DNA from: an uncultured bacterium
GTDB taxonomy: Bacteria; Zixibacteria; MSB-5A5; JAABVY01; JAHJOQ01
Direction of reading: 5' to 3'
Assembly: GCA_965369655.1 (NCBI GenBank)
Contig: CBDUQR010000028.1
Span: 1-38,455 of the forward strand
DNA: 38,455 nt
Shown: positions 1 to 38,455 of the stretch, in pieces
How the letters are laid out: every line of letters starts with the position of its first letter
Position numbering within the stretch: the stretch's first letter is position 1
Translations under genes and position numbers: made by a program
Notes under the pieces: model-generated
Databases searched by the model: none
Told to the model about the DNA's origin: nothing
What the model saw: only the letters and a program-made list of their open reading frames with translations

Positions 1-80
1 CAAAAATCGAATTCAATCCTGAATTCAGAGCTTGACTTTCAAGACAGTATCTACACTGTCTACCAAATCGAAGTATATGC

Positions 81-117
81 AAAAAGAAAGGGAGACGACC
101 TTTCGGATCGTCTCCCT
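81..117 (-). terminator. Rho-independent terminator of the C25 protease gene
   Basis: The minus strand reads AGGGAGACGATCC-GAAA-GGTCGTCTCCCT followed by TTCTTTTT, about 20 nt after the stop codon at 138. Confidence 0.85.
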
Positions 118-137
118 GTTGTTGCCATACAAATGGA

Positions 138-3100
138 CTATTTTATGGCATTCCCGGTTATGACATCAGGCTCAACCGGGGCAGCAAGCGGTGGGTCCTC
201 GCAGGGAGCCGGACCGCCGCCAAAAATGTAATTGATCAGGTAAACCGCGTCGTCGATATCGACTTCGCCGGAGCAATCTGCATCACCAACTTCAAGCGGA
301 GACGGCGGCGGACCACTGGCGAAGATGTACTCTATCAGATAGACAACATCATCGATGTCGATCTCCCCGGAGCCGTCGCAGTCGCCGATCAACAAGAACT
401 CCTCGACAGTGATCAGGACATTCAGCGTGTCTTCGAGCTGTGTATCCGACGCGATGAATCGAACAGTGTATTCACCCGCCTGAGTCTCATCCGGCGTGAA
501 ATCGAATGTACCCGTTCCGTCGCCGTTATCGAGGAACGAAGCGTTTGTGGGAGGCATATTCTCGGCGCGCAGAGATGGTGTTGTGCCATTGGGATCCGAT
601 GCCTCAACCAGCAGATTGAGATTCTCGGTTTCCATTATGGTCTGTGGACCAATCTCTACTATGACCGGGGGTTGGTTGGCCGACCCACCGATCGTCATCG
701 TGACCGGTATCAGCTCCTCCGGATTCAACGGATCATTCGAGAGTATCCCCACCTGACCGGTGTAGACGCCGTCATCGAGATCGCCCGCGTTGCAGAGCAC
801 ATCTATCGTGTCACTACTGAATGGAGCGACAGTACCCGATTCCGGACCGGCAGACAGCCAGGAACTGTTGGAGAACTGAATCGTCAGGTAGTCGTGCATG
901 TATGTGGCATTGTAGACAGTGGTGAGACCGTCATCACCGACGGAATTCTCGATACCGACAGTAGCGCCAGCCAGCCCGGCGTTATCGTCGCCCGGATCCA
1001 TCACGCCGTACTGCAGTACGATCCGACCCGTTTGATACAGTATCGCCTGGAAAGTCAGCGAACCGGTGCCAGTCGGATACTGGTAGTTCCTGATACCGAC
1101 GAAGCTGACGATAAATCGGTTGTTGGCGGCATCATGATAGTAGTAGACATTGCCCGCCTCGGGTGGATCAAGGTCGTCCCACCACATGGAGATCAAGTTG
1201 TTAGGCTCTGGCGCATACGGCAGGTTGGAGTTTTGAGTCGTGGTGTAACCCTGACCGAATGTCAGGTATCCGTTCGAGTTGATGAATATCTCATTGAATG
1301 CACTCTCATAGAACGGGAACATGATGCCCATCGTGACCGGACCGACCCAGTTGTCATCATCGAGTATGACTTCCGTGCCGACAGTGGATATGTCGATCCA
1401 TTCGTACGTCGGACCGCCCGGTTCGTCCGAATCGATCCATGTATAACCGTAATTGTCGGGACCGCCGCTGCCTTTGTCTGCAGGCGCGAAGTACGGTTCC
1501 TCGACCTCGCCCTTGTCCGAATCTCCGGCGCGATAGCCTATCGGCTCGCGGACACCGGATAGCGTGAGTCCATCTCCGCGCATCGACTTGCCGCCCGGTA
1601 TCATGGCCGACTGTTTGTCAAACATCGTGACGCCTACCTCGAAATGCAGCAATCCGGGACCATTGTTATTGATCACCAGCGGTGCAGTCTCCTGCCCACC
1701 CGGATTGACGTACACATCGACGGATGCCTGCGGTACTTCGAATACCGGTGCGTAAACATGCAGGCCGACTGTAATACTCCCTGTCGGATTCTCCGGATCG
1801 TTGCAGTTGTAATCGAGAGTACCGACATAGTCGCCCGGTCCAATGCCGTCAGCATTGACTGTGAACGGACAGGACAGGTGACCGCCTGGCGGCACATCGT
1901 AGTTCTCCGACGAGCACTCTATCCAGCTCTCAGACGGTACAAACTGGATGCTCAGGCTGCCAATGCCGGTGTTGTCGAGATCGATCTGATGCTCGGACGT
2001 CTCGCCTTCGACAAGGCTGTCACCATAAACCATCTGTTCGATTTCGAGAACCGGCGGATGTATATAGACATTGATCGGCACGCTTCCGGTCATGCTACCC
2101 GGTATGTTCGTCGTGTACTGTAGCGTTCCTGAATTCATGCCCGAGTTCATGCCGTCGGTATCGATCGTGAACTCGAAGTCCAGACTGTCGTCCGGCGGAA
2201 TGTAGTTGTTGTCAGTATTGCAGGAAAGCCACGGATCGCCCGGACTGAAACGAATCCTGAGAGTTCCGTCGCCCGTGCTCCTGACACGAATGGCGCGTTG
2301 GACCACTTCCCCCTCGATCAGGCTGTCGACGAACACCGCAGGCTCGAGTTCCATTGCGGGCGTACCGCCCGAACCCTGGAAGTAGCCTTTCAGTTCGATA
2401 TCGTCGATGTTCCAACCGCCCCGTGTCACTGAACCATCAGTGCCACCCATTCCGAACCTGATCTTGAATTCAGGATTGAAATCGGCATAAGTGGACAGAT
2501 CATAGAAGTCTTCGTTCCACGATGTCTCCTGGAATGTGCCACCATTTTCCCATAGCGTGATCCAGGTCGAGCCGTCCCAAACCTGGAAGTAAGCGTGGTC
2601 ATATGACGAGGACTCGACCCCTGTCCAGTGCCAGTAGCGCATTTCGATGCTGGTGTAATCGGAGCAGTCGATGTTTGGTGATGTGATCCACTGGGTACCT
2701 GAAATGTTGTCGTTGTAATCGCCGCCGATGTCGTTTCCAAGAACCTCATTGCCTTCTGTCGGGCTGTGATCGAGTCCCGGATCGTTGGTGCTCGAAACCG
2801 CTGGACCCATTTCCCATTCTGCGGTGCCAGCAAGACCGGTCCAGCCCTGATCGAATGCGAAGTCGTCGTAGAAGAAAGCGACGCGATCACCGACAGTGAT
2901 CATTAGGTTCAGCGTCTCTGAATATCCAAGATCGCCGGTCAGGTCAAGCTGCATTACAACAGCATAACCCATCGGAGCGCTAGCGTCGGCTGAGACTGTG
3001 AACACATCGCCTGCGCCGTCAGCCGTTCCGCCATCGGGTGTGATCGTTCCGTAGACCACGGCATCATCCGAGATCGACAGGAACGGATCGGACTCCGAAA

Positions 3101-5675
3101 GCGTACCATTGACATTGCCTGCCTGGCCGCTGCCGGAGTTCTCGAGAGTGACGACGATATTGCCGGTCTCTCCCGGATCGAGTATGCCGTTGTTGTTGCC
3201 GGTGGCATCATCGATCGTGATGGCGAGATGAGTTACGACTGGCGCATGTACTGTCATATTGAAATGACTCTGCCAGAGATCCTTCGCCGTCCCCGAAACA
3301 TCCAGATCAAACGTTATTACGTGACCGTCTGACGCATCGGATGAAACGTCAAACGAGAATGCGTTCGCGCTGTATGCTGTGCCGTTGTCACCCGGGATGT
3401 CGCCGTAAGATTCGGTGTCGTCGGTCAGAGTCACTCTGGCGTCGTCCGTGAATAGTGTAGCGTCAACGCTGTACGCCATATCCGGGCCGACGTTCTTGAC
3501 CTGCACGCCGAGAATGATACTCTCGCCTGCATCGATGTCACCGTTGTTATTGCCCGCAACGTCGTTGATATCGCTGTAATCGTAGATTACGTATGGTCCC
3601 GATGGTGTGATGACCTGAATCGTCGAGATATATGGCTGACGATTCTGACAACTCACCACGATATCAGCTGTTCCGGGAGCAGTAAACTCCGTGATCGGCA
3701 CATCAACCGTACCTGAAACGCCAATATACGCCGCGCCCTTGAGTTCACCGTCGATCGATATGCCGACATACGAACCGGGATCAGCGCTGACTGAGACAGT
3801 AGTCGATGTCATCAGGATAGCATCCGCATGCACGACCGGATTGACCAACGGAACACCCATGTAGCTTATGACGGATGGATCACCCATCAGGTGATATATC
3901 TCCCAATAATACTGCTCCTTCGATGAGCCGGCCTCGGTTACAGCGAGATTCCCGCGGTAAGCAATTGAGTAGTTTGTAACATAGTGATCGGTTACAGGCT
4001 CGCCATGATCGTGGAAGATGCCGTCAAAAGCACCAAGGCCAGTCCCTTCGTAAGTTGGATTTGCACTAACAGGCCCATAACCAACGCCCCACCAGTAATC
4101 TTCATCCCAGTATGTAGAGTTTGTGCCACCGATGAAACCGATGCCACCCTTGTTCGGCTCCTGCAGCCAGACCTCGCCGAAGCAGGGTGTGCTGTAGTCG
4201 TCGCCGAAAGTGTTCGGCAGGCAGCAGTTGCCAATGGCGAGCAGCCACATGTGATTGTTCGTCAGGTTCTGAATGTCGCTTGTTGTGAACGATGGATTGC
4301 CCATTCCTGTATGGCCGCAATGTGCGGAGTAGTTGTAAAATCCGATTCCATCATTGACTGTCTGAATAATTGCAGCTGAGGCACCAGGTTCCTCACATTC
4401 CGGATCGAGCCAGACGTGTGGTTCGATTCCGTGAGCGAGATTGAAATAGTATGTTGTACCATAGTTGATCTGACCGTTACCCCAGGTCGGGGCATGACTG
4501 GCGTCGACGCCTGCAACCAGTGTCACCTCATCGAGGTAGCTCGGGTCTGGCATCAGATACTGTTCATACTCAAGCGTCTTGTCGATCTGTGGCTGAAGCA
4601 GTGTCGTGTTCTGAGCCGAGAACCTGCCGAAGTAAATCTCCGGGAACCAGTCGCCCGTGAACTCGACGAACTTCATGTCGGTGATGTGCGACCCGGCTGA
4701 TCCGCTCCAGGCCTGAATCTGCTGATCATCGCCGACGAACAGCACGAATGACGGCTTCACGCCGGGTTCATTGTACAGGTCCTGAATCCAGCCTTTGATT
4801 GCCGACTGCGAAGTACCGATCACGTCGGTATAACCGACTACGACATCGAAACCCTTCTTGACTTTCCACGCGATGAACTGCTGCAATTGAGTTTCGAACA
4901 TAGGATCCGACACGATAACATACTTGATCGGGTAAGTGACAAGATCATCCTTGCCGCTGCTGTACAGAGACTTATCGTAATTGATAATCCTGTTGTATGC
5001 CGGAGCAAACACCGGCGAGTAGTACTCGCGATGCATATACTCAGTCTTTGCCCAATCCGCATTCAGATAGTCAATTCTGACCTCCACTCTGGTGTAGATC
5101 CTGAGTTTGTTCTCTGTTGGATTGTACTCGAACGGGCATGTGTAAACCTGTCCGAGGCGTACATTACGCATGGTGCCTTTGACTTTCGATTCCGCCAACG
5201 GAAGCGAATACCATCCAGGCTGCTCGTACAGATCGCGATCGTACTCGAACGGGACGAGATCGGGATCATCCGACTTTGAGAGCGATGGCTGTACGGGTAT
5301 CAATGGCAGAGTGATCCCATAATCGGTCAACGAGAACTCTTCGTATTCAGATTCAATAACGGTCGTCTGCAACTCGCATCCGAATGGAATCGAGAGCAGC
5401 TTGTTGGCCATCGGAAGATTCGGTTCGCCGATCTGATGCGACCGTGAAAAGTTCTCGACCGATAAAACAATAAAGTCGCCCTCTTTGGTGGCGACTTCGG
5501 TAAGCATAACTTCCCCGACTTCGAGACGCAGCGTCAGGCCGTCACGGTCCTGATCAAGAAGCGTCACACCGGACTGGGAATCGCTCAGTGTGATTGTCTG
5601 AGTTGCATGAGCGTTGCCGACAATCAGCGCGAACGCAAACGCAAATACCAGAAGTGCGGTGGCTGACTTTCTCAC
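138..5675 (-). CDS. Secreted gingipain-like (C25, Kgp-like) cysteine protease: propeptide, catalytic domain, Ig-like and beta-sandwich domains, one cadherin-like repeat, C-terminal dockerin
   Basis: Signal peptide (MRKSATALLVFAFAFALIVGNAHA). Kgp-like motifs YNYSAHC, LAIGNCC, TYWDEDYWWGVG and YYWEIYHLMGDPS. Duplicated Ca-binding dockerin loops GDCDGSGEIDIDD and GDADCSGEVDIDD at the C terminus. GTG at 5675 follows GGAGG and is preferred over 5687. Confidence 0.88.
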   Translation of the reverse strand: MRKSATALLVFAFAFALIVGNAHATQTITLSDSQSGVTLLDQDRDGLTLRLEVGEVMLTEVATKEGDFIVLSVENFSRSHQIGEPNLPMANKLLSIPFGCELQTTVIESEYEEFSLTDYGITLPLIPVQPSLSKSDDPDLVPFEYDRDLYEQPGWYSLPLAESKVKGTMRNVRLGQVYTCPFEYNPTENKLRIYTRVEVRIDYLNADWAKTEYMHREYYSPVFAPAYNRIINYDKSLYSSGKDDLVTYPIKYVIVSDPMFETQLQQFIAWKVKKGFDVVVGYTDVIGTSQSAIKGWIQDLYNEPGVKPSFVLFVGDDQQIQAWSGSAGSHITDMKFVEFTGDWFPEIYFGRFSAQNTTLLQPQIDKTLEYEQYLMPDPSYLDEVTLVAGVDASHAPTWGNGQINYGTTYYFNLAHGIEPHVWLDPECEEPGASAAIIQTVNDGIGFYNYSAHCGHTGMGNPSFTTSDIQNLTNNHMWLLAIGNCCLPNTFGDDYSTPCFGEVWLQEPNKGGIGFIGGTNSTYWDEDYWWGVGYGPVSANPTYEGTGLGAFDGIFHDHGEPVTDHYVTNYSIAYRGNLAVTEAGSSKEQYYWEIYHLMGDPSVISYMGVPLVNPVVHADAILMTSTTVSVSADPGSYVGISIDGELKGAAYIGVSGTVDVPITEFTAPGTADIVVSCQNRQPYISTIQVITPSGPYVIYDYSDINDVAGNNNGDIDAGESIILGVQVKNVGPDMAYSVDATLFTDDARVTLTDDTESYGDIPGDNGTAYSANAFSFDVSSDASDGHVITFDLDVSGTAKDLWQSHFNMTVHAPVVTHLAITIDDATGNNNGILDPGETGNIVVTLENSGSGQAGNVNGTLSESDPFLSISDDAVVYGTITPDGGTADGAGDVFTVSADASAPMGYAVVMQLDLTGDLGYSETLNLMITVGDRVAFFYDDFAFDQGWTGLAGTAEWEMGPAVSSTNDPGLDHSPTEGNEVLGNDIGGDYNDNISGTQWITSPNIDCSDYTSIEMRYWHWTGVESSSYDHAYFQVWDGSTWITLWENGGTFQETSWNEDFYDLSTYADFNPEFKIRFGMGGTDGSVTRGGWNIDDIELKGYFQGSGGTPAMELEPAVFVDSLIEGEVVQRAIRVRSTGDGTLRIRFSPGDPWLSCNTDNNYIPPDDSLDFEFTIDTDGMNSGMNSGTLQYTTNIPGSMTGSVPINVYIHPPVLEIEQMVYGDSLVEGETSEHQIDLDNTGIGSLSIQFVPSESWIECSSENYDVPPGGHLSCPFTVNADGIGPGDYVGTLDYNCNDPENPTGSITVGLHVYAPVFEVPQASVDVYVNPGGQETAPLVINNNGPGLLHFEVGVTMFDKQSAMIPGGKSMRGDGLTLSGVREPIGYRAGDSDKGEVEEPYFAPADKGSGGPDNYGYTWIDSDEPGGPTYEWIDISTVGTEVILDDDNWVGPVTMGIMFPFYESAFNEIFINSNGYLTFGQGYTTTQNSNLPYAPEPNNLISMWWDDLDPPEAGNVYYYHDAANNRFIVSFVGIRNYQYPTGTGSLTFQAILYQTGRIVLQYGVMDPGDDNAGLAGATVGIENSVGDDGLTTVYNATYMHDYLTIQFSNSSWLSAGPESGTVAPFSSDTIDVLCNAGDLDDGVYTGQVGILSNDPLNPEELIPVTMTIGGSANQPPVIVEIGPQTIMETENLNLLVEASDPNGTTPSLRAENMPPTNASFLDNGDGTGTFDFTPDETQAGEYTVRFIASDTQLEDTLNVLITVEEFLLIGDCDGSGEIDIDDVVYLIEYIFASGPPPSPLEVGDADCSGEVDIDDAVYLINYIFGGGPAPCEDPPLAAPVEPDVITGNAIK

Positions 5676-5916
5676 TTCTCCCTCCACATAGTAATAGTGT
5701 TGCTGTTATGTCTGTTCTTATTTCTCAAATTTGAGCACCATCCATCAGCAAGGTGAGGACAGCACGGATATGACCGCGAAAACGCAGATTCCTTTTATTA
5801 TAAGCACAAATCTCAGAAAAGAAAGCGAAATTTTGACTATTTCACCTATTTTGGAGTAATATAGTCGATTATGTGAAGTAATTGATCCGTATTCGATTGC
5901 TGACGGGGTAAAGTAA

Positions 5917-6717
5917 TCAGCCTCCGATCTTCGTGTAGTCGATCTCGGAACCGAGAACGCTATGAGGTATGAGATATACCAAAAATGTAACGACTGATGC
6001 TGCAATAATCCATCCGCGTCCCTCCCCGCGCTTGCGGGCACGATACAACGCCACTATCCAGAAGATGAAAGCGACGAGTATCTTGTTGTCGGTCAGATCA
6101 TGTCCGAACGGCCAGCCTGTCCAGAAAGCTCCGAATGCGTATTTCTGCACTATAGGACCGAAGATCATGCCTCCGACCAGGAAAAAGCCGGATGTCCAGA
6201 GAGTCAGGACGAAAGCTCTTGGCCGCCCTGCCACTGCCTCGATACAGGTGCGGGTCGACAGCAGCATCGCGATGAACATGAAGAATATATGAGGATACAG
6301 CGCCAGTTTTGGTACCGGACCTTTGAATCGAATGATGACTGGTTCATCGGTCAACTTGTGTCGAACGCCGTTCTCGTCGATCAATGTGACATTGTACATC
6401 ACCTTGCCGGCTGAGGGTTGCTTCGGGATTCCAAAAACCAGCGCATCGCCATCACGAGGCAACGGCTCGGTCGTCCACGGATCATAGCTCTTGAATCTTT
6501 TCCACCTGATCTCACCTGTGACATTCTCGGGGACCTCTATGCTGATCTCGGCGTCGGATGTCGTATCGTGCGTACGAAGCAGTTTGTACTTTATCGTCTC
6601 TCCAGCTATCTCGACATTGCCGCGCTTCGGATAAGTCGGACCGGTCATGCGTTGATAGACAACCGATGCGAGAGTGATAACAGCAGCGAGTATCCAGATC
6701 AGTACAGTCCGAGTCAC
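5917..6717 (-). CDS. Hypothetical membrane protein (N-terminal TM, soluble domain, about 4 C-terminal TMs)
   Basis: 266-aa ORF with hydrophobic segments and a WTGWPFGHDLTDNK motif; GGAGG upstream of the GTG start. Confidence 0.75.
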   Translation of the reverse strand: MTRTVLIWILAAVITLASVVYQRMTGPTYPKRGNVEIAGETIKYKLLRTHDTTSDAEISIEVPENVTGEIRWKRFKSYDPWTTEPLPRDGDALVFGIPKQPSAGKVMYNVTLIDENGVRHKLTDEPVIIRFKGPVPKLALYPHIFFMFIAMLLSTRTCIEAVAGRPRAFVLTLWTSGFFLVGGMIFGPIVQKYAFGAFWTGWPFGHDLTDNKILVAFIFWIVALYRARKRGEGRGWIIAASVVTFLVYLIPHSVLGSEIDYTKIGG

Positions 6718-6751
6718 AGGTAAAGCCTCCGATGCGATTTGCAGTCAGTCA

Positions 6752-6838
6752 GTAGGTCACGCCAACCTTGGGCGTGACGAATGAAACATCAGGCTCCCCT
6801 TCGTCAAACTCAGGACAAGGCAAGTGGGCATGACCTAA
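6752..6838. repeat. Inverted REP doublet (GTAG-type); second REP carries a 23-nt insert at 6797-6819
   Basis: GTAG-GTCACGCC-N7-GGCGTGAC, then an opposite-facing REP whose hairpin is restored if CCCTTCGTCAAACTCAGGACAAG is removed. Confidence 0.7.
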
Positions 6839-6893
6839 TTATGGGACAACCTCTCGATATCTGCCGAGATATTTCGTGGACGGCAGATGTCCA

Positions 6894-7092
6894 GAGGTTG
6901 TTCCAAAAAACATAAAAGGTAGGTGATCATGCTTGCGAAAGAAAATACTGTCATTCCCGCGCAGGCGGGAATCTATTGAATGCGTGATTGTTAAATAGAC
7001 TCCCGTGGTATCCTGAGCAAAGCGAAGGGCCTTCGCGGGAGCGACAGAGTCAGCTTCCCGCTTGAGTTGATCAGTACTTATTGGACAACCTC
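6894..7092. mobile_element. IS1182-like MITE (199 bp) with an internal GTCATTCCCGC-type REP doublet
   Basis: Imperfect TIRs GAGGTTGTTCCAAAA and TTATTGGACAACCTC; 4-bp direct repeat TCCA at 6890-6893 and 7093-7096; internal doublet at 6950-7045. Confidence 0.7.
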
Positions 7093-7298
7093 TCCACATC
7101 TATCGCAATATAAAACGAATCAGACCACGAACGTCAACATATTAAGATGAAATAGCACCCATATTATGATCCCATCAGAACCGTGAATCCGGTTGACTTG
7201 CTTGGATGTAGACGGTAGATTAAGCTCTGGGAGAATTTGCATACAAGCAATCCTATCAGTCGATTTTGACACATGAGAGATAGAAAGGTAAATATCAG

Positions 7299-7937
7299 GT
7301 GTTCAGCCAACTCATGTCAGCAGTAAATACCTATTTTGAACTCTTGAGCTACGTTGCGGTAATCGTTGCCGCTGGCGTAGCGATTTGGGGAATCTGGGCA
7401 TGGAAGCGGGAATTCGTGGGCAAACGGAGAATAGAATTGGCCGAAGACGTGTTAGCCCTTTTCTACGAAGCAAGAGACGCAATTAGAGCGATTCGCTGTA
7501 TTAAGATTTATGACAATGAAGGTGACTCGTACGACCCTCATGAATCCGAATCTCCCGAAGAAATCAAGATTAACCAAGATGCATTTGTTACTTATGAAAG
7601 AGATCAGAAGTACCAAAAATGCTTTGGGAAGATATGGGCAGTACGCTACCGTTTCGCTGCCTACTTCGGCAAAGATAAGAAAAAACCAATAGATGATCTC
7701 TTGCGGATAAGACTGGATATTCTACGGGCTGCGAACAAAATGGCGAGGCTCCAAAAAGCTATTCGACGGATATCCGGAGACAAAAAGCAAGAGAAGGAAT
7801 TGGGTGGAAAAATGGATGAGCAGAAACTCATCTTGGCCGGTGATGGTGATGAGGATGATCCGATCGAACCAAGAATCCTTGAAGTAAAGACGGCAATTGA
7901 GAGTACCTGCAGAGAAGTTATCGGTAACACAAAGTGA
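7299..7937 (+). CDS. Hypothetical protein with N-terminal TM helix and helical soluble domain
   Basis: 212-aa ORF, visibly AT-richer than its neighbours; TTGACT-17-TAGATT promoter-like motif near 7193-7221. Confidence 0.7.
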   Translation: MFSQLMSAVNTYFELLSYVAVIVAAGVAIWGIWAWKREFVGKRRIELAEDVLALFYEARDAIRAIRCIKIYDNEGDSYDPHESESPEEIKINQDAFVTYERDQKYQKCFGKIWAVRYRFAAYFGKDKKKPIDDLLRIRLDILRAANKMARLQKAIRRISGDKKQEKELGGKMDEQKLILAGDGDEDDPIEPRILEVKTAIESTCREVIGNTK

Positions 7938-8050
7938 AGTGGGTCTGGCCTACTTGAGGCTTAACCTACAATCTGCGGAAAGCCGGCTATGAAAGTGATT
8001 GGGGACAAATCGGGGACCTGTCGTTCGTGAGCGGATTTAGTGAATGAAGA

Positions 8051-8102
8051 TGTCAAGCCCCCCTTCGTCAGACTCAGGACAAGGCGAGTGAGCTTGAACT
8101 GC
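8051..8102 (-). repeat. REP-like hairpin with a 23-nt insert at 8061-8083
   Basis: Minus strand: GCAGTTCAAGCTCACTCGC[CTTGTCCTGAGTCTGACGAAGGG]GGGCTTGACA. Confidence 0.65.
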
Positions 8103-8120
8103 AATCCTGACTCATCTCCC

Positions 8121-8876
8121 CTACCTTTTTGCACGAGGTTTCCTGCCGATGATCCACATGTGTGCGCAGTCCCGTGTTACAGGTTCGTCTTTGGTTGATC
8201 CAAAACCCTCGACATCGACAAACCCTATAGACCTGAACATAGCAATCAGTTCGTGCAGCGAGTAGATCCGAAGCTGCATCGGACGTGAGACTTTCTCACC
8301 ATCTCTAACAAAATGCCAGATGCCTCTCATGGTCGATGACGTATAGTCAAATACGCGTTCCTCGCAGACCATCGTGCCTTCTGCGGCGAACCATCCCTTT
8401 GGCTGGAAATTGTGTGCAGCCCAGTCGCGGTTGAGCAGCACCATGATGAACCTGCCGCCAGGTTTGAGCGCCTGATACATTTTCCTGAGTACGAGTCTGT
8501 TGTCCGATTCCTTCTCGAAGAACCCGAACGATGTCCAGATATTGGCGGCACCGTCGAACTTATTCTCAAAGCTGATGCGCCGCATGTCCGCACACACAAG
8601 ATCGATCTTGAGATGGCGACGTTTCGCTTTCTTCGCCAACTCATCGAGATAATACTGCGCGAAATCGACACCGGTGACTCTTATTCCCATCTTAGCCATC
8701 GGCAGCGCAATCCTGCCGATACCGCACGGACAATCGAGGAATTTCTTTCCCGGTGTGAGTCCCAGTTTGCGGACGATGTAACGTACCTGTTCATTGGTCC
8801 TTTTCTGCGGAATCATTTCGAACACCGGACGAAACGCCGGAAAGAAATCATCCCACCAACCTGAATCCTTTGTCAA
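8121..8876 (-). CDS. Class I SAM-dependent methyltransferase
   Basis: Motif I FLDCPCGIGR, VTGVDF, ADMRRI, WTSFGFF and LKPGGRF; AAAGGAG RBS before the TTG start. Confidence 0.9.
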   Translation of the reverse strand: MTKDSGWWDDFFPAFRPVFEMIPQKRTNEQVRYIVRKLGLTPGKKFLDCPCGIGRIALPMAKMGIRVTGVDFAQYYLDELAKKAKRRHLKIDLVCADMRRISFENKFDGAANIWTSFGFFEKESDNRLVLRKMYQALKPGGRFIMVLLNRDWAAHNFQPKGWFAAEGTMVCEERVFDYTSSTMRGIWHFVRDGEKVSRPMQLRIYSLHELIAMFRSIGFVDVEGFGSTKDEPVTRDCAHMWIIGRKPRAKR

Positions 8877-8911
8877 ATGACAACTCCTTTATCGGATGGG
8901 GCAGACGAGGA

Positions 8912-9066
8912 GAGGCTGTCCCAAAAGGTCTGTTCTTCAGTAGGTCGGCGTTCCGCAGCAGGCGGAGCCTGCAAGAAACCCGACTGCTGATCAACAAGAT
9001 AGAAGTGTCGCGTTTCTTATCCTGCTCCGCAGGATTCGGAACACGACCTACTTTTGGGACAGCCTC
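8912..9066. mobile_element. IS1182-like MITE (155 bp) with an internal REP doublet
   Basis: Perfect 16-bp TIRs GAGGCTGTCCCAAAAG and CTTTTGGGACAGCCTC; AGGA duplication at 8908-8911 and 9067-9070; internal GTAGGTCG...CGACCTAC. Confidence 0.85.
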
Positions 9067-9268
9067 AGGACGCATGTCCTGAGCTTCGAGGGGTCTGCCG
9101 CCCACGTACTTAATATGCCATCGATAGGACAATATCAACAAGAAATTCTTTGACTTGAACGATCAATACTGTTATGGAACAGCTAAGCGTAGAGCATAAG
9201 GTACCGATGAAGAATATGAGATCTTTCATCGCGACTACATCCGGTCGCATGGTGAAAAGAATTGAATT

Positions 9269-10171
9269 ATGAGCAGAGGCAGATCGGAATTCAAAGTCGG
9301 GATAGTCGTATTCCTCGCCATTGTAATCTTCTTTGCCGGCATCATCTGGATCAAGGGTGTTCGGTTCGCGAGGGATTACAACACCGTCAGGGTCAGCTTC
9401 CCGAATGTTGGAGCTCTCAGGGAAGGTGATCCTGTTGCGGTATCGGGCGTCACGACAGGCAAAATCAAGATACTCGAATTGGTTTCCGGTCAGGTCATTG
9501 TCACATGCCTGATAGACAGGAATGTTTTCCTCGCCGATGATGCCAGCTTCACTGTCAAGAACATCGGCCTGATGGGAGAGCGGTTCCTGGAGATCTACGC
9601 CGGTTCGTCGGCGGTCGCACTCGACCTGGAGAAAGTGCACGAAGGGCGTTTTGACACGGGAATACCCGAAGTCATGGGGATGATGGGAGACATGGTTGCC
9701 GAGGTAAGGGCGTTAGTGAATCTGATAGGCCGCACTGTGGCCTCGCCCGGCACTCTCAATGAATTACAGGAAACCATTTCGCAATTGCACCAGATTACAG
9801 TCGACATCGGAGAACTTGTCAGCGAGTCGAAAGAGGACTACAAGAGTTCGCTCGCGGCAATCGAGACCGCATCGAAGAGCATCAGCGACTTCGTCGAGAG
9901 CAACAGGGCCGGTGCGGACAGCGCGGTATCGGATTTTTCACAGGCTGCGGCCAAGCTGAGCGCTATCGCCGACAATCTTGACACGCTGGCTTCGAGCCTT
10001 CAGATATTTGCCGATAAGATAAACTCCGAAGAGGGAACGCTCGGGCTGCTCGCCTCCGATGAGAGTCTGTATCAGGATGTCAAGAAAACGGTCAGGGAAC
10101 TCGACAAGCTGGTCGAGGACATCAGAGCCAATCCCAAGAAGTACCTGAAAATGGAGTTCAAACTTTTCTGA
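9269..10171 (+). CDS. MlaD/MCE family protein
   Basis: N-terminal TM (EFKVGIVVFLAI), MCE motifs GALREGDPVAVSGV and GLMGERFLEI, helical region, GTLGLL..DESLY and DIRANPKKY tail. Confidence 0.9.
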   Translation: MSRGRSEFKVGIVVFLAIVIFFAGIIWIKGVRFARDYNTVRVSFPNVGALREGDPVAVSGVTTGKIKILELVSGQVIVTCLIDRNVFLADDASFTVKNIGLMGERFLEIYAGSSAVALDLEKVHEGRFDTGIPEVMGMMGDMVAEVRALVNLIGRTVASPGTLNELQETISQLHQITVDIGELVSESKEDYKSSLAAIETASKSISDFVESNRAGADSAVSDFSQAAAKLSAIADNLDTLASSLQIFADKINSEEGTLGLLASDESLYQDVKKTVRELDKLVEDIRANPKKYLKMEFKLF

Positions 10172-12369
10172 TGAGCAAAGTCCGTTTCATATTCGGTATT
10201 CACAACCATCAGCCGGTCGGGAATTTCCAGTCTGTGTTCGAGGAAGCTTTCGACAGATCGTACTACCCATTCCTTCAGCTTCTGGAAAGTTACCCGAAGA
10301 TCAGGACCAGCATCCATTTTTCCGGCGTATTGCTCAAATGGATCGAAGAAAACCGTCCACAGGGCATAGATATCCTCAGGAAGTTAGTCAAGTGCGGACA
10401 GCTCGAATTCATGACGGGTGGATTCTACGAACCGATTCTTCCGGTCATTCCGGATCACGACAAAGAAGGACAGATCAGGAAACTGACGCGCTATATCGAG
10501 AAAATCATCGGCGACATACCTGTCGGCATGTGGCTCGCCGAACGAGTCTGGGAGCCGCATCTCCCGAGAATCATGAAGAAAGCCGGCGTCAAGTACACTG
10601 TTCTCGATGACGCCCACTTCAGATACTCAGGATTGACGGACGACCAGCTTCACGGCTACTATCTGACCGAGGAGCAGGGCGACACAGTCGCGCTGTTTCC
10701 TATTTCGAGGAAACTGAGATACACCATCCCGTTCCGGCCCGTCGAGGAGACGATAGAGTATCTTCGGGAACTCAGCGCCAACGGCGATAATACCCTCGCC
10801 ATCTACGCCGATGACGGCGAGAAGTTCGGCGTCTGGCCCGGGACATATAAGACCTGTTTCACGGAGCGCTGGCTCGACAGATTGTTCGCTGCACTTTCGG
10901 ACAGTTCGGATTTCATCGAGATGATTCACTTCCGCGAGGCGCTCTCGAAGATGGAGCCATCCGGCAGGGTATACCTTCCGACCGCGAGCTATACCGAGAT
11001 GAACGAATGGGCGCTACCTGCGACGGCGATCATGAAATACGAAGAGTTCGTCGGCAAGTTGAAACAGGCAGGGTTCGACAGCGGGTACAACGTATTCGTC
11101 AGGGGCGGATTCTGGCGAAATTTCCTCGCCAAGTATCCCGAAACGAACAACATGCACAAGAAAATGCTGGCTGTGTCACAGAAAATCGTGCGAGCAAAAA
11201 GCGGGAATCCAGACCTGGCGCCGATACTCGGCGAAGCTGAAGACTACCTCTGGCGTGGACAGTGCAACTGCCCGTATTGGCATGGTGTGTTCGGAGGCCT
11301 CTATCTTACGCATATCAGGTCCGCGATCTATCAGAACTTGATAATGGCGGAGAAATGCATCGATGACGCAACCCATTCGCAGGAAAGCTGGATCGACGTA
11401 AGGCAGACCGACTTCGACCGGGACGGCAAGGACGAACTGTTAGTCGAGACACCGAGTGCTAACTACTACTTCATGCCGGCGTCGGGCGCATCGCTGTTCG
11501 AACTCGACTACAAGGCGTCAAACCTGAACATAGTTGACACAATCACTCGCAGGCAGGAAGGATATCACGACAAGATCAAATCCTCACGGACAGATGATGC
11601 AGCCGAGGGCGACACTGTTTCCATTCATGACTCGTTCAAATCGAAAGAGGAAGGCCTCGAAAAACTGCTGTCGTATGACTGGTACCGGCGAGCATGCTTC
11701 ATCGATCATTTCTTCGGAGAGGGTATCACGCCCGAGGAATTCGCAACCGCATCGTATCCTGAAGAGGGTGACTTCGTCAATCAGCCATATACTTCAGTTC
11801 ACGAGAAAGTCGGCTCCGACGCTCTCGTGAAATTCGCGCGCGACGGCGGTGTGTGGTCCGGAGGAAAGCATGCGAATATCCGAGTGGAAAAAGAATTTGT
11901 GATCGTTGGCTCTGACGCGAGGATCGACGTGAATTACATTCTGACGAACAATGACGAGTCAGCAGTCAATCTGCATTTCGGGATCGAACTCAACTTCGGA
12001 TTCCCAAGCCTGACATCTCCGGAAGTCAGCTACACGATCGACGGCAATGTCCCAGCCAGATACAAACGAACCGGCACAACATCCTCTCTGAAGAATATCT
12101 CGGAATTTGGCCTGCTGGATGGGGATGATAATTTCAGGATCGATTTCCTGCTCCAGAAAAAATCAATTCTCTGGCGCATGCCGGTCTACTCGGTCTCTCT
12201 CTCAGAGGATGGTTTTGAAAAGGTCCAGCAGGGAATCTGCATGGTGCCGTCGTGGAAGCTCCATCTCTCCCCGGGTGAAAGCTGGAAACTCGAACTGAAA
12301 ATGCGCATTCACGAACTCGACCCAGCTCAAGCGGCTCAGGTCGCACAGGTCTCACTCGCTCGCGCATAA
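10171..12369 (+). CDS. GH57 alpha-amylase / 4-alpha-glucanotransferase with DUF1925/DUF1926-type C-terminal domains
   Basis: GH57 motifs HNHQPVGN, GGFYEPIL, GMWLAERVWEP, DDGEKFGVWP and QCNCPYWHGVFGG; TGATG overlap with the MlaD gene. Confidence 0.92.
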   Translation: MSKVRFIFGIHNHQPVGNFQSVFEEAFDRSYYPFLQLLESYPKIRTSIHFSGVLLKWIEENRPQGIDILRKLVKCGQLEFMTGGFYEPILPVIPDHDKEGQIRKLTRYIEKIIGDIPVGMWLAERVWEPHLPRIMKKAGVKYTVLDDAHFRYSGLTDDQLHGYYLTEEQGDTVALFPISRKLRYTIPFRPVEETIEYLRELSANGDNTLAIYADDGEKFGVWPGTYKTCFTERWLDRLFAALSDSSDFIEMIHFREALSKMEPSGRVYLPTASYTEMNEWALPATAIMKYEEFVGKLKQAGFDSGYNVFVRGGFWRNFLAKYPETNNMHKKMLAVSQKIVRAKSGNPDLAPILGEAEDYLWRGQCNCPYWHGVFGGLYLTHIRSAIYQNLIMAEKCIDDATHSQESWIDVRQTDFDRDGKDELLVETPSANYYFMPASGASLFELDYKASNLNIVDTITRRQEGYHDKIKSSRTDDAAEGDTVSIHDSFKSKEEGLEKLLSYDWYRRACFIDHFFGEGITPEEFATASYPEEGDFVNQPYTSVHEKVGSDALVKFARDGGVWSGGKHANIRVEKEFVIVGSDARIDVNYILTNNDESAVNLHFGIELNFGFPSLTSPEVSYTIDGNVPARYKRTGTTSSLKNISEFGLLDGDDNFRIDFLLQKKSILWRMPVYSVSLSEDGFEKVQQGICMVPSWKLHLSPGESWKLELKMRIHELDPAQAAQVAQVSLARA

Positions 12370-12554
12370 CCTGTCCCGCACAGGGCCGGAAGACAGCTAC
12401 TCACCTCCGGCCTTTTCGTCTCCGGACAATCTACCGGCATACCTTGATTTCTTCAGTCCGATTCCATAACTTGCCCCCGGACAATACCTGAAACCTGGAC
12501 CGCTATCCGTTGTTACAATTTCTTGAGCGCACGGAGGGCGGCGGAGACAAGACT

Positions 12555-13394
12555 ATGAACTACCTCAAGACTACATTTCTGATGGCGCTGATGACAGTGT
12601 TGCTGGTGCTGATAGGCTCGTACCTCGGCGGACGCGGCGGTATGATGATTGCATTCGTGTTCGCTGTGGTGATGAATTTCGGCACTTACTGGTTCAGCGA
12701 TAAGATCGTTCTCCGCATGTATCGCGCGAAGCAGGTCACCGACGCAGAGGCTCCGCAGCTTCATGGCATGGTTCGCGAGTTGACAATGAAAGCGCGCCTG
12801 CCGATGCCGAAGGTCTACATCATACCGAACAGGACCCCCAACGCATTTGCGACCGGCCGCAATCCGAAACATGCCGCGGTAGCTGTCACCGAGGGCATCA
12901 TGGAAATACTGTCTCCAAATGAGCTTTCGGCGGTCATCGCGCATGAACTGGGACATGTAAAGAACAGGGATATCCTGATCGGCACAATCGCGGCAACGAT
13001 TGCAGGAGCAATATCGATGCTTGCGCACATGGCGCAGTGGGCAATGATTTTCGGTGGCGGTCGAGGCAGCAATCGCGACAGCGGCATCGGTGCGCTCGCA
13101 ATGCTAATCGTCGCTCCTATCGCCGCAATGCTGATCCAGATGGCGATATCGAGATCGAGAGAATATGCAGCAGATGCAGCCGGTGCAAGAATCCACGGCA
13201 TGCCGCGCGACCTCGCCAACGCTTTACGCAAATTGCACAAAGGCGTAAAGGCGCGACCGATGAAGGTCTCACCTGCGACTGCGCACATGTTTATCGTCAA
13301 TCCGCTGTCGGCGAAAGGGCTCGCGAAACTATTCTCGACTCATCCCCCCGTTGAAGAGCGAATCAAACGACTCGAAAGCATGACTCTGACATAG
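12555..13394 (+). CDS. htpX: Zinc metalloprotease HtpX (M48)
   Basis: [15 protein letters not shown] (AHELGH), [10 protein letters not shown] and FSTHPP; ATG at 12555 follows GGAG. Confidence 0.93.
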
Positions 13395-13595
13395 TCAATA
13401 GCCGAAGATTCTTCAGCGATGTTTTTGTTGAATGCTTCCGCAACTGCACATACTGTTCTGACGTATGCTACAACTGAGTCGATATGAATTCGGCTTTCGC
13501 AGACTGCATCACTGATTGAATACATTTCGACTGACGCAGTATACTGAGTGGGTCAGAGTTGATTCACGTCTGCGACATAAGAGGAGGATCGCACC

Positions 13596-14522
13596 ATGTC
13601 GCTTGATTACTGGGAATTGGTAACGAAATCGCTGAGAAACGCGTGGGACTACAAGTTCCTGTGGTTGTTCGGGTTCTTTGCAGCAGGTTCTGAAGGCTTC
13701 GGTCATATCTTCTCGAACATCGGCAAGACCGGAGATCGTTATGATCTGGGTTCGATCGGAATAGAGCCGTTTATCATCGTCTGGCTGGCGCTTGCCGCTG
13801 TTTTTGTCGGATTGATGTTTTTCATCATGGCTGTTCTGTCCGAAGGCGCCATGATTCACGGTATCGTTCGCAAAGAATCGAATAGCGATGTCACATTCGG
13901 CGAATGCTGGGGCAAAGGCATCGACAAGTTCTGGCGGCTGTTTGTGATGATAATCATACTGACCATCGCAGTCATATTCTTCCTGTTATTTCTGGCCATG
14001 TTTATCGTACCGGCTTTCTTCGCACATTGGGTGCTTGGAATCGTACTCGTTGTGCTTGCCATACCGGTTATTATCGCGGCCATTTTCGTCACAGAAGCTG
14101 TTACGGCATGGGCAATCCGGTTCGCCGTGATCGAGGATTGCACGTGGATCGACTCGTTTTCAAACGGCTGGAAGATGTTGAAGGATCATTTCGGCAAGAC
14201 ATTCGCGGTCGCGCTGTCATCCGTGCTGACACAGATCGTTGGGGGAATAATAGTGATCCTCGTCGGCCTCATACTGGCAATTCCGTTCGTCATTCTGGGC
14301 CTGGCGAGTTTTTGGCTTGGAGTGATTCCGGGCGCTCTGTTCGGTCTTATAGTGATGGTACTCGTTGGAGCATACTTCGGTGTTTTTCAAAGCTCAATTT
14401 GGACACTGGCGTTCATGAAGATCAGAGAGACAGCAACGGAGGCTGTTCAGATATCAATCGATGTGAACCTGTCAGCCCGAGACGACTCGGACAGCAATTC
14501 TGAGGAATCCGATATTGAGTAG
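13596..14522 (+). CDS. Multi-pass membrane protein of unknown function with an acidic C-terminal tail
   Basis: 308 aa with about 6-7 hydrophobic segments; AGGAGG RBS. Confidence 0.8.
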   Translation: MSLDYWELVTKSLRNAWDYKFLWLFGFFAAGSEGFGHIFSNIGKTGDRYDLGSIGIEPFIIVWLALAAVFVGLMFFIMAVLSEGAMIHGIVRKESNSDVTFGECWGKGIDKFWRLFVMIIILTIAVIFFLLFLAMFIVPAFFAHWVLGIVLVVLAIPVIIAAIFVTEAVTAWAIRFAVIEDCTWIDSFSNGWKMLKDHFGKTFAVALSSVLTQIVGGIIVILVGLILAIPFVILGLASFWLGVIPGALFGLIVMVLVGAYFGVFQSSIWTLAFMKIRETATEAVQISIDVNLSARDDSDSNSEESDIE

Positions 14523-14534
14523 TCTTGCAGTCTT

Positions 14535-14945
14535 GTAGCTCACGTCCACTTGCATAGTCCTGAGTTTGAGGAAGGGGGACGTGAGAAATACCGGAATCCA
14601 GTCTTCCTTCTGCAATTCGCTTGATCCGGACAGAGTGATCGACTATATTCGCTCAGCGCCAGCAACATTGAATCGACAACGATATTGAAGGCAATAAGTA
14701 ACTGGGGATGTCGAAACCGCCCTTCGAAAGCTCAGGGCAGGCAAGGGGTTTCGACCTACTCGACTGAATGCAGGAAGGATACGCGAGGAATGCCCAATTG
14801 TCAATCCCTCCCGTAGGTCAGGATCCCTGTGATCCTGACGAAATATCCGAGTAGCTCACGTCCGCTTGCGTAGTCCTGAGTTTGACGAAGGGGGACGTGA
14901 GGAATATCTGTAGCCCATTCAGAGCGAAGCGGCGGATGGGTTCGC
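14535..14945. repeat. Cluster of five GTAG-type REP hairpins, three with 22-23-nt inserts
   Basis: REPs at 14535-14585, 14704-14760 (minus), 14813-14840, 14851-14901 and 14910-14942; 14535-14585 and 14851-14901 are near-identical. Confidence 0.75.
14621..14649 (+). promoter_or_regulatory. Sigma70-type promoter (copy 1 of a duplicated module)
   Basis: TTGATC-17-TATATT; homologous to 18528-18556. Confidence 0.55.
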
Positions 14946-15032
14946 CCAATATGTGAGAAAATACTTGTATGAAGCACTCAGAAGTAGTTATTGTAGTGCA
15001 TGAATTCGATATTAGAAAAATGGGGCATAACG

Positions 15033-16748
15033 ATGACACTGCGGCATCTTATGCTTGCACTGGTCGTATGTCTCATTGCAGCGGACATTGGATATTCAGA
15101 GAAAATCGCGCGCTGGCCGTATGCGGAATACGGAGCGACCCTCAACGAAGAGAAGCGAGACTCACTACTGGACAGCTGTTATTCAAGTACCAGGATAAAA
15201 AGATGGTTCTTCGAAGTTTCAGATGCGTCTGAATGCAGCTCTTTTGTCGGTTTCCCGTTAAGCTTCTTGAAGAGTGTTGATTTCCGAGGAACAATATTCG
15301 ATTCGATCGGTATTTTCAGTTTCGCCGATTTCTCTGACAAGGTATCGTTCTGGAGTGCTAAATTCCAGAGCGGAGCCTCGTTTCTGAGTGCAACATTTGA
15401 TAGCTCCAGTTCGGTCGGTTTCATACTCACTGATTTCTCCGATGTGGTATTGTTTAGCAATGCTGAGTTCATGGGCGGAGTGGGCTTTATAGCGACGACA
15501 TTTGACAGCTCCAGTTTGGTCTCATTCAACGGTGCCGATTTTTCCGACACGGTGATCTTTTCCGCTGAGTTCCATGGCGGAGCGAACTTTGCAAACGTGA
15601 TATTTGACAGCTCTAGTTTGGTCGATTTCCTTTTTGCCAAGTTTTCCGACGATGTTTCGTTTGAGGAAGCTAAGTTTCAAGGCAGAGTGAACTTCTTAGA
15701 GGTTACTTTTGAAAAGGGTGCCTCCTTTTCGCGTGCTATTCTTGGAAATAGTTTCCATGGGCGTGACAGTTCATTCGTGGATTTTTCAGGTGGGAGCACG
15801 AGAGGTGACCTCAATTTCAACAGCGCTCGAATCTATTGCCCAGTCGATTTCAGAGGCTTGAAGTTTCTTAACCCTCTCCCTGACAACCGTGTGGTCGGAG
15901 AAGTCGATTCCGGGCAGGTGAATCTCAACCTGAAGTATCTGTCCAGCCGAGATGAACCACAGGCGCTTTTCCATAATGCGCGGATTTACGACACGATCCG
16001 AGTCGGCAACCGAGGTACATGGGATCCGCAGAGTTATGATTTTTCACTCGCGCTTTTCCCAGAGAAGAATCTTGACGTTGCTGTCAAGCCAGCCATTGTT
16101 CTCTACGGTCCTGTAAAGCTAAAAATGCAAATAGAGAAATTCAAGTATCTGTCTTTTGGTGACTCCCTTTCATACTTCGATAAAAGAAACATCATTGATT
16201 ACTTGAAACAGGAATCCTATGCCGGTTCAGATTTCAAGAAAGAACGATTCGAACTCGATTACCTCTTTGTGTGCGAGACAGCAAATCAGAAGGAATCTAC
16301 AAGCTATGAGAAGAAATCATGGCTCGGCTGTATCTGGCCGTGGATTAATGGAGTCACGCTTGGCTATGGCTACAGACCTTTTCGGATAGTCTGGTGGGCT
16401 CTTGGAATATCAGTTTTGTTTGCTTTGCTCTATTGTCGGTTGTCTAGCGGAGGTTTTTGTATAAACATTGTGTGTTACCTGAGAAAGCTGAGCAATCCTA
16501 ATGATGAAGTTGAAAGTGCAAGTCTATGGAAAACAAAACCGGAGGCTCTGCTTTACTGTTTGTGGTTTAGCATTTCAACCTTGCTTCTCATTCGATTGAA
16601 GCCGAGGCTTCTCGTTTCTTTTGATCATAAGGAAAAAAGATTCGTTATCACGGAGTACATCATCGGACTCGCCCTCTACGCGTATTTCATTATCGGTTCA
16701 AAAGCCGGATCAATCGGCACAACGATTGTCGAGCTTTTCACGGGATAG
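15033..16748 (+). CDS. Pentapeptide-repeat protein with signal peptide and C-terminal membrane domain
   Basis: Repeated F..A.F units (FSFADFSDKVSFWSAKFQSGASFLSATF), GYGYRPFRIVWW and hydrophobic helices. ATG 15033 gives a signal peptide; the alternative start is 15000. Confidence 0.78.
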   Translation: MTLRHLMLALVVCLIAADIGYSEKIARWPYAEYGATLNEEKRDSLLDSCYSSTRIKRWFFEVSDASECSSFVGFPLSFLKSVDFRGTIFDSIGIFSFADFSDKVSFWSAKFQSGASFLSATFDSSSSVGFILTDFSDVVLFSNAEFMGGVGFIATTFDSSSLVSFNGADFSDTVIFSAEFHGGANFANVIFDSSSLVDFLFAKFSDDVSFEEAKFQGRVNFLEVTFEKGASFSRAILGNSFHGRDSSFVDFSGGSTRGDLNFNSARIYCPVDFRGLKFLNPLPDNRVVGEVDSGQVNLNLKYLSSRDEPQALFHNARIYDTIRVGNRGTWDPQSYDFSLALFPEKNLDVAVKPAIVLYGPVKLKMQIEKFKYLSFGDSLSYFDKRNIIDYLKQESYAGSDFKKERFELDYLFVCETANQKESTSYEKKSWLGCIWPWINGVTLGYGYRPFRIVWWALGISVLFALLYCRLSSGGFCINIVCYLRKLSNPNDEVESASLWKTKPEALLYCLWFSISTLLLIRLKPRLLVSFDHKEKRFVITEYIIGLALYAYFIIGSKAGSIGTTIVELFTG

Positions 16749-16805
16749 CAGATTATCACGCACTAAGCGGACATGATCTACTCGCCTGAAAGTGCCCGAA
16801 TTGTC

Positions 16806-16892
16806 GTCATCGCGAGGAGCGTAGCGACGTGGCGATCTCAGTTCCTATAACACTCAAACATACTGAGATTGCTTCGCTTCGCTCGCAATGAC
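16806..16892. repeat. REP doublet of GTCATYGCGAG type
   Basis: GTCATCGCGAGGAGCGTAGCGACGTGGCGATCTCAGT ... ACTGAGATTGCTTCGCTTCGCTCGCAATGAC; related copy at about 26468-26585. Confidence 0.7.
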
Positions 16893-16965
16893 AATGCAGT
16901 GGATTTCTCAGCGCGTATTAAAAGTTGCCACAATCCTGTGTACTTCTTATCATCACAGGACAATT

Positions 16966-18504
16966 ATGCATCAAAATAACAACAATTCATTGCACGGGAA
17001 CCTCAAGAGAACAATCGGCCTGATCGCAGGTCCCGTTGCTGCCGTGTGCATCCTGTTATTCTTCGATCTTGATCCGGACAATCTGCTTGTGACACGCACT
17101 GCGGCTGTCGCGCTCTTGATGGCGATCTGGTGGATCACCGAGGCGATCCCGATTCCGGCGACCGCACTGCTTCCGGTTGCGCTGTTTCCGCTTCTCGGTA
17201 TCATGAACGGCAAATCTGTCGCATCGACATATTTCAACAACATCATCTCCCTGTTCATCGGTGGATTCATCATGGCGCTCGCGATGCAGAAATGGAATCT
17301 GCACCGGCGCATCGCACTCAGAATCATGCTGCTGATCGGCACCAGCCCGAAGCGGATCATACTCGGATTCATGGTTGCAACTGCATTTCTTTCGATGTGG
17401 ATATCCAATACCGCCACGACCATGATGATGGTGCCTATCGCGATGGCGATCATCATCAAACTCAGGGAGACCGTCAATAGTGACGCCGTGTCGCGCTTCT
17501 CGGTCGCGCTGCTGATTAGCATCGCGTATTCAGCATCGATAGGCGGCATCGCGACACTGATCGGCACTCCGCCCAATCTGTCGTTCACTCGGATTTTCAA
17601 TATCTATTTCCCGAACGCTCCCGACATCACATTCGCGGGATGGTTCACCTTTGGGCTGCCCTGCTCGGTCTTGTTTCTGCTGATCGCATGGCTGCTGATA
17701 ACAACATTCTTCATACCGAAAAAGCGTGCCATGACCGCCGATGCCAGAGTGTTCCGCGATGAGTACAGTCGCCTCGGCAGGATGTCCTACGAGGAGAAGC
17801 TGGTGCTCGTCCTGTTCGTGATAATGGCGTTGTTGTGGCTGCTCAGGAAAGATATCAATGTCGGATGGTTCGCGATCCCCGGATGGTCATCGATCCTGCC
17901 GGTACCGAAATTCATCGATGATGGCACTATCGCTATCGTGATTTCGCTGCTGCTGTTCGTGATTCCGTCACGGTCGAGGAAGCGCGGCAGGTTGATGAAC
18001 TGGGAAACAGCGTCGAAACTGCATTGGGGCATAGTGATACTTTTCGGTGGTGGATTCGCGCTGGCGAGCGGATTCAAGGAGTCCGGCCTGTCGGTATGGG
18101 TAGCCGAGCAGCTTGCCGGACTTGGAGACACCTCGCCGGTCTTTCTCGTTGCATCGATTTGCACGATGCTGACATTCCTGACCGAGTTGACCTCGAATAC
18201 TGCCACTACCGAGATGATCCTCCCGCTTCTCGGATCGCTTGCGGTTGCGATCAAGGTGAATCCGTTGCTCCTGATGATCCCGGCGACACTGTCGGCGTCA
18301 TGCGCGTTCATGCTGCCGGTCGCGACGCCACCGAATGCGATTGTGTTCGGTTCGGGCGAGATCAAAATGTCCGACATGGTACGCATCGGCATAATCATGA
18401 ATCTAATCGGCGTCATCCTGATCACATCAGCGATCTACCTGCTCGGCCTAACGGTCTTCAACATCGATCTCGGACAGATGCCGGAATGGGCCGTGTCGAG
18501 TTAG
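16966..18504 (+). CDS. SLC13/DASS family sodium:dicarboxylate or sulfate symporter
   Basis: WWITEAIP, SMWISNTAT, IGTPPN, ELTSNTAT and FMLPVATPPNAIVF motifs. ATG 16966 follows AGGA; the 16888 ATG lies inside a REP. Confidence 0.92.
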   Translation: MHQNNNNSLHGNLKRTIGLIAGPVAAVCILLFFDLDPDNLLVTRTAAVALLMAIWWITEAIPIPATALLPVALFPLLGIMNGKSVASTYFNNIISLFIGGFIMALAMQKWNLHRRIALRIMLLIGTSPKRIILGFMVATAFLSMWISNTATTMMMVPIAMAIIIKLRETVNSDAVSRFSVALLISIAYSASIGGIATLIGTPPNLSFTRIFNIYFPNAPDITFAGWFTFGLPCSVLFLLIAWLLITTFFIPKKRAMTADARVFRDEYSRLGRMSYEEKLVLVLFVIMALLWLLRKDINVGWFAIPGWSSILPVPKFIDDGTIAIVISLLLFVIPSRSRKRGRLMNWETASKLHWGIVILFGGGFALASGFKESGLSVWVAEQLAGLGDTSPVFLVASICTMLTFLTELTSNTATTEMILPLLGSLAVAIKVNPLLLMIPATLSASCAFMLPVATPPNAIVFGSGEIKMSDMVRIGIIMNLIGVILITSAIYLLGLTVFNIDLGQMPEWAVSS

Positions 18505-18527
18505 AGATGCCACCCGCCAAAATGCGC

Positions 18528-18651
18528 TTGATTCAGACAGTGTTATTGATTATCTTCACCTCGGATTTAGCACCATTGATTTGACAACGTTATTGAAGGG
18601 AACTGATAACTGGGGATGTCGAAACCACGTGGGGTTCGACTTACTCGACTG
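18528..18651 (+). promoter_or_regulatory. Promoter, leader and insert-free REP (copy 2 of the duplicated module)
   Basis: TTGATT-17-TATCTT followed by sequence colinear with 14650-14766. Confidence 0.55.
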
Positions 18652-18686
18652 GAAACTATATAAAGAGAAGTTGGCCGGAGAGAACG

Positions 18687-19337
18687 ATGATAGAGATATT
18701 ATAAGCAATCGGCATTCCCGCCATCGTTATGGTTCTCGCCATTGCTGTGGGTGTCTTCTTAAGGGAACTCTGGCCTCTGTTTGCGGCGAATCGGCTACAG
18801 GCAGTGCAGGCAGTTCAGAACCGCGTTATTGAGCAATACGAACGACAGATAGAGGAATTCTACCTCCCTCTACGGCAACGATTTCTTCTGTCGCAACTCT
18901 TGCACGAAACTACTAATGACTGGATGATTGAACGTGCATACACAAACGATGCGCTAAACGTGCAGTCAGATGATCCGAGAGCACTCCGAAAGATCGTTGT
19001 TCGAGGGATGTTCATGCCGTGCAATCGCGACATCCAGGAACTCATCCTCAATAAGAGCCACCTCAAGGCAGACTATGATGAGGCGCGATATGAGGTCATT
19101 CTTCGTCACTTTGTGATTTGGAGTAACCTTGAATCTGCCTTGGAGAACGGAAGCATCGTAGACTACGATGCAAGCCACATCCTCAGTTTTCCAGATGAGG
19201 AGGTGCGAAAGCACCATCTGGCGTGCGATCAATTGCTCGATGAAAGAGACGAGTTGTTAAAGCGAATGCAGACCGTGGCATGGACTGCATATCGTAGCAG
19301 ATACCATCGTAACGGAAAAAAAGGAGAACCAACATGA
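18687..19337 (+). CDS. Hypothetical membrane-anchored protein; in-frame TAA at codon 6 (open frame from 18729)
   Basis: GGAGAG, then ATG 18687 MIEIL*AIGIPAIV, in frame with the 18729 ORF (MVLAIAVGVF...ERQIEEFYLPL). Confidence 0.65.
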
Positions 19338-19585
19338 AGGAAAGAACGCGAGAACTACTGAAGGATCGACACGGTGCATCATCAAACAACTATGGCTGCC
19401 CCGTGCACATCTCGCTCGATGCATGTGGTGCCCTGTTCAAAGAGGCAGGTATAGCGCCCACTCCAGGAGCGGTAGGCAAACTCGGAGACGTGCTCGAAAA
19501 CTATGCCCTTATGTTAATGAAAGGTGTAAGCGGAGGAAGAATCAGCGAGACTGACCTTGCCCGCATCGTTGATGAGATAGGCTGA
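19334..19585 (+). CDS. Small protein, putative histone fold with shortened alpha2
   Basis: AAGGAG RBS and ATGA overlap with the upstream gene; pattern G.LFKEAG...A..KL..VLE....L...RI...DL...V resembles archaeal and bacterial histones. Confidence 0.6.
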   Translation: MKERTRELLKDRHGASSNNYGCPVHISLDACGALFKEAGIAPTPGAVGKLGDVLENYALMLMKGVSGGRISETDLARIVDEIG

Positions 19586-19588
19586 GCA

Positions 19589-19725
19589 GGTAGCCCACCC
19601 AACCCGGTAGCCCACCCAAAGTGAAAGCGTCGGGTGGGTTCACATTTCACAGGTGGCTCACCTTTGGGGTGAGGATACTTCTTCGGTTCTCGGATATCAA
19701 ACCCACCGCAATCAGTGGGCCACCA
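19589..19725. repeat. GTAGCCCACCC-type REP cluster with a short tandem duplication; degenerate copy at 20701-20737
   Basis: GGTAGCCCACCCAA twice (19589 and 19606), then GGGTGGGTT; GGTAACCCACCCAAAGCGTAAGC at 20702. Confidence 0.6.
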
Positions 19726-19813
19726 GTCAATGTGTATAGCCTCATAGGATGGAGTAAGACGATTAGCGGTGTCACAAAAATCTAACCGTGCAGCGGAAGT
19801 CAGGAGGAACAAT

Positions 19814-20674
19814 ATGTTGCCAAAAAAGACGCAGTTCGCGGATGCTCGCAGGAAAGCCAAAACTGCAAAGCAAGCTTCCGAACGTGGTGCGGAGAAACGA
19901 ACCCAATTTGTCGACCAATACGATATCGGCTTCTCACTGGCATTAAATGAGGCTATCAACCTCCTTTGTAAGATGCGTCCCGCCCAGAACAAGCTTGCAG
20001 TTGACGCATCGCTGTTCGGGCTTGTAGGTCTCGTTGCTTTAGGGACTATCAGTATGGGCATCGAGCAACGAATGAAGATGCATCTTGTACTACAGAGCTA
20101 CCAGTCTGTCAATGCATTTGTGAACGCACAAGCCACTCAGCGCATGGCGAACATGTTCGGATTGCACCTTGTCCATGGCTTCAGAAAGGTCCCCGAAGAG
20201 AAGGTCGTCGACCACGTTAGGATGGCGCTCGAAGGTAGAGGAGATTCACTACTAAAAAGAGCATTTAAGAAAAAGAAGAACAACATCTTGGTTTGGGATG
20301 CTGGCTTCTTGGAGGAGCTTGAGTTAGCAGTTAATCTCTATGACTACGGTCGGGAAATCATCTGGCAGCCTGCTTTTGTAGTCACAGTTCTCTCAAACCC
20401 CAGTTCCTACTATAAAGGCAGTCTTTCCGTGACTCCGGAAATGAAAAGGCTGAACTTTGCTAAGAAAAGAAAGCCAGTGATGGCTTGCTTCGAGTGCATT
20501 GCATCTGCGTGTTTTTTCTCAAAGGAAGGGCTTCTGGTACCGTGGAATGCAATCGGTCGTTTCTTGAATCGCACGGCGGGTCCAGACGCAGGTGAAAGGC
20601 GGATCGCTGCCTTGAAAAAGGTTTATGAGAATCTTCCCGATACCACCGAAATACCGTTTGTTGACAAACTGTAA
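19814..20674 (+). CDS. Hypothetical protein
   Basis: Long ORF with basic N terminus; AGGAGG before ATG 19814 (alternative GTG 19769); no recognisable family. Confidence 0.65.
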   Translation: MLPKKTQFADARRKAKTAKQASERGAEKRTQFVDQYDIGFSLALNEAINLLCKMRPAQNKLAVDASLFGLVGLVALGTISMGIEQRMKMHLVLQSYQSVNAFVNAQATQRMANMFGLHLVHGFRKVPEEKVVDHVRMALEGRGDSLLKRAFKKKKNNILVWDAGFLEELELAVNLYDYGREIIWQPAFVVTVLSNPSSYYKGSLSVTPEMKRLNFAKKRKPVMACFECIASACFFSKEGLLVPWNAIGRFLNRTAGPDAGERRIAALKKVYENLPDTTEIPFVDKL

Positions 20675-20761
20675 GATAGTCATGATATGTGAGAGCTAGC
20701 CGGTAACCCACCCAAAGCGTAAGCATCAGGTGATTCCACATACCATCTTTTGAACTAACAA

Positions 20762-20794
20762 GAGAGCCGACCGTCTTATCATCGGTCGGCCCTC
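20762..20794 (-). terminator. Terminator-like hairpin closing the putative ncRNA (possibly bidirectional)
   Basis: Minus strand: GAGGGCCGACCG-N9-CGGTCGGCTCTC followed by TTGTT. Confidence 0.6.
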
Positions 20795-20987
20795 GAGGGA
20801 GAGAAGTAAATACCTCCGACCCGCCCCTTGGGGAGCAGAACGTGTCCGCTCCCCATGGTACTGTGTTGCGAAACGCTACCGCAACGGGGCGTTACTCTTT
20901 GGTTGAACCAGCATTTCTGCCGGGTTCTGTATCGCTGGCAGCTTGATTCCTCACAGCCTCGCACCGATTATGTGGCGGCAGACATCC

Positions 20988-21132
20988 CGAAGTTATCCCC
21001 TAAGTGCAAATCAACTTGAGCGGTAAGCTGATTCTGTCACTCCCGCGCAGGCCCTTCGCTTTGCTCAGGATACCACGGGAGTCCATTTAACGTTAACGCA
21101 TTCAATAGATTCCCGCCTTCGCGGGAATGACA
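20988..21132 (-). mobile_element. Degenerate partial copy of the 6894-7092 MITE
   Basis: The reverse complement of 21033-21132 nearly matches 6949-7048, and similarity continues to a decayed TIR (TTAGGGGATAACTTC). The other TIR is not found. Confidence 0.7.
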
Positions 21133-21806
21133 CTCCTGGAGGTCTGTCAGTCACGGCGCAAGCATCCATCACCGTTTGTCATCTCTCTTTAGGGAGGCAC
21201 GCCCGATCCTCGAACTCCGGGACATGCCTCTCCTCACGGACAGAGCTGCCGAGACCTGACTGCACTCTCGACCGTTCAATCAAGAAACAGTCGGTCCCGA
21301 CCTGAGCAATTCCCCCCTCAGGGATAACCTTGGTGAGATTGGTGCTTGAAAGGCCGTTTGGTTACCGCTACCACCTCCTTCCGGCAGAACTATTACGGTC
21401 TGCACATAAGGTTACTTTCAACTGTTCAATCTGAATGATGCTTTGGTCTCACTCGAACAGTTGTTCTAACAACGGTAGCGGTATCTGGTAAGTCGTCTTC
21501 CTCGTTTCACCCGCATATCTGCGGGAAGGATTTCTATCTTACCGTAGCGATATGGTGAGCTGTACTCTCTCCAGTCGTTCGTTCAACCAGCCTGAATACA
21601 TGATTCAGGCAACTCAGATAAGCACAGTATCAGTGGATGGGCTGCTTACTTAATCCTCCTGTCGGCGTTGATAGCCGCTTTAGGAAAACTCACTCACAAT
21701 CACAGTAGCAAACAGCTAAATAGAAGAACACCTTCTTTGAAAAACGAGAGCTTTAATACAGTAACAATGAAGTTATCGAGCGGTCAGTCTCCTTTCAGAC
21801 TGCTCA

Positions 21807-21835
21807 AGTATAATACAGACGTTCCTGTTTGTCAA
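21807..21835 (-). promoter_or_regulatory. Strong sigma70 promoter firing leftward into the ORF-free region
   Basis: TTGACA (21835-21830), 17-nt spacer, TATACT (21812-21807). A divergent TTGCGC-17-TATATT lies at 21852-21880 on the plus strand. Confidence 0.8.
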
Positions 21836-21960
21836 GCCCGTTTTTGCTCCTTTGCGCAAGTTTCTTTATTATGCTATATTCGTGTGAATAGGCGCATTCG
21901 CACATACGGCGCCTGACGAACGAAAGGTCGAATTCTTGAGAGCTATCTACTGGTTTCTGT

Positions 21961-22378
21961 CGCACATTGTCGTACGACGCTGAGCCGGGGGTGGTTCGCT
22001 GACACCAGCGCTCTTCTTCGATCGCGGCTCATCGACCGAACGCTTTTGATAAAAAATCCTTCTCCACGGTCAACTGGCCGATCTTCGCGTGCAGGTCCTT
22101 GATCTCGGCGTCCCGGGCCGTATCACCAACGGCGGCCTTCCGGGAGAATAACTCAGGGAGACTCTCCTGGATCCGGCGCTTCCACTGCGAGATCATATTG
22201 GGATGCACGCCATGCCTGGCCGAAAGCTCGGACATCGTGTGCGCACTGGAAAGCGCATCAAGCGCAACACGGGCTTTGAATTCGGCGGAAAAGCTGCGTC
22301 GCTTTCTCATTCTGTTGATCCTCCCAAAAACTCTCTAATCCACCTTAATCAACTGTCCGAAATTCTGCAACCACCTCT
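21961..22378 (-). mobile_element. Truncated IS3-family element (left end, orfA, first ~24 codons of orfB)
   Basis: End sequence AGAGGTGGTTGCAGAATTTCGGACAG; ATGA-coupled orfB start MSRDRRRALVSANHPRLSVVRQCA stops abruptly; no DDE domain. Confidence 0.85.
22029..22310 (-). CDS. IS3-family transposase OrfA
   Basis: RRSFSAEFKARVAL, HTH (ELSARHGVHPNMISQWK), LHAKIGQLTVEKDFL; GGGAGG RBS. Confidence 0.92.
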   Translation of the reverse strand: MRKRRSFSAEFKARVALDALSSAHTMSELSARHGVHPNMISQWKRRIQESLPELFSRKAAVGDTARDAEIKDLHAKIGQLTVEKDFLSKAFGR

Positions 22379-22447
22379 GAGCAAGCTATTGATGGATATG
22401 TATAATAAATACGATTCGCTCTGGATACATCACAACTCGGAATCAAG

Positions 22448-22476
22448 TTGACAGCGGTCGTGACATGTGATATTCT
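22448..22476 (+). promoter_or_regulatory. Sigma70 promoter giving a near-leaderless mRNA
   Basis: TTGACA-17-TATTCT ends 9 nt before ATG 22486; no SD sequence. Confidence 0.7.
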
Positions 22477-22485
22477 GACATCGCT

Positions 22486-23847
22486 ATGACGTTTGAATTC
22501 GAAGAAATACTCGAGACGCTGCACATGACCGAGGTCGAGTGTCTCGATGTGCGGACTGTCACGATGGGCATCTCCCTCAGAAGCTGCTCGCGCGGCTCGA
22601 TCGACGAAACCTGCGCGGCGATTCGTTCAAAGATACTCGAGAGGTCTGAGAAGCTTGTCGAGACTGTCGATCGGATCAAGGTCGAGTTCGGTATCCCAAT
22701 CGCCAACAAGCGCATATCGATAACGCCCGTTTCTCTTCTCGGCGGGGTGTTTTCATCAGATGATTTCGTGAAAGTCGCTCTCACGCTCGATCAGGTCGCA
22801 GCCGACGTCGGCGTCGATTATCTGGCTGGGTACTCCGCTCTCGTCCAGAAGGGTTATGCCGACAATGACCGCAGTCTGATTTCATCCATCCCGGATGCTC
22901 TCGCCGCCACCAAGCGCGTCTGCTCGTCGGTCAATGTTGCAACGACCAAGGCCGGGATCAACATGGATGCTGTCAGACAGATGGGCGAGGTTGTCTGTAA
23001 AACAGCTCAGAATACCGCTTCCGATGGTGGCATCGGCTGTGCGAAACTGGTGACATTCGCCAATGTCCCCGAGGACAACCCGTTTGTTGCAGGCGCACTC
23101 CATGGCGTCTCCGAGCCGGAGTGCGTTATAAATGTCGGCATATCAGGTCCGGGCGTGATCCTGCATGCTGTCGAACGATTTCCGGATGCTGATTTCGGGA
23201 CTCTTGCAGAGGTCATCAAGCGAACAGCATTCAAGGTGACCCGGATGGGCGAAATGGTCGGGCGCAAAGTCTCGCGCGAACTTGGGGTCGAGTTCGGTAT
23301 TGTCGATCTTTCGCTGGCCCCCACTCCGGCAGCGCGCGACAGCGTTGCCAGAATACTGGAAGCAATAGGTGTCGAACGCTGCGGCGCCCACGGCACAACT
23401 GCGGCACTCGCGATGCTCAACGATAATGTGAAGAAAGGCGGCATGATGGCGTCGTCGTACGTCGGCGGCATGTCGGGAGCCTTCATACCTGTGTCCGAAG
23501 ATGCCGGCATGATCGAGGCTGTGAAGATCGGCGCTCTCTCCATCGAGAAACTGGAGGCGATGACCGCCGTCTGCTCGGTTGGACTCGATATGGTAGCCGT
23601 TCCGGGCGACACCCCCCCTGAGACCATCGCGGGCATAATCGCCGATGAGGCTGCGATTGGCGTCATCAACAACAAAATAACTTCTGTCAGGATAATACCG
23701 GTACCCGGCAAGAAAGTGGGAGAGTCTGTCATATACGGCGGCTTACTTGGAGAAGCGCCTATTATGGATGTCTCACGATTCTCCTGCGAAAGACTTATCC
23801 GTCGTGGTGGTCGCATACCGGCGCCGACTCAGGGACTCAATAACTAA
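22486..23847 (+). CDS. PFL-like family protein (DUF711/UPF0210)
   Basis: [66 protein letters not shown] and RGGRIPAP. Confidence 0.92.
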
Positions 23848-23904
23848 TCTATTCAGGTTGAAGCGAACGGGGCTGTGCTACTTGAAAGTTCGGGGTATTT
23901 GTCT

Positions 23905-25482
23905 TCAGGATTCGTTCTGCTGTGAGAATGCAGTATCGAGGAGAGATTCGACTTCCTGACCGCGTGCCGCGTTGAGCTTTTCCATCAGCATAGCCTTCTC
24001 GATTGCGATTTCGGCCTGGCTGAGGATTGTCTGCGCCGACTCCAGCTTTCCTTCATCGATGGGCTCATCCGAATCCGGGCTCGACAGCAGTATCACCATA
24101 CCGATTTCATCATTGACCTGGATCGGCAGCAGCGCAAAGGCGCTTGAATTGATGACTTCGAGTTCTACAGGATCACGGTCAGAATCATATATCTTCGAGG
24201 GGGCGTCGAGCACGTTTACAGGGCTGCCATTCGCCACGACTGCTCTGATGAATCCAACGGAGTCCTTAATCTCAATCTGCATACGGCGCACCTGATCCTG
24301 GGATTGTACGCCGAAACCTAACATCCCACGTGCGATGGAGCTCTCTTTGTCGATTTCGAACAGGATGGCCCGACCCATTTCGAACCCGCGGAAGATGCTT
24401 TCGAGGACGATCTGGAGTATTTCGCCCACGCTTCCCGCCTGCCTGATGCACTCCGATGCTTCCCGAAGCACCGACAGTTGTCGCTCTCTGCTGCTGAGTT
24501 GTTCTGACATCTGCTGCATCTCGACAGTGATTTCTGCAGGCGATGGACCAAATGGATGCACCACTCCGTTTTCAGGCGAGCCACCGATCGTGTCTGCAGC
24601 CGCCGCGTTCTCGATACAGATGCCCAGCTCTGAGGAGATATCGAGAATGCTGGGCCAGGCGTTAGCCGCTATTGCGTCTATCGCCTCCGCCGGAATTCCC
24701 GCCAATGTTTCTGCCTCCTTATAGATGTTGCTTGAACGGTCGATCTCGTTGTTCCCTTCACGCACTTCCCCGAAGAGTCTGTGTGCCAGGTAGATTATAT
24801 CAACCAATCTCGATTTGCTCTTTATTCCGAGTGATATTCCGACTCTGTGATGGAACTGGATCGGTGAAAGAAGCTGCGACGGCATGTTCCATTTTCTGCC
24901 GAGCCAGTGTCCGAGGGCGCAGTGGTCGGTGCCGATCAGATCTCTCTCGGTCGAGATATCGTCTTCTCCGGCCTCAATCAGCTTGTCGATTCTTGAATAT
25001 TCTGTTCTGAACACCTGACTTATGACCACCTTGCCGATGTCATGGATGAACCCGGCGATGAACGCCTCTTCCGGGATCCTGTACCGACATGCTTTCGCCA
25101 GGAGTTTGCCGATTATGCCGCACCCGAGTGACTTGGTCCAGAAGCGCTTGAAATCGAAATCTTTGATACTCTTTGAACTGGTGAAAGTGTCGTGTATGGC
25201 TATGCTCATCACCACATTCCTGACCGTCCGGAAACCCATCAGCACGATTGCCTGAGTGACAGTGCCGACCTTTCCCGAAAACTCCGCGTAGTAGGCGGAG
25301 TTGGCGAGCTTGAGTATTCTTGTCGTGAGGTGGTGATCGCTCAGGACGATATTCGCCAGGTCAGCCGCAGACGATTTCGGATCTTCGGATATCTCCTTGA
25401 CGCGGATGATGATCTCGGGCACCGATGGGATGCTTGCCGAAAACCCCTCCAGCTTTTCTTTGATTCTTTCGTCTGTGATCAT
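23905..25482 (-). CDS. HDOD domain protein with C-terminal GAF domain
   Basis: RILKLANSAYY, QAIVLMG, AFIAGFIHDIGK and IGTDHCALG..W; GAF-like region (RAILFEID, FALLPIQV). Confidence 0.88.
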   Translation of the reverse strand: MITDERIKEKLEGFSASIPSVPEIIIRVKEISEDPKSSAADLANIVLSDHHLTTRILKLANSAYYAEFSGKVGTVTQAIVLMGFRTVRNVVMSIAIHDTFTSSKSIKDFDFKRFWTKSLGCGIIGKLLAKACRYRIPEEAFIAGFIHDIGKVVISQVFRTEYSRIDKLIEAGEDDISTERDLIGTDHCALGHWLGRKWNMPSQLLSPIQFHHRVGISLGIKSKSRLVDIIYLAHRLFGEVREGNNEIDRSSNIYKEAETLAGIPAEAIDAIAANAWPSILDISSELGICIENAAAADTIGGSPENGVVHPFGPSPAEITVEMQQMSEQLSSRERQLSVLREASECIRQAGSVGEILQIVLESIFRGFEMGRAILFEIDKESSIARGMLGFGVQSQDQVRRMQIEIKDSVGFIRAVVANGSPVNVLDAPSKIYDSDRDPVELEVINSSAFALLPIQVNDEIGMVILLSSPDSDEPIDEGKLESAQTILSQAEIAIEKAMLMEKLNAARGQEVESLLDTAFSQQNES

Positions 25483-25491
25483 CCCGATCCG

Positions 25492-26391
25492 CTACTCTTC
25501 AAACAGGTATTTTTCGGATTGATAGGCCTCGTCGAGTTCTTCCACAAGATTGTCGATATCAATCTGCCCGAATCCGGCGATCTGTGCCAGCGGCAATGAC
25601 GTAAGATCGTCGAGACGTCGATCATTAAATCCGCAATCGATCTGTTTGGCCAACTCGTTGCAAAACTGCGTGATGAACGCAATCGGGACATTCGACGCAA
25701 CGAGGCGCTCCGTATCGGCGTCGTCATCATGCCTGGGATCATGGTGATTCGAGATGGCCGACGTCAGCATCGACGGGAAATTCCATCTTTCAAACAGAAG
25801 CCTGCCGACTTCGACATGCCCGAAGCCGAGTTGTTCGGTCTCAACCTCCATGAACGTCAGGCTTTCCGATTCCACCTGCCTGCAGACCAATTCATACTGC
25901 TCCGAGAGTTTTTGCGAGAGAATGAGCTTGCCTAAGTCGTGCATCAATCCAACGATAAACGCCTCCTCGATTTGTGGATGCCTGATTTTCCTGGAGATGA
26001 TTCGGCTCGCCATGGCAGTCGCGAGCGAGTGCTCCCACAGCCTCTGTTCCACGTAACTCTCGTTTTTCTTCTTGAAAAGGCTGTGTGTCGATGATGCCAC
26101 GACGAGTGATCGGAGAGTGTAGAACCCGAGGATCAGGATAGCCTCCTTCAGCGTTCCGACACCCTTCGGTCGCCCATAAAACGATGAATTCGACAGCTTC
26201 AGGACCTTGGCGGACAACGCCTGGTCGGCTGAAAGGACCTTGCCGAGCTGTGCGACGTCCGTGTCCAGATTGCTGGTGAGTCCCATCACAGTGGAGACGA
26301 TAGCGGGCGAAGCTGGCAGTTCGCCCATAGTTGATATGATCTTAGCGACAATTGGATTCGAATCGACGGCCTGAGTATCTTGCATTTTCAA
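25492..26391 (-). CDS. HDOD domain protein
   Basis: ELPASP, DQALSAKVLKLSNSSFYG, AFIVGLMHDLGK and GFGHVEVG..L.ERWNFP. Confidence 0.9.
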   Translation of the reverse strand: MKMQDTQAVDSNPIVAKIISTMGELPASPAIVSTVMGLTSNLDTDVAQLGKVLSADQALSAKVLKLSNSSFYGRPKGVGTLKEAILILGFYTLRSLVVASSTHSLFKKKNESYVEQRLWEHSLATAMASRIISRKIRHPQIEEAFIVGLMHDLGKLILSQKLSEQYELVCRQVESESLTFMEVETEQLGFGHVEVGRLLFERWNFPSMLTSAISNHHDPRHDDDADTERLVASNVPIAFITQFCNELAKQIDCGFNDRRLDDLTSLPLAQIAGFGQIDIDNLVEELDEAYQSEKYLFEE

Positions 26392-26467
26392 CTCCCGATC
26401 TTTTTTCTTTTATCGGCAGATGTCACAAATCTCTGAATGACAGTGGATAGTGCCAGGTTCGCCGGAT

Positions 26468-26585
26468 GTCGAACTCGCGTGAACGCTCCCGATCCCCGAG
26501 GGACAGGGAGCGTGGCAATCTCCTGTTGGACACCACATTGCATGAACTGAGATCACCACGTCGCTGTAGCTCCTCGTGATGACAA
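26468..26585. repeat. Degenerate REP doublet, same family as 16806-16892
   Basis: The right arm reverse-complements to GTCATCACGAGGAGCTACAGCGACGTGGTGATCTCAGTTC; the left arm GCGTGGCAATCTC is preceded by a different small palindromic insert. Confidence 0.6.
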
Positions 26586-26732
26586 CGTCACAGACCCGTG
26601 CCCAGCGAGGGGTTTTTCAACACTCCCGGCAGCCTGGGAGCGCGGATACTGTGTGTTCAGAAGCGGCTCAGGTTCACTGAAAACGGATCCTGCGTGTAAT
26701 CAAAAACTTGCCCCGAAAATGCAAATTAACTA

Positions 26733-26761
26733 TTGACAAGATTAGTAGTTCAGTGTATATT
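26733..26761 (+). promoter_or_regulatory. Strong sigma70 promoter heading the cohesin/dockerin cluster
   Basis: TTGACA-17-TATATT, implying a ~340-nt leader to ATG 27111. Confidence 0.75.
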
Positions 26762-27110
26762 AAAACCGACTTGAAGGGAAAATTTGGTTACGGCTTATCC
26801 TCGAAGCTTTTACTGACGCGGTTTTGGGCAGTCGAGATTGACTGCGATGATGTTCTTCAAAACGAATTGACTTTGTGAACACGGAATCTGAAGTACTAAC
26901 CGTTTAACCAAGAAACGATTGCGGCGCAACGCTGCATCGAATCGGTCAGAAAGAAAATTTTAATAGCTTGTTGCCATGCGGCAGAAGCTGGTGAGATTGG
27001 AACGATAGCTTGCGCTAATGTTACTGTGTAATAATACGATACTTAGAAGAGCAGGCTATTATGTTCGACAGAACATCGGGATTTTATCATCCGTTCCAAG
27101 GAGGAGTCTA

Positions 27111-28217
27111 ATGGCAAATCCCATTCACCGTTTCGCAGCGTGTTGTGTGGCGCTCATGTTGGTTGGAATGTTTATCTTTTCGGACATATATGCATCCGAT
27201 GACGCCCTTGAGCTCTATGTCAATGTTGGCGACACCAGTATAACCAGGGATGCGGACAGCGTGGTGATTTCGGTCTTTATGGAGAATTTCGTCGATTCCG
27301 TCGGTGGTATGGAACTCTGGCTTTTCATCAACCAGGAAGAGGTTCTCAGGTTCCGTGCTGACTCTGTCTGGCAGAGTGATACCACCTTTGCAAACTGCAC
27401 GGATTCATTCTGTACCGCGTGGATCGAAGATTCGTGCATTGCGTGGGAGTATGATCCGTCGACATGCTCTGATACTACCGTCGACGAAGGCTGGGTGCAG
27501 AAGGGTGCGACTGATCTGAGTGGCACTATGATCGAAAACTGGGATTTTGTTACGTCGAATGTGCTGGATCAGAACCGACGGCAACTCAAGATCGTCGGCA
27601 TCGCTAATCAGTCCGGTGGTGCCTCGAAAGCCATTCCTCCGAACTCCGGCAATGCATTGCTGGTGAAGCTCGTGGCTGAGGTCCGTGAGGACCATCTCGA
27701 CTCCATGGGGCTGGTTCCCGACTCGCTCTGTCCCGACAGCGCCTATGAGCATTTGGGGATCACTACGATTATTATCTGGGACAATGTCTCCCGATTCTCC
27801 GACACTCATGACGGCCTTATTGGCTGGGTCTGGGAGTATCTGTGCATCGACTCAGTCTGTACCGAGTGGGAAGGCGATTCATGCATAGCGTGGGAATGCA
27901 CGGCTTGGGATGAAACCGACTCGTCCGGTCATATCGATACCACAAAAGTCAAGTTTTTCGATGGCGATGTATCACTCACATGTGCTGAGTGTGACTGGGT
28001 CGGAGGGGATGCTAACGGGTCCGGCGGCGTAGACATTGACGATGTAGTCTATCTCATAAACTATATATTCGGGGGAGGCCCGGAACCGGAGCCAGAGTTA
28101 GGCGCTGGTGATGCCGACTGCTCCGGAAATGTCGACATCGACGACGTTGTCTATCTTATCAACTACATTTTCGGTGGCGGCCCAGCGCCGTGCCCGTGTG
28201 AAGAGGTGCCTATGTGA
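27111..28217 (+). CDS. Secreted cohesin-like plus dockerin protein with Cys/Trp-rich inserts
   Basis: AGGAGG RBS, signal peptide, cohesin-like strands (VVISVFMENFVDSVGGMELWL; LLVKLVAEV), C-terminal dockerin GDANGSGGVDIDDVVYLINYIFGGGP twice. Confidence 0.82.
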   Translation: MANPIHRFAACCVALMLVGMFIFSDIYASDDALELYVNVGDTSITRDADSVVISVFMENFVDSVGGMELWLFINQEEVLRFRADSVWQSDTTFANCTDSFCTAWIEDSCIAWEYDPSTCSDTTVDEGWVQKGATDLSGTMIENWDFVTSNVLDQNRRQLKIVGIANQSGGASKAIPPNSGNALLVKLVAEVREDHLDSMGLVPDSLCPDSAYEHLGITTIIIWDNVSRFSDTHDGLIGWVWEYLCIDSVCTEWEGDSCIAWECTAWDETDSSGHIDTTKVKFFDGDVSLTCAECDWVGGDANGSGGVDIDDVVYLINYIFGGGPEPEPELGAGDADCSGNVDIDDVVYLINYIFGGGPAPCPCEEVPM

Positions 28218-28230
28218 GCGGTCGCGGTCA

Positions 28231-28259
28231 TCAGGCCTGCGCCGCATGCCGGATTTTTT
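28231..28259 (+). terminator. Probable weak intrinsic terminator
   Basis: Imperfect hairpin TCAGGCCTGCG/CGCATGCCGGA followed by TTTTTT. Confidence 0.5.
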
Positions 28260-28631
28260 AACAGAATACTTACCTCGTGCCAATATGGCACTTACTTGCG
28301 AGGCCGTTGTTGATTCTTGCGTGAATTACTGACCGAGTGGAAAGAGATTGATAATAATGATGATGAAAATAAAAAAAGCGGCTACGAGCCGATGAAGAAG
28401 AAAGAGAAGGGAGGTATCGAAAGAAGAAGAGGCGTTTTTTGTTCAAACCAACTAGTCAACTGCGACTGAATTGAGCTTGCGAGATTCGGTTACGGACCTT
28501 GCTCTTGTTGTGCGGCCTAAATTGTGTGATGAGTGCAGGAATTGACAAATCCTTGAGGGGGACTGAAACGTAAGTTGCTCTCAGGTATTAACCTGAGAAA
28601 CAACAAGGAATTCTTAAACTAAAGGAGCACA

Positions 28632-31274
28632 ATGATGAGACGAATTTCTTTAGTAGTCTTAATGCTTCTTCTTGCTTGTAGCTTTGCATTCGCAGACGAC
28701 TACATCAGAATCGACGTCGATTCAATCGTCAAGGGTACCGCTGGCGCGGATCTTGATTTCTATATCATACGTCAGTGCCCAGATCCGGTCAATATCTCAG
28801 GCGCTAGCAATGGTTGGCAGATGACCGCGACTAACTGTACGTGGACATTCAATGGTTTCACCCCAGGTGCTAGCGGAACTGCTTGGTGGACTCTTGGATT
28901 GGGTTTTGGTTTCTCTGATGGTTTGACATCAACCACCGCCTCTGGTTGGTTCGGTTGCGGTGGTGCTGGTAGCATGCCGGTCGTGCCAAATGAGGTATTA
29001 TACTTCACATTGAACTTCGACATCAGTGATGACGAAGGTACGATCTGCATCGACTCCGCGTGGTTCCCGCCGGCAGGTAGCTGGAAATTCTCCGGTATGA
29101 CCTGTGGACAGGGTGGCGCACCGGATCGTCCGCTCTTCTTAGCCAAAGACGGCAGCGATGCTGTTCATCCGATCTGCATCACTGTCTACGAGGCGCAGTG
29201 CACTCCACCCACCGGCATGAATGGTCCTGCTGGTGACGAGCTCACTGGCAACCACTGCAGTCCGCTGACACACGGATTCACTGTAGACAATCCTGGTGAT
29301 TTCGATGGTGTTCCGGCACTGCCGCTGGTCTGGACTGTCACGACCGGCCCCGGTGCGTTCACTGGTGCTACGTATGACGTTGGTCCGATGGCGACCGGTA
29401 CGTATCCTGTCACCATTCGCGTGACGAACGATTGCGGCGAGTTCCTGGACTACGGCTTTGATCTCGTTTACGAGAACACTGTTCCGACATTCGATAACTG
29501 TGCTGGCATGCCTCCGGCAATCGGCATGGGCAACAACTACTACTACGACTTCGACGCAACTGATCCGGATTTCTGCGACGCCCTGACATACGTTATGCCG
29601 ATCGTGATCACTCCGACTCCGTTCAATGACCCGCAGATTGACGGCACGGGTGTCCTGACCTGGATGACCCATGAGGACGATGGCGGCATTACGTTCACTA
29701 TCACCATTACTGTTAACGACGGTGAAGGTGGCACGGCTGACTGTGTGTTCGATGTCGAAGTTCTTGAGTCCGAGCCATTCGAGATTCAGTTGGAGAAGGT
29801 GGAGCATCAGTATCAGGGTCACTATGCCAATGTCTCGATCTTCCTGAACAAGGGTTCCGAGTTCTTTGGCGGCTTTGACTTCCTGGTGGCTTATGACGCT
29901 TCCGGCCTGACCTTCATGGGCGCTACCCTCGGTACGTTCCTTGACGGTTGCTGGGAGTACTTCACCTACCGTTACGGCTGGCAGGGTAACTGCGAAGGTC
30001 CTTGTCCGAGTGGTCTGCTCCGTGTTGTCGGTATTGCCGACATCAACAACGGTCCGTACCATCCGGATGTTGTCTGTCTGCGGAAGACCTCTACTCCGTA
30101 TGATATTACCACTGGTCTTGGTGTGCAGGAAGAGCTGGTTAACTTGACGTTCTACGTCACGAATGACCGGACTTATGATTGCATGTACCTGCCGATCCGT
30201 TTCTTCTGGCACGACTGTGGCGACAACTCCATATCGAATCTCGGCGGTGACACTCTTTGGATCTCGAGATATGTCTATGACTATGACTGGTCTCTTGGCT
30301 TCATGGACATCACCGGCATGATCCACTACGGTGGCCACTGGTGGCTCTTTGGCCCGCCATATCCGTTTGTGGATTTCGAGCTCAACACCGCTTGTATGAA
30401 TGACGATCCTGAGAAGCCGAGCCCGATTCGGTTCATCGACTTCATTACTGGTGGCGTCGACATTGAATGTGCCGACTCGATCGACCTTCGTGGCGACATC
30501 AACCTGAACAGCATCGCGAATGAAATCGCTGATGCTGTTCTTTACACCAACTACTTCATCTACGGTCTTAGCGTCTTTGACATCATGATGGAAGGCCAGA
30601 TTGCGGCCTCCGACGTGAACAACGACGGCAAAGTCCTGACAGTTGGTGACCTTGTTTACCTGATCCGCATCGTTGTCGGTGATGCGCTTCCATTCCCGAA
30701 GCTCTCGCCGTTTGCTAACAGCGTAGAAGTCGTTTCAGGTGACGTTGTCGTATCGAAGTCGAATTCCGACATTGGCGCGGCTCTGTTCGTCTTTGATGGC
30801 GCTGGCGATGCTACACTGCTCGCCGACGGCATGAAGATTAAGAGCGACGTTGTTGACGGTCAGCTTCGTGTTCTGGTCTGGTCCGACAATACCAACCGTA
30901 TTCCGGCTGGTACGAACGACCTGATCGCGGTTTCGGGTGACATTAGCCTGATCGAGACTTCATTCTCAGATTACAATGGTAACCTGATGAATGTTGGCGT
31001 GGCTAAGATCGCTCCGAGTCTGTTCACGTTGAAGCAGAACTATCCGAACCCATTCAACCCGACTACTGATATTACCATAGTTATGCCTGAAGAGGGTAAC
31101 TGGAAGCTTAATATCTATAACGTAGCGGGTCAGCTTGTTGAATCCTTCTCCGGTTACGACATTGGTGAAGTAACCGTGACGTGGGATGCTACTGGCGTGG
31201 CTTCGGGCATCTACTTCTACAAGGCCACTGCTGGTCAGTATACTGACACTAAGAAGATGGTCCTGATGAAGTAA
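28632..31274 (+). CDS. Secreted cohesin-like/Ig/dockerin protein with T9SS-type (FlgD-Ig) C-terminal domain; likely an abundant surface protein
   Basis: AAAGGAG RBS, signal peptide, cohesin-like GGFDFLVAYDASGLTF, atypical dockerin (GDINLNSIANEIAD; SDVNNDGKVLTVGD), tail QNYPNPFNP...ASGIYFY...KKMVLMK. Confidence 0.85.
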   Translation: MMRRISLVVLMLLLACSFAFADDYIRIDVDSIVKGTAGADLDFYIIRQCPDPVNISGASNGWQMTATNCTWTFNGFTPGASGTAWWTLGLGFGFSDGLTSTTASGWFGCGGAGSMPVVPNEVLYFTLNFDISDDEGTICIDSAWFPPAGSWKFSGMTCGQGGAPDRPLFLAKDGSDAVHPICITVYEAQCTPPTGMNGPAGDELTGNHCSPLTHGFTVDNPGDFDGVPALPLVWTVTTGPGAFTGATYDVGPMATGTYPVTIRVTNDCGEFLDYGFDLVYENTVPTFDNCAGMPPAIGMGNNYYYDFDATDPDFCDALTYVMPIVITPTPFNDPQIDGTGVLTWMTHEDDGGITFTITITVNDGEGGTADCVFDVEVLESEPFEIQLEKVEHQYQGHYANVSIFLNKGSEFFGGFDFLVAYDASGLTFMGATLGTFLDGCWEYFTYRYGWQGNCEGPCPSGLLRVVGIADINNGPYHPDVVCLRKTSTPYDITTGLGVQEELVNLTFYVTNDRTYDCMYLPIRFFWHDCGDNSISNLGGDTLWISRYVYDYDWSLGFMDITGMIHYGGHWWLFGPPYPFVDFELNTACMNDDPEKPSPIRFIDFITGGVDIECADSIDLRGDINLNSIANEIADAVLYTNYFIYGLSVFDIMMEGQIAASDVNNDGKVLTVGDLVYLIRIVVGDALPFPKLSPFANSVEVVSGDVVVSKSNSDIGAALFVFDGAGDATLLADGMKIKSDVVDGQLRVLVWSDNTNRIPAGTNDLIAVSGDISLIETSFSDYNGNLMNVGVAKIAPSLFTLKQNYPNPFNPTTDITIVMPEEGNWKLNIYNVAGQLVESFSGYDIGEVTVTWDATGVASGIYFYKATAGQYTDTKKMVLMK

Positions 31275-31291
31275 TCGTCTATGCTTCATAG

Positions 31292-31325
31292 ATTGTTGGG
31301 GGGGATGCGAATCCCCCTCAACAAT
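31292..31325 (+). other. Stable stem-loop without U tract (mRNA 3' stabiliser or terminator)
   Basis: ATTGTTGGGGGGGAT-GCGA-ATCCCCCTCAACAAT. Confidence 0.7.
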
Positions 31326-31427
31326 ACTAACGAGTGAAAGGAGATAAACGGCTGACAACTTCTACGGAATGAAACTAAGGCAAAGACTTGGTGGAAGTTT
31401 ACATGATCGGGCAATCGGTTTTAATCA

Positions 31428-31463
31428 GGCTGGGCGGGTTGCTGCCGGTCTTTTTTGTTTTTT
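31428..31463 (+). terminator. Intrinsic terminator
   Basis: G/C-rich hairpin with G-U pairs, GGCTGGGCGG..CTGCCGGTC, followed by TTTTTTGTTTTTT. Confidence 0.65.
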
Positions 31464-31699
31464 GTGGGGGTGGTTATCGTTTCCTGGTCATGTTGCACCA
31501 GATTGCGGATACTCTGAAAAGAAAACACCACTGCGACGTACTCATCAAATCTGCCGCTCACGGACGAGCAGAGAACACTGTCATTCAATGTACTCCAGAA
31601 GGTTGGTTGCTATAGCGTAAGTCGTTACAGGGCTGAATATTATATGTGGGCGCGGATGTTCAAATCTTGGACATGAGTCAAGCCCGCAAATAAGTCCTG

Positions 31700-31715
31700 C
31701 GGCACACGTGTTGCT
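31700..31715 (+). promoter_or_regulatory. Putative sigma54 (-24/-12) promoter
   Basis: CGGCACACGTGTTGCT: GG-N10-GC, matching YGGCAC-N5-TTGCW. Confidence 0.6.
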
Positions 31716-31789
31716 GCCAAGAGTCTCGGAGGTACTATGTTCGTATGTGAGCTTATGGCAACTTCAAAACTACAGGCAGGCCGGATTCA

Positions 31790-34201
31790 ATGAAGAATTC
31801 AATCCTTGTATCGCTGGTTATTGTGTCTTTAATGATTCCCGTCGTTCGAGCTCAGGATGATCCGTATGGCGTGGTCGATTCCGTTCGCATTGCGACAGTA
31901 TCGACAGAGCCCGGATCGAGCGTCTCGGTCGATGTATATATGTTCAATGACCCCGGTCTGAGTAGCCTGACAGTACCCATAAAGTTTAATCAGGAGTTCC
32001 TTACTCTTGACACAATCCGCTTTGACGGATCGAAAATAGAATATCTAAGCATGAAACCGTTCCTGATCGACAACGAGAACGGCAAAGTGCTTCTGGGAGG
32101 GCTGGTGATAATGGAAGACCCGATACCTGCCGGACCGGGTCTGCTTGCCACGCTCGATTTCTCAGTGTCGTCCGGCGCCGAGCCGGGGGATATTCTCGTC
32201 ATGGATACGAGTTTTGTCCCACCCGCCGGGTACTTCTTATTTGTGCCCGTCGATCTCGACAAGTTTACACCGGAATTCGTCGCGGGCGAAATAAGGATCA
32301 CTGACCCGAACAAGCCGCCCGTCTTCAGAGAAATTGATGATCTATCTGTTTTTGAAGGCAAAGAGATCAGTTTCGTGGTCAAGGCCGTCGATCCGAACGG
32401 CGTAGAGTATTCGGCCCTTCGTCTCCCGCCTGGCGCGGAGTTCGACGAAAACACCGGACTCTTTAGCTGGATTCCTCCTTTCGTCGGTCCTTATTCGTCG
32501 TCGGCAGGCAGTGTCTCGGCGCGGTTTTCCGCAACTGATGGTCAGGCGGCGAGCCATATGCAGGTCGATATTACGATACTGAACACAAACAGGCCGCCGG
32601 AACTGGCTGTCCCTGATTCTTTCGATGTGGTGGTCGGCGACTCGGTTTTCATTCTTATCTCCGCGGAAGATCCTGATATCGAAGAGGTCGAGATCGATCT
32701 GTCAAACCTGCCTTCGGGAGCAGACTATCTCCGCGGAAATCCGGGATACCTGAGTTGGAAGACATCTCTTTCTGATTCAGGCTCCTACCTGATAGATGTC
32801 TCCGCGTACGATCCGTACGGATCATCCGACCACAAGACACTCAAGCTGAATGTTCATTCCGCGGCACCATGTGAACTCGACATATCAGATATCCAGGTGG
32901 TTAGCGGAGATGCCGGCATCATCGAGATTGATCTGCTGAACAGAGTGGCCGTCGACGGCATGAATCTTCTGATCAAATATGATCCGACTGCGCTCGATTA
33001 CCTCTCATCGTCTGCTGTCGGCGCCAGGATAGAGTATTGGGAGCGGTTCATAGTGACCGTCAGCGAACCCGATGGCCGCATCTGGCTCGATGCCAACGCC
33101 AATTTCCCCGGTCAGGATATGGTCGATCCTCTTGCCGAGGGCAGCGGTCCCGTTATGCTGATAAACTTCCTGATTACATCCGACGTATCTTTTGCAGGTC
33201 AGATGGTCCCGGTTGTCTTCGAGTTCATAGATACTTTGTCGAATCTTGACAACATCATCATCGACTCCGATGGTGAAGTCCTCGGGTGGGACATGATAGA
33301 CTATTTCGACGGGTCGGTATTCATCAAGCAATTTGAGGCGCTTGTGGGCGACATAAATCTGAATTCTGTCCCGTTCGAGGTAGGAGATGTTGTCTATTTC
33401 ACGAATTATTTCATCGATCCCGGCGCATATCCTCTCGATGGCGACCGCTGGCCCAATTCCGACATCAATCAGGATGGCCGTCCCGGCACAATAGGCGACC
33501 TGATCCAACTCATAAGCATTGTGGGAGTAGGTGGAAGCGGCAAGATATACCATCCGGAACCCGCGACTGATAATCGAATTATCTTAGAGAATATTAGCAC
33601 ACCCACCGGCTCAGATGTGATCGCCGATGGGAGTTCGCCGATTGGGGGCGCCATGTTCCTGTTCAGGGTGAACGCTGCCTCAAAACTCGATGTGACTGTC
33701 GGGAGCGAACTCGATCATGTTACTCTGCATCACTCGCTTCTGGGCGATGAACTCCGCGTACTGCTTCTCGATGAGAGCGGAGCTGGAATAGCCGCCGACG
33801 GCAGACCGATCATATCCGTTCGACATTCGGCCGATGCGGCAGTCGAATTGATCGAGGCAGGCGTTGCGGACCCGACCGGACGTATGCTGACGGCTGAACT
33901 CGGAAGAAACGCGGTGTTGCCGAGTGGCTACAGACTTGATCAGAATTTCCCAAATCCGTTCAATCCGGTTACGCAGATCAGTTTTTCGCTTGAGTATGCT
34001 GGAATAGTGTCGCTCAAGGTCTACAATATTCGCGGACAGTTGGTCAGGACTCTTGTGGGTCTTGAGATGCAGGCAGGCGTTCACTCGATTGAGTGGGACG
34101 GCGCCGATGCCGATGGCGATCCTGTCGCGTCGGGAGTCTACTTCTACAGACTCGAGTCGCAGGATTTCTCAGATGTTAAGAAAATGATGCTAATAAAATG
34201 A
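31790..34201 (+). CDS. Secreted cohesin, 2x cadherin-like Ig, cohesin, dockerin, T9SS-type CTD protein
   Basis: Signal peptide; cohesin-like VSVDVYMFN..LSSLTVPIKF and DGMNLLIKYDPTAL; NKPPVF and NRPPEL Ig repeats; GDINLN and SDINQDG dockerin; QNFPNPFNP...SGVYFYRL...KKMMLIK. Confidence 0.85.
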   Translation: MKNSILVSLVIVSLMIPVVRAQDDPYGVVDSVRIATVSTEPGSSVSVDVYMFNDPGLSSLTVPIKFNQEFLTLDTIRFDGSKIEYLSMKPFLIDNENGKVLLGGLVIMEDPIPAGPGLLATLDFSVSSGAEPGDILVMDTSFVPPAGYFLFVPVDLDKFTPEFVAGEIRITDPNKPPVFREIDDLSVFEGKEISFVVKAVDPNGVEYSALRLPPGAEFDENTGLFSWIPPFVGPYSSSAGSVSARFSATDGQAASHMQVDITILNTNRPPELAVPDSFDVVVGDSVFILISAEDPDIEEVEIDLSNLPSGADYLRGNPGYLSWKTSLSDSGSYLIDVSAYDPYGSSDHKTLKLNVHSAAPCELDISDIQVVSGDAGIIEIDLLNRVAVDGMNLLIKYDPTALDYLSSSAVGARIEYWERFIVTVSEPDGRIWLDANANFPGQDMVDPLAEGSGPVMLINFLITSDVSFAGQMVPVVFEFIDTLSNLDNIIIDSDGEVLGWDMIDYFDGSVFIKQFEALVGDINLNSVPFEVGDVVYFTNYFIDPGAYPLDGDRWPNSDINQDGRPGTIGDLIQLISIVGVGGSGKIYHPEPATDNRIILENISTPTGSDVIADGSSPIGGAMFLFRVNAASKLDVTVGSELDHVTLHHSLLGDELRVLLLDESGAGIAADGRPIISVRHSADAAVELIEAGVADPTGRMLTAELGRNAVLPSGYRLDQNFPNPFNPVTQISFSLEYAGIVSLKVYNIRGQLVRTLVGLEMQAGVHSIEWDGADADGDPVASGVYFYRLESQDFSDVKKMMLIK

Positions 34202-34252
34202 TAACAGGATTCGAAAAATATTTCCTTCATCATAATATGAGAGGACTAAGTT

Positions 34253-36538
34253 ATGCATAGACTCAAATTTGCACTGGCTCTGGCTTTCATGCTGAGCATG
34301 GTAGGAGTTTTCCAGGTAGCCGAAGTCGAGGCCCAGACGTCGGTGTTCGACACTCTGAAGGTAATGGATGCTTTCGGAGATGCGGGCGATACAGTTGCTG
34401 TGGATTTATATCTGACCAACACGATTGAAGTTGGAGGCTTGAACTTCCTGCTGCATTTCGACAGCACCTATCTCTCTCCCGCCTATGCCTGGGATGCGAT
34501 CATTGACGGCGATACGTCTGCGCCGCTGCATTTCGAGATGATTAACCGCGGTGTAGGGAAGTTTTTCTATGTGCAGTCAGTCAATTCCCTCGACACGAGC
34601 GCGATTGCTGGTTTCGGACACATCGTAACAGGTATATTCGTGGGTGATCCGTTCTCGTCTGATGATATCGCTATCGGCAACGGAACGTTCCTGCGGTTCT
34701 ATGTTTATATTAAGCCGTACGCACCTGAGGGTACTTCGGTCAACATTATCCTCTATGACGAGCAGGTCTCGGGCGGCAGGATGAACGAGTTCTACGATCC
34801 GGAGGGTCTTGTCGGAATTATGCCCACACTCGTGACCGGCTCGGTCACCGTCGGTGAGGGACCGCCGCCGCAGGATTCGGTAAATACCGCGCCATACTTC
34901 ACTCAACCGTCCCAGACAGTTTACAATGTTGATCAGGGCGATCCTGTACAGTTCACCGTCACTGCCGCGGATGTTGACGTCGGTCAGCCAATCGAATTGA
35001 GCATGCTCAGCGGACCGTCCGGAGCGTCATTCACTGGCGCATCCGGTACCGGGAGCGTATCGAGTGTTTTCTCGTGGACGCCTAATTTCTCACAGGCAGG
35101 TCAGTTCCAGGCCACGTTCATTGTCGAGGATGACTCGGCTGCGACTGCTCAGAGAGTTGTGACTATCAACGTTGCTGAGCCTGCGATCGAGGACGATATC
35201 CTTTTCACGACGTCGCAGGAAACGTACTTCGTTGAAGGCGGTATCCCGGGCGCGGACGATGTCAGTGTGCCGATCAATCTGAACGATCTCAACACCCTCT
35301 TTGGCATTCAGTTTGATCTTACCTACGATAACACGGTGATGGCGCTCGATTCTTTCGAGATGACCGATCGATTAGCGGGATTCGAGTTATACACTGAAAA
35401 CACCGGTCCTGGCATGGTGAGAGTAATATCATTCGGACTGGCGAACGAGGAGATAGGACCGCCGGTTTCATCGAGCGCTATTCTCAATTGTTGGTTTACC
35501 ATCAATCAGACTGCCACACCCGGATACTATAAATTCAAGCTCGATAACGGTCGTGCTTCGGTAAGTCCTGATCCAGGGCAGGGATCTGTGGATATCCTGG
35601 TCGACACTCTGGGCGCAGTGGCTGTCGATGCCATCGGTGATGTCAATCTCGACACCAGAATCGATGTTGATGACCTGGTGAAAGTCGTAGCGTACATCAT
35701 TGGCGACTACCCACTTAGCACGAGACAGTTCCGAGCGGGTGATATCAACGGCGACACCGAGGTCAATGTCGTTGACCTTGTCGGTATCATCAACATGATC
35801 TTCGCAGGCGCATCACCATCTTCGCTGCCGAAATTCGCCTACACAGGTGAGCCTGCGTCGCTCGAGGTGGTGGCTATAGAATCGGCCAACGGTCAAATCG
35901 ATGAACTTCGGATTGACGCCAATCTCCCGACTGAGGTGGCAGGCCTGCAGTTCGATCTGACATATGACCCGTATGACATCGAGCTCGGCGACCCAGGCCT
36001 CACAGAGAGATCGTACGGCTTCCGGCTACGGTCGCGTGAGATCAGCGATGGACGCCTGAGAGTTCTGCTATACTTTGATCCTTCCGATATGGATAATGTA
36101 ATAGATGCTGGACTCGGTTCACTCGTAACCATTCCCGTGTATCAGTCCGGCGGCATGTTATCGGATGAGCAACCCGTAAAGATGCACAATGTCGTGCTCT
36201 CTACTCCTGATGGTCGGGAAATACCAGTTGTCGAGAAATCGGGTCTGTTGCCGACGGCATTTGAGTTGAGACAGAATTATCCGAACCCGTTCAATCCGAC
36301 GACGAATATCAGTTTTGCGATTGGCGGCGGTGAAGCTCAGCCGGTGAGACTGGTTATCTATAATGTACTGGGCCAGACTGTTGAGACGCTCATAGACAGC
36401 GAACTGACCCCCGGCCAATATGATGTCACGTGGAACGGCACGAGTTCTGACGGCGAGTCGCAAGCGTCAGGAGTGTACTTCTACAGTCTGCAGGTCGGCG
36501 ACCGAAGAGATACTAAGAAGATGGTGTTGTCAAAATAG
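34253..36538 (+). CDS. Secreted cohesin, Ig, cohesin, dockerin, cohesin, T9SS-type CTD protein
   Basis: GAGGA RBS, signal peptide; cohesin-like GGLNFLLHFD, FGIQFDLTYD and AGLQFDLTYDP; dockerin GDVNLDTRIDVDD and GDINGDTEVNVVD; QNYPNPFNP tail. Confidence 0.87.
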   Translation: MHRLKFALALAFMLSMVGVFQVAEVEAQTSVFDTLKVMDAFGDAGDTVAVDLYLTNTIEVGGLNFLLHFDSTYLSPAYAWDAIIDGDTSAPLHFEMINRGVGKFFYVQSVNSLDTSAIAGFGHIVTGIFVGDPFSSDDIAIGNGTFLRFYVYIKPYAPEGTSVNIILYDEQVSGGRMNEFYDPEGLVGIMPTLVTGSVTVGEGPPPQDSVNTAPYFTQPSQTVYNVDQGDPVQFTVTAADVDVGQPIELSMLSGPSGASFTGASGTGSVSSVFSWTPNFSQAGQFQATFIVEDDSAATAQRVVTINVAEPAIEDDILFTTSQETYFVEGGIPGADDVSVPINLNDLNTLFGIQFDLTYDNTVMALDSFEMTDRLAGFELYTENTGPGMVRVISFGLANEEIGPPVSSSAILNCWFTINQTATPGYYKFKLDNGRASVSPDPGQGSVDILVDTLGAVAVDAIGDVNLDTRIDVDDLVKVVAYIIGDYPLSTRQFRAGDINGDTEVNVVDLVGIINMIFAGASPSSLPKFAYTGEPASLEVVAIESANGQIDELRIDANLPTEVAGLQFDLTYDPYDIELGDPGLTERSYGFRLRSREISDGRLRVLLYFDPSDMDNVIDAGLGSLVTIPVYQSGGMLSDEQPVKMHNVVLSTPDGREIPVVEKSGLLPTAFELRQNYPNPFNPTTNISFAIGGGEAQPVRLVIYNVLGQTVETLIDSELTPGQYDVTWNGTSSDGESQASGVYFYSLQVGDRRDTKKMVLSK

Positions 36539-36753
36539 AAGCAAATCGTGTGCTCGTCTGCAGAAGACGGCGCACGCATTCTGCGTTGTTGAGAAAGAAC
36601 TATGGATGATGTGATAACCGGATACTTCCTGACGCAATCGACTATGTATGAACGTACTGCTCTCAGTGATAATGTTGCCACTTGTGTAGTGGATAGTTGT
36701 TGGTCCTCCGGTCTGGTGTTGACGGTTGATATGCAAATGGAGAGGATAGGATC

Positions 36754-38455
36754 ATGTTTGCACGAATGATAAAAGGATGTAGATGGGTTTGTCCCCGTAT
36801 CGGTCACGCAGGACACGTTTTTCTTGTGGTGGCTTTGTTTATGCTGGGTCTTACGTCTACTACTGCTGGACAGATCCAGATCACTCCAGTTTATTCATTT
36901 TCGAATACCCAGGAGAGTACGGCTTCAACATCACTTCAGAACAGCGATGTGTCAATTGCTGGCTCGAGCCTTGAGAGTGGTAAAGACTACCTGATCTTAT
37001 ACTCTGCAGCCTATGGTGGCCAAAACACTAACGCGGTTCCGGTTGTTGCTGTATCGTACGGCGGAACTATCATAGCTACGGGGGCAGACGAAGGCTCATC
37101 CTCCGGTTCTCCTGAAGCAATGCGCTCGGGATCCTTGCATGGTTTCTATGTTCTTACCGGTGATGGTACCTCAGATCTGAGAATTCAGTTCCGCTCGTCC
37201 TCACTCGCCAACACCTATATAAAAGGTAAGTCCCTTGTCGCAATTCCTCTTGAGAATCTGACAGAGAATGAGGATTACTGGTATGTGGGTCAAAATGGTG
37301 ACGCTGCTGAAGTGACAACTACATCATCCTTTGTGGATCTTTTGTCGACGACTTTCGACCTTCCGGAGACGGGTGATTACCTGGTTCTCATGAGTGCCGA
37401 GGGTTGGAATACTGGATCCAGTACTGATGGAGAGCAATTCCGTTCTGTTATCAATACCGAAGTTCAAAAGGCGGCCATGGCCAAGGAGTGGGAAGATGAT
37501 GCAGCAAGTCGGTCATTCTCCTATGCTGAGGTTAAGAATCTGAACGCCGGCAACAACACATTTGAAATAGAGGTAGGATCTGCCCAGGGGACACAGGCGA
37601 AGTATTTTCGCAGAGGACGGATTGTGGTTGTCAAGGCTAGTTCCTTTGATCAGGTTACATCGACTAGTGAAGATTCTGATATTACTACCACTGCGATTCA
37701 CCCAATCTACGACGATTTCATAACTCATTCCTTTACTCCGAATCAGCAAGAACATGTGGTGATAATCGGAAACACATGGAGCAATCAGGGCCAGAACTTC
37801 AGGAGCGTCATAACAAGACTTGAGAATTCGACCGATAACACATACTTCTCAGACTTCATTTCAGACGATTCAAAAGATATCAATGTGGATAGAGCAATGT
37901 TGTCGGTCTTTGGAGCTGAGGAGATATCCTCTCAGAAGACCTACGTGTTACAGATTTCTGGAGAGTCTCCGTATTCTACGGCGCATCACTTCCAGTATGG
38001 GGACCTGATTGTCTGGAGCATGACGCTGGCCAATCAGTCTCCGGTGCTCGATCCGATCGGACCTCGCAGTGTACTTGAGGGTGACAACCTGAACTTCGGT
38101 GTGAGTGCATCCGATCCTGACGGCACGATCCCGACGCTTACCGCCGAGGATGTCCCGACCAATGCGACATTCTCAGACAACGGTGACGGCACCGGTGTAT
38201 TCGATTTCAATCCCGACTTCACGCAGGCAGGGGTTTACAATGTCAGGTTCATCGCATCCGATGGCGCATTAGCCGATACAGAGATAGTCGCGATCACTGT
38301 TACCGAGACGAATCAGTCGCCGGTGCTCGCATCTATCGGACCGAAGTCGGTTGTCGAGGGTGACAACCTGAACTTCGGCGTGAGCGCATCCGATCCAGAC
38401 GGCACGATCCCGACGCTTACCGCCGAGGACATTCCTGTCAATGCGACATTCTCAG
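36754..38455 (+). CDS. Large secreted adhesin-like protein with tandem 93-aa cadherin-like/Ig repeats (partial, runs off the window; absent from the ORF track)
   Basis: Manual translation from ATG 36754 (after GGAGAGG) is stop-free to the window end. Hydrophobic signal (VFLVVALFMLGLTSTTAG), ~390-aa beta-rich region, then NQSPVLDPIGP...SDPDGTIP...DNGDGTG repeats. Confidence 0.88.
   Translation, partial: MFARMIKGCRWVCPRIGHAGHVFLVVALFMLGLTSTTAGQIQITPVYSFSNTQESTASTSLQNSDVSIAGSSLESGKDYLILYSAAYGGQNTNAVPVVAVSYGGTIIATGADEGSSSGSPEAMRSGSLHGFYVLTGDGTSDLRIQFRSSSLANTYIKGKSLVAIPLENLTENEDYWYVGQNGDAAEVTTTSSFVDLLSTTFDLPETGDYLVLMSAEGWNTGSSTDGEQFRSVINTEVQKAAMAKEWEDDAASRSFSYAEVKNLNAGNNTFEIEVGSAQGTQAKYFRRGRIVVVKASSFDQVTSTSEDSDITTTAIHPIYDDFITHSFTPNQQEHVVIIGNTWSNQGQNFRSVITRLENSTDNTYFSDFISDDSKDINVDRAMLSVFGAEEISSQKTYVLQISGESPYSTAHHFQYGDLIVWSMTLANQSPVLDPIGPRSVLEGDNLNFGVSASDPDGTIPTLTAEDVPTNATFSDNGDGTGVFDFNPDFTQAGVYNVRFIASDGALADTEIVAITVTETNQSPVLASIGPKSVVEGDNLNFGVSASDPDGTIPTLTAEDIPVNATFS
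38032..38455 (+). repeat. Intragenic tandem repeat, 279-bp period
   Basis: Units start at 38032 and 38311 with near-identical DNA (GAGGGTGACAACCTGAACTTCGG, GGCACGATCCCGACGCTTACCGCCGAGGA). Confidence 0.9.

Follow-up and report, generated by a model that had tools for sequence, protein, structure and literature searches.

The window (the whole stretch of DNA analysed, 38,455 nt) contains about 1 kb on its minus strand, between 20762 and 21835, that raises the question of whether a protein, a known RNA or a new RNA is encoded there. The earlier note had proposed a large structured noncoding RNA, possibly of a new family. Homologues, covarying helices, the lack of an Rfam match and the lack of a reading frame bear this proposal out, and we consider it highly probable that the locus is a genuine gene for a structured RNA and that its family is new.

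Extent, coding potential and known RNA families

The promoter scan found the -35 hexamer TTGACA (21830-21835, minus strand) and the -10 hexamer TATACT (21807-21812, minus strand) separated by the 17-nt spacer that the earlier note had claimed, with 11 of 12 matches to the consensus. The -35 hexamer is present in all seven aligned copies. In the relatives the -10 hexamer reads TATACT, TATAAT or TATTAT, with 16-18 nt between it and the -35 hexamer. This is a near-consensus sigma-70 promoter, from which transcription would start near 21800.

The 3' end is marked by an intrinsic terminator hairpin (20762-20794, minus strand) followed by a U-rich tail, which is UUUU-rich in the relatives. In the window 12 of the 14 positions of this hairpin are complementary. 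Its 8-pair core covaries in the relatives: 98% of the cells are paired, and five of the eight pairs changed on both sides. The hairpin was absent from the output of a simple terminator scan, because it has a 9-nt loop and its tail is only moderately T-rich. The whole predicted transcript between the conserved promoter and terminator spans 20755-21802 (minus strand), about 1,045 nt. The length of about 1040 nt given previously was right as a span, but about 160 nt of it is an inserted repeat.

This REP/MITE-like repeat (20975-21137, minus strand) has 64 other blastn matches in the same genome, shows modular ends at 21076, 21036 and ~20975, and is missing from the homologues of four other genera. 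It lies close to the segment 20988-21150 for which masking had been proposed. The repeat does not belong to the ancestral RNA; it is inserted into the variable linker. The homologues are 823-898 nt long, that is, about 820-900 nt without the inserted repeat.

As had been claimed, no credible reading frame was found. The longest ORF on the RNA strand (20762-21805) is at most 61 aa, and each sense frame contains 16-19 stops. At least six stops, with all three stop types occurring, are present in each of the six frames of all six full-length sequences, and no 3-base periodicity of substitutions was seen among the full-length homologues. A protein-coding or recoded gene is ruled out by the stops in all frames and the lack of codon periodicity, and the check for a decayed protein gene likewise found no decayed frame.

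The proposed cmscan search was carried out with Rfam 15 (4,227 models), which presumably includes the models of GOLLD, ROOL, OLE, HEARO, raiA and the group I and group II introns. No match at the gathering score was found in the whole window, and no model reached E≤1 across the 18,174 nt of five homologous loci. The sub-threshold matches at E≤10 are short hairpins or motifs only: FtrB on the inserted repeat (32.5 bits, threshold 66), NsiR4 (20.3 bits, threshold 40) and the hairpin ribozyme on the opposite strand (14.3 bits, threshold 65, E 8.3).

The earlier note did not recognise the RNA as tmRNA, RNase P RNA or a group II intron, and none of these models matched it. The genome has its own type A RNase P RNA elsewhere (G000:C84:1538-1893, 285.9 bits). 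ARAGORN found no tmRNA in the window, and RF00023 gave only tRNA-sized matches in the genome. The RNA is not a tmRNA replacement, because the related genomes G001-G004 carry normal tmRNA (180-197 bits) as well as the RNA. No intron model matched the window region or the G003 copy at E≤10; with no frame and a position beside kdtA fixed in four genera, a group II intron is rejected. A canonical SRP RNA lies elsewhere in the genome (66.2 bits). 6S RNA was not found in the genome with a model that is insensitive, matching only 5 of 14 control genomes. The RNA resembles such housekeeping RNAs (RNase P RNA, tmRNA, SRP RNA) in being structured, conserved by covariation and, by prediction, independently transcribed; it differs in matching none of their models and in occurring in one family only.

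Homologues and genomic position

The nhmmer search suggested in the earlier note, together with blastn, found homologues in all five further genomes of its taxonomic family, whose records are titled Candidatus Zixiibacteriota. In G003, for example, nhmmer matched the 5' and central part at E 1e-30 and the 3' part at E 5e-12. A 3' covariance model (R1) gave 101-139 bits in the four genomes of the family that were sampled. G001, a genome of the same genus, yielded only the 3' 210 nt of the RNA, at a contig edge. Two further homologues are on metagenome contigs, one a relative of G002 and the other a G003-like copy.

The RNA family appears to be restricted to one family of uncultured Zixibacteria, as judged from the following searches. 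In 35 genomes of other families blastn found no homologue, the sole matches being to the hairpin of the inserted repeat. Among 30 kdtA loci searched with the nhmmer profile, five matched, all from the same family, and none of the 24 from other families did; the G001 locus was unmatched. In those 24 loci lpxB or another gene lies upstream of kdtA. Model R1, applied to 151 genomes, gave nine weak matches (21-26 bits) outside the family, which are ordinary terminators without further similarity; the RNA was not found with the 3' model in 146 genomes outside the family. An exact motif pattern gave three true loci and one chance match in 185,579 species genomes, and two true and four chance loci in metagenome contigs. 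With three mismatches allowed, matches were about as frequent as with the reversed control and are uninformative. Two motif patterns gave no match in viral contigs.

The overall identity of the RNA between genera is 44-54%, and the KdtA proteins of these genomes are 45-52% identical. Outside the conserved elements the sequences of these genera are near saturation. Nonetheless, GGAGGUGGUA, UUCAAGCACCA and ACAGUAC are invariant. The invariant blocks are 7-11 nt long, and the promoter and terminator are likewise kept between genera.

In G002-G005, and in a second copy on contig C48 of the present genome, the RNA is divergent from kdtA-lpxK-nadB-guaA and is transcribed away from kdtA. This position is stable in four genera. 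The genes downstream of the RNA differ between genomes and are often convergent. Beyond the RNA terminator of G003 there is a variable island that carries a defence-like gene pair. No conserved neighbouring protein gene that would suggest a partner of the RNA was seen among the homologous loci.

This arrangement bears on the reading of the RNA as a cis-acting leader or antitermination region. Its GGUAGC motifs are similar to the ops/JUMPstart element found in polysaccharide operons: within the 3' domain of the G003 copy, the JUMPstart model aligns to a shared decamer, GCGGUAGCGU, and the locus adjoins the LPS core genes kdtA-lpxK, of which kdtA is the conserved neighbour. However, the orientation relative to kdtA is wrong for a leader, which largely refutes this reading. 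At 17.3 bits (E 0.81), the JUMPstart match falls far short of its gathering threshold of 35, and the window has no JUMPstart match at E≤10. The motif is inside a hairpin of an RNA that ends at a conserved strong terminator, with variable genes downstream, and its central U is replaced by A in G002 and L037. In addition, the genome has a single NusG-family gene, with no RfaH-like paralogue found. We regard the cis-acting reading as extremely improbable.

The second copy contains the 5' two-thirds of the RNA only and adjoins kdtA. It is 90.9% identical to the window from 21967 to 21218. The duplicated segment includes kdtA-side intergenic DNA upstream of the promoter (21842-21967, minus strand) and ends at 21967; the counterpart of this DNA on C48 abuts the start of kdtA. 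The kdtA-adjacent site is the ancestral position of the RNA. The window copy, which is the full-length gene, still has its ancestral downstream neighbour, a DASS transporter; the rearrangement that it went through left an IS3 remnant. This remnant, in the flank outside the RNA, is an IS3-type transposase orfA (22029-22310, minus strand; HTH_Tnp_1, E 3e-12). In our reading, the ~60 nt between orfA and the 21967 boundary are probably the remaining start of orfB.

Two copies in one genome, one of them beside an IS3 remnant, the narrow distribution and the island after the terminator in G003 might point to the remains of selfish or mobile DNA, for instance the RNA of a retroelement or of an intron lacking an ORF, or to a protein gene that has decayed and is kept only by recent common descent. 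However, the second copy did not move as a transposed unit: it is part of a segmental duplication that took flanking kdtA-side DNA with it, and the kdtA-side position is stable. No group I or group II intron model matched, two motif patterns gave nothing in viral contigs, and neither a frame nor codon periodicity was seen. Moreover, neutral DNA at 44-54% identity would lose the promoter, the terminator, the invariant blocks and the compensatory pairs. A relic of this kind is considered very improbable.

Predicted fold and covariation

The architecture may be described from the 5' end as follows. The P1 hairpin and a variable 5' domain would open the RNA; next, a long-range helix of 11 bp would close a central domain that carries invariant single strands; a linker, probably dispensable, would lead to a 3' three-way junction and then to the terminator. 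All nine pairings listed in the earlier note are complementary in the window; besides the terminal hairpin and the two pseudoknots discussed below, they are 21363-72/21474-83 (10 bp), 21419-27/21455-63 (9 bp), 21487-92/21538-43 (6 bp), 21510-15/21520-25 (6 bp), 21590-97/21603-10 (8 bp) and 21194-204/21219-30 (11 bp).

P1 (CAGUCU/AGACUG; 21785-21802, minus strand) has the loop GAAAGG and is predicted in five of the seven copies, being weak in G002 and L037. In single-sequence folds its stem varies by copy (GUCU/AGAC, UGCU/AGCA, CACU/AGUG, GUUC/GAAC). The variable 5' domain (21484-21784, minus strand) is marked by five UAC-N-G motifs, at 21763, 21707, 21629, 21546 and 21477, and by local hairpins (21590-97/21603-10 and 21510-15/21520-25); its alignments are poor and its detailed structure is unsettled. 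The motifs recur at corresponding places in the homologues. The second and third of them pair with downstream strands in most copies, and G004 is without several of the motif pairings. The hairpin 21510-25 shows a compensatory C-G to U-A difference between the two copies of this genome.

The central subdomain (21363-21483, minus strand) is enclosed by the covarying long-range helix 21474-83/21363-72. In this helix of 11 pairs 96% of the cells are paired and two pairs changed on both sides; its duplex energies are -13.8 to -21.3 kcal/mol across all seven copies. The 3' strand of the helix is entered by the purine-rich, Shine-Dalgarno-like tract GGAGGUGGUA (21369-21378, minus strand), which is identical in all six full-length sequences. 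Downstream of it is the invariant strand CCUUUCAAGCACCA (21340-21353, minus strand), of which UUCAAGCACCA is identical in all sequences. The CCUUUC of this strand is complementary to the P1 loop GAAAGG, and the P1 loop changes solely from A to G (GAAAG, GAGAG, GGAGG), facing the U's of CCUUUC. The two elements may form a tertiary contact; that is, the P1 loop would probably dock on the invariant central CCUUUC, tying the 5' end to the core. The conserved pyrimidine tract UUCUCUCCCUC near the 3' end (20795-20805, minus strand), which is nearly invariant, is partly complementary to the central purine tract, without covariation. Both this pairing and the P1-loop contact rest on invariant or transition-only positions and are unproven.

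The central junction (21228-21343, minus strand) is formed by the helix of CAAUCUCAC (21333-41) with GUGAGG (21232-37). It encloses a small CCCU/GGGG hairpin, a long variable hairpin (~21251-21299) and the conserved GGCAGCUCUGUCC (21238-21250), and 75-91% of the cells are paired in its helices. The long variable hairpin is present in every copy in single-sequence folds, and both sides changed in five of the six pairs of its stem. The hairpin GAGGCAUGUCCC...GGGCGUGCCUC (21194-21230, minus strand) has 11 bp in the window. All six full-length sequences fold into a hairpin here, with stems as unlike as GGCAUG/CAUGCC and GGGCGC/GCGCCC.

Two pseudoknots had been suggested within this region. The 6 bp of 21333-38/21447-52 are complementary, but this pairing competes with a helix conserved in all relatives, in which UCUCAC pairs with GUGAG at 21233-37, and it is rejected. 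The 7 bp of 21325-31/21408-14 are also complementary in the window; only the two copies in this genome keep all of them, the others keeping two to five of the seven positions, which means that this pairing is not maintained outside the genus. RNAalifold gave other long-range pairings without covariation, of the first UACUGU motif with ACAGUAC and of the second motif with GCGGUAGC, the latter in competition with the better-supported hairpin Pb described below.

The variable linker (20897-21193, minus strand) joins the central and 3' domains; it aligns poorly, and its length differs in each genus. The multi-stem junction claimed at about 20822-20891 turned out to be a three-way junction (20822-20891, minus strand), predicted independently in all six sequences and, although the sequences differ, in each lineage. 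It is composed of Pa (20886-91/20822-27), Pb (20880-85/20865-70) and Pc (20846-54/20830-38), and contains the invariant ACAGUAC (20858-64, minus strand). The Pc helix is 100% paired, with three pairs changed on both sides.

For the central domain as a whole (42 pairs), 89.5% of the cells are paired, against 34-48% with the partners slid, and 14 pairs changed on both sides, against one to five. None of 500 shuffles was as high on four of the five measures, and further pair types were matched in 275 of 500; it should be mentioned that, with only about six independent lineages, formal covariation significance is out of reach and kinship alone can beat shuffles. In the 3' domain (29 pairs) 92.1-92.6% of the cells are paired, against 43-55% with the partners slid, and nine pairs changed on both sides, against zero to three. 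The fold z-score was -3.14 for 21185-21802 and -5.55 for the repeat-free G003 homologue, none of 20 shuffles being as stable in each case. Of the 59 columns that differ between the two copies in this genome, 49 are unpaired, two are compensatory, six are one-sided and still paired, and none is broken, a count that is biased because the structure was derived from the same two sequences.

The exposed motifs might instead be the working part of the molecule. In such a case, the RNA would regulate in trans or serve as a sponge, titrating a protein, the anti-Shine-Dalgarno end of the ribosome or mRNAs, and the folded body would be only a display frame. The five recurring UAC-N-G motifs, the Shine-Dalgarno-like GAAAGGAG and GGAGGAGGU, the pyrimidine tract UCUCUCCC, the invariant or nearly invariant purine tracts and the GAAAGG displayed by the P1 loop are consistent with this. 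However, most UAC-N-G motifs are explicable as helix strands, and a genome search for complements of the invariant strand gave a single 15-nt match, on contig C8. This match is not a target site, because it is on the sense strand; it is probably a chance match or a relic. A sponge seems unlikely.

Possible mode of action and relation to other large RNAs

OLE is associated with the oapA, oapB and oapC genes in Bacillota hosts, and its function is at most partly known. OLE is described as an RNA of ~600 nt that is part of a ribonucleoprotein complex (PMC9723947, PMC12054373) and that forms an RNA dimer (PMC12286853). Like OLE, the Zixibacteria RNA is a bacterial noncoding RNA that stands alone, measures several hundred nucleotides and has many helices interspersed with highly conserved nucleotides. 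It differs in having no Rfam match, in its greater length (820-900 nt) and in its host, which is of the Gram-negative type with kdtA and not a member of the Bacillota.

The RNA belongs to the same size class as ROOL and GOLLD, which PMC12286853 describes as homo-oligomeric cages held by conserved intermolecular contacts, with a disordered, little-conserved linker in ROOL. It shares with them an ornate fold, long-range or tertiary contacts that are conserved, and an internal linker that is not; the variable linker of the Zixibacteria RNA tolerates a 160-nt insertion. Unlike ROOL and GOLLD, it is chromosomal beside a fixed kdtA, with no covariance-model match and no phage or prophage context.

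By analogy with OLE, ROOL and GOLLD, the RNA may fold into a compact particle that acts in trans, serving as a protein scaffold or assembling with itself; this mode of action is put forward tentatively. We think it likelier than that the RNA is a messenger, regulates in cis as a leader or acts simply as antisense. The whole statement, a structured RNA gene of a new family together with a scaffold mode of action, is considered reasonably probable.

A catalytic RNA of an undescribed class, with an active site built from the invariant junction nucleotides, would also fit the large size, the multi-domain architecture with long-range helices, and the clustering of invariant nucleotides in the junctions and single strands of an otherwise fast-evolving RNA. 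However, large non-catalytic RNAs share the same features, and neither a processing site, a substrate nor a mobile context accompanies the RNA. The hairpin-ribozyme match (14 bits), on the opposite strand, is its only similarity to an Rfam ribozyme. Catalysis is considered quite improbable.

To our knowledge, very few bacterial noncoding RNAs longer than ~500 nt have conserved intricate folds, and every one that we know to have been studied (rRNAs, RNase P, group I and group II introns, OLE, ROOL and GOLLD) has unusual biochemistry or architecture. In a literature search no description of the Zixibacteria RNA was found, which is no proof that it is unpublished. It is possible, if rather doubtful, that the RNA founds a new class of ornate large RNAs, the first from Zixibacteria: a self-assembling or protein-organising machine or a new ribozyme, and not a regulator of neighbouring genes. 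In that case, the invariant junction strands and the loop-strand contact would build the compact particle.

Confinement to a single family means that the biological reach of the RNA may be small, and the narrow distribution would also fit an element that arose recently in this lineage and is of minor importance. One more class of large RNA, unrelated to those known and coming from an uncultured phylum, would offer a new target for cryo-EM, RNA structure prediction and the discovery of function. For such experiments, the promoter and terminator define the transcript, the insertion-tolerant linker marks a dispensable region, and the three invariant blocks seem to be the probable functional core.

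A predicted noncoding transcription unit

The promoter scan recovered the −35 element TTGACA (21835-21830) and the −10 element TATACT (21812-21807) on the minus strand, separated by a 17-nt spacer and matching 11 of 12 consensus positions, as the earlier note had read them. The 3' end of the RNA is formed by a terminator hairpin at 20762-20794. Between the two, the RNA strand holds no ORF longer than 61 aa, in agreement with the view that no credible ORF is present, and each sense frame contains 16-19 stops. In all six full-length homologous sequences every frame of the six is interrupted at least six times, and the stops are of all three types; therefore, a reassigned stop codon would rescue no frame. 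Three-base periodicity of substitutions was not found among the full-length sequences. The nine complementary pairs named in the earlier note are all complementary in the window. From these sequence features and the comparisons described below, it is very probable that the structured noncoding RNA gene is genuine.

The length of about 1,040 nt in the earlier note holds for the stretch as it stands, but not for the ancestral RNA, which would be about 160 nt shorter because ~20975-21137 (minus strand) is an inserted REP/MITE-like modular repeat. This repeat has 64 other blastn hits in the genome and common ends at 21076, 21036 and ~20975. The insertion falls where conservation is lowest, in the linker that joins the central domain to the 3' domain. 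Homologues in the relatives measure 823-898 nt, versus 1,056 nt for the stretch cut from the window. Genomes from other families in this class also carry the core hairpin of the repeat, GTCATTCCCGCGAAGGCGGGAATC, at 93-100% identity; the repeat gives a weak hit to Rfam FtrB (32.5 bits vs 66). In G001, from the same genus, the contig starts ~16 nt beyond the equivalent position, an indication that G001 has the repeat as well and that it broke the assembly. The 3' domains of the two species are 86% identical, and the differences seen in their alignment (A4) are mostly in loops and linker stretches.

Homologues and secondary structure

Forty-one related genomes were sampled. All five other genomes from the family of this bacterium (f1) match the RNA outside the repeat, and in other families every match is confined to the hairpin of the repeat. 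In a single-sequence nhmmer search, two blocks (query ~81-779 and ~1017-1219) were aligned in four other genera, with E values of 1e-30 and 5e-12 (G003), 9e-25 and 1e-11 (G005), 1e-19 and 1e-13 (G004), and 2e-18 and 8e-5 (G002). G001 matched over the 3' 210 nt only, at a contig edge (E 3.5e-43). Every copy retains TTGACA, the terminator and a −10 hexamer, and no change is seen in the blocks GGAGGUGGUA, UUCAAGCACCA and ACAGUAC. Copies from different genera share only 44-54% identity overall, compared with 45-52% for the KdtA proteins encoded by these genomes; intergenic DNA under no constraint would not be predicted to remain alignable at such a distance.

An exact two-block motif pattern found three true loci, labelled Candidatus Zixiibacteriota (two) and "uncultured Ignavibacteria" (one), and one chance hit (Bradyrhizobium) in 185,579 species genomes. 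In metagenome contigs it found two true loci, L037 (a relative of G002, 76.5% identical) and L040 (matching G003), and four chance hits. Viral contigs gave no match to either of two motif patterns. A 48-nt stretch, GGAGGTGAGAAGGAGTTTAGGAGAAGAGGCTTAAACGTTCAACCACCA, occurs with close variants once per genome in many f5 genomes (e.g. L098 and L101); it came up only for lying within three mismatches of the search pattern and is unrelated to the RNA. The whole-RNA profile matched five of 30 kdtA loci, all from f1, and none of the 24 loci of other families, in which the gene immediately upstream of kdtA is lpxB or a different one. The covariance model of the 3' domain scored 101-146 bits in G000 (the genome of the window) to G004. 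Among 151 genomes of the phylum sample it gave only nine hits outside f1, at 21-26 bits; when examined, each proved to be an ordinary terminator without additional similarity, and they were rejected as homologues. Within the genomes and loci searched, the RNA is not distributed beyond f1.

The structure tests rest on about six independent lineages, and the 5' domain aligns badly. The RNAalifold consensus of the central domain (alignment A2) has 42 pairs. Standard pairs occupy 89.5% of its cells, versus 34-48% when the partners were slid by 1-3 columns, and 14 pairs were changed on both sides versus 1-5. None of 500 shuffles, a control that ignores relatedness, did as well as the real alignment on four of five measures; on the remaining one, the number of further pair types, 275 of the 500 equalled it. 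The 3' domain is a three-way junction (stems Pa, Pb and Pc) followed by the terminator, with 29 pairs. It is 92.1% paired (43-55% when slid), with nine pairs changed on both sides (0-3 when slid), and the outcome was the same on an alignment refitted to the model. Covariation of the helices is above the slid controls in both domains.

The 10-bp closing helix of the earlier note (21474-83/21363-72, minus strand) extends to 11 pairs in the family and is 96% paired. The backbone of the central domain comprises this helix, a helix of CAAUCUCAC (21333-41) with GUGAGG (21232-37), also on the minus strand, and a long variable hairpin in which five of the six closing-stem pairs are changed on both sides. 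The three-way junction was recovered in six of six sequences folded singly. So was the hairpin at 21194-21230, with stems as unlike as GGCAUG/CAUGCC and GGGCGC/GCGCCC. Fold energies were well under those of shuffled sequences: the repeat-free RNA of G003 scored z = −5.55 and window 21185-21802 z = −3.14, and in each case none of 20 shuffles was as stable.

Neither of the two proposed pseudoknots finds support in the relatives. Pairing of 21333-38 with 21447-52 competes with a conserved helix, that of CAAUCUCAC and GUGAGG, and occurs only in the two copies of this genome, and for 21325-31 with 21408-14 only 2-5 of seven positions hold elsewhere. A contact between a loop and a single strand seems probable. 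A predicted 5' hairpin, P1, at the transcript start differs in stem sequence in each genus with complementarity kept, being weak in G002 and L037. The GAAAGG of its loop complements CCUUUC in the invariant strand of the central domain, a partner that never varies. Across lineages the loop shows only A-to-G transitions opposite U (GAAAG, GAGAG, GGAGG), so that pairing is still possible. Five UAC-N-G motifs lie at matching places in the 5' half of homologues; most of them are explicable as helix strands.

A 15-nt sense match to the invariant strand (TCAAGCACCAATCTC on the minus strand) is located on another contig of the genome (C8:17263-17277), with a chance expectation of ~0.05. It adjoins a tRNA gene and lies ~240 nt upstream of another gene; in G001 the orthologue of that other gene comes directly after the RNA terminator. 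Its flanks show no more similarity to the RNA.

Genomic setting and the second copy

In G002-G005 the RNA gene is head to head with kdtA-lpxK-nadB-guaA. Beyond the terminator come a variable stretch and, in several genomes, a DASS-family transporter in convergent orientation (Na_sulph_symp; 16888-18504 in the window). The variable stretch changes from genome to genome and has the look of a hot spot for insertions. In G003 it carries a defence-like HEC-01 gene pair; on the G003 relative L040 the two genes, PADLOC HEC-01A/B, lie directly 3' of the terminator (764-2562), with matches to AriA/AbiLi-like ATPase models at E 8e-35 and 3e-5. The window ORFs 18729-19337 and 19769-20674 in this stretch have no Pfam or PADLOC match. 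The strong conserved promoter, the terminator and the turnover of genes downstream favour a stand-alone RNA acting in trans over a leader.

The locus is split in this genome: contig C48 has kdtA and the first ~600 nt of the RNA, and the window has the full-length RNA and the transporter. The truncated C48 copy, beside kdtA (8547-9300; L002/L025), includes the promoter. It is 90.9% identical over window 21967 to 21218 and unrelated past that point, where an antisense 95-aa zinc-ribbon-like ORF is found. Identity is ~88% in the 5' domain, with three differences in ~290 nt of the central domain. The copies differ at 59 columns, of which 49 are unpaired in the joint fold; there are two compensatory pairs, and six one-sided changes keep the pair and none breaks one, a count that leans toward structure since the joint fold derives from the same two sequences.

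The duplicate in the window includes kdtA-side intergenic DNA up to 21967. There it meets an IS3 remnant (21967-22310, minus strand), which comprises a transposase orfA (22029-22310; 93 aa, HTH_Tnp_1) and ~60 nt that resemble the beginning of orfB, cut exactly at 21967. This arrangement points to rearrangement and not to transposition of the RNA. Elsewhere in the window, two adjacent HDOD-domain protein genes, one with GAF and one with HD (23905-26391, minus strand), adjoin a DUF711 gene (22486-23847), and a very long ORF of 1,849 aa occupies 138-5687 (minus strand).

Known families and possible function

Against Rfam 15, nothing in the whole window reached a gathering score, and five homologous loci were without a match at E≤1; at E≤10 only short hits far below threshold appeared. 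The RNase P RNA, which the earlier note did not recognise here, is located elsewhere in the genome, as is the SRP RNA. In the G000 assembly (100 contigs, 99.5% complete) no tmRNA was found by ARAGORN, and RF00023 gave tRNA-sized hits only; an assembly gap is the simplest and likely explanation. The RNA as a tmRNA substitute is ruled out, since G001-G004 each carry a canonical tmRNA (one at a contig edge) together with the RNA. It passes no membership test for known RNA families, which bears out the suggestion of the earlier note, and is rated a new family that falls into the same size class as OLE, ROOL and GOLLD. The literature searched held no description of it, which does not prove absence.

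The 3' domain contains the decamer GCGGUAGCGU (window 20871-20883; L014:1490-1519), the ops/JUMPstart core, with a sub-threshold JUMPstart hit (17.3 bits vs 35, E 0.81). Two observations nevertheless speak against an ops/RfaH-type element: the RNA gene points away from kdtA, and a single NusG-family gene is present in the genome. Like each of the remaining rivals, this reading has a very slim chance.

In the cited papers (PMC12286853, PMC9723947, PMC12054373, PMC12265935), OLE is reported to belong to a ribonucleoprotein complex and to form an RNA dimer, and ROOL and GOLLD to be RNA-only cages; the linker of ROOL is described as disordered and little conserved (PMC12286853). The pattern of such large ornate RNAs is seen in the present RNA too: helices evolve fast around short junction strands that do not vary, closing helices are long-range and the linker is dispensable. 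By this analogy, a folded scaffold particle, RNA-protein or self-assembling, is tentatively favoured as its mode of action. A sponge or regulator seems unlikely, and a ribozyme more unlikely still. The RNA would be of value for work on RNA structure and function, tempered by its distribution, which is limited to one family of uncultured bacteria.

Follow-up and report, generated by a model that had tools for sequence, protein, structure and literature searches.

Cohesin-dockerin assemblies are textbook material for Gram-positive cellulose degraders, with complex cellulosomes in Acetivibrio/Clostridium and in Ruminococcus flavefaciens (CipA, ScaA-ScaB-ScaC, ScaE, OlpA) that use orthogonal dockerin classes together with single-cohesin adaptors and anchors. 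The same connectors have non-cellulolytic uses in the amylosome and mucinolysome (PMC4611034, PMC12997984) and in proteins of ANME archaea and Chlorobium (PMC9012536, 10.64898/2026.03.19.712371), with other hosts, cargo and export routes than those considered here, and with no T9SS-tailed scaffolds described in the portions of these sources that we cite. Non-cellulolytic kits are already predicted in other diderms. The 'Planctosome' of Nemodlikiaceae (Planctomycetes) is a proposed assembly of this kind for peptide degradation, with an anchor, an adaptor and M12/M14 peptidases (PMC6461901), and a cellulosome-like complex has been predicted in silico for 'Ca. Stygibacter' of the Cloacimonadota (PMC8542988). 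Type A T9SS cargo and a PorU/PorV attachment complex are described for Porphyromonas gingivalis (PMC8545088).

We compare with these systems five co-oriented genes, A to E, on the plus strand of a 38,455-nucleotide stretch from an uncultured bacterium of the Zixibacteria, a placement that agrees with the labels of homologs; the whole stretch is called the window. The likeness to Stygibacter, both systems being known from sequence, is in the diderm host, the dockerin-bearing C25 and S8 peptidases, and a scaffoldin-like protein with a T9SS-type domain, conserved and C-terminal in Stygibacter; in the Zixibacteria genome, cohesin and tail are combined on B, C, D and a separately encoded protein, C40. 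Stygibacter, in the part of the account cited, has one scaffoldin of 3,755 residues with tandem cohesins and CBM2/3, and few named enzymes including GH18 and GH57 (PMC8542988), whereas the Zixibacteria scaffolds are several and short, with cohesins unlike one another and dockerins inside the chain; dockerins fall into three classes, cargo proteins number about 90, and the system is conserved phylum-wide. No giant tandem-cohesin CBM2/CBM3 scaffoldin is among the cohesin ORFs of the genome, a 100-contig assembly in which such a gene could be split. The Planctosome, as far as its cited description goes, differs in having a lamin-tail anchor instead of T9SS, few components, and no conserved five-gene cluster (PMC6461901). 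Cellulosomes share the folds, the closest structures to the A and B cohesins being type I cohesins; the cargo number is similar in scale, and the symmetric cargo dockerin is consistent with dual binding. In contrast to cellulosomes, the Zixibacteria system is without cellulases, CBM3, a tandem array of like cohesins, and an SLH or sortase anchor, and its host has an outer membrane for cargo to cross. With P. gingivalis it shares the type A tail (on B, C and D), SprA/PorV/PorU homologs and gingipain-family cargo, but the gingipain-like proteins here are mostly tail-less and have a dockerin at the end.

Layout and modules of the cluster

138..5687, minus strand: C25 peptidase, gingipain-like (Pfam Peptidase_C25, 162 bits), C-terminal IDD dockerin at 225-386, no T9SS tail
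26733..26761, plus strand: sigma-70-like promoter candidate upstream of A, 11/12 consensus bases, a consensus match only
27111..28217, plus strand: gene A, signal peptide, cohesin, C-terminal IDD/GGPxP dockerin
28632..31274, plus strand: gene B, N-domain, two cadherin-like Ig domains, cohesin, dockerin, short cohesin-like domain, tail
31790..34201, plus strand: gene C, cohesin, two Ig domains, cohesin, GDINLN dockerin, cohesin-like domain, T9SS tail
34253..36538, plus strand: gene D, variable cohesin, Ig domain, conserved cohesin, dockerin, cohesin-like domain, T9SS tail
36754..38455, plus strand: gene E, 5' part, repeat head then Ig repeats, ORF cut by the contig end

Each of A to E has a hydrophobic N-terminus, judged by eye. 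Gene A is taken to start at the ATG at 27111, which has a GGAGG site ahead of it; 27018 is the start given by the ORF caller. With 414 and 515 bases between some of the genes, and a hairpin resembling a terminator 3' of B (hairpin counts being no higher than in shuffles), a single transcript for A-E is no more than a possibility. Within A-E, the profile scan matched no catalytic families and Pfam no CBM. A single-sequence scan of genome contigs gave no matches.

Pfam finds cohesins in C (32.9 bits) and D (58.9 bits) only, and dockerins in A and D (24.5 bits for D) only; the folds that it missed in A and B are confirmed at the level of predicted structures. The AlphaFold model of A (pLDDT 88.6) has a cohesin at about 27201-27983, carrying two Cys-rich hairpin insertions, that aligns to 6kgc_A with Z = 15.9 and rmsd 2.2 over 142 residues, followed by a dockerin (about 27993-28202) with Z = 9.4 to a solved dockerin. 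The T9SS tail profile TIGR04183 is unmatched in A, as it is in the incomplete E, and A would be an adaptor. The model of B (pLDDT 82.7) has a cohesin at 29769-30479 with Z = 16.7 and rmsd 2.0 over 143 residues to 4uyp_A, a dockerin at 30489-30701 with Z = 10.7 and rmsd 1.9 to 4fl4_A, a short cohesin-like domain at 30705-31022, and a T9SS type A tail at 31023-31271 with Z = 10.2 to the mirolase tail 8qb1_A. With full-length B as query, the Foldseek hits were all long chains of many Ig domains at rmsd >18, which were discarded. The N-terminal domain of B (28695-29189) is probably a divergent cohesin, matching the C-type cohesin profile at 92%, while an Atlas search with it led to clusters without names and to one set in which 13% of the members carry Cohesin. 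Gene C has cohesins at 31859-32305 and 32858-33331, with profile links of 99.5-100%, and its dockerin at 33335-33541. In D, the variable cohesin is at 34340-34858, the conserved one at 35192-35629, the asymmetric dockerin with 12-residue loops at 35630-35818, and the cohesin-like domain at 35828-36238.

The internal dockerin of B, C and D starts within about 10 residues of the preceding cohesin. The domain after it in D has a 97% profile link to D's own cohesin, those of B and C are linked through D at 97-98%, and all three are probably cohesin-like. Throughout the genome, cohesin-bearing proteins have at most three cohesin-like domains each, and these are dissimilar. The preliminary description, made from the letters, had already proposed five secreted proteins in one orientation, true cohesin and dockerin folds, three T9SS-tailed members with the dockerin placed right after a cohesin, A as cohesin plus terminal dockerin without tail, and no catalytic domain, all of which holds; of its 2-3 cohesin-like domains per tailed protein, two can be taken as firm for each of C and D, but only one for B, the further ones being probable only.

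The cassette of cohesin, dockerin and cohesin suggests that these proteins could polymerise in trans, producing filaments or a cross-linked surface layer independently of cargo. The short-linker cassette recurs in three tailed paralogs (C26, C33, C90) and is tandemly doubled in L019; the dockerins inside B, C and D hardly vary within the phylum, B's cohesin face and dockerin are both highly conserved, and there are up to 10 B-type cassettes per genome. Conservation, however, does not name the cohesin that an internal dockerin binds, and packing on its neighbours in the manner of an X-dockerin is possible, so that we hold polymerisation, which is compatible with the explanation preferred below, to be plausible but short of probable.

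The head of gene E has three weakly related repeats of about 128 residues (36871-38019, E = 0.002-0.17). Complete E homologs have an IDD-type dockerin at the end (L004, L019, L093, L132, L199, L213), and contig C39 has repeat-like DNA at its open end and an ORF that ends in an IDD dockerin. Gene E is predicted to be a giant stalk adhesin with an IDD dockerin at its missing end. As a lead only, Atlas relates the head to the TNF-like Bc2L-C lectin fold (0.92, 174 features); in 10 E homologs Pfam had no match to PF21592 (Bc2L-C N-terminal domain) and matched BclA_C in 1/10, and a PDB sequence search with the head had no match.

Dockerins in place of T9SS tails

At least two dockerin classes had been proposed, and three are seen: IDD/GGPxP in A and the C25 peptidase, GDINLN in B and C, and the asymmetric one in D. 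Both calcium loops are indeed lengthened in B and C, with 13 residues against 12 in A and D. The IDD class is carried by 90 proteins of the genome, C-terminally in 84, with a T9SS tail in 1; a signal-like N-terminus is found in 82/88 of them versus 304/798 background ORFs by a crude test, and Ile-Asp is present in 147 of the 162 dockerin repeats. Peptidases make up 22 of the 87 scanned, including 5 S8, and the dockerin-bearing C25 peptidases number 6, counting the one in the window. Protease cargo had thus been rightly suggested, its scale being underestimated. At E ≤ 1e-7, the 87 ORFs had 0 matches to glycoside hydrolase families and no cellulase; one BNR propeller and two beta-helix proteins are possibly glycan-active. 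No Pfam family is found for 45/87, so 'proteolytic' fits only part of the cargo. Since about 90 cargo types are set against few cohesin sites, the system does not resemble CipA, a large scaffold for many enzymes.

One could ask whether these dockerins have a cohesin partner in vivo at all, or are orphan calcium-binding modules, given that dockerins with no known role occur widely outside cellulosomes according to the cited part of PMC9012536, and the dockerins of genus g56 look more variable. We regard this as very improbable. The recognition residues are near-identical over 90 unrelated proteins, and in f1, the family group of the window's genome, position 11 of the dockerin was switched to Asp family-wide (6/6 f1 genomes have 96-184 motif hits each, genomes elsewhere ≤31), which together argue for selection by a shared partner; in addition, kit and dockerins were lost together in families f3/f4.

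The T9SS type A tail profile TIGR04183 (cut-off 23) scores 42.2 bits on B, 35.3 on C and 35.4 on D. The host is a diderm, as had been supposed, and has T9SS genes: SprA scores 707.7 bits (cut-off 200), PorU 641.3 (420) and the PorV family 253.7 (90), with a PorV-family gene adjoining PorU, and SprA is present in 40/41 genomes. GldM was not detected in the host genome, and the control genomes gave none either.

Paralogs that are 64% and 68% identical have either a dockerin or a T9SS tail as the C-terminus. M1 peptidase homologs end in a T9SS tail in 11/11 loci of f3/f4, which are lineages without the kit, and in a dockerin in 13/14 loci of kit-bearing lineages; the tail motif is found 97-270 times per genome in 7 f3/f4 genomes versus 20-75 in 45 kit-bearing ones, these lineage contrasts representing few evolutionary events in genomes picked by the trait. 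The split of the M1 homologs by lineage indicates that the dockerin replaces the tail, and at the level of sequence it is shown that a C-terminal dockerin has replaced the T9SS tail within the same protein families. Our look-up gave no earlier description of this swap; it is a Zixibacteria feature not described for Stygibacter in the cited part of that work (PMC8542988).

Being mutually exclusive with the tail and interchangeable with it at the C-terminus, the dockerin might itself be the export signal, read by a PorV-family shuttle or by a secretin/type II-like route, with cohesin binding after export or never. The host has 9 PorV-like matches and 3 secretins, two of them unassigned and one of these in a PilB/GspE-GspF cluster, which makes other export routes conceivable for the cargo, and specialised shuttles for other tails are described in Flavobacterium in the portion cited of PMC12618676. 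Neither unassigned secretin, however, reaches the GspD cut-off, and C-type cohesins are present with dockerins in 13/13 genomes and absent from 7/7 f3/f4 genomes, a co-occurrence that argues for a cohesin partner. We consider a directly read dockerin unlikely.

Candidate receptors and distribution across the phylum

Gene D is in 218/285 genomes of the phylum, nearly always as a single copy, and in loci selected on D with at least 8 kb upstream of it, B is upstream in 58/58, A in 47/58 and C in 32/58; conservation of the cluster is strong. Several lineages have lost gene C or have a shortened form of it, for which reason its first cohesin was rejected as a universal receptor. The f3/f4 genomes lack D and B along with C-type cohesins, and together with these nearly every dockerin. 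Genus g56 is without B and D, yet it has 40-53 dockerins and a single cohesin-plus-tail gene; hence the A-E cluster is dispensable for dockerin cargo and is not its obligatory receptor, which leaves unsupported the preliminary description's view of the scaffoldins as necessary anchors of IDD cargo.

That description's hierarchy, with the cluster as primary scaffold and D's conserved cohesin as main receptor of IDD cargo, A and E, has in its favour that D is near-universal and that the IDD-tagged A and E flank the cluster. The strand-8 Glu of this cohesin, kept in 123/134 rows, is changed to Ala/Gly in 7/7 rows of f1, the family with Asp-11 cargo dockerins. This is but one evolutionary event, with Glu also lost in 4 rows of another lineage, and co-variation of the two positions, which fits f1, fails in 8/8 genomes where only part of the dockerins have Asp-11 and Glu is retained. 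With g56 also against it, we hold the hierarchy to be doubtful. A complex prediction of D cassette, B cohesin and IDD dockerin, with a score of 0.02 and a mark of 0.32, speaks neither for nor against such binding, the partner fold being uncertain and the three-chain job unlike the calibration.

The gene for a single cohesin plus T9SS tail (G000:C40:3494-4477) is outside the window, beside an oligopeptide transporter. Genes of this C40 type are found in 195/285 genomes, nearly always once, including 5/5 of g56. Asp36 and His123 of the cohesin are invariant in 45 non-f1 and 5 f1 aligned sequences, with no clear f1-specific change at its conserved positions. Families f7, f12, f14 and f15, which have many dockerins, had none at E ≤ 1e-25 and weaker cohesin hits only, so no single receptor is universal in these searches. 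The C40 protein would be the most constant candidate receptor, and D's conserved cohesin the second.

Proposed display route and its meaning

The explanation that we prefer, and think somewhat probable, is that the outer membrane carries a non-cellulolytic, phylum-wide system of protein display by cohesins and dockerins, whose structural core is encoded by A-E and to which cargo is brought by tail-bearing cohesins. B, C and D would be exported by Sec and pass through SprA by their type A tails, to be cleaved and anchored by PorU if the analogy with Porphyromonas holds, and their internal dockerins would probably join scaffold proteins to each other. The symmetric C-terminal dockerin, IDD here, is the tag on about 90 secreted proteins, including peptidases, propellers, A and E, and tagged cargo may dock on the tail-bearing cohesins. 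For the passage of tail-less cargo through the outer membrane, binding to such a cohesin is the likeliest means, and it is here that the explanation is least certain. The whole would probably serve to keep an exchangeable assortment of proteases and adhesins at the cell, which would feed on protein in particulate form.

A more specific form of this explanation is tentative, and we would not call it probable: that most Zixibacteria have outsourced the T9SS signal. In each genome as many as about 100 proteins would have a dockerin in its place, and the small protein of cohesin plus tail would serve them as a tail that can be detached, binding them in the periplasm, carrying them through SprA and holding them at the surface anchored by PorU. 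The A-E cluster would then be a separate cross-linked scaffold with stalk adhesins, using a second, invariant dockerin code. If true, this would be piggy-back T9SS export by a cellulosome connector.

The swap of tail for dockerin raises the question by what means folded proteins get through the outer membrane without a tail, for which the 280-residue cohesin-plus-tail protein is a named candidate carrier. Engineering may gain from the system new pairs of orthogonal connectors and perhaps a secretion tag that can be plugged in. Cohesins and dockerins in diderms have so far been a matter of scattered predictions; here they belong to the core of most members of a phylum that is widespread in sediments, and the cargo is similar in number to that in the largest cellulosomes but directed at protein; the dockerin in place of the T9SS tail on about 90 secreted proteins points to an undescribed route of export and display.

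The cluster and its conservation

The window belongs to a genome, G000 (2.99 Mb, 99.5% complete, 100 contigs), whose organism we take to be one of the Zixibacteria because homologs of gene D mostly carry that label, with some records under other labels. The five open reading frames of the preliminary description are confirmed in the window sequence, listed here with their Pfam matches.

27111-28217, forward strand: gene A, GGAGG site just upstream of its start at 27111; dockerin
28632-31274, forward strand: gene B; T9SS type A C-terminal domain (tail)
31790-34201, forward strand: gene C; cohesin (32.9 bits), tail
34253-36538, forward strand: gene D; cohesin (58.9 bits), dockerin, tail
36754 to contig end, forward strand: gene E, open on its 3' side because the contig ends inside it; Ig repeats only

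The cohesin and dockerin folds proposed for these proteins were borne out in AlphaFold models of A (49-row alignment, pLDDT 88.6) and B (73 rows, pLDDT 82.7). In structure comparison, the A model contains a predicted cohesin (Z = 15.9, rmsd 2.2, 142 aligned) and dockerin (Z = 9.4), and the B model, which also has cadherin-like Ig domains, scores Z = 16.7 (rmsd 2.0) for its cohesin, Z = 10.7 (rmsd 1.9) for its dockerin, and Z = 10.2 for the T9SS tail. The structures nearest to both cohesins belong to type I, with identities of 13-19%. By profile comparison, the cohesins of A and B group with the second cohesin of C (97-100%), the domain that follows the D dockerin resembles the D cohesin (97%), the post-dockerin domains of B and C match the D cohesin via D (97-98%), and the B N-terminal domain resembles the C-type cohesin (92%). 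At least two dockerin classes had been suggested, and three are clear: a symmetric terminal class with 12-residue loops, here called IDD, an internal GDINLN class with 13-residue loops in B and C, and the asymmetric type of D.

The cluster is real and conserved. The cohesin-dockerin-cohesin part of D has a match in 218 of the phylum's 285 genomes (161/198 of high quality), nearly always single. Among 114 distinct D loci, the 58 with at least 8 kb upstream have B in 58, A in 47, and C in 32, and in 25 of the 34 whose downstream flank reaches 4 kb or more an ORF of at least 800 residues comes next; these loci were selected on D, and related genomes among them are not independent. One B homolog (L019:4162-7725) has a cohesin-dockerin-cohesin-like cassette doubled in tandem before a single tail. 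In complete homologs of E the C-terminus is an IDD-type dockerin, and the E repeats are similar to the open end of contig C39, where the ORF terminates in IDD. The head of E consists of three weak repeats, for which a TNF-like lectin fold is an unconfirmed lead.

Other features of the window are these.

15000-16748 and 18729-20674, forward strand: pentapeptide-repeat protein with C-terminal hydrophobic segments; two ORFs without Pfam match
23905-26391, reverse strand: two HDOD-domain signaling genes that diverge from the cluster; one of them has a GAF domain
31433-31446, forward strand: terminator-like hairpin with a T run 3' of gene B; the cluster may be split between transcripts

Dockerin-tagged cargo and the T9SS tail

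Pfam finds 55 dockerins in G000, and an in-house profile 92 ORFs at E ≤ 1e-3. A stricter setting gives 90 IDD ORFs, occupying 6.2% of the genome; the dockerin is C-terminal in 84 of them, and one has a T9SS tail besides. Ile-Asp stands at the recognition positions in 147 of 162 IDD repeats, and by a crude test the N-terminus is signal-like in 82 of the 88 ORFs with an intact 5' end, versus 304/798 in the background. A Pfam scan at E ≤ 1e-7 covered 87 of the 90, outside it being two ORFs in the window and one fragment. Protease cargo had been anticipated, and 22 of the 87 are indeed peptidases: 5 C25, 5 S8, 3 C10, 2 M14, and one each of M1, M6, M12A, M28, C1, C39, and trypsin-like. Other cargo includes propellers, beta-helices, Ig stalks, and one peptidyl-arginine deiminase; at this threshold no glycoside hydrolase appears among the 87, and 45 have no Pfam family.

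Five G000 proteins (C1:156510, C1:157224, C7:38626, C15:42767, and C15:43639) have a single IDD half-dockerin right behind the signal peptide and no full C-terminal one. At C30:14223-17182 (L066), two neighboring proteins each have an internal GDINLN and a terminal IDD dockerin, and are possible converters between the two codes.

As read from sequence, the dockerin replaces the T9SS tail on related proteins. Two IDD-ending DUF7948/propeller proteins of G000 are 64% and 68% identical to a tail-ending one. Among M1 peptidase homologs (30 loci examined out of 43 matches), families f3 and f4 end in a tail in 11/11; kit-bearing families, those with the cohesin-dockerin set, end in a dockerin in 13/14 and have neither in 1/14; and of the five f9/f19 loci, 3 have a tail, 1 a dockerin, and 1 a gap. 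Families f3 and f4 retain SprA and are without nearly all dockerins (0-2 Pfam matches in 5 genomes); there D was found in 0/8 genomes, B in 0/5, and C-type cohesins in 0/7. Tail motifs per genome number 97-270 in seven f3/f4 genomes, 63-174 in eight of f9/f19, and 20-75 in the other 45, a contrast among 60 genomes picked by the trait that may go back to one or two events.

Candidate receptors for the cargo

One rival reading makes D the main receptor. The Glu on strand 8 of D is retained in 123 of 134 rows and lost in 7/7 rows of the window's own family group, whose cargo has Asp-11 in the dockerin, and this pairing in the alignments is one sign favoring D as cargo dock. Against D as dock, the Glu is also lost in 4 rows from another lineage and is kept in 8/8 genomes with partial Asp-11 use, and neither D nor B was found in two single-contig genomes of genus g56 (G103 and G105; 95-96% complete), which have 53 and 40 IDD-type dockerins. 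The recognition residues of those dockerins look more variable.

The g56 genomes keep C-type cohesins, including a gene with one cohesin and one tail. Its counterpart in G000 is C40:3494-4477 (L072, L379), divergent from a neighboring OPT oligopeptide transporter; it has a match in 195/285 genomes, single in nearly every case, among them 5/5 of g56. In 50 copies read, the tail motif is present in all 50, and Asp36 and His123 are invariant; Asp36 is presumably equivalent to the Asp that clostridial cohesins use for binding. The gene persists where the cluster is lost, and we consider it the best candidate receptor or carrier for cargo. At E ≤ 1e-25 it has no match in f7, f12, f14, f15, f9, or f19. 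Given the g56 dockerins without D or B, the cluster is part of the kit and not an obligatory dock. A universal single receptor did not emerge among the searches made. Another rival is that the dockerins are orphan modules.

Two other cohesin loci lie on contig C17. One (24912-25502; L274:9913-10503) is a stand-alone secreted cohesin of about 197 residues, downstream of a gene of about 515 residues with a lipoprotein-like start and a weak YbgF-type match; synteny of the two genes holds in 8/10 such loci sampled. The other (36412-37586; L275) comprises two adjoining small cohesins with signal peptides ending in Cys, lipoprotein-like by eye and possibly lipid-anchored docks.

Secretion and the proposed assembly

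Among the T9SS genes of G000, those for SprA, PorU, and the PorV family pass their cut-offs; GldM gave no match in a search where the control was silent too. PorU adjoins a PorV-family gene, and SprA is present in 40 of 41 genomes searched. G000 has three secretins: a PilQ, one that sits in a PilB/GspE-GspF cluster, and one that neighbors a cohesin-dockerin gene; neither of the last two passes the family cut-offs. The PorV-family gene beside PorU (C8:42340-45510; L086:6341-9511) encodes 1,057 residues; each end is a PorV-like segment, and there is a long insert. A tailed M6-like protein follows. At C15:17175-19890 (L377, L049), an unassigned secretin gene, preceded by three secreted genes without NCBIfam match, is immediately followed by a B-type cohesin and dockerin gene. 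In a further rival reading, a PorV paralog would recognize the dockerin as a signal, or cargo would take a secretin route.

By analogy with Porphyromonas, B, C, and D would be exported and anchored by PorU. The scaffold proteins would be linked to one another through their invariant internal dockerins, and IDD cargo would dock on tail-bearing cohesins; formation of a polymer or lattice, a rival proposal, is compatible with this reading. Tail-less cargo may be exported while bound to a tail-bearing cohesin, a piggy-back step that we advance tentatively and with the odds somewhat against it. In the literature searched we found no report of a tail swap or of dockerin-linked T9SS or piggy-back export, and none joining Zixibacteria with dockerin or cohesin, most subscription journals and supplements with MAG annotations lying outside that search. 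By term search, dockerin and cohesin are absent from the main text of the RBG-1 genome paper (PMC3903129), and T9SS and Gram-negative from a 2024 cellulosome survey (PMC11557425). Precedents for non-cellulolytic kits are described for Stygibacter (PMC8542988), the planctosome (PMC6461901), ANME archaea (PMC9012536), and Chlorobium (bioRxiv 10.64898/2026.03.19.712371). Although the Zixibacteria system falls outside the cellulosomes on two counts, cellulases and a tandem scaffoldin, its cohesin-dockerin cluster would work like a cellulosome connector system.
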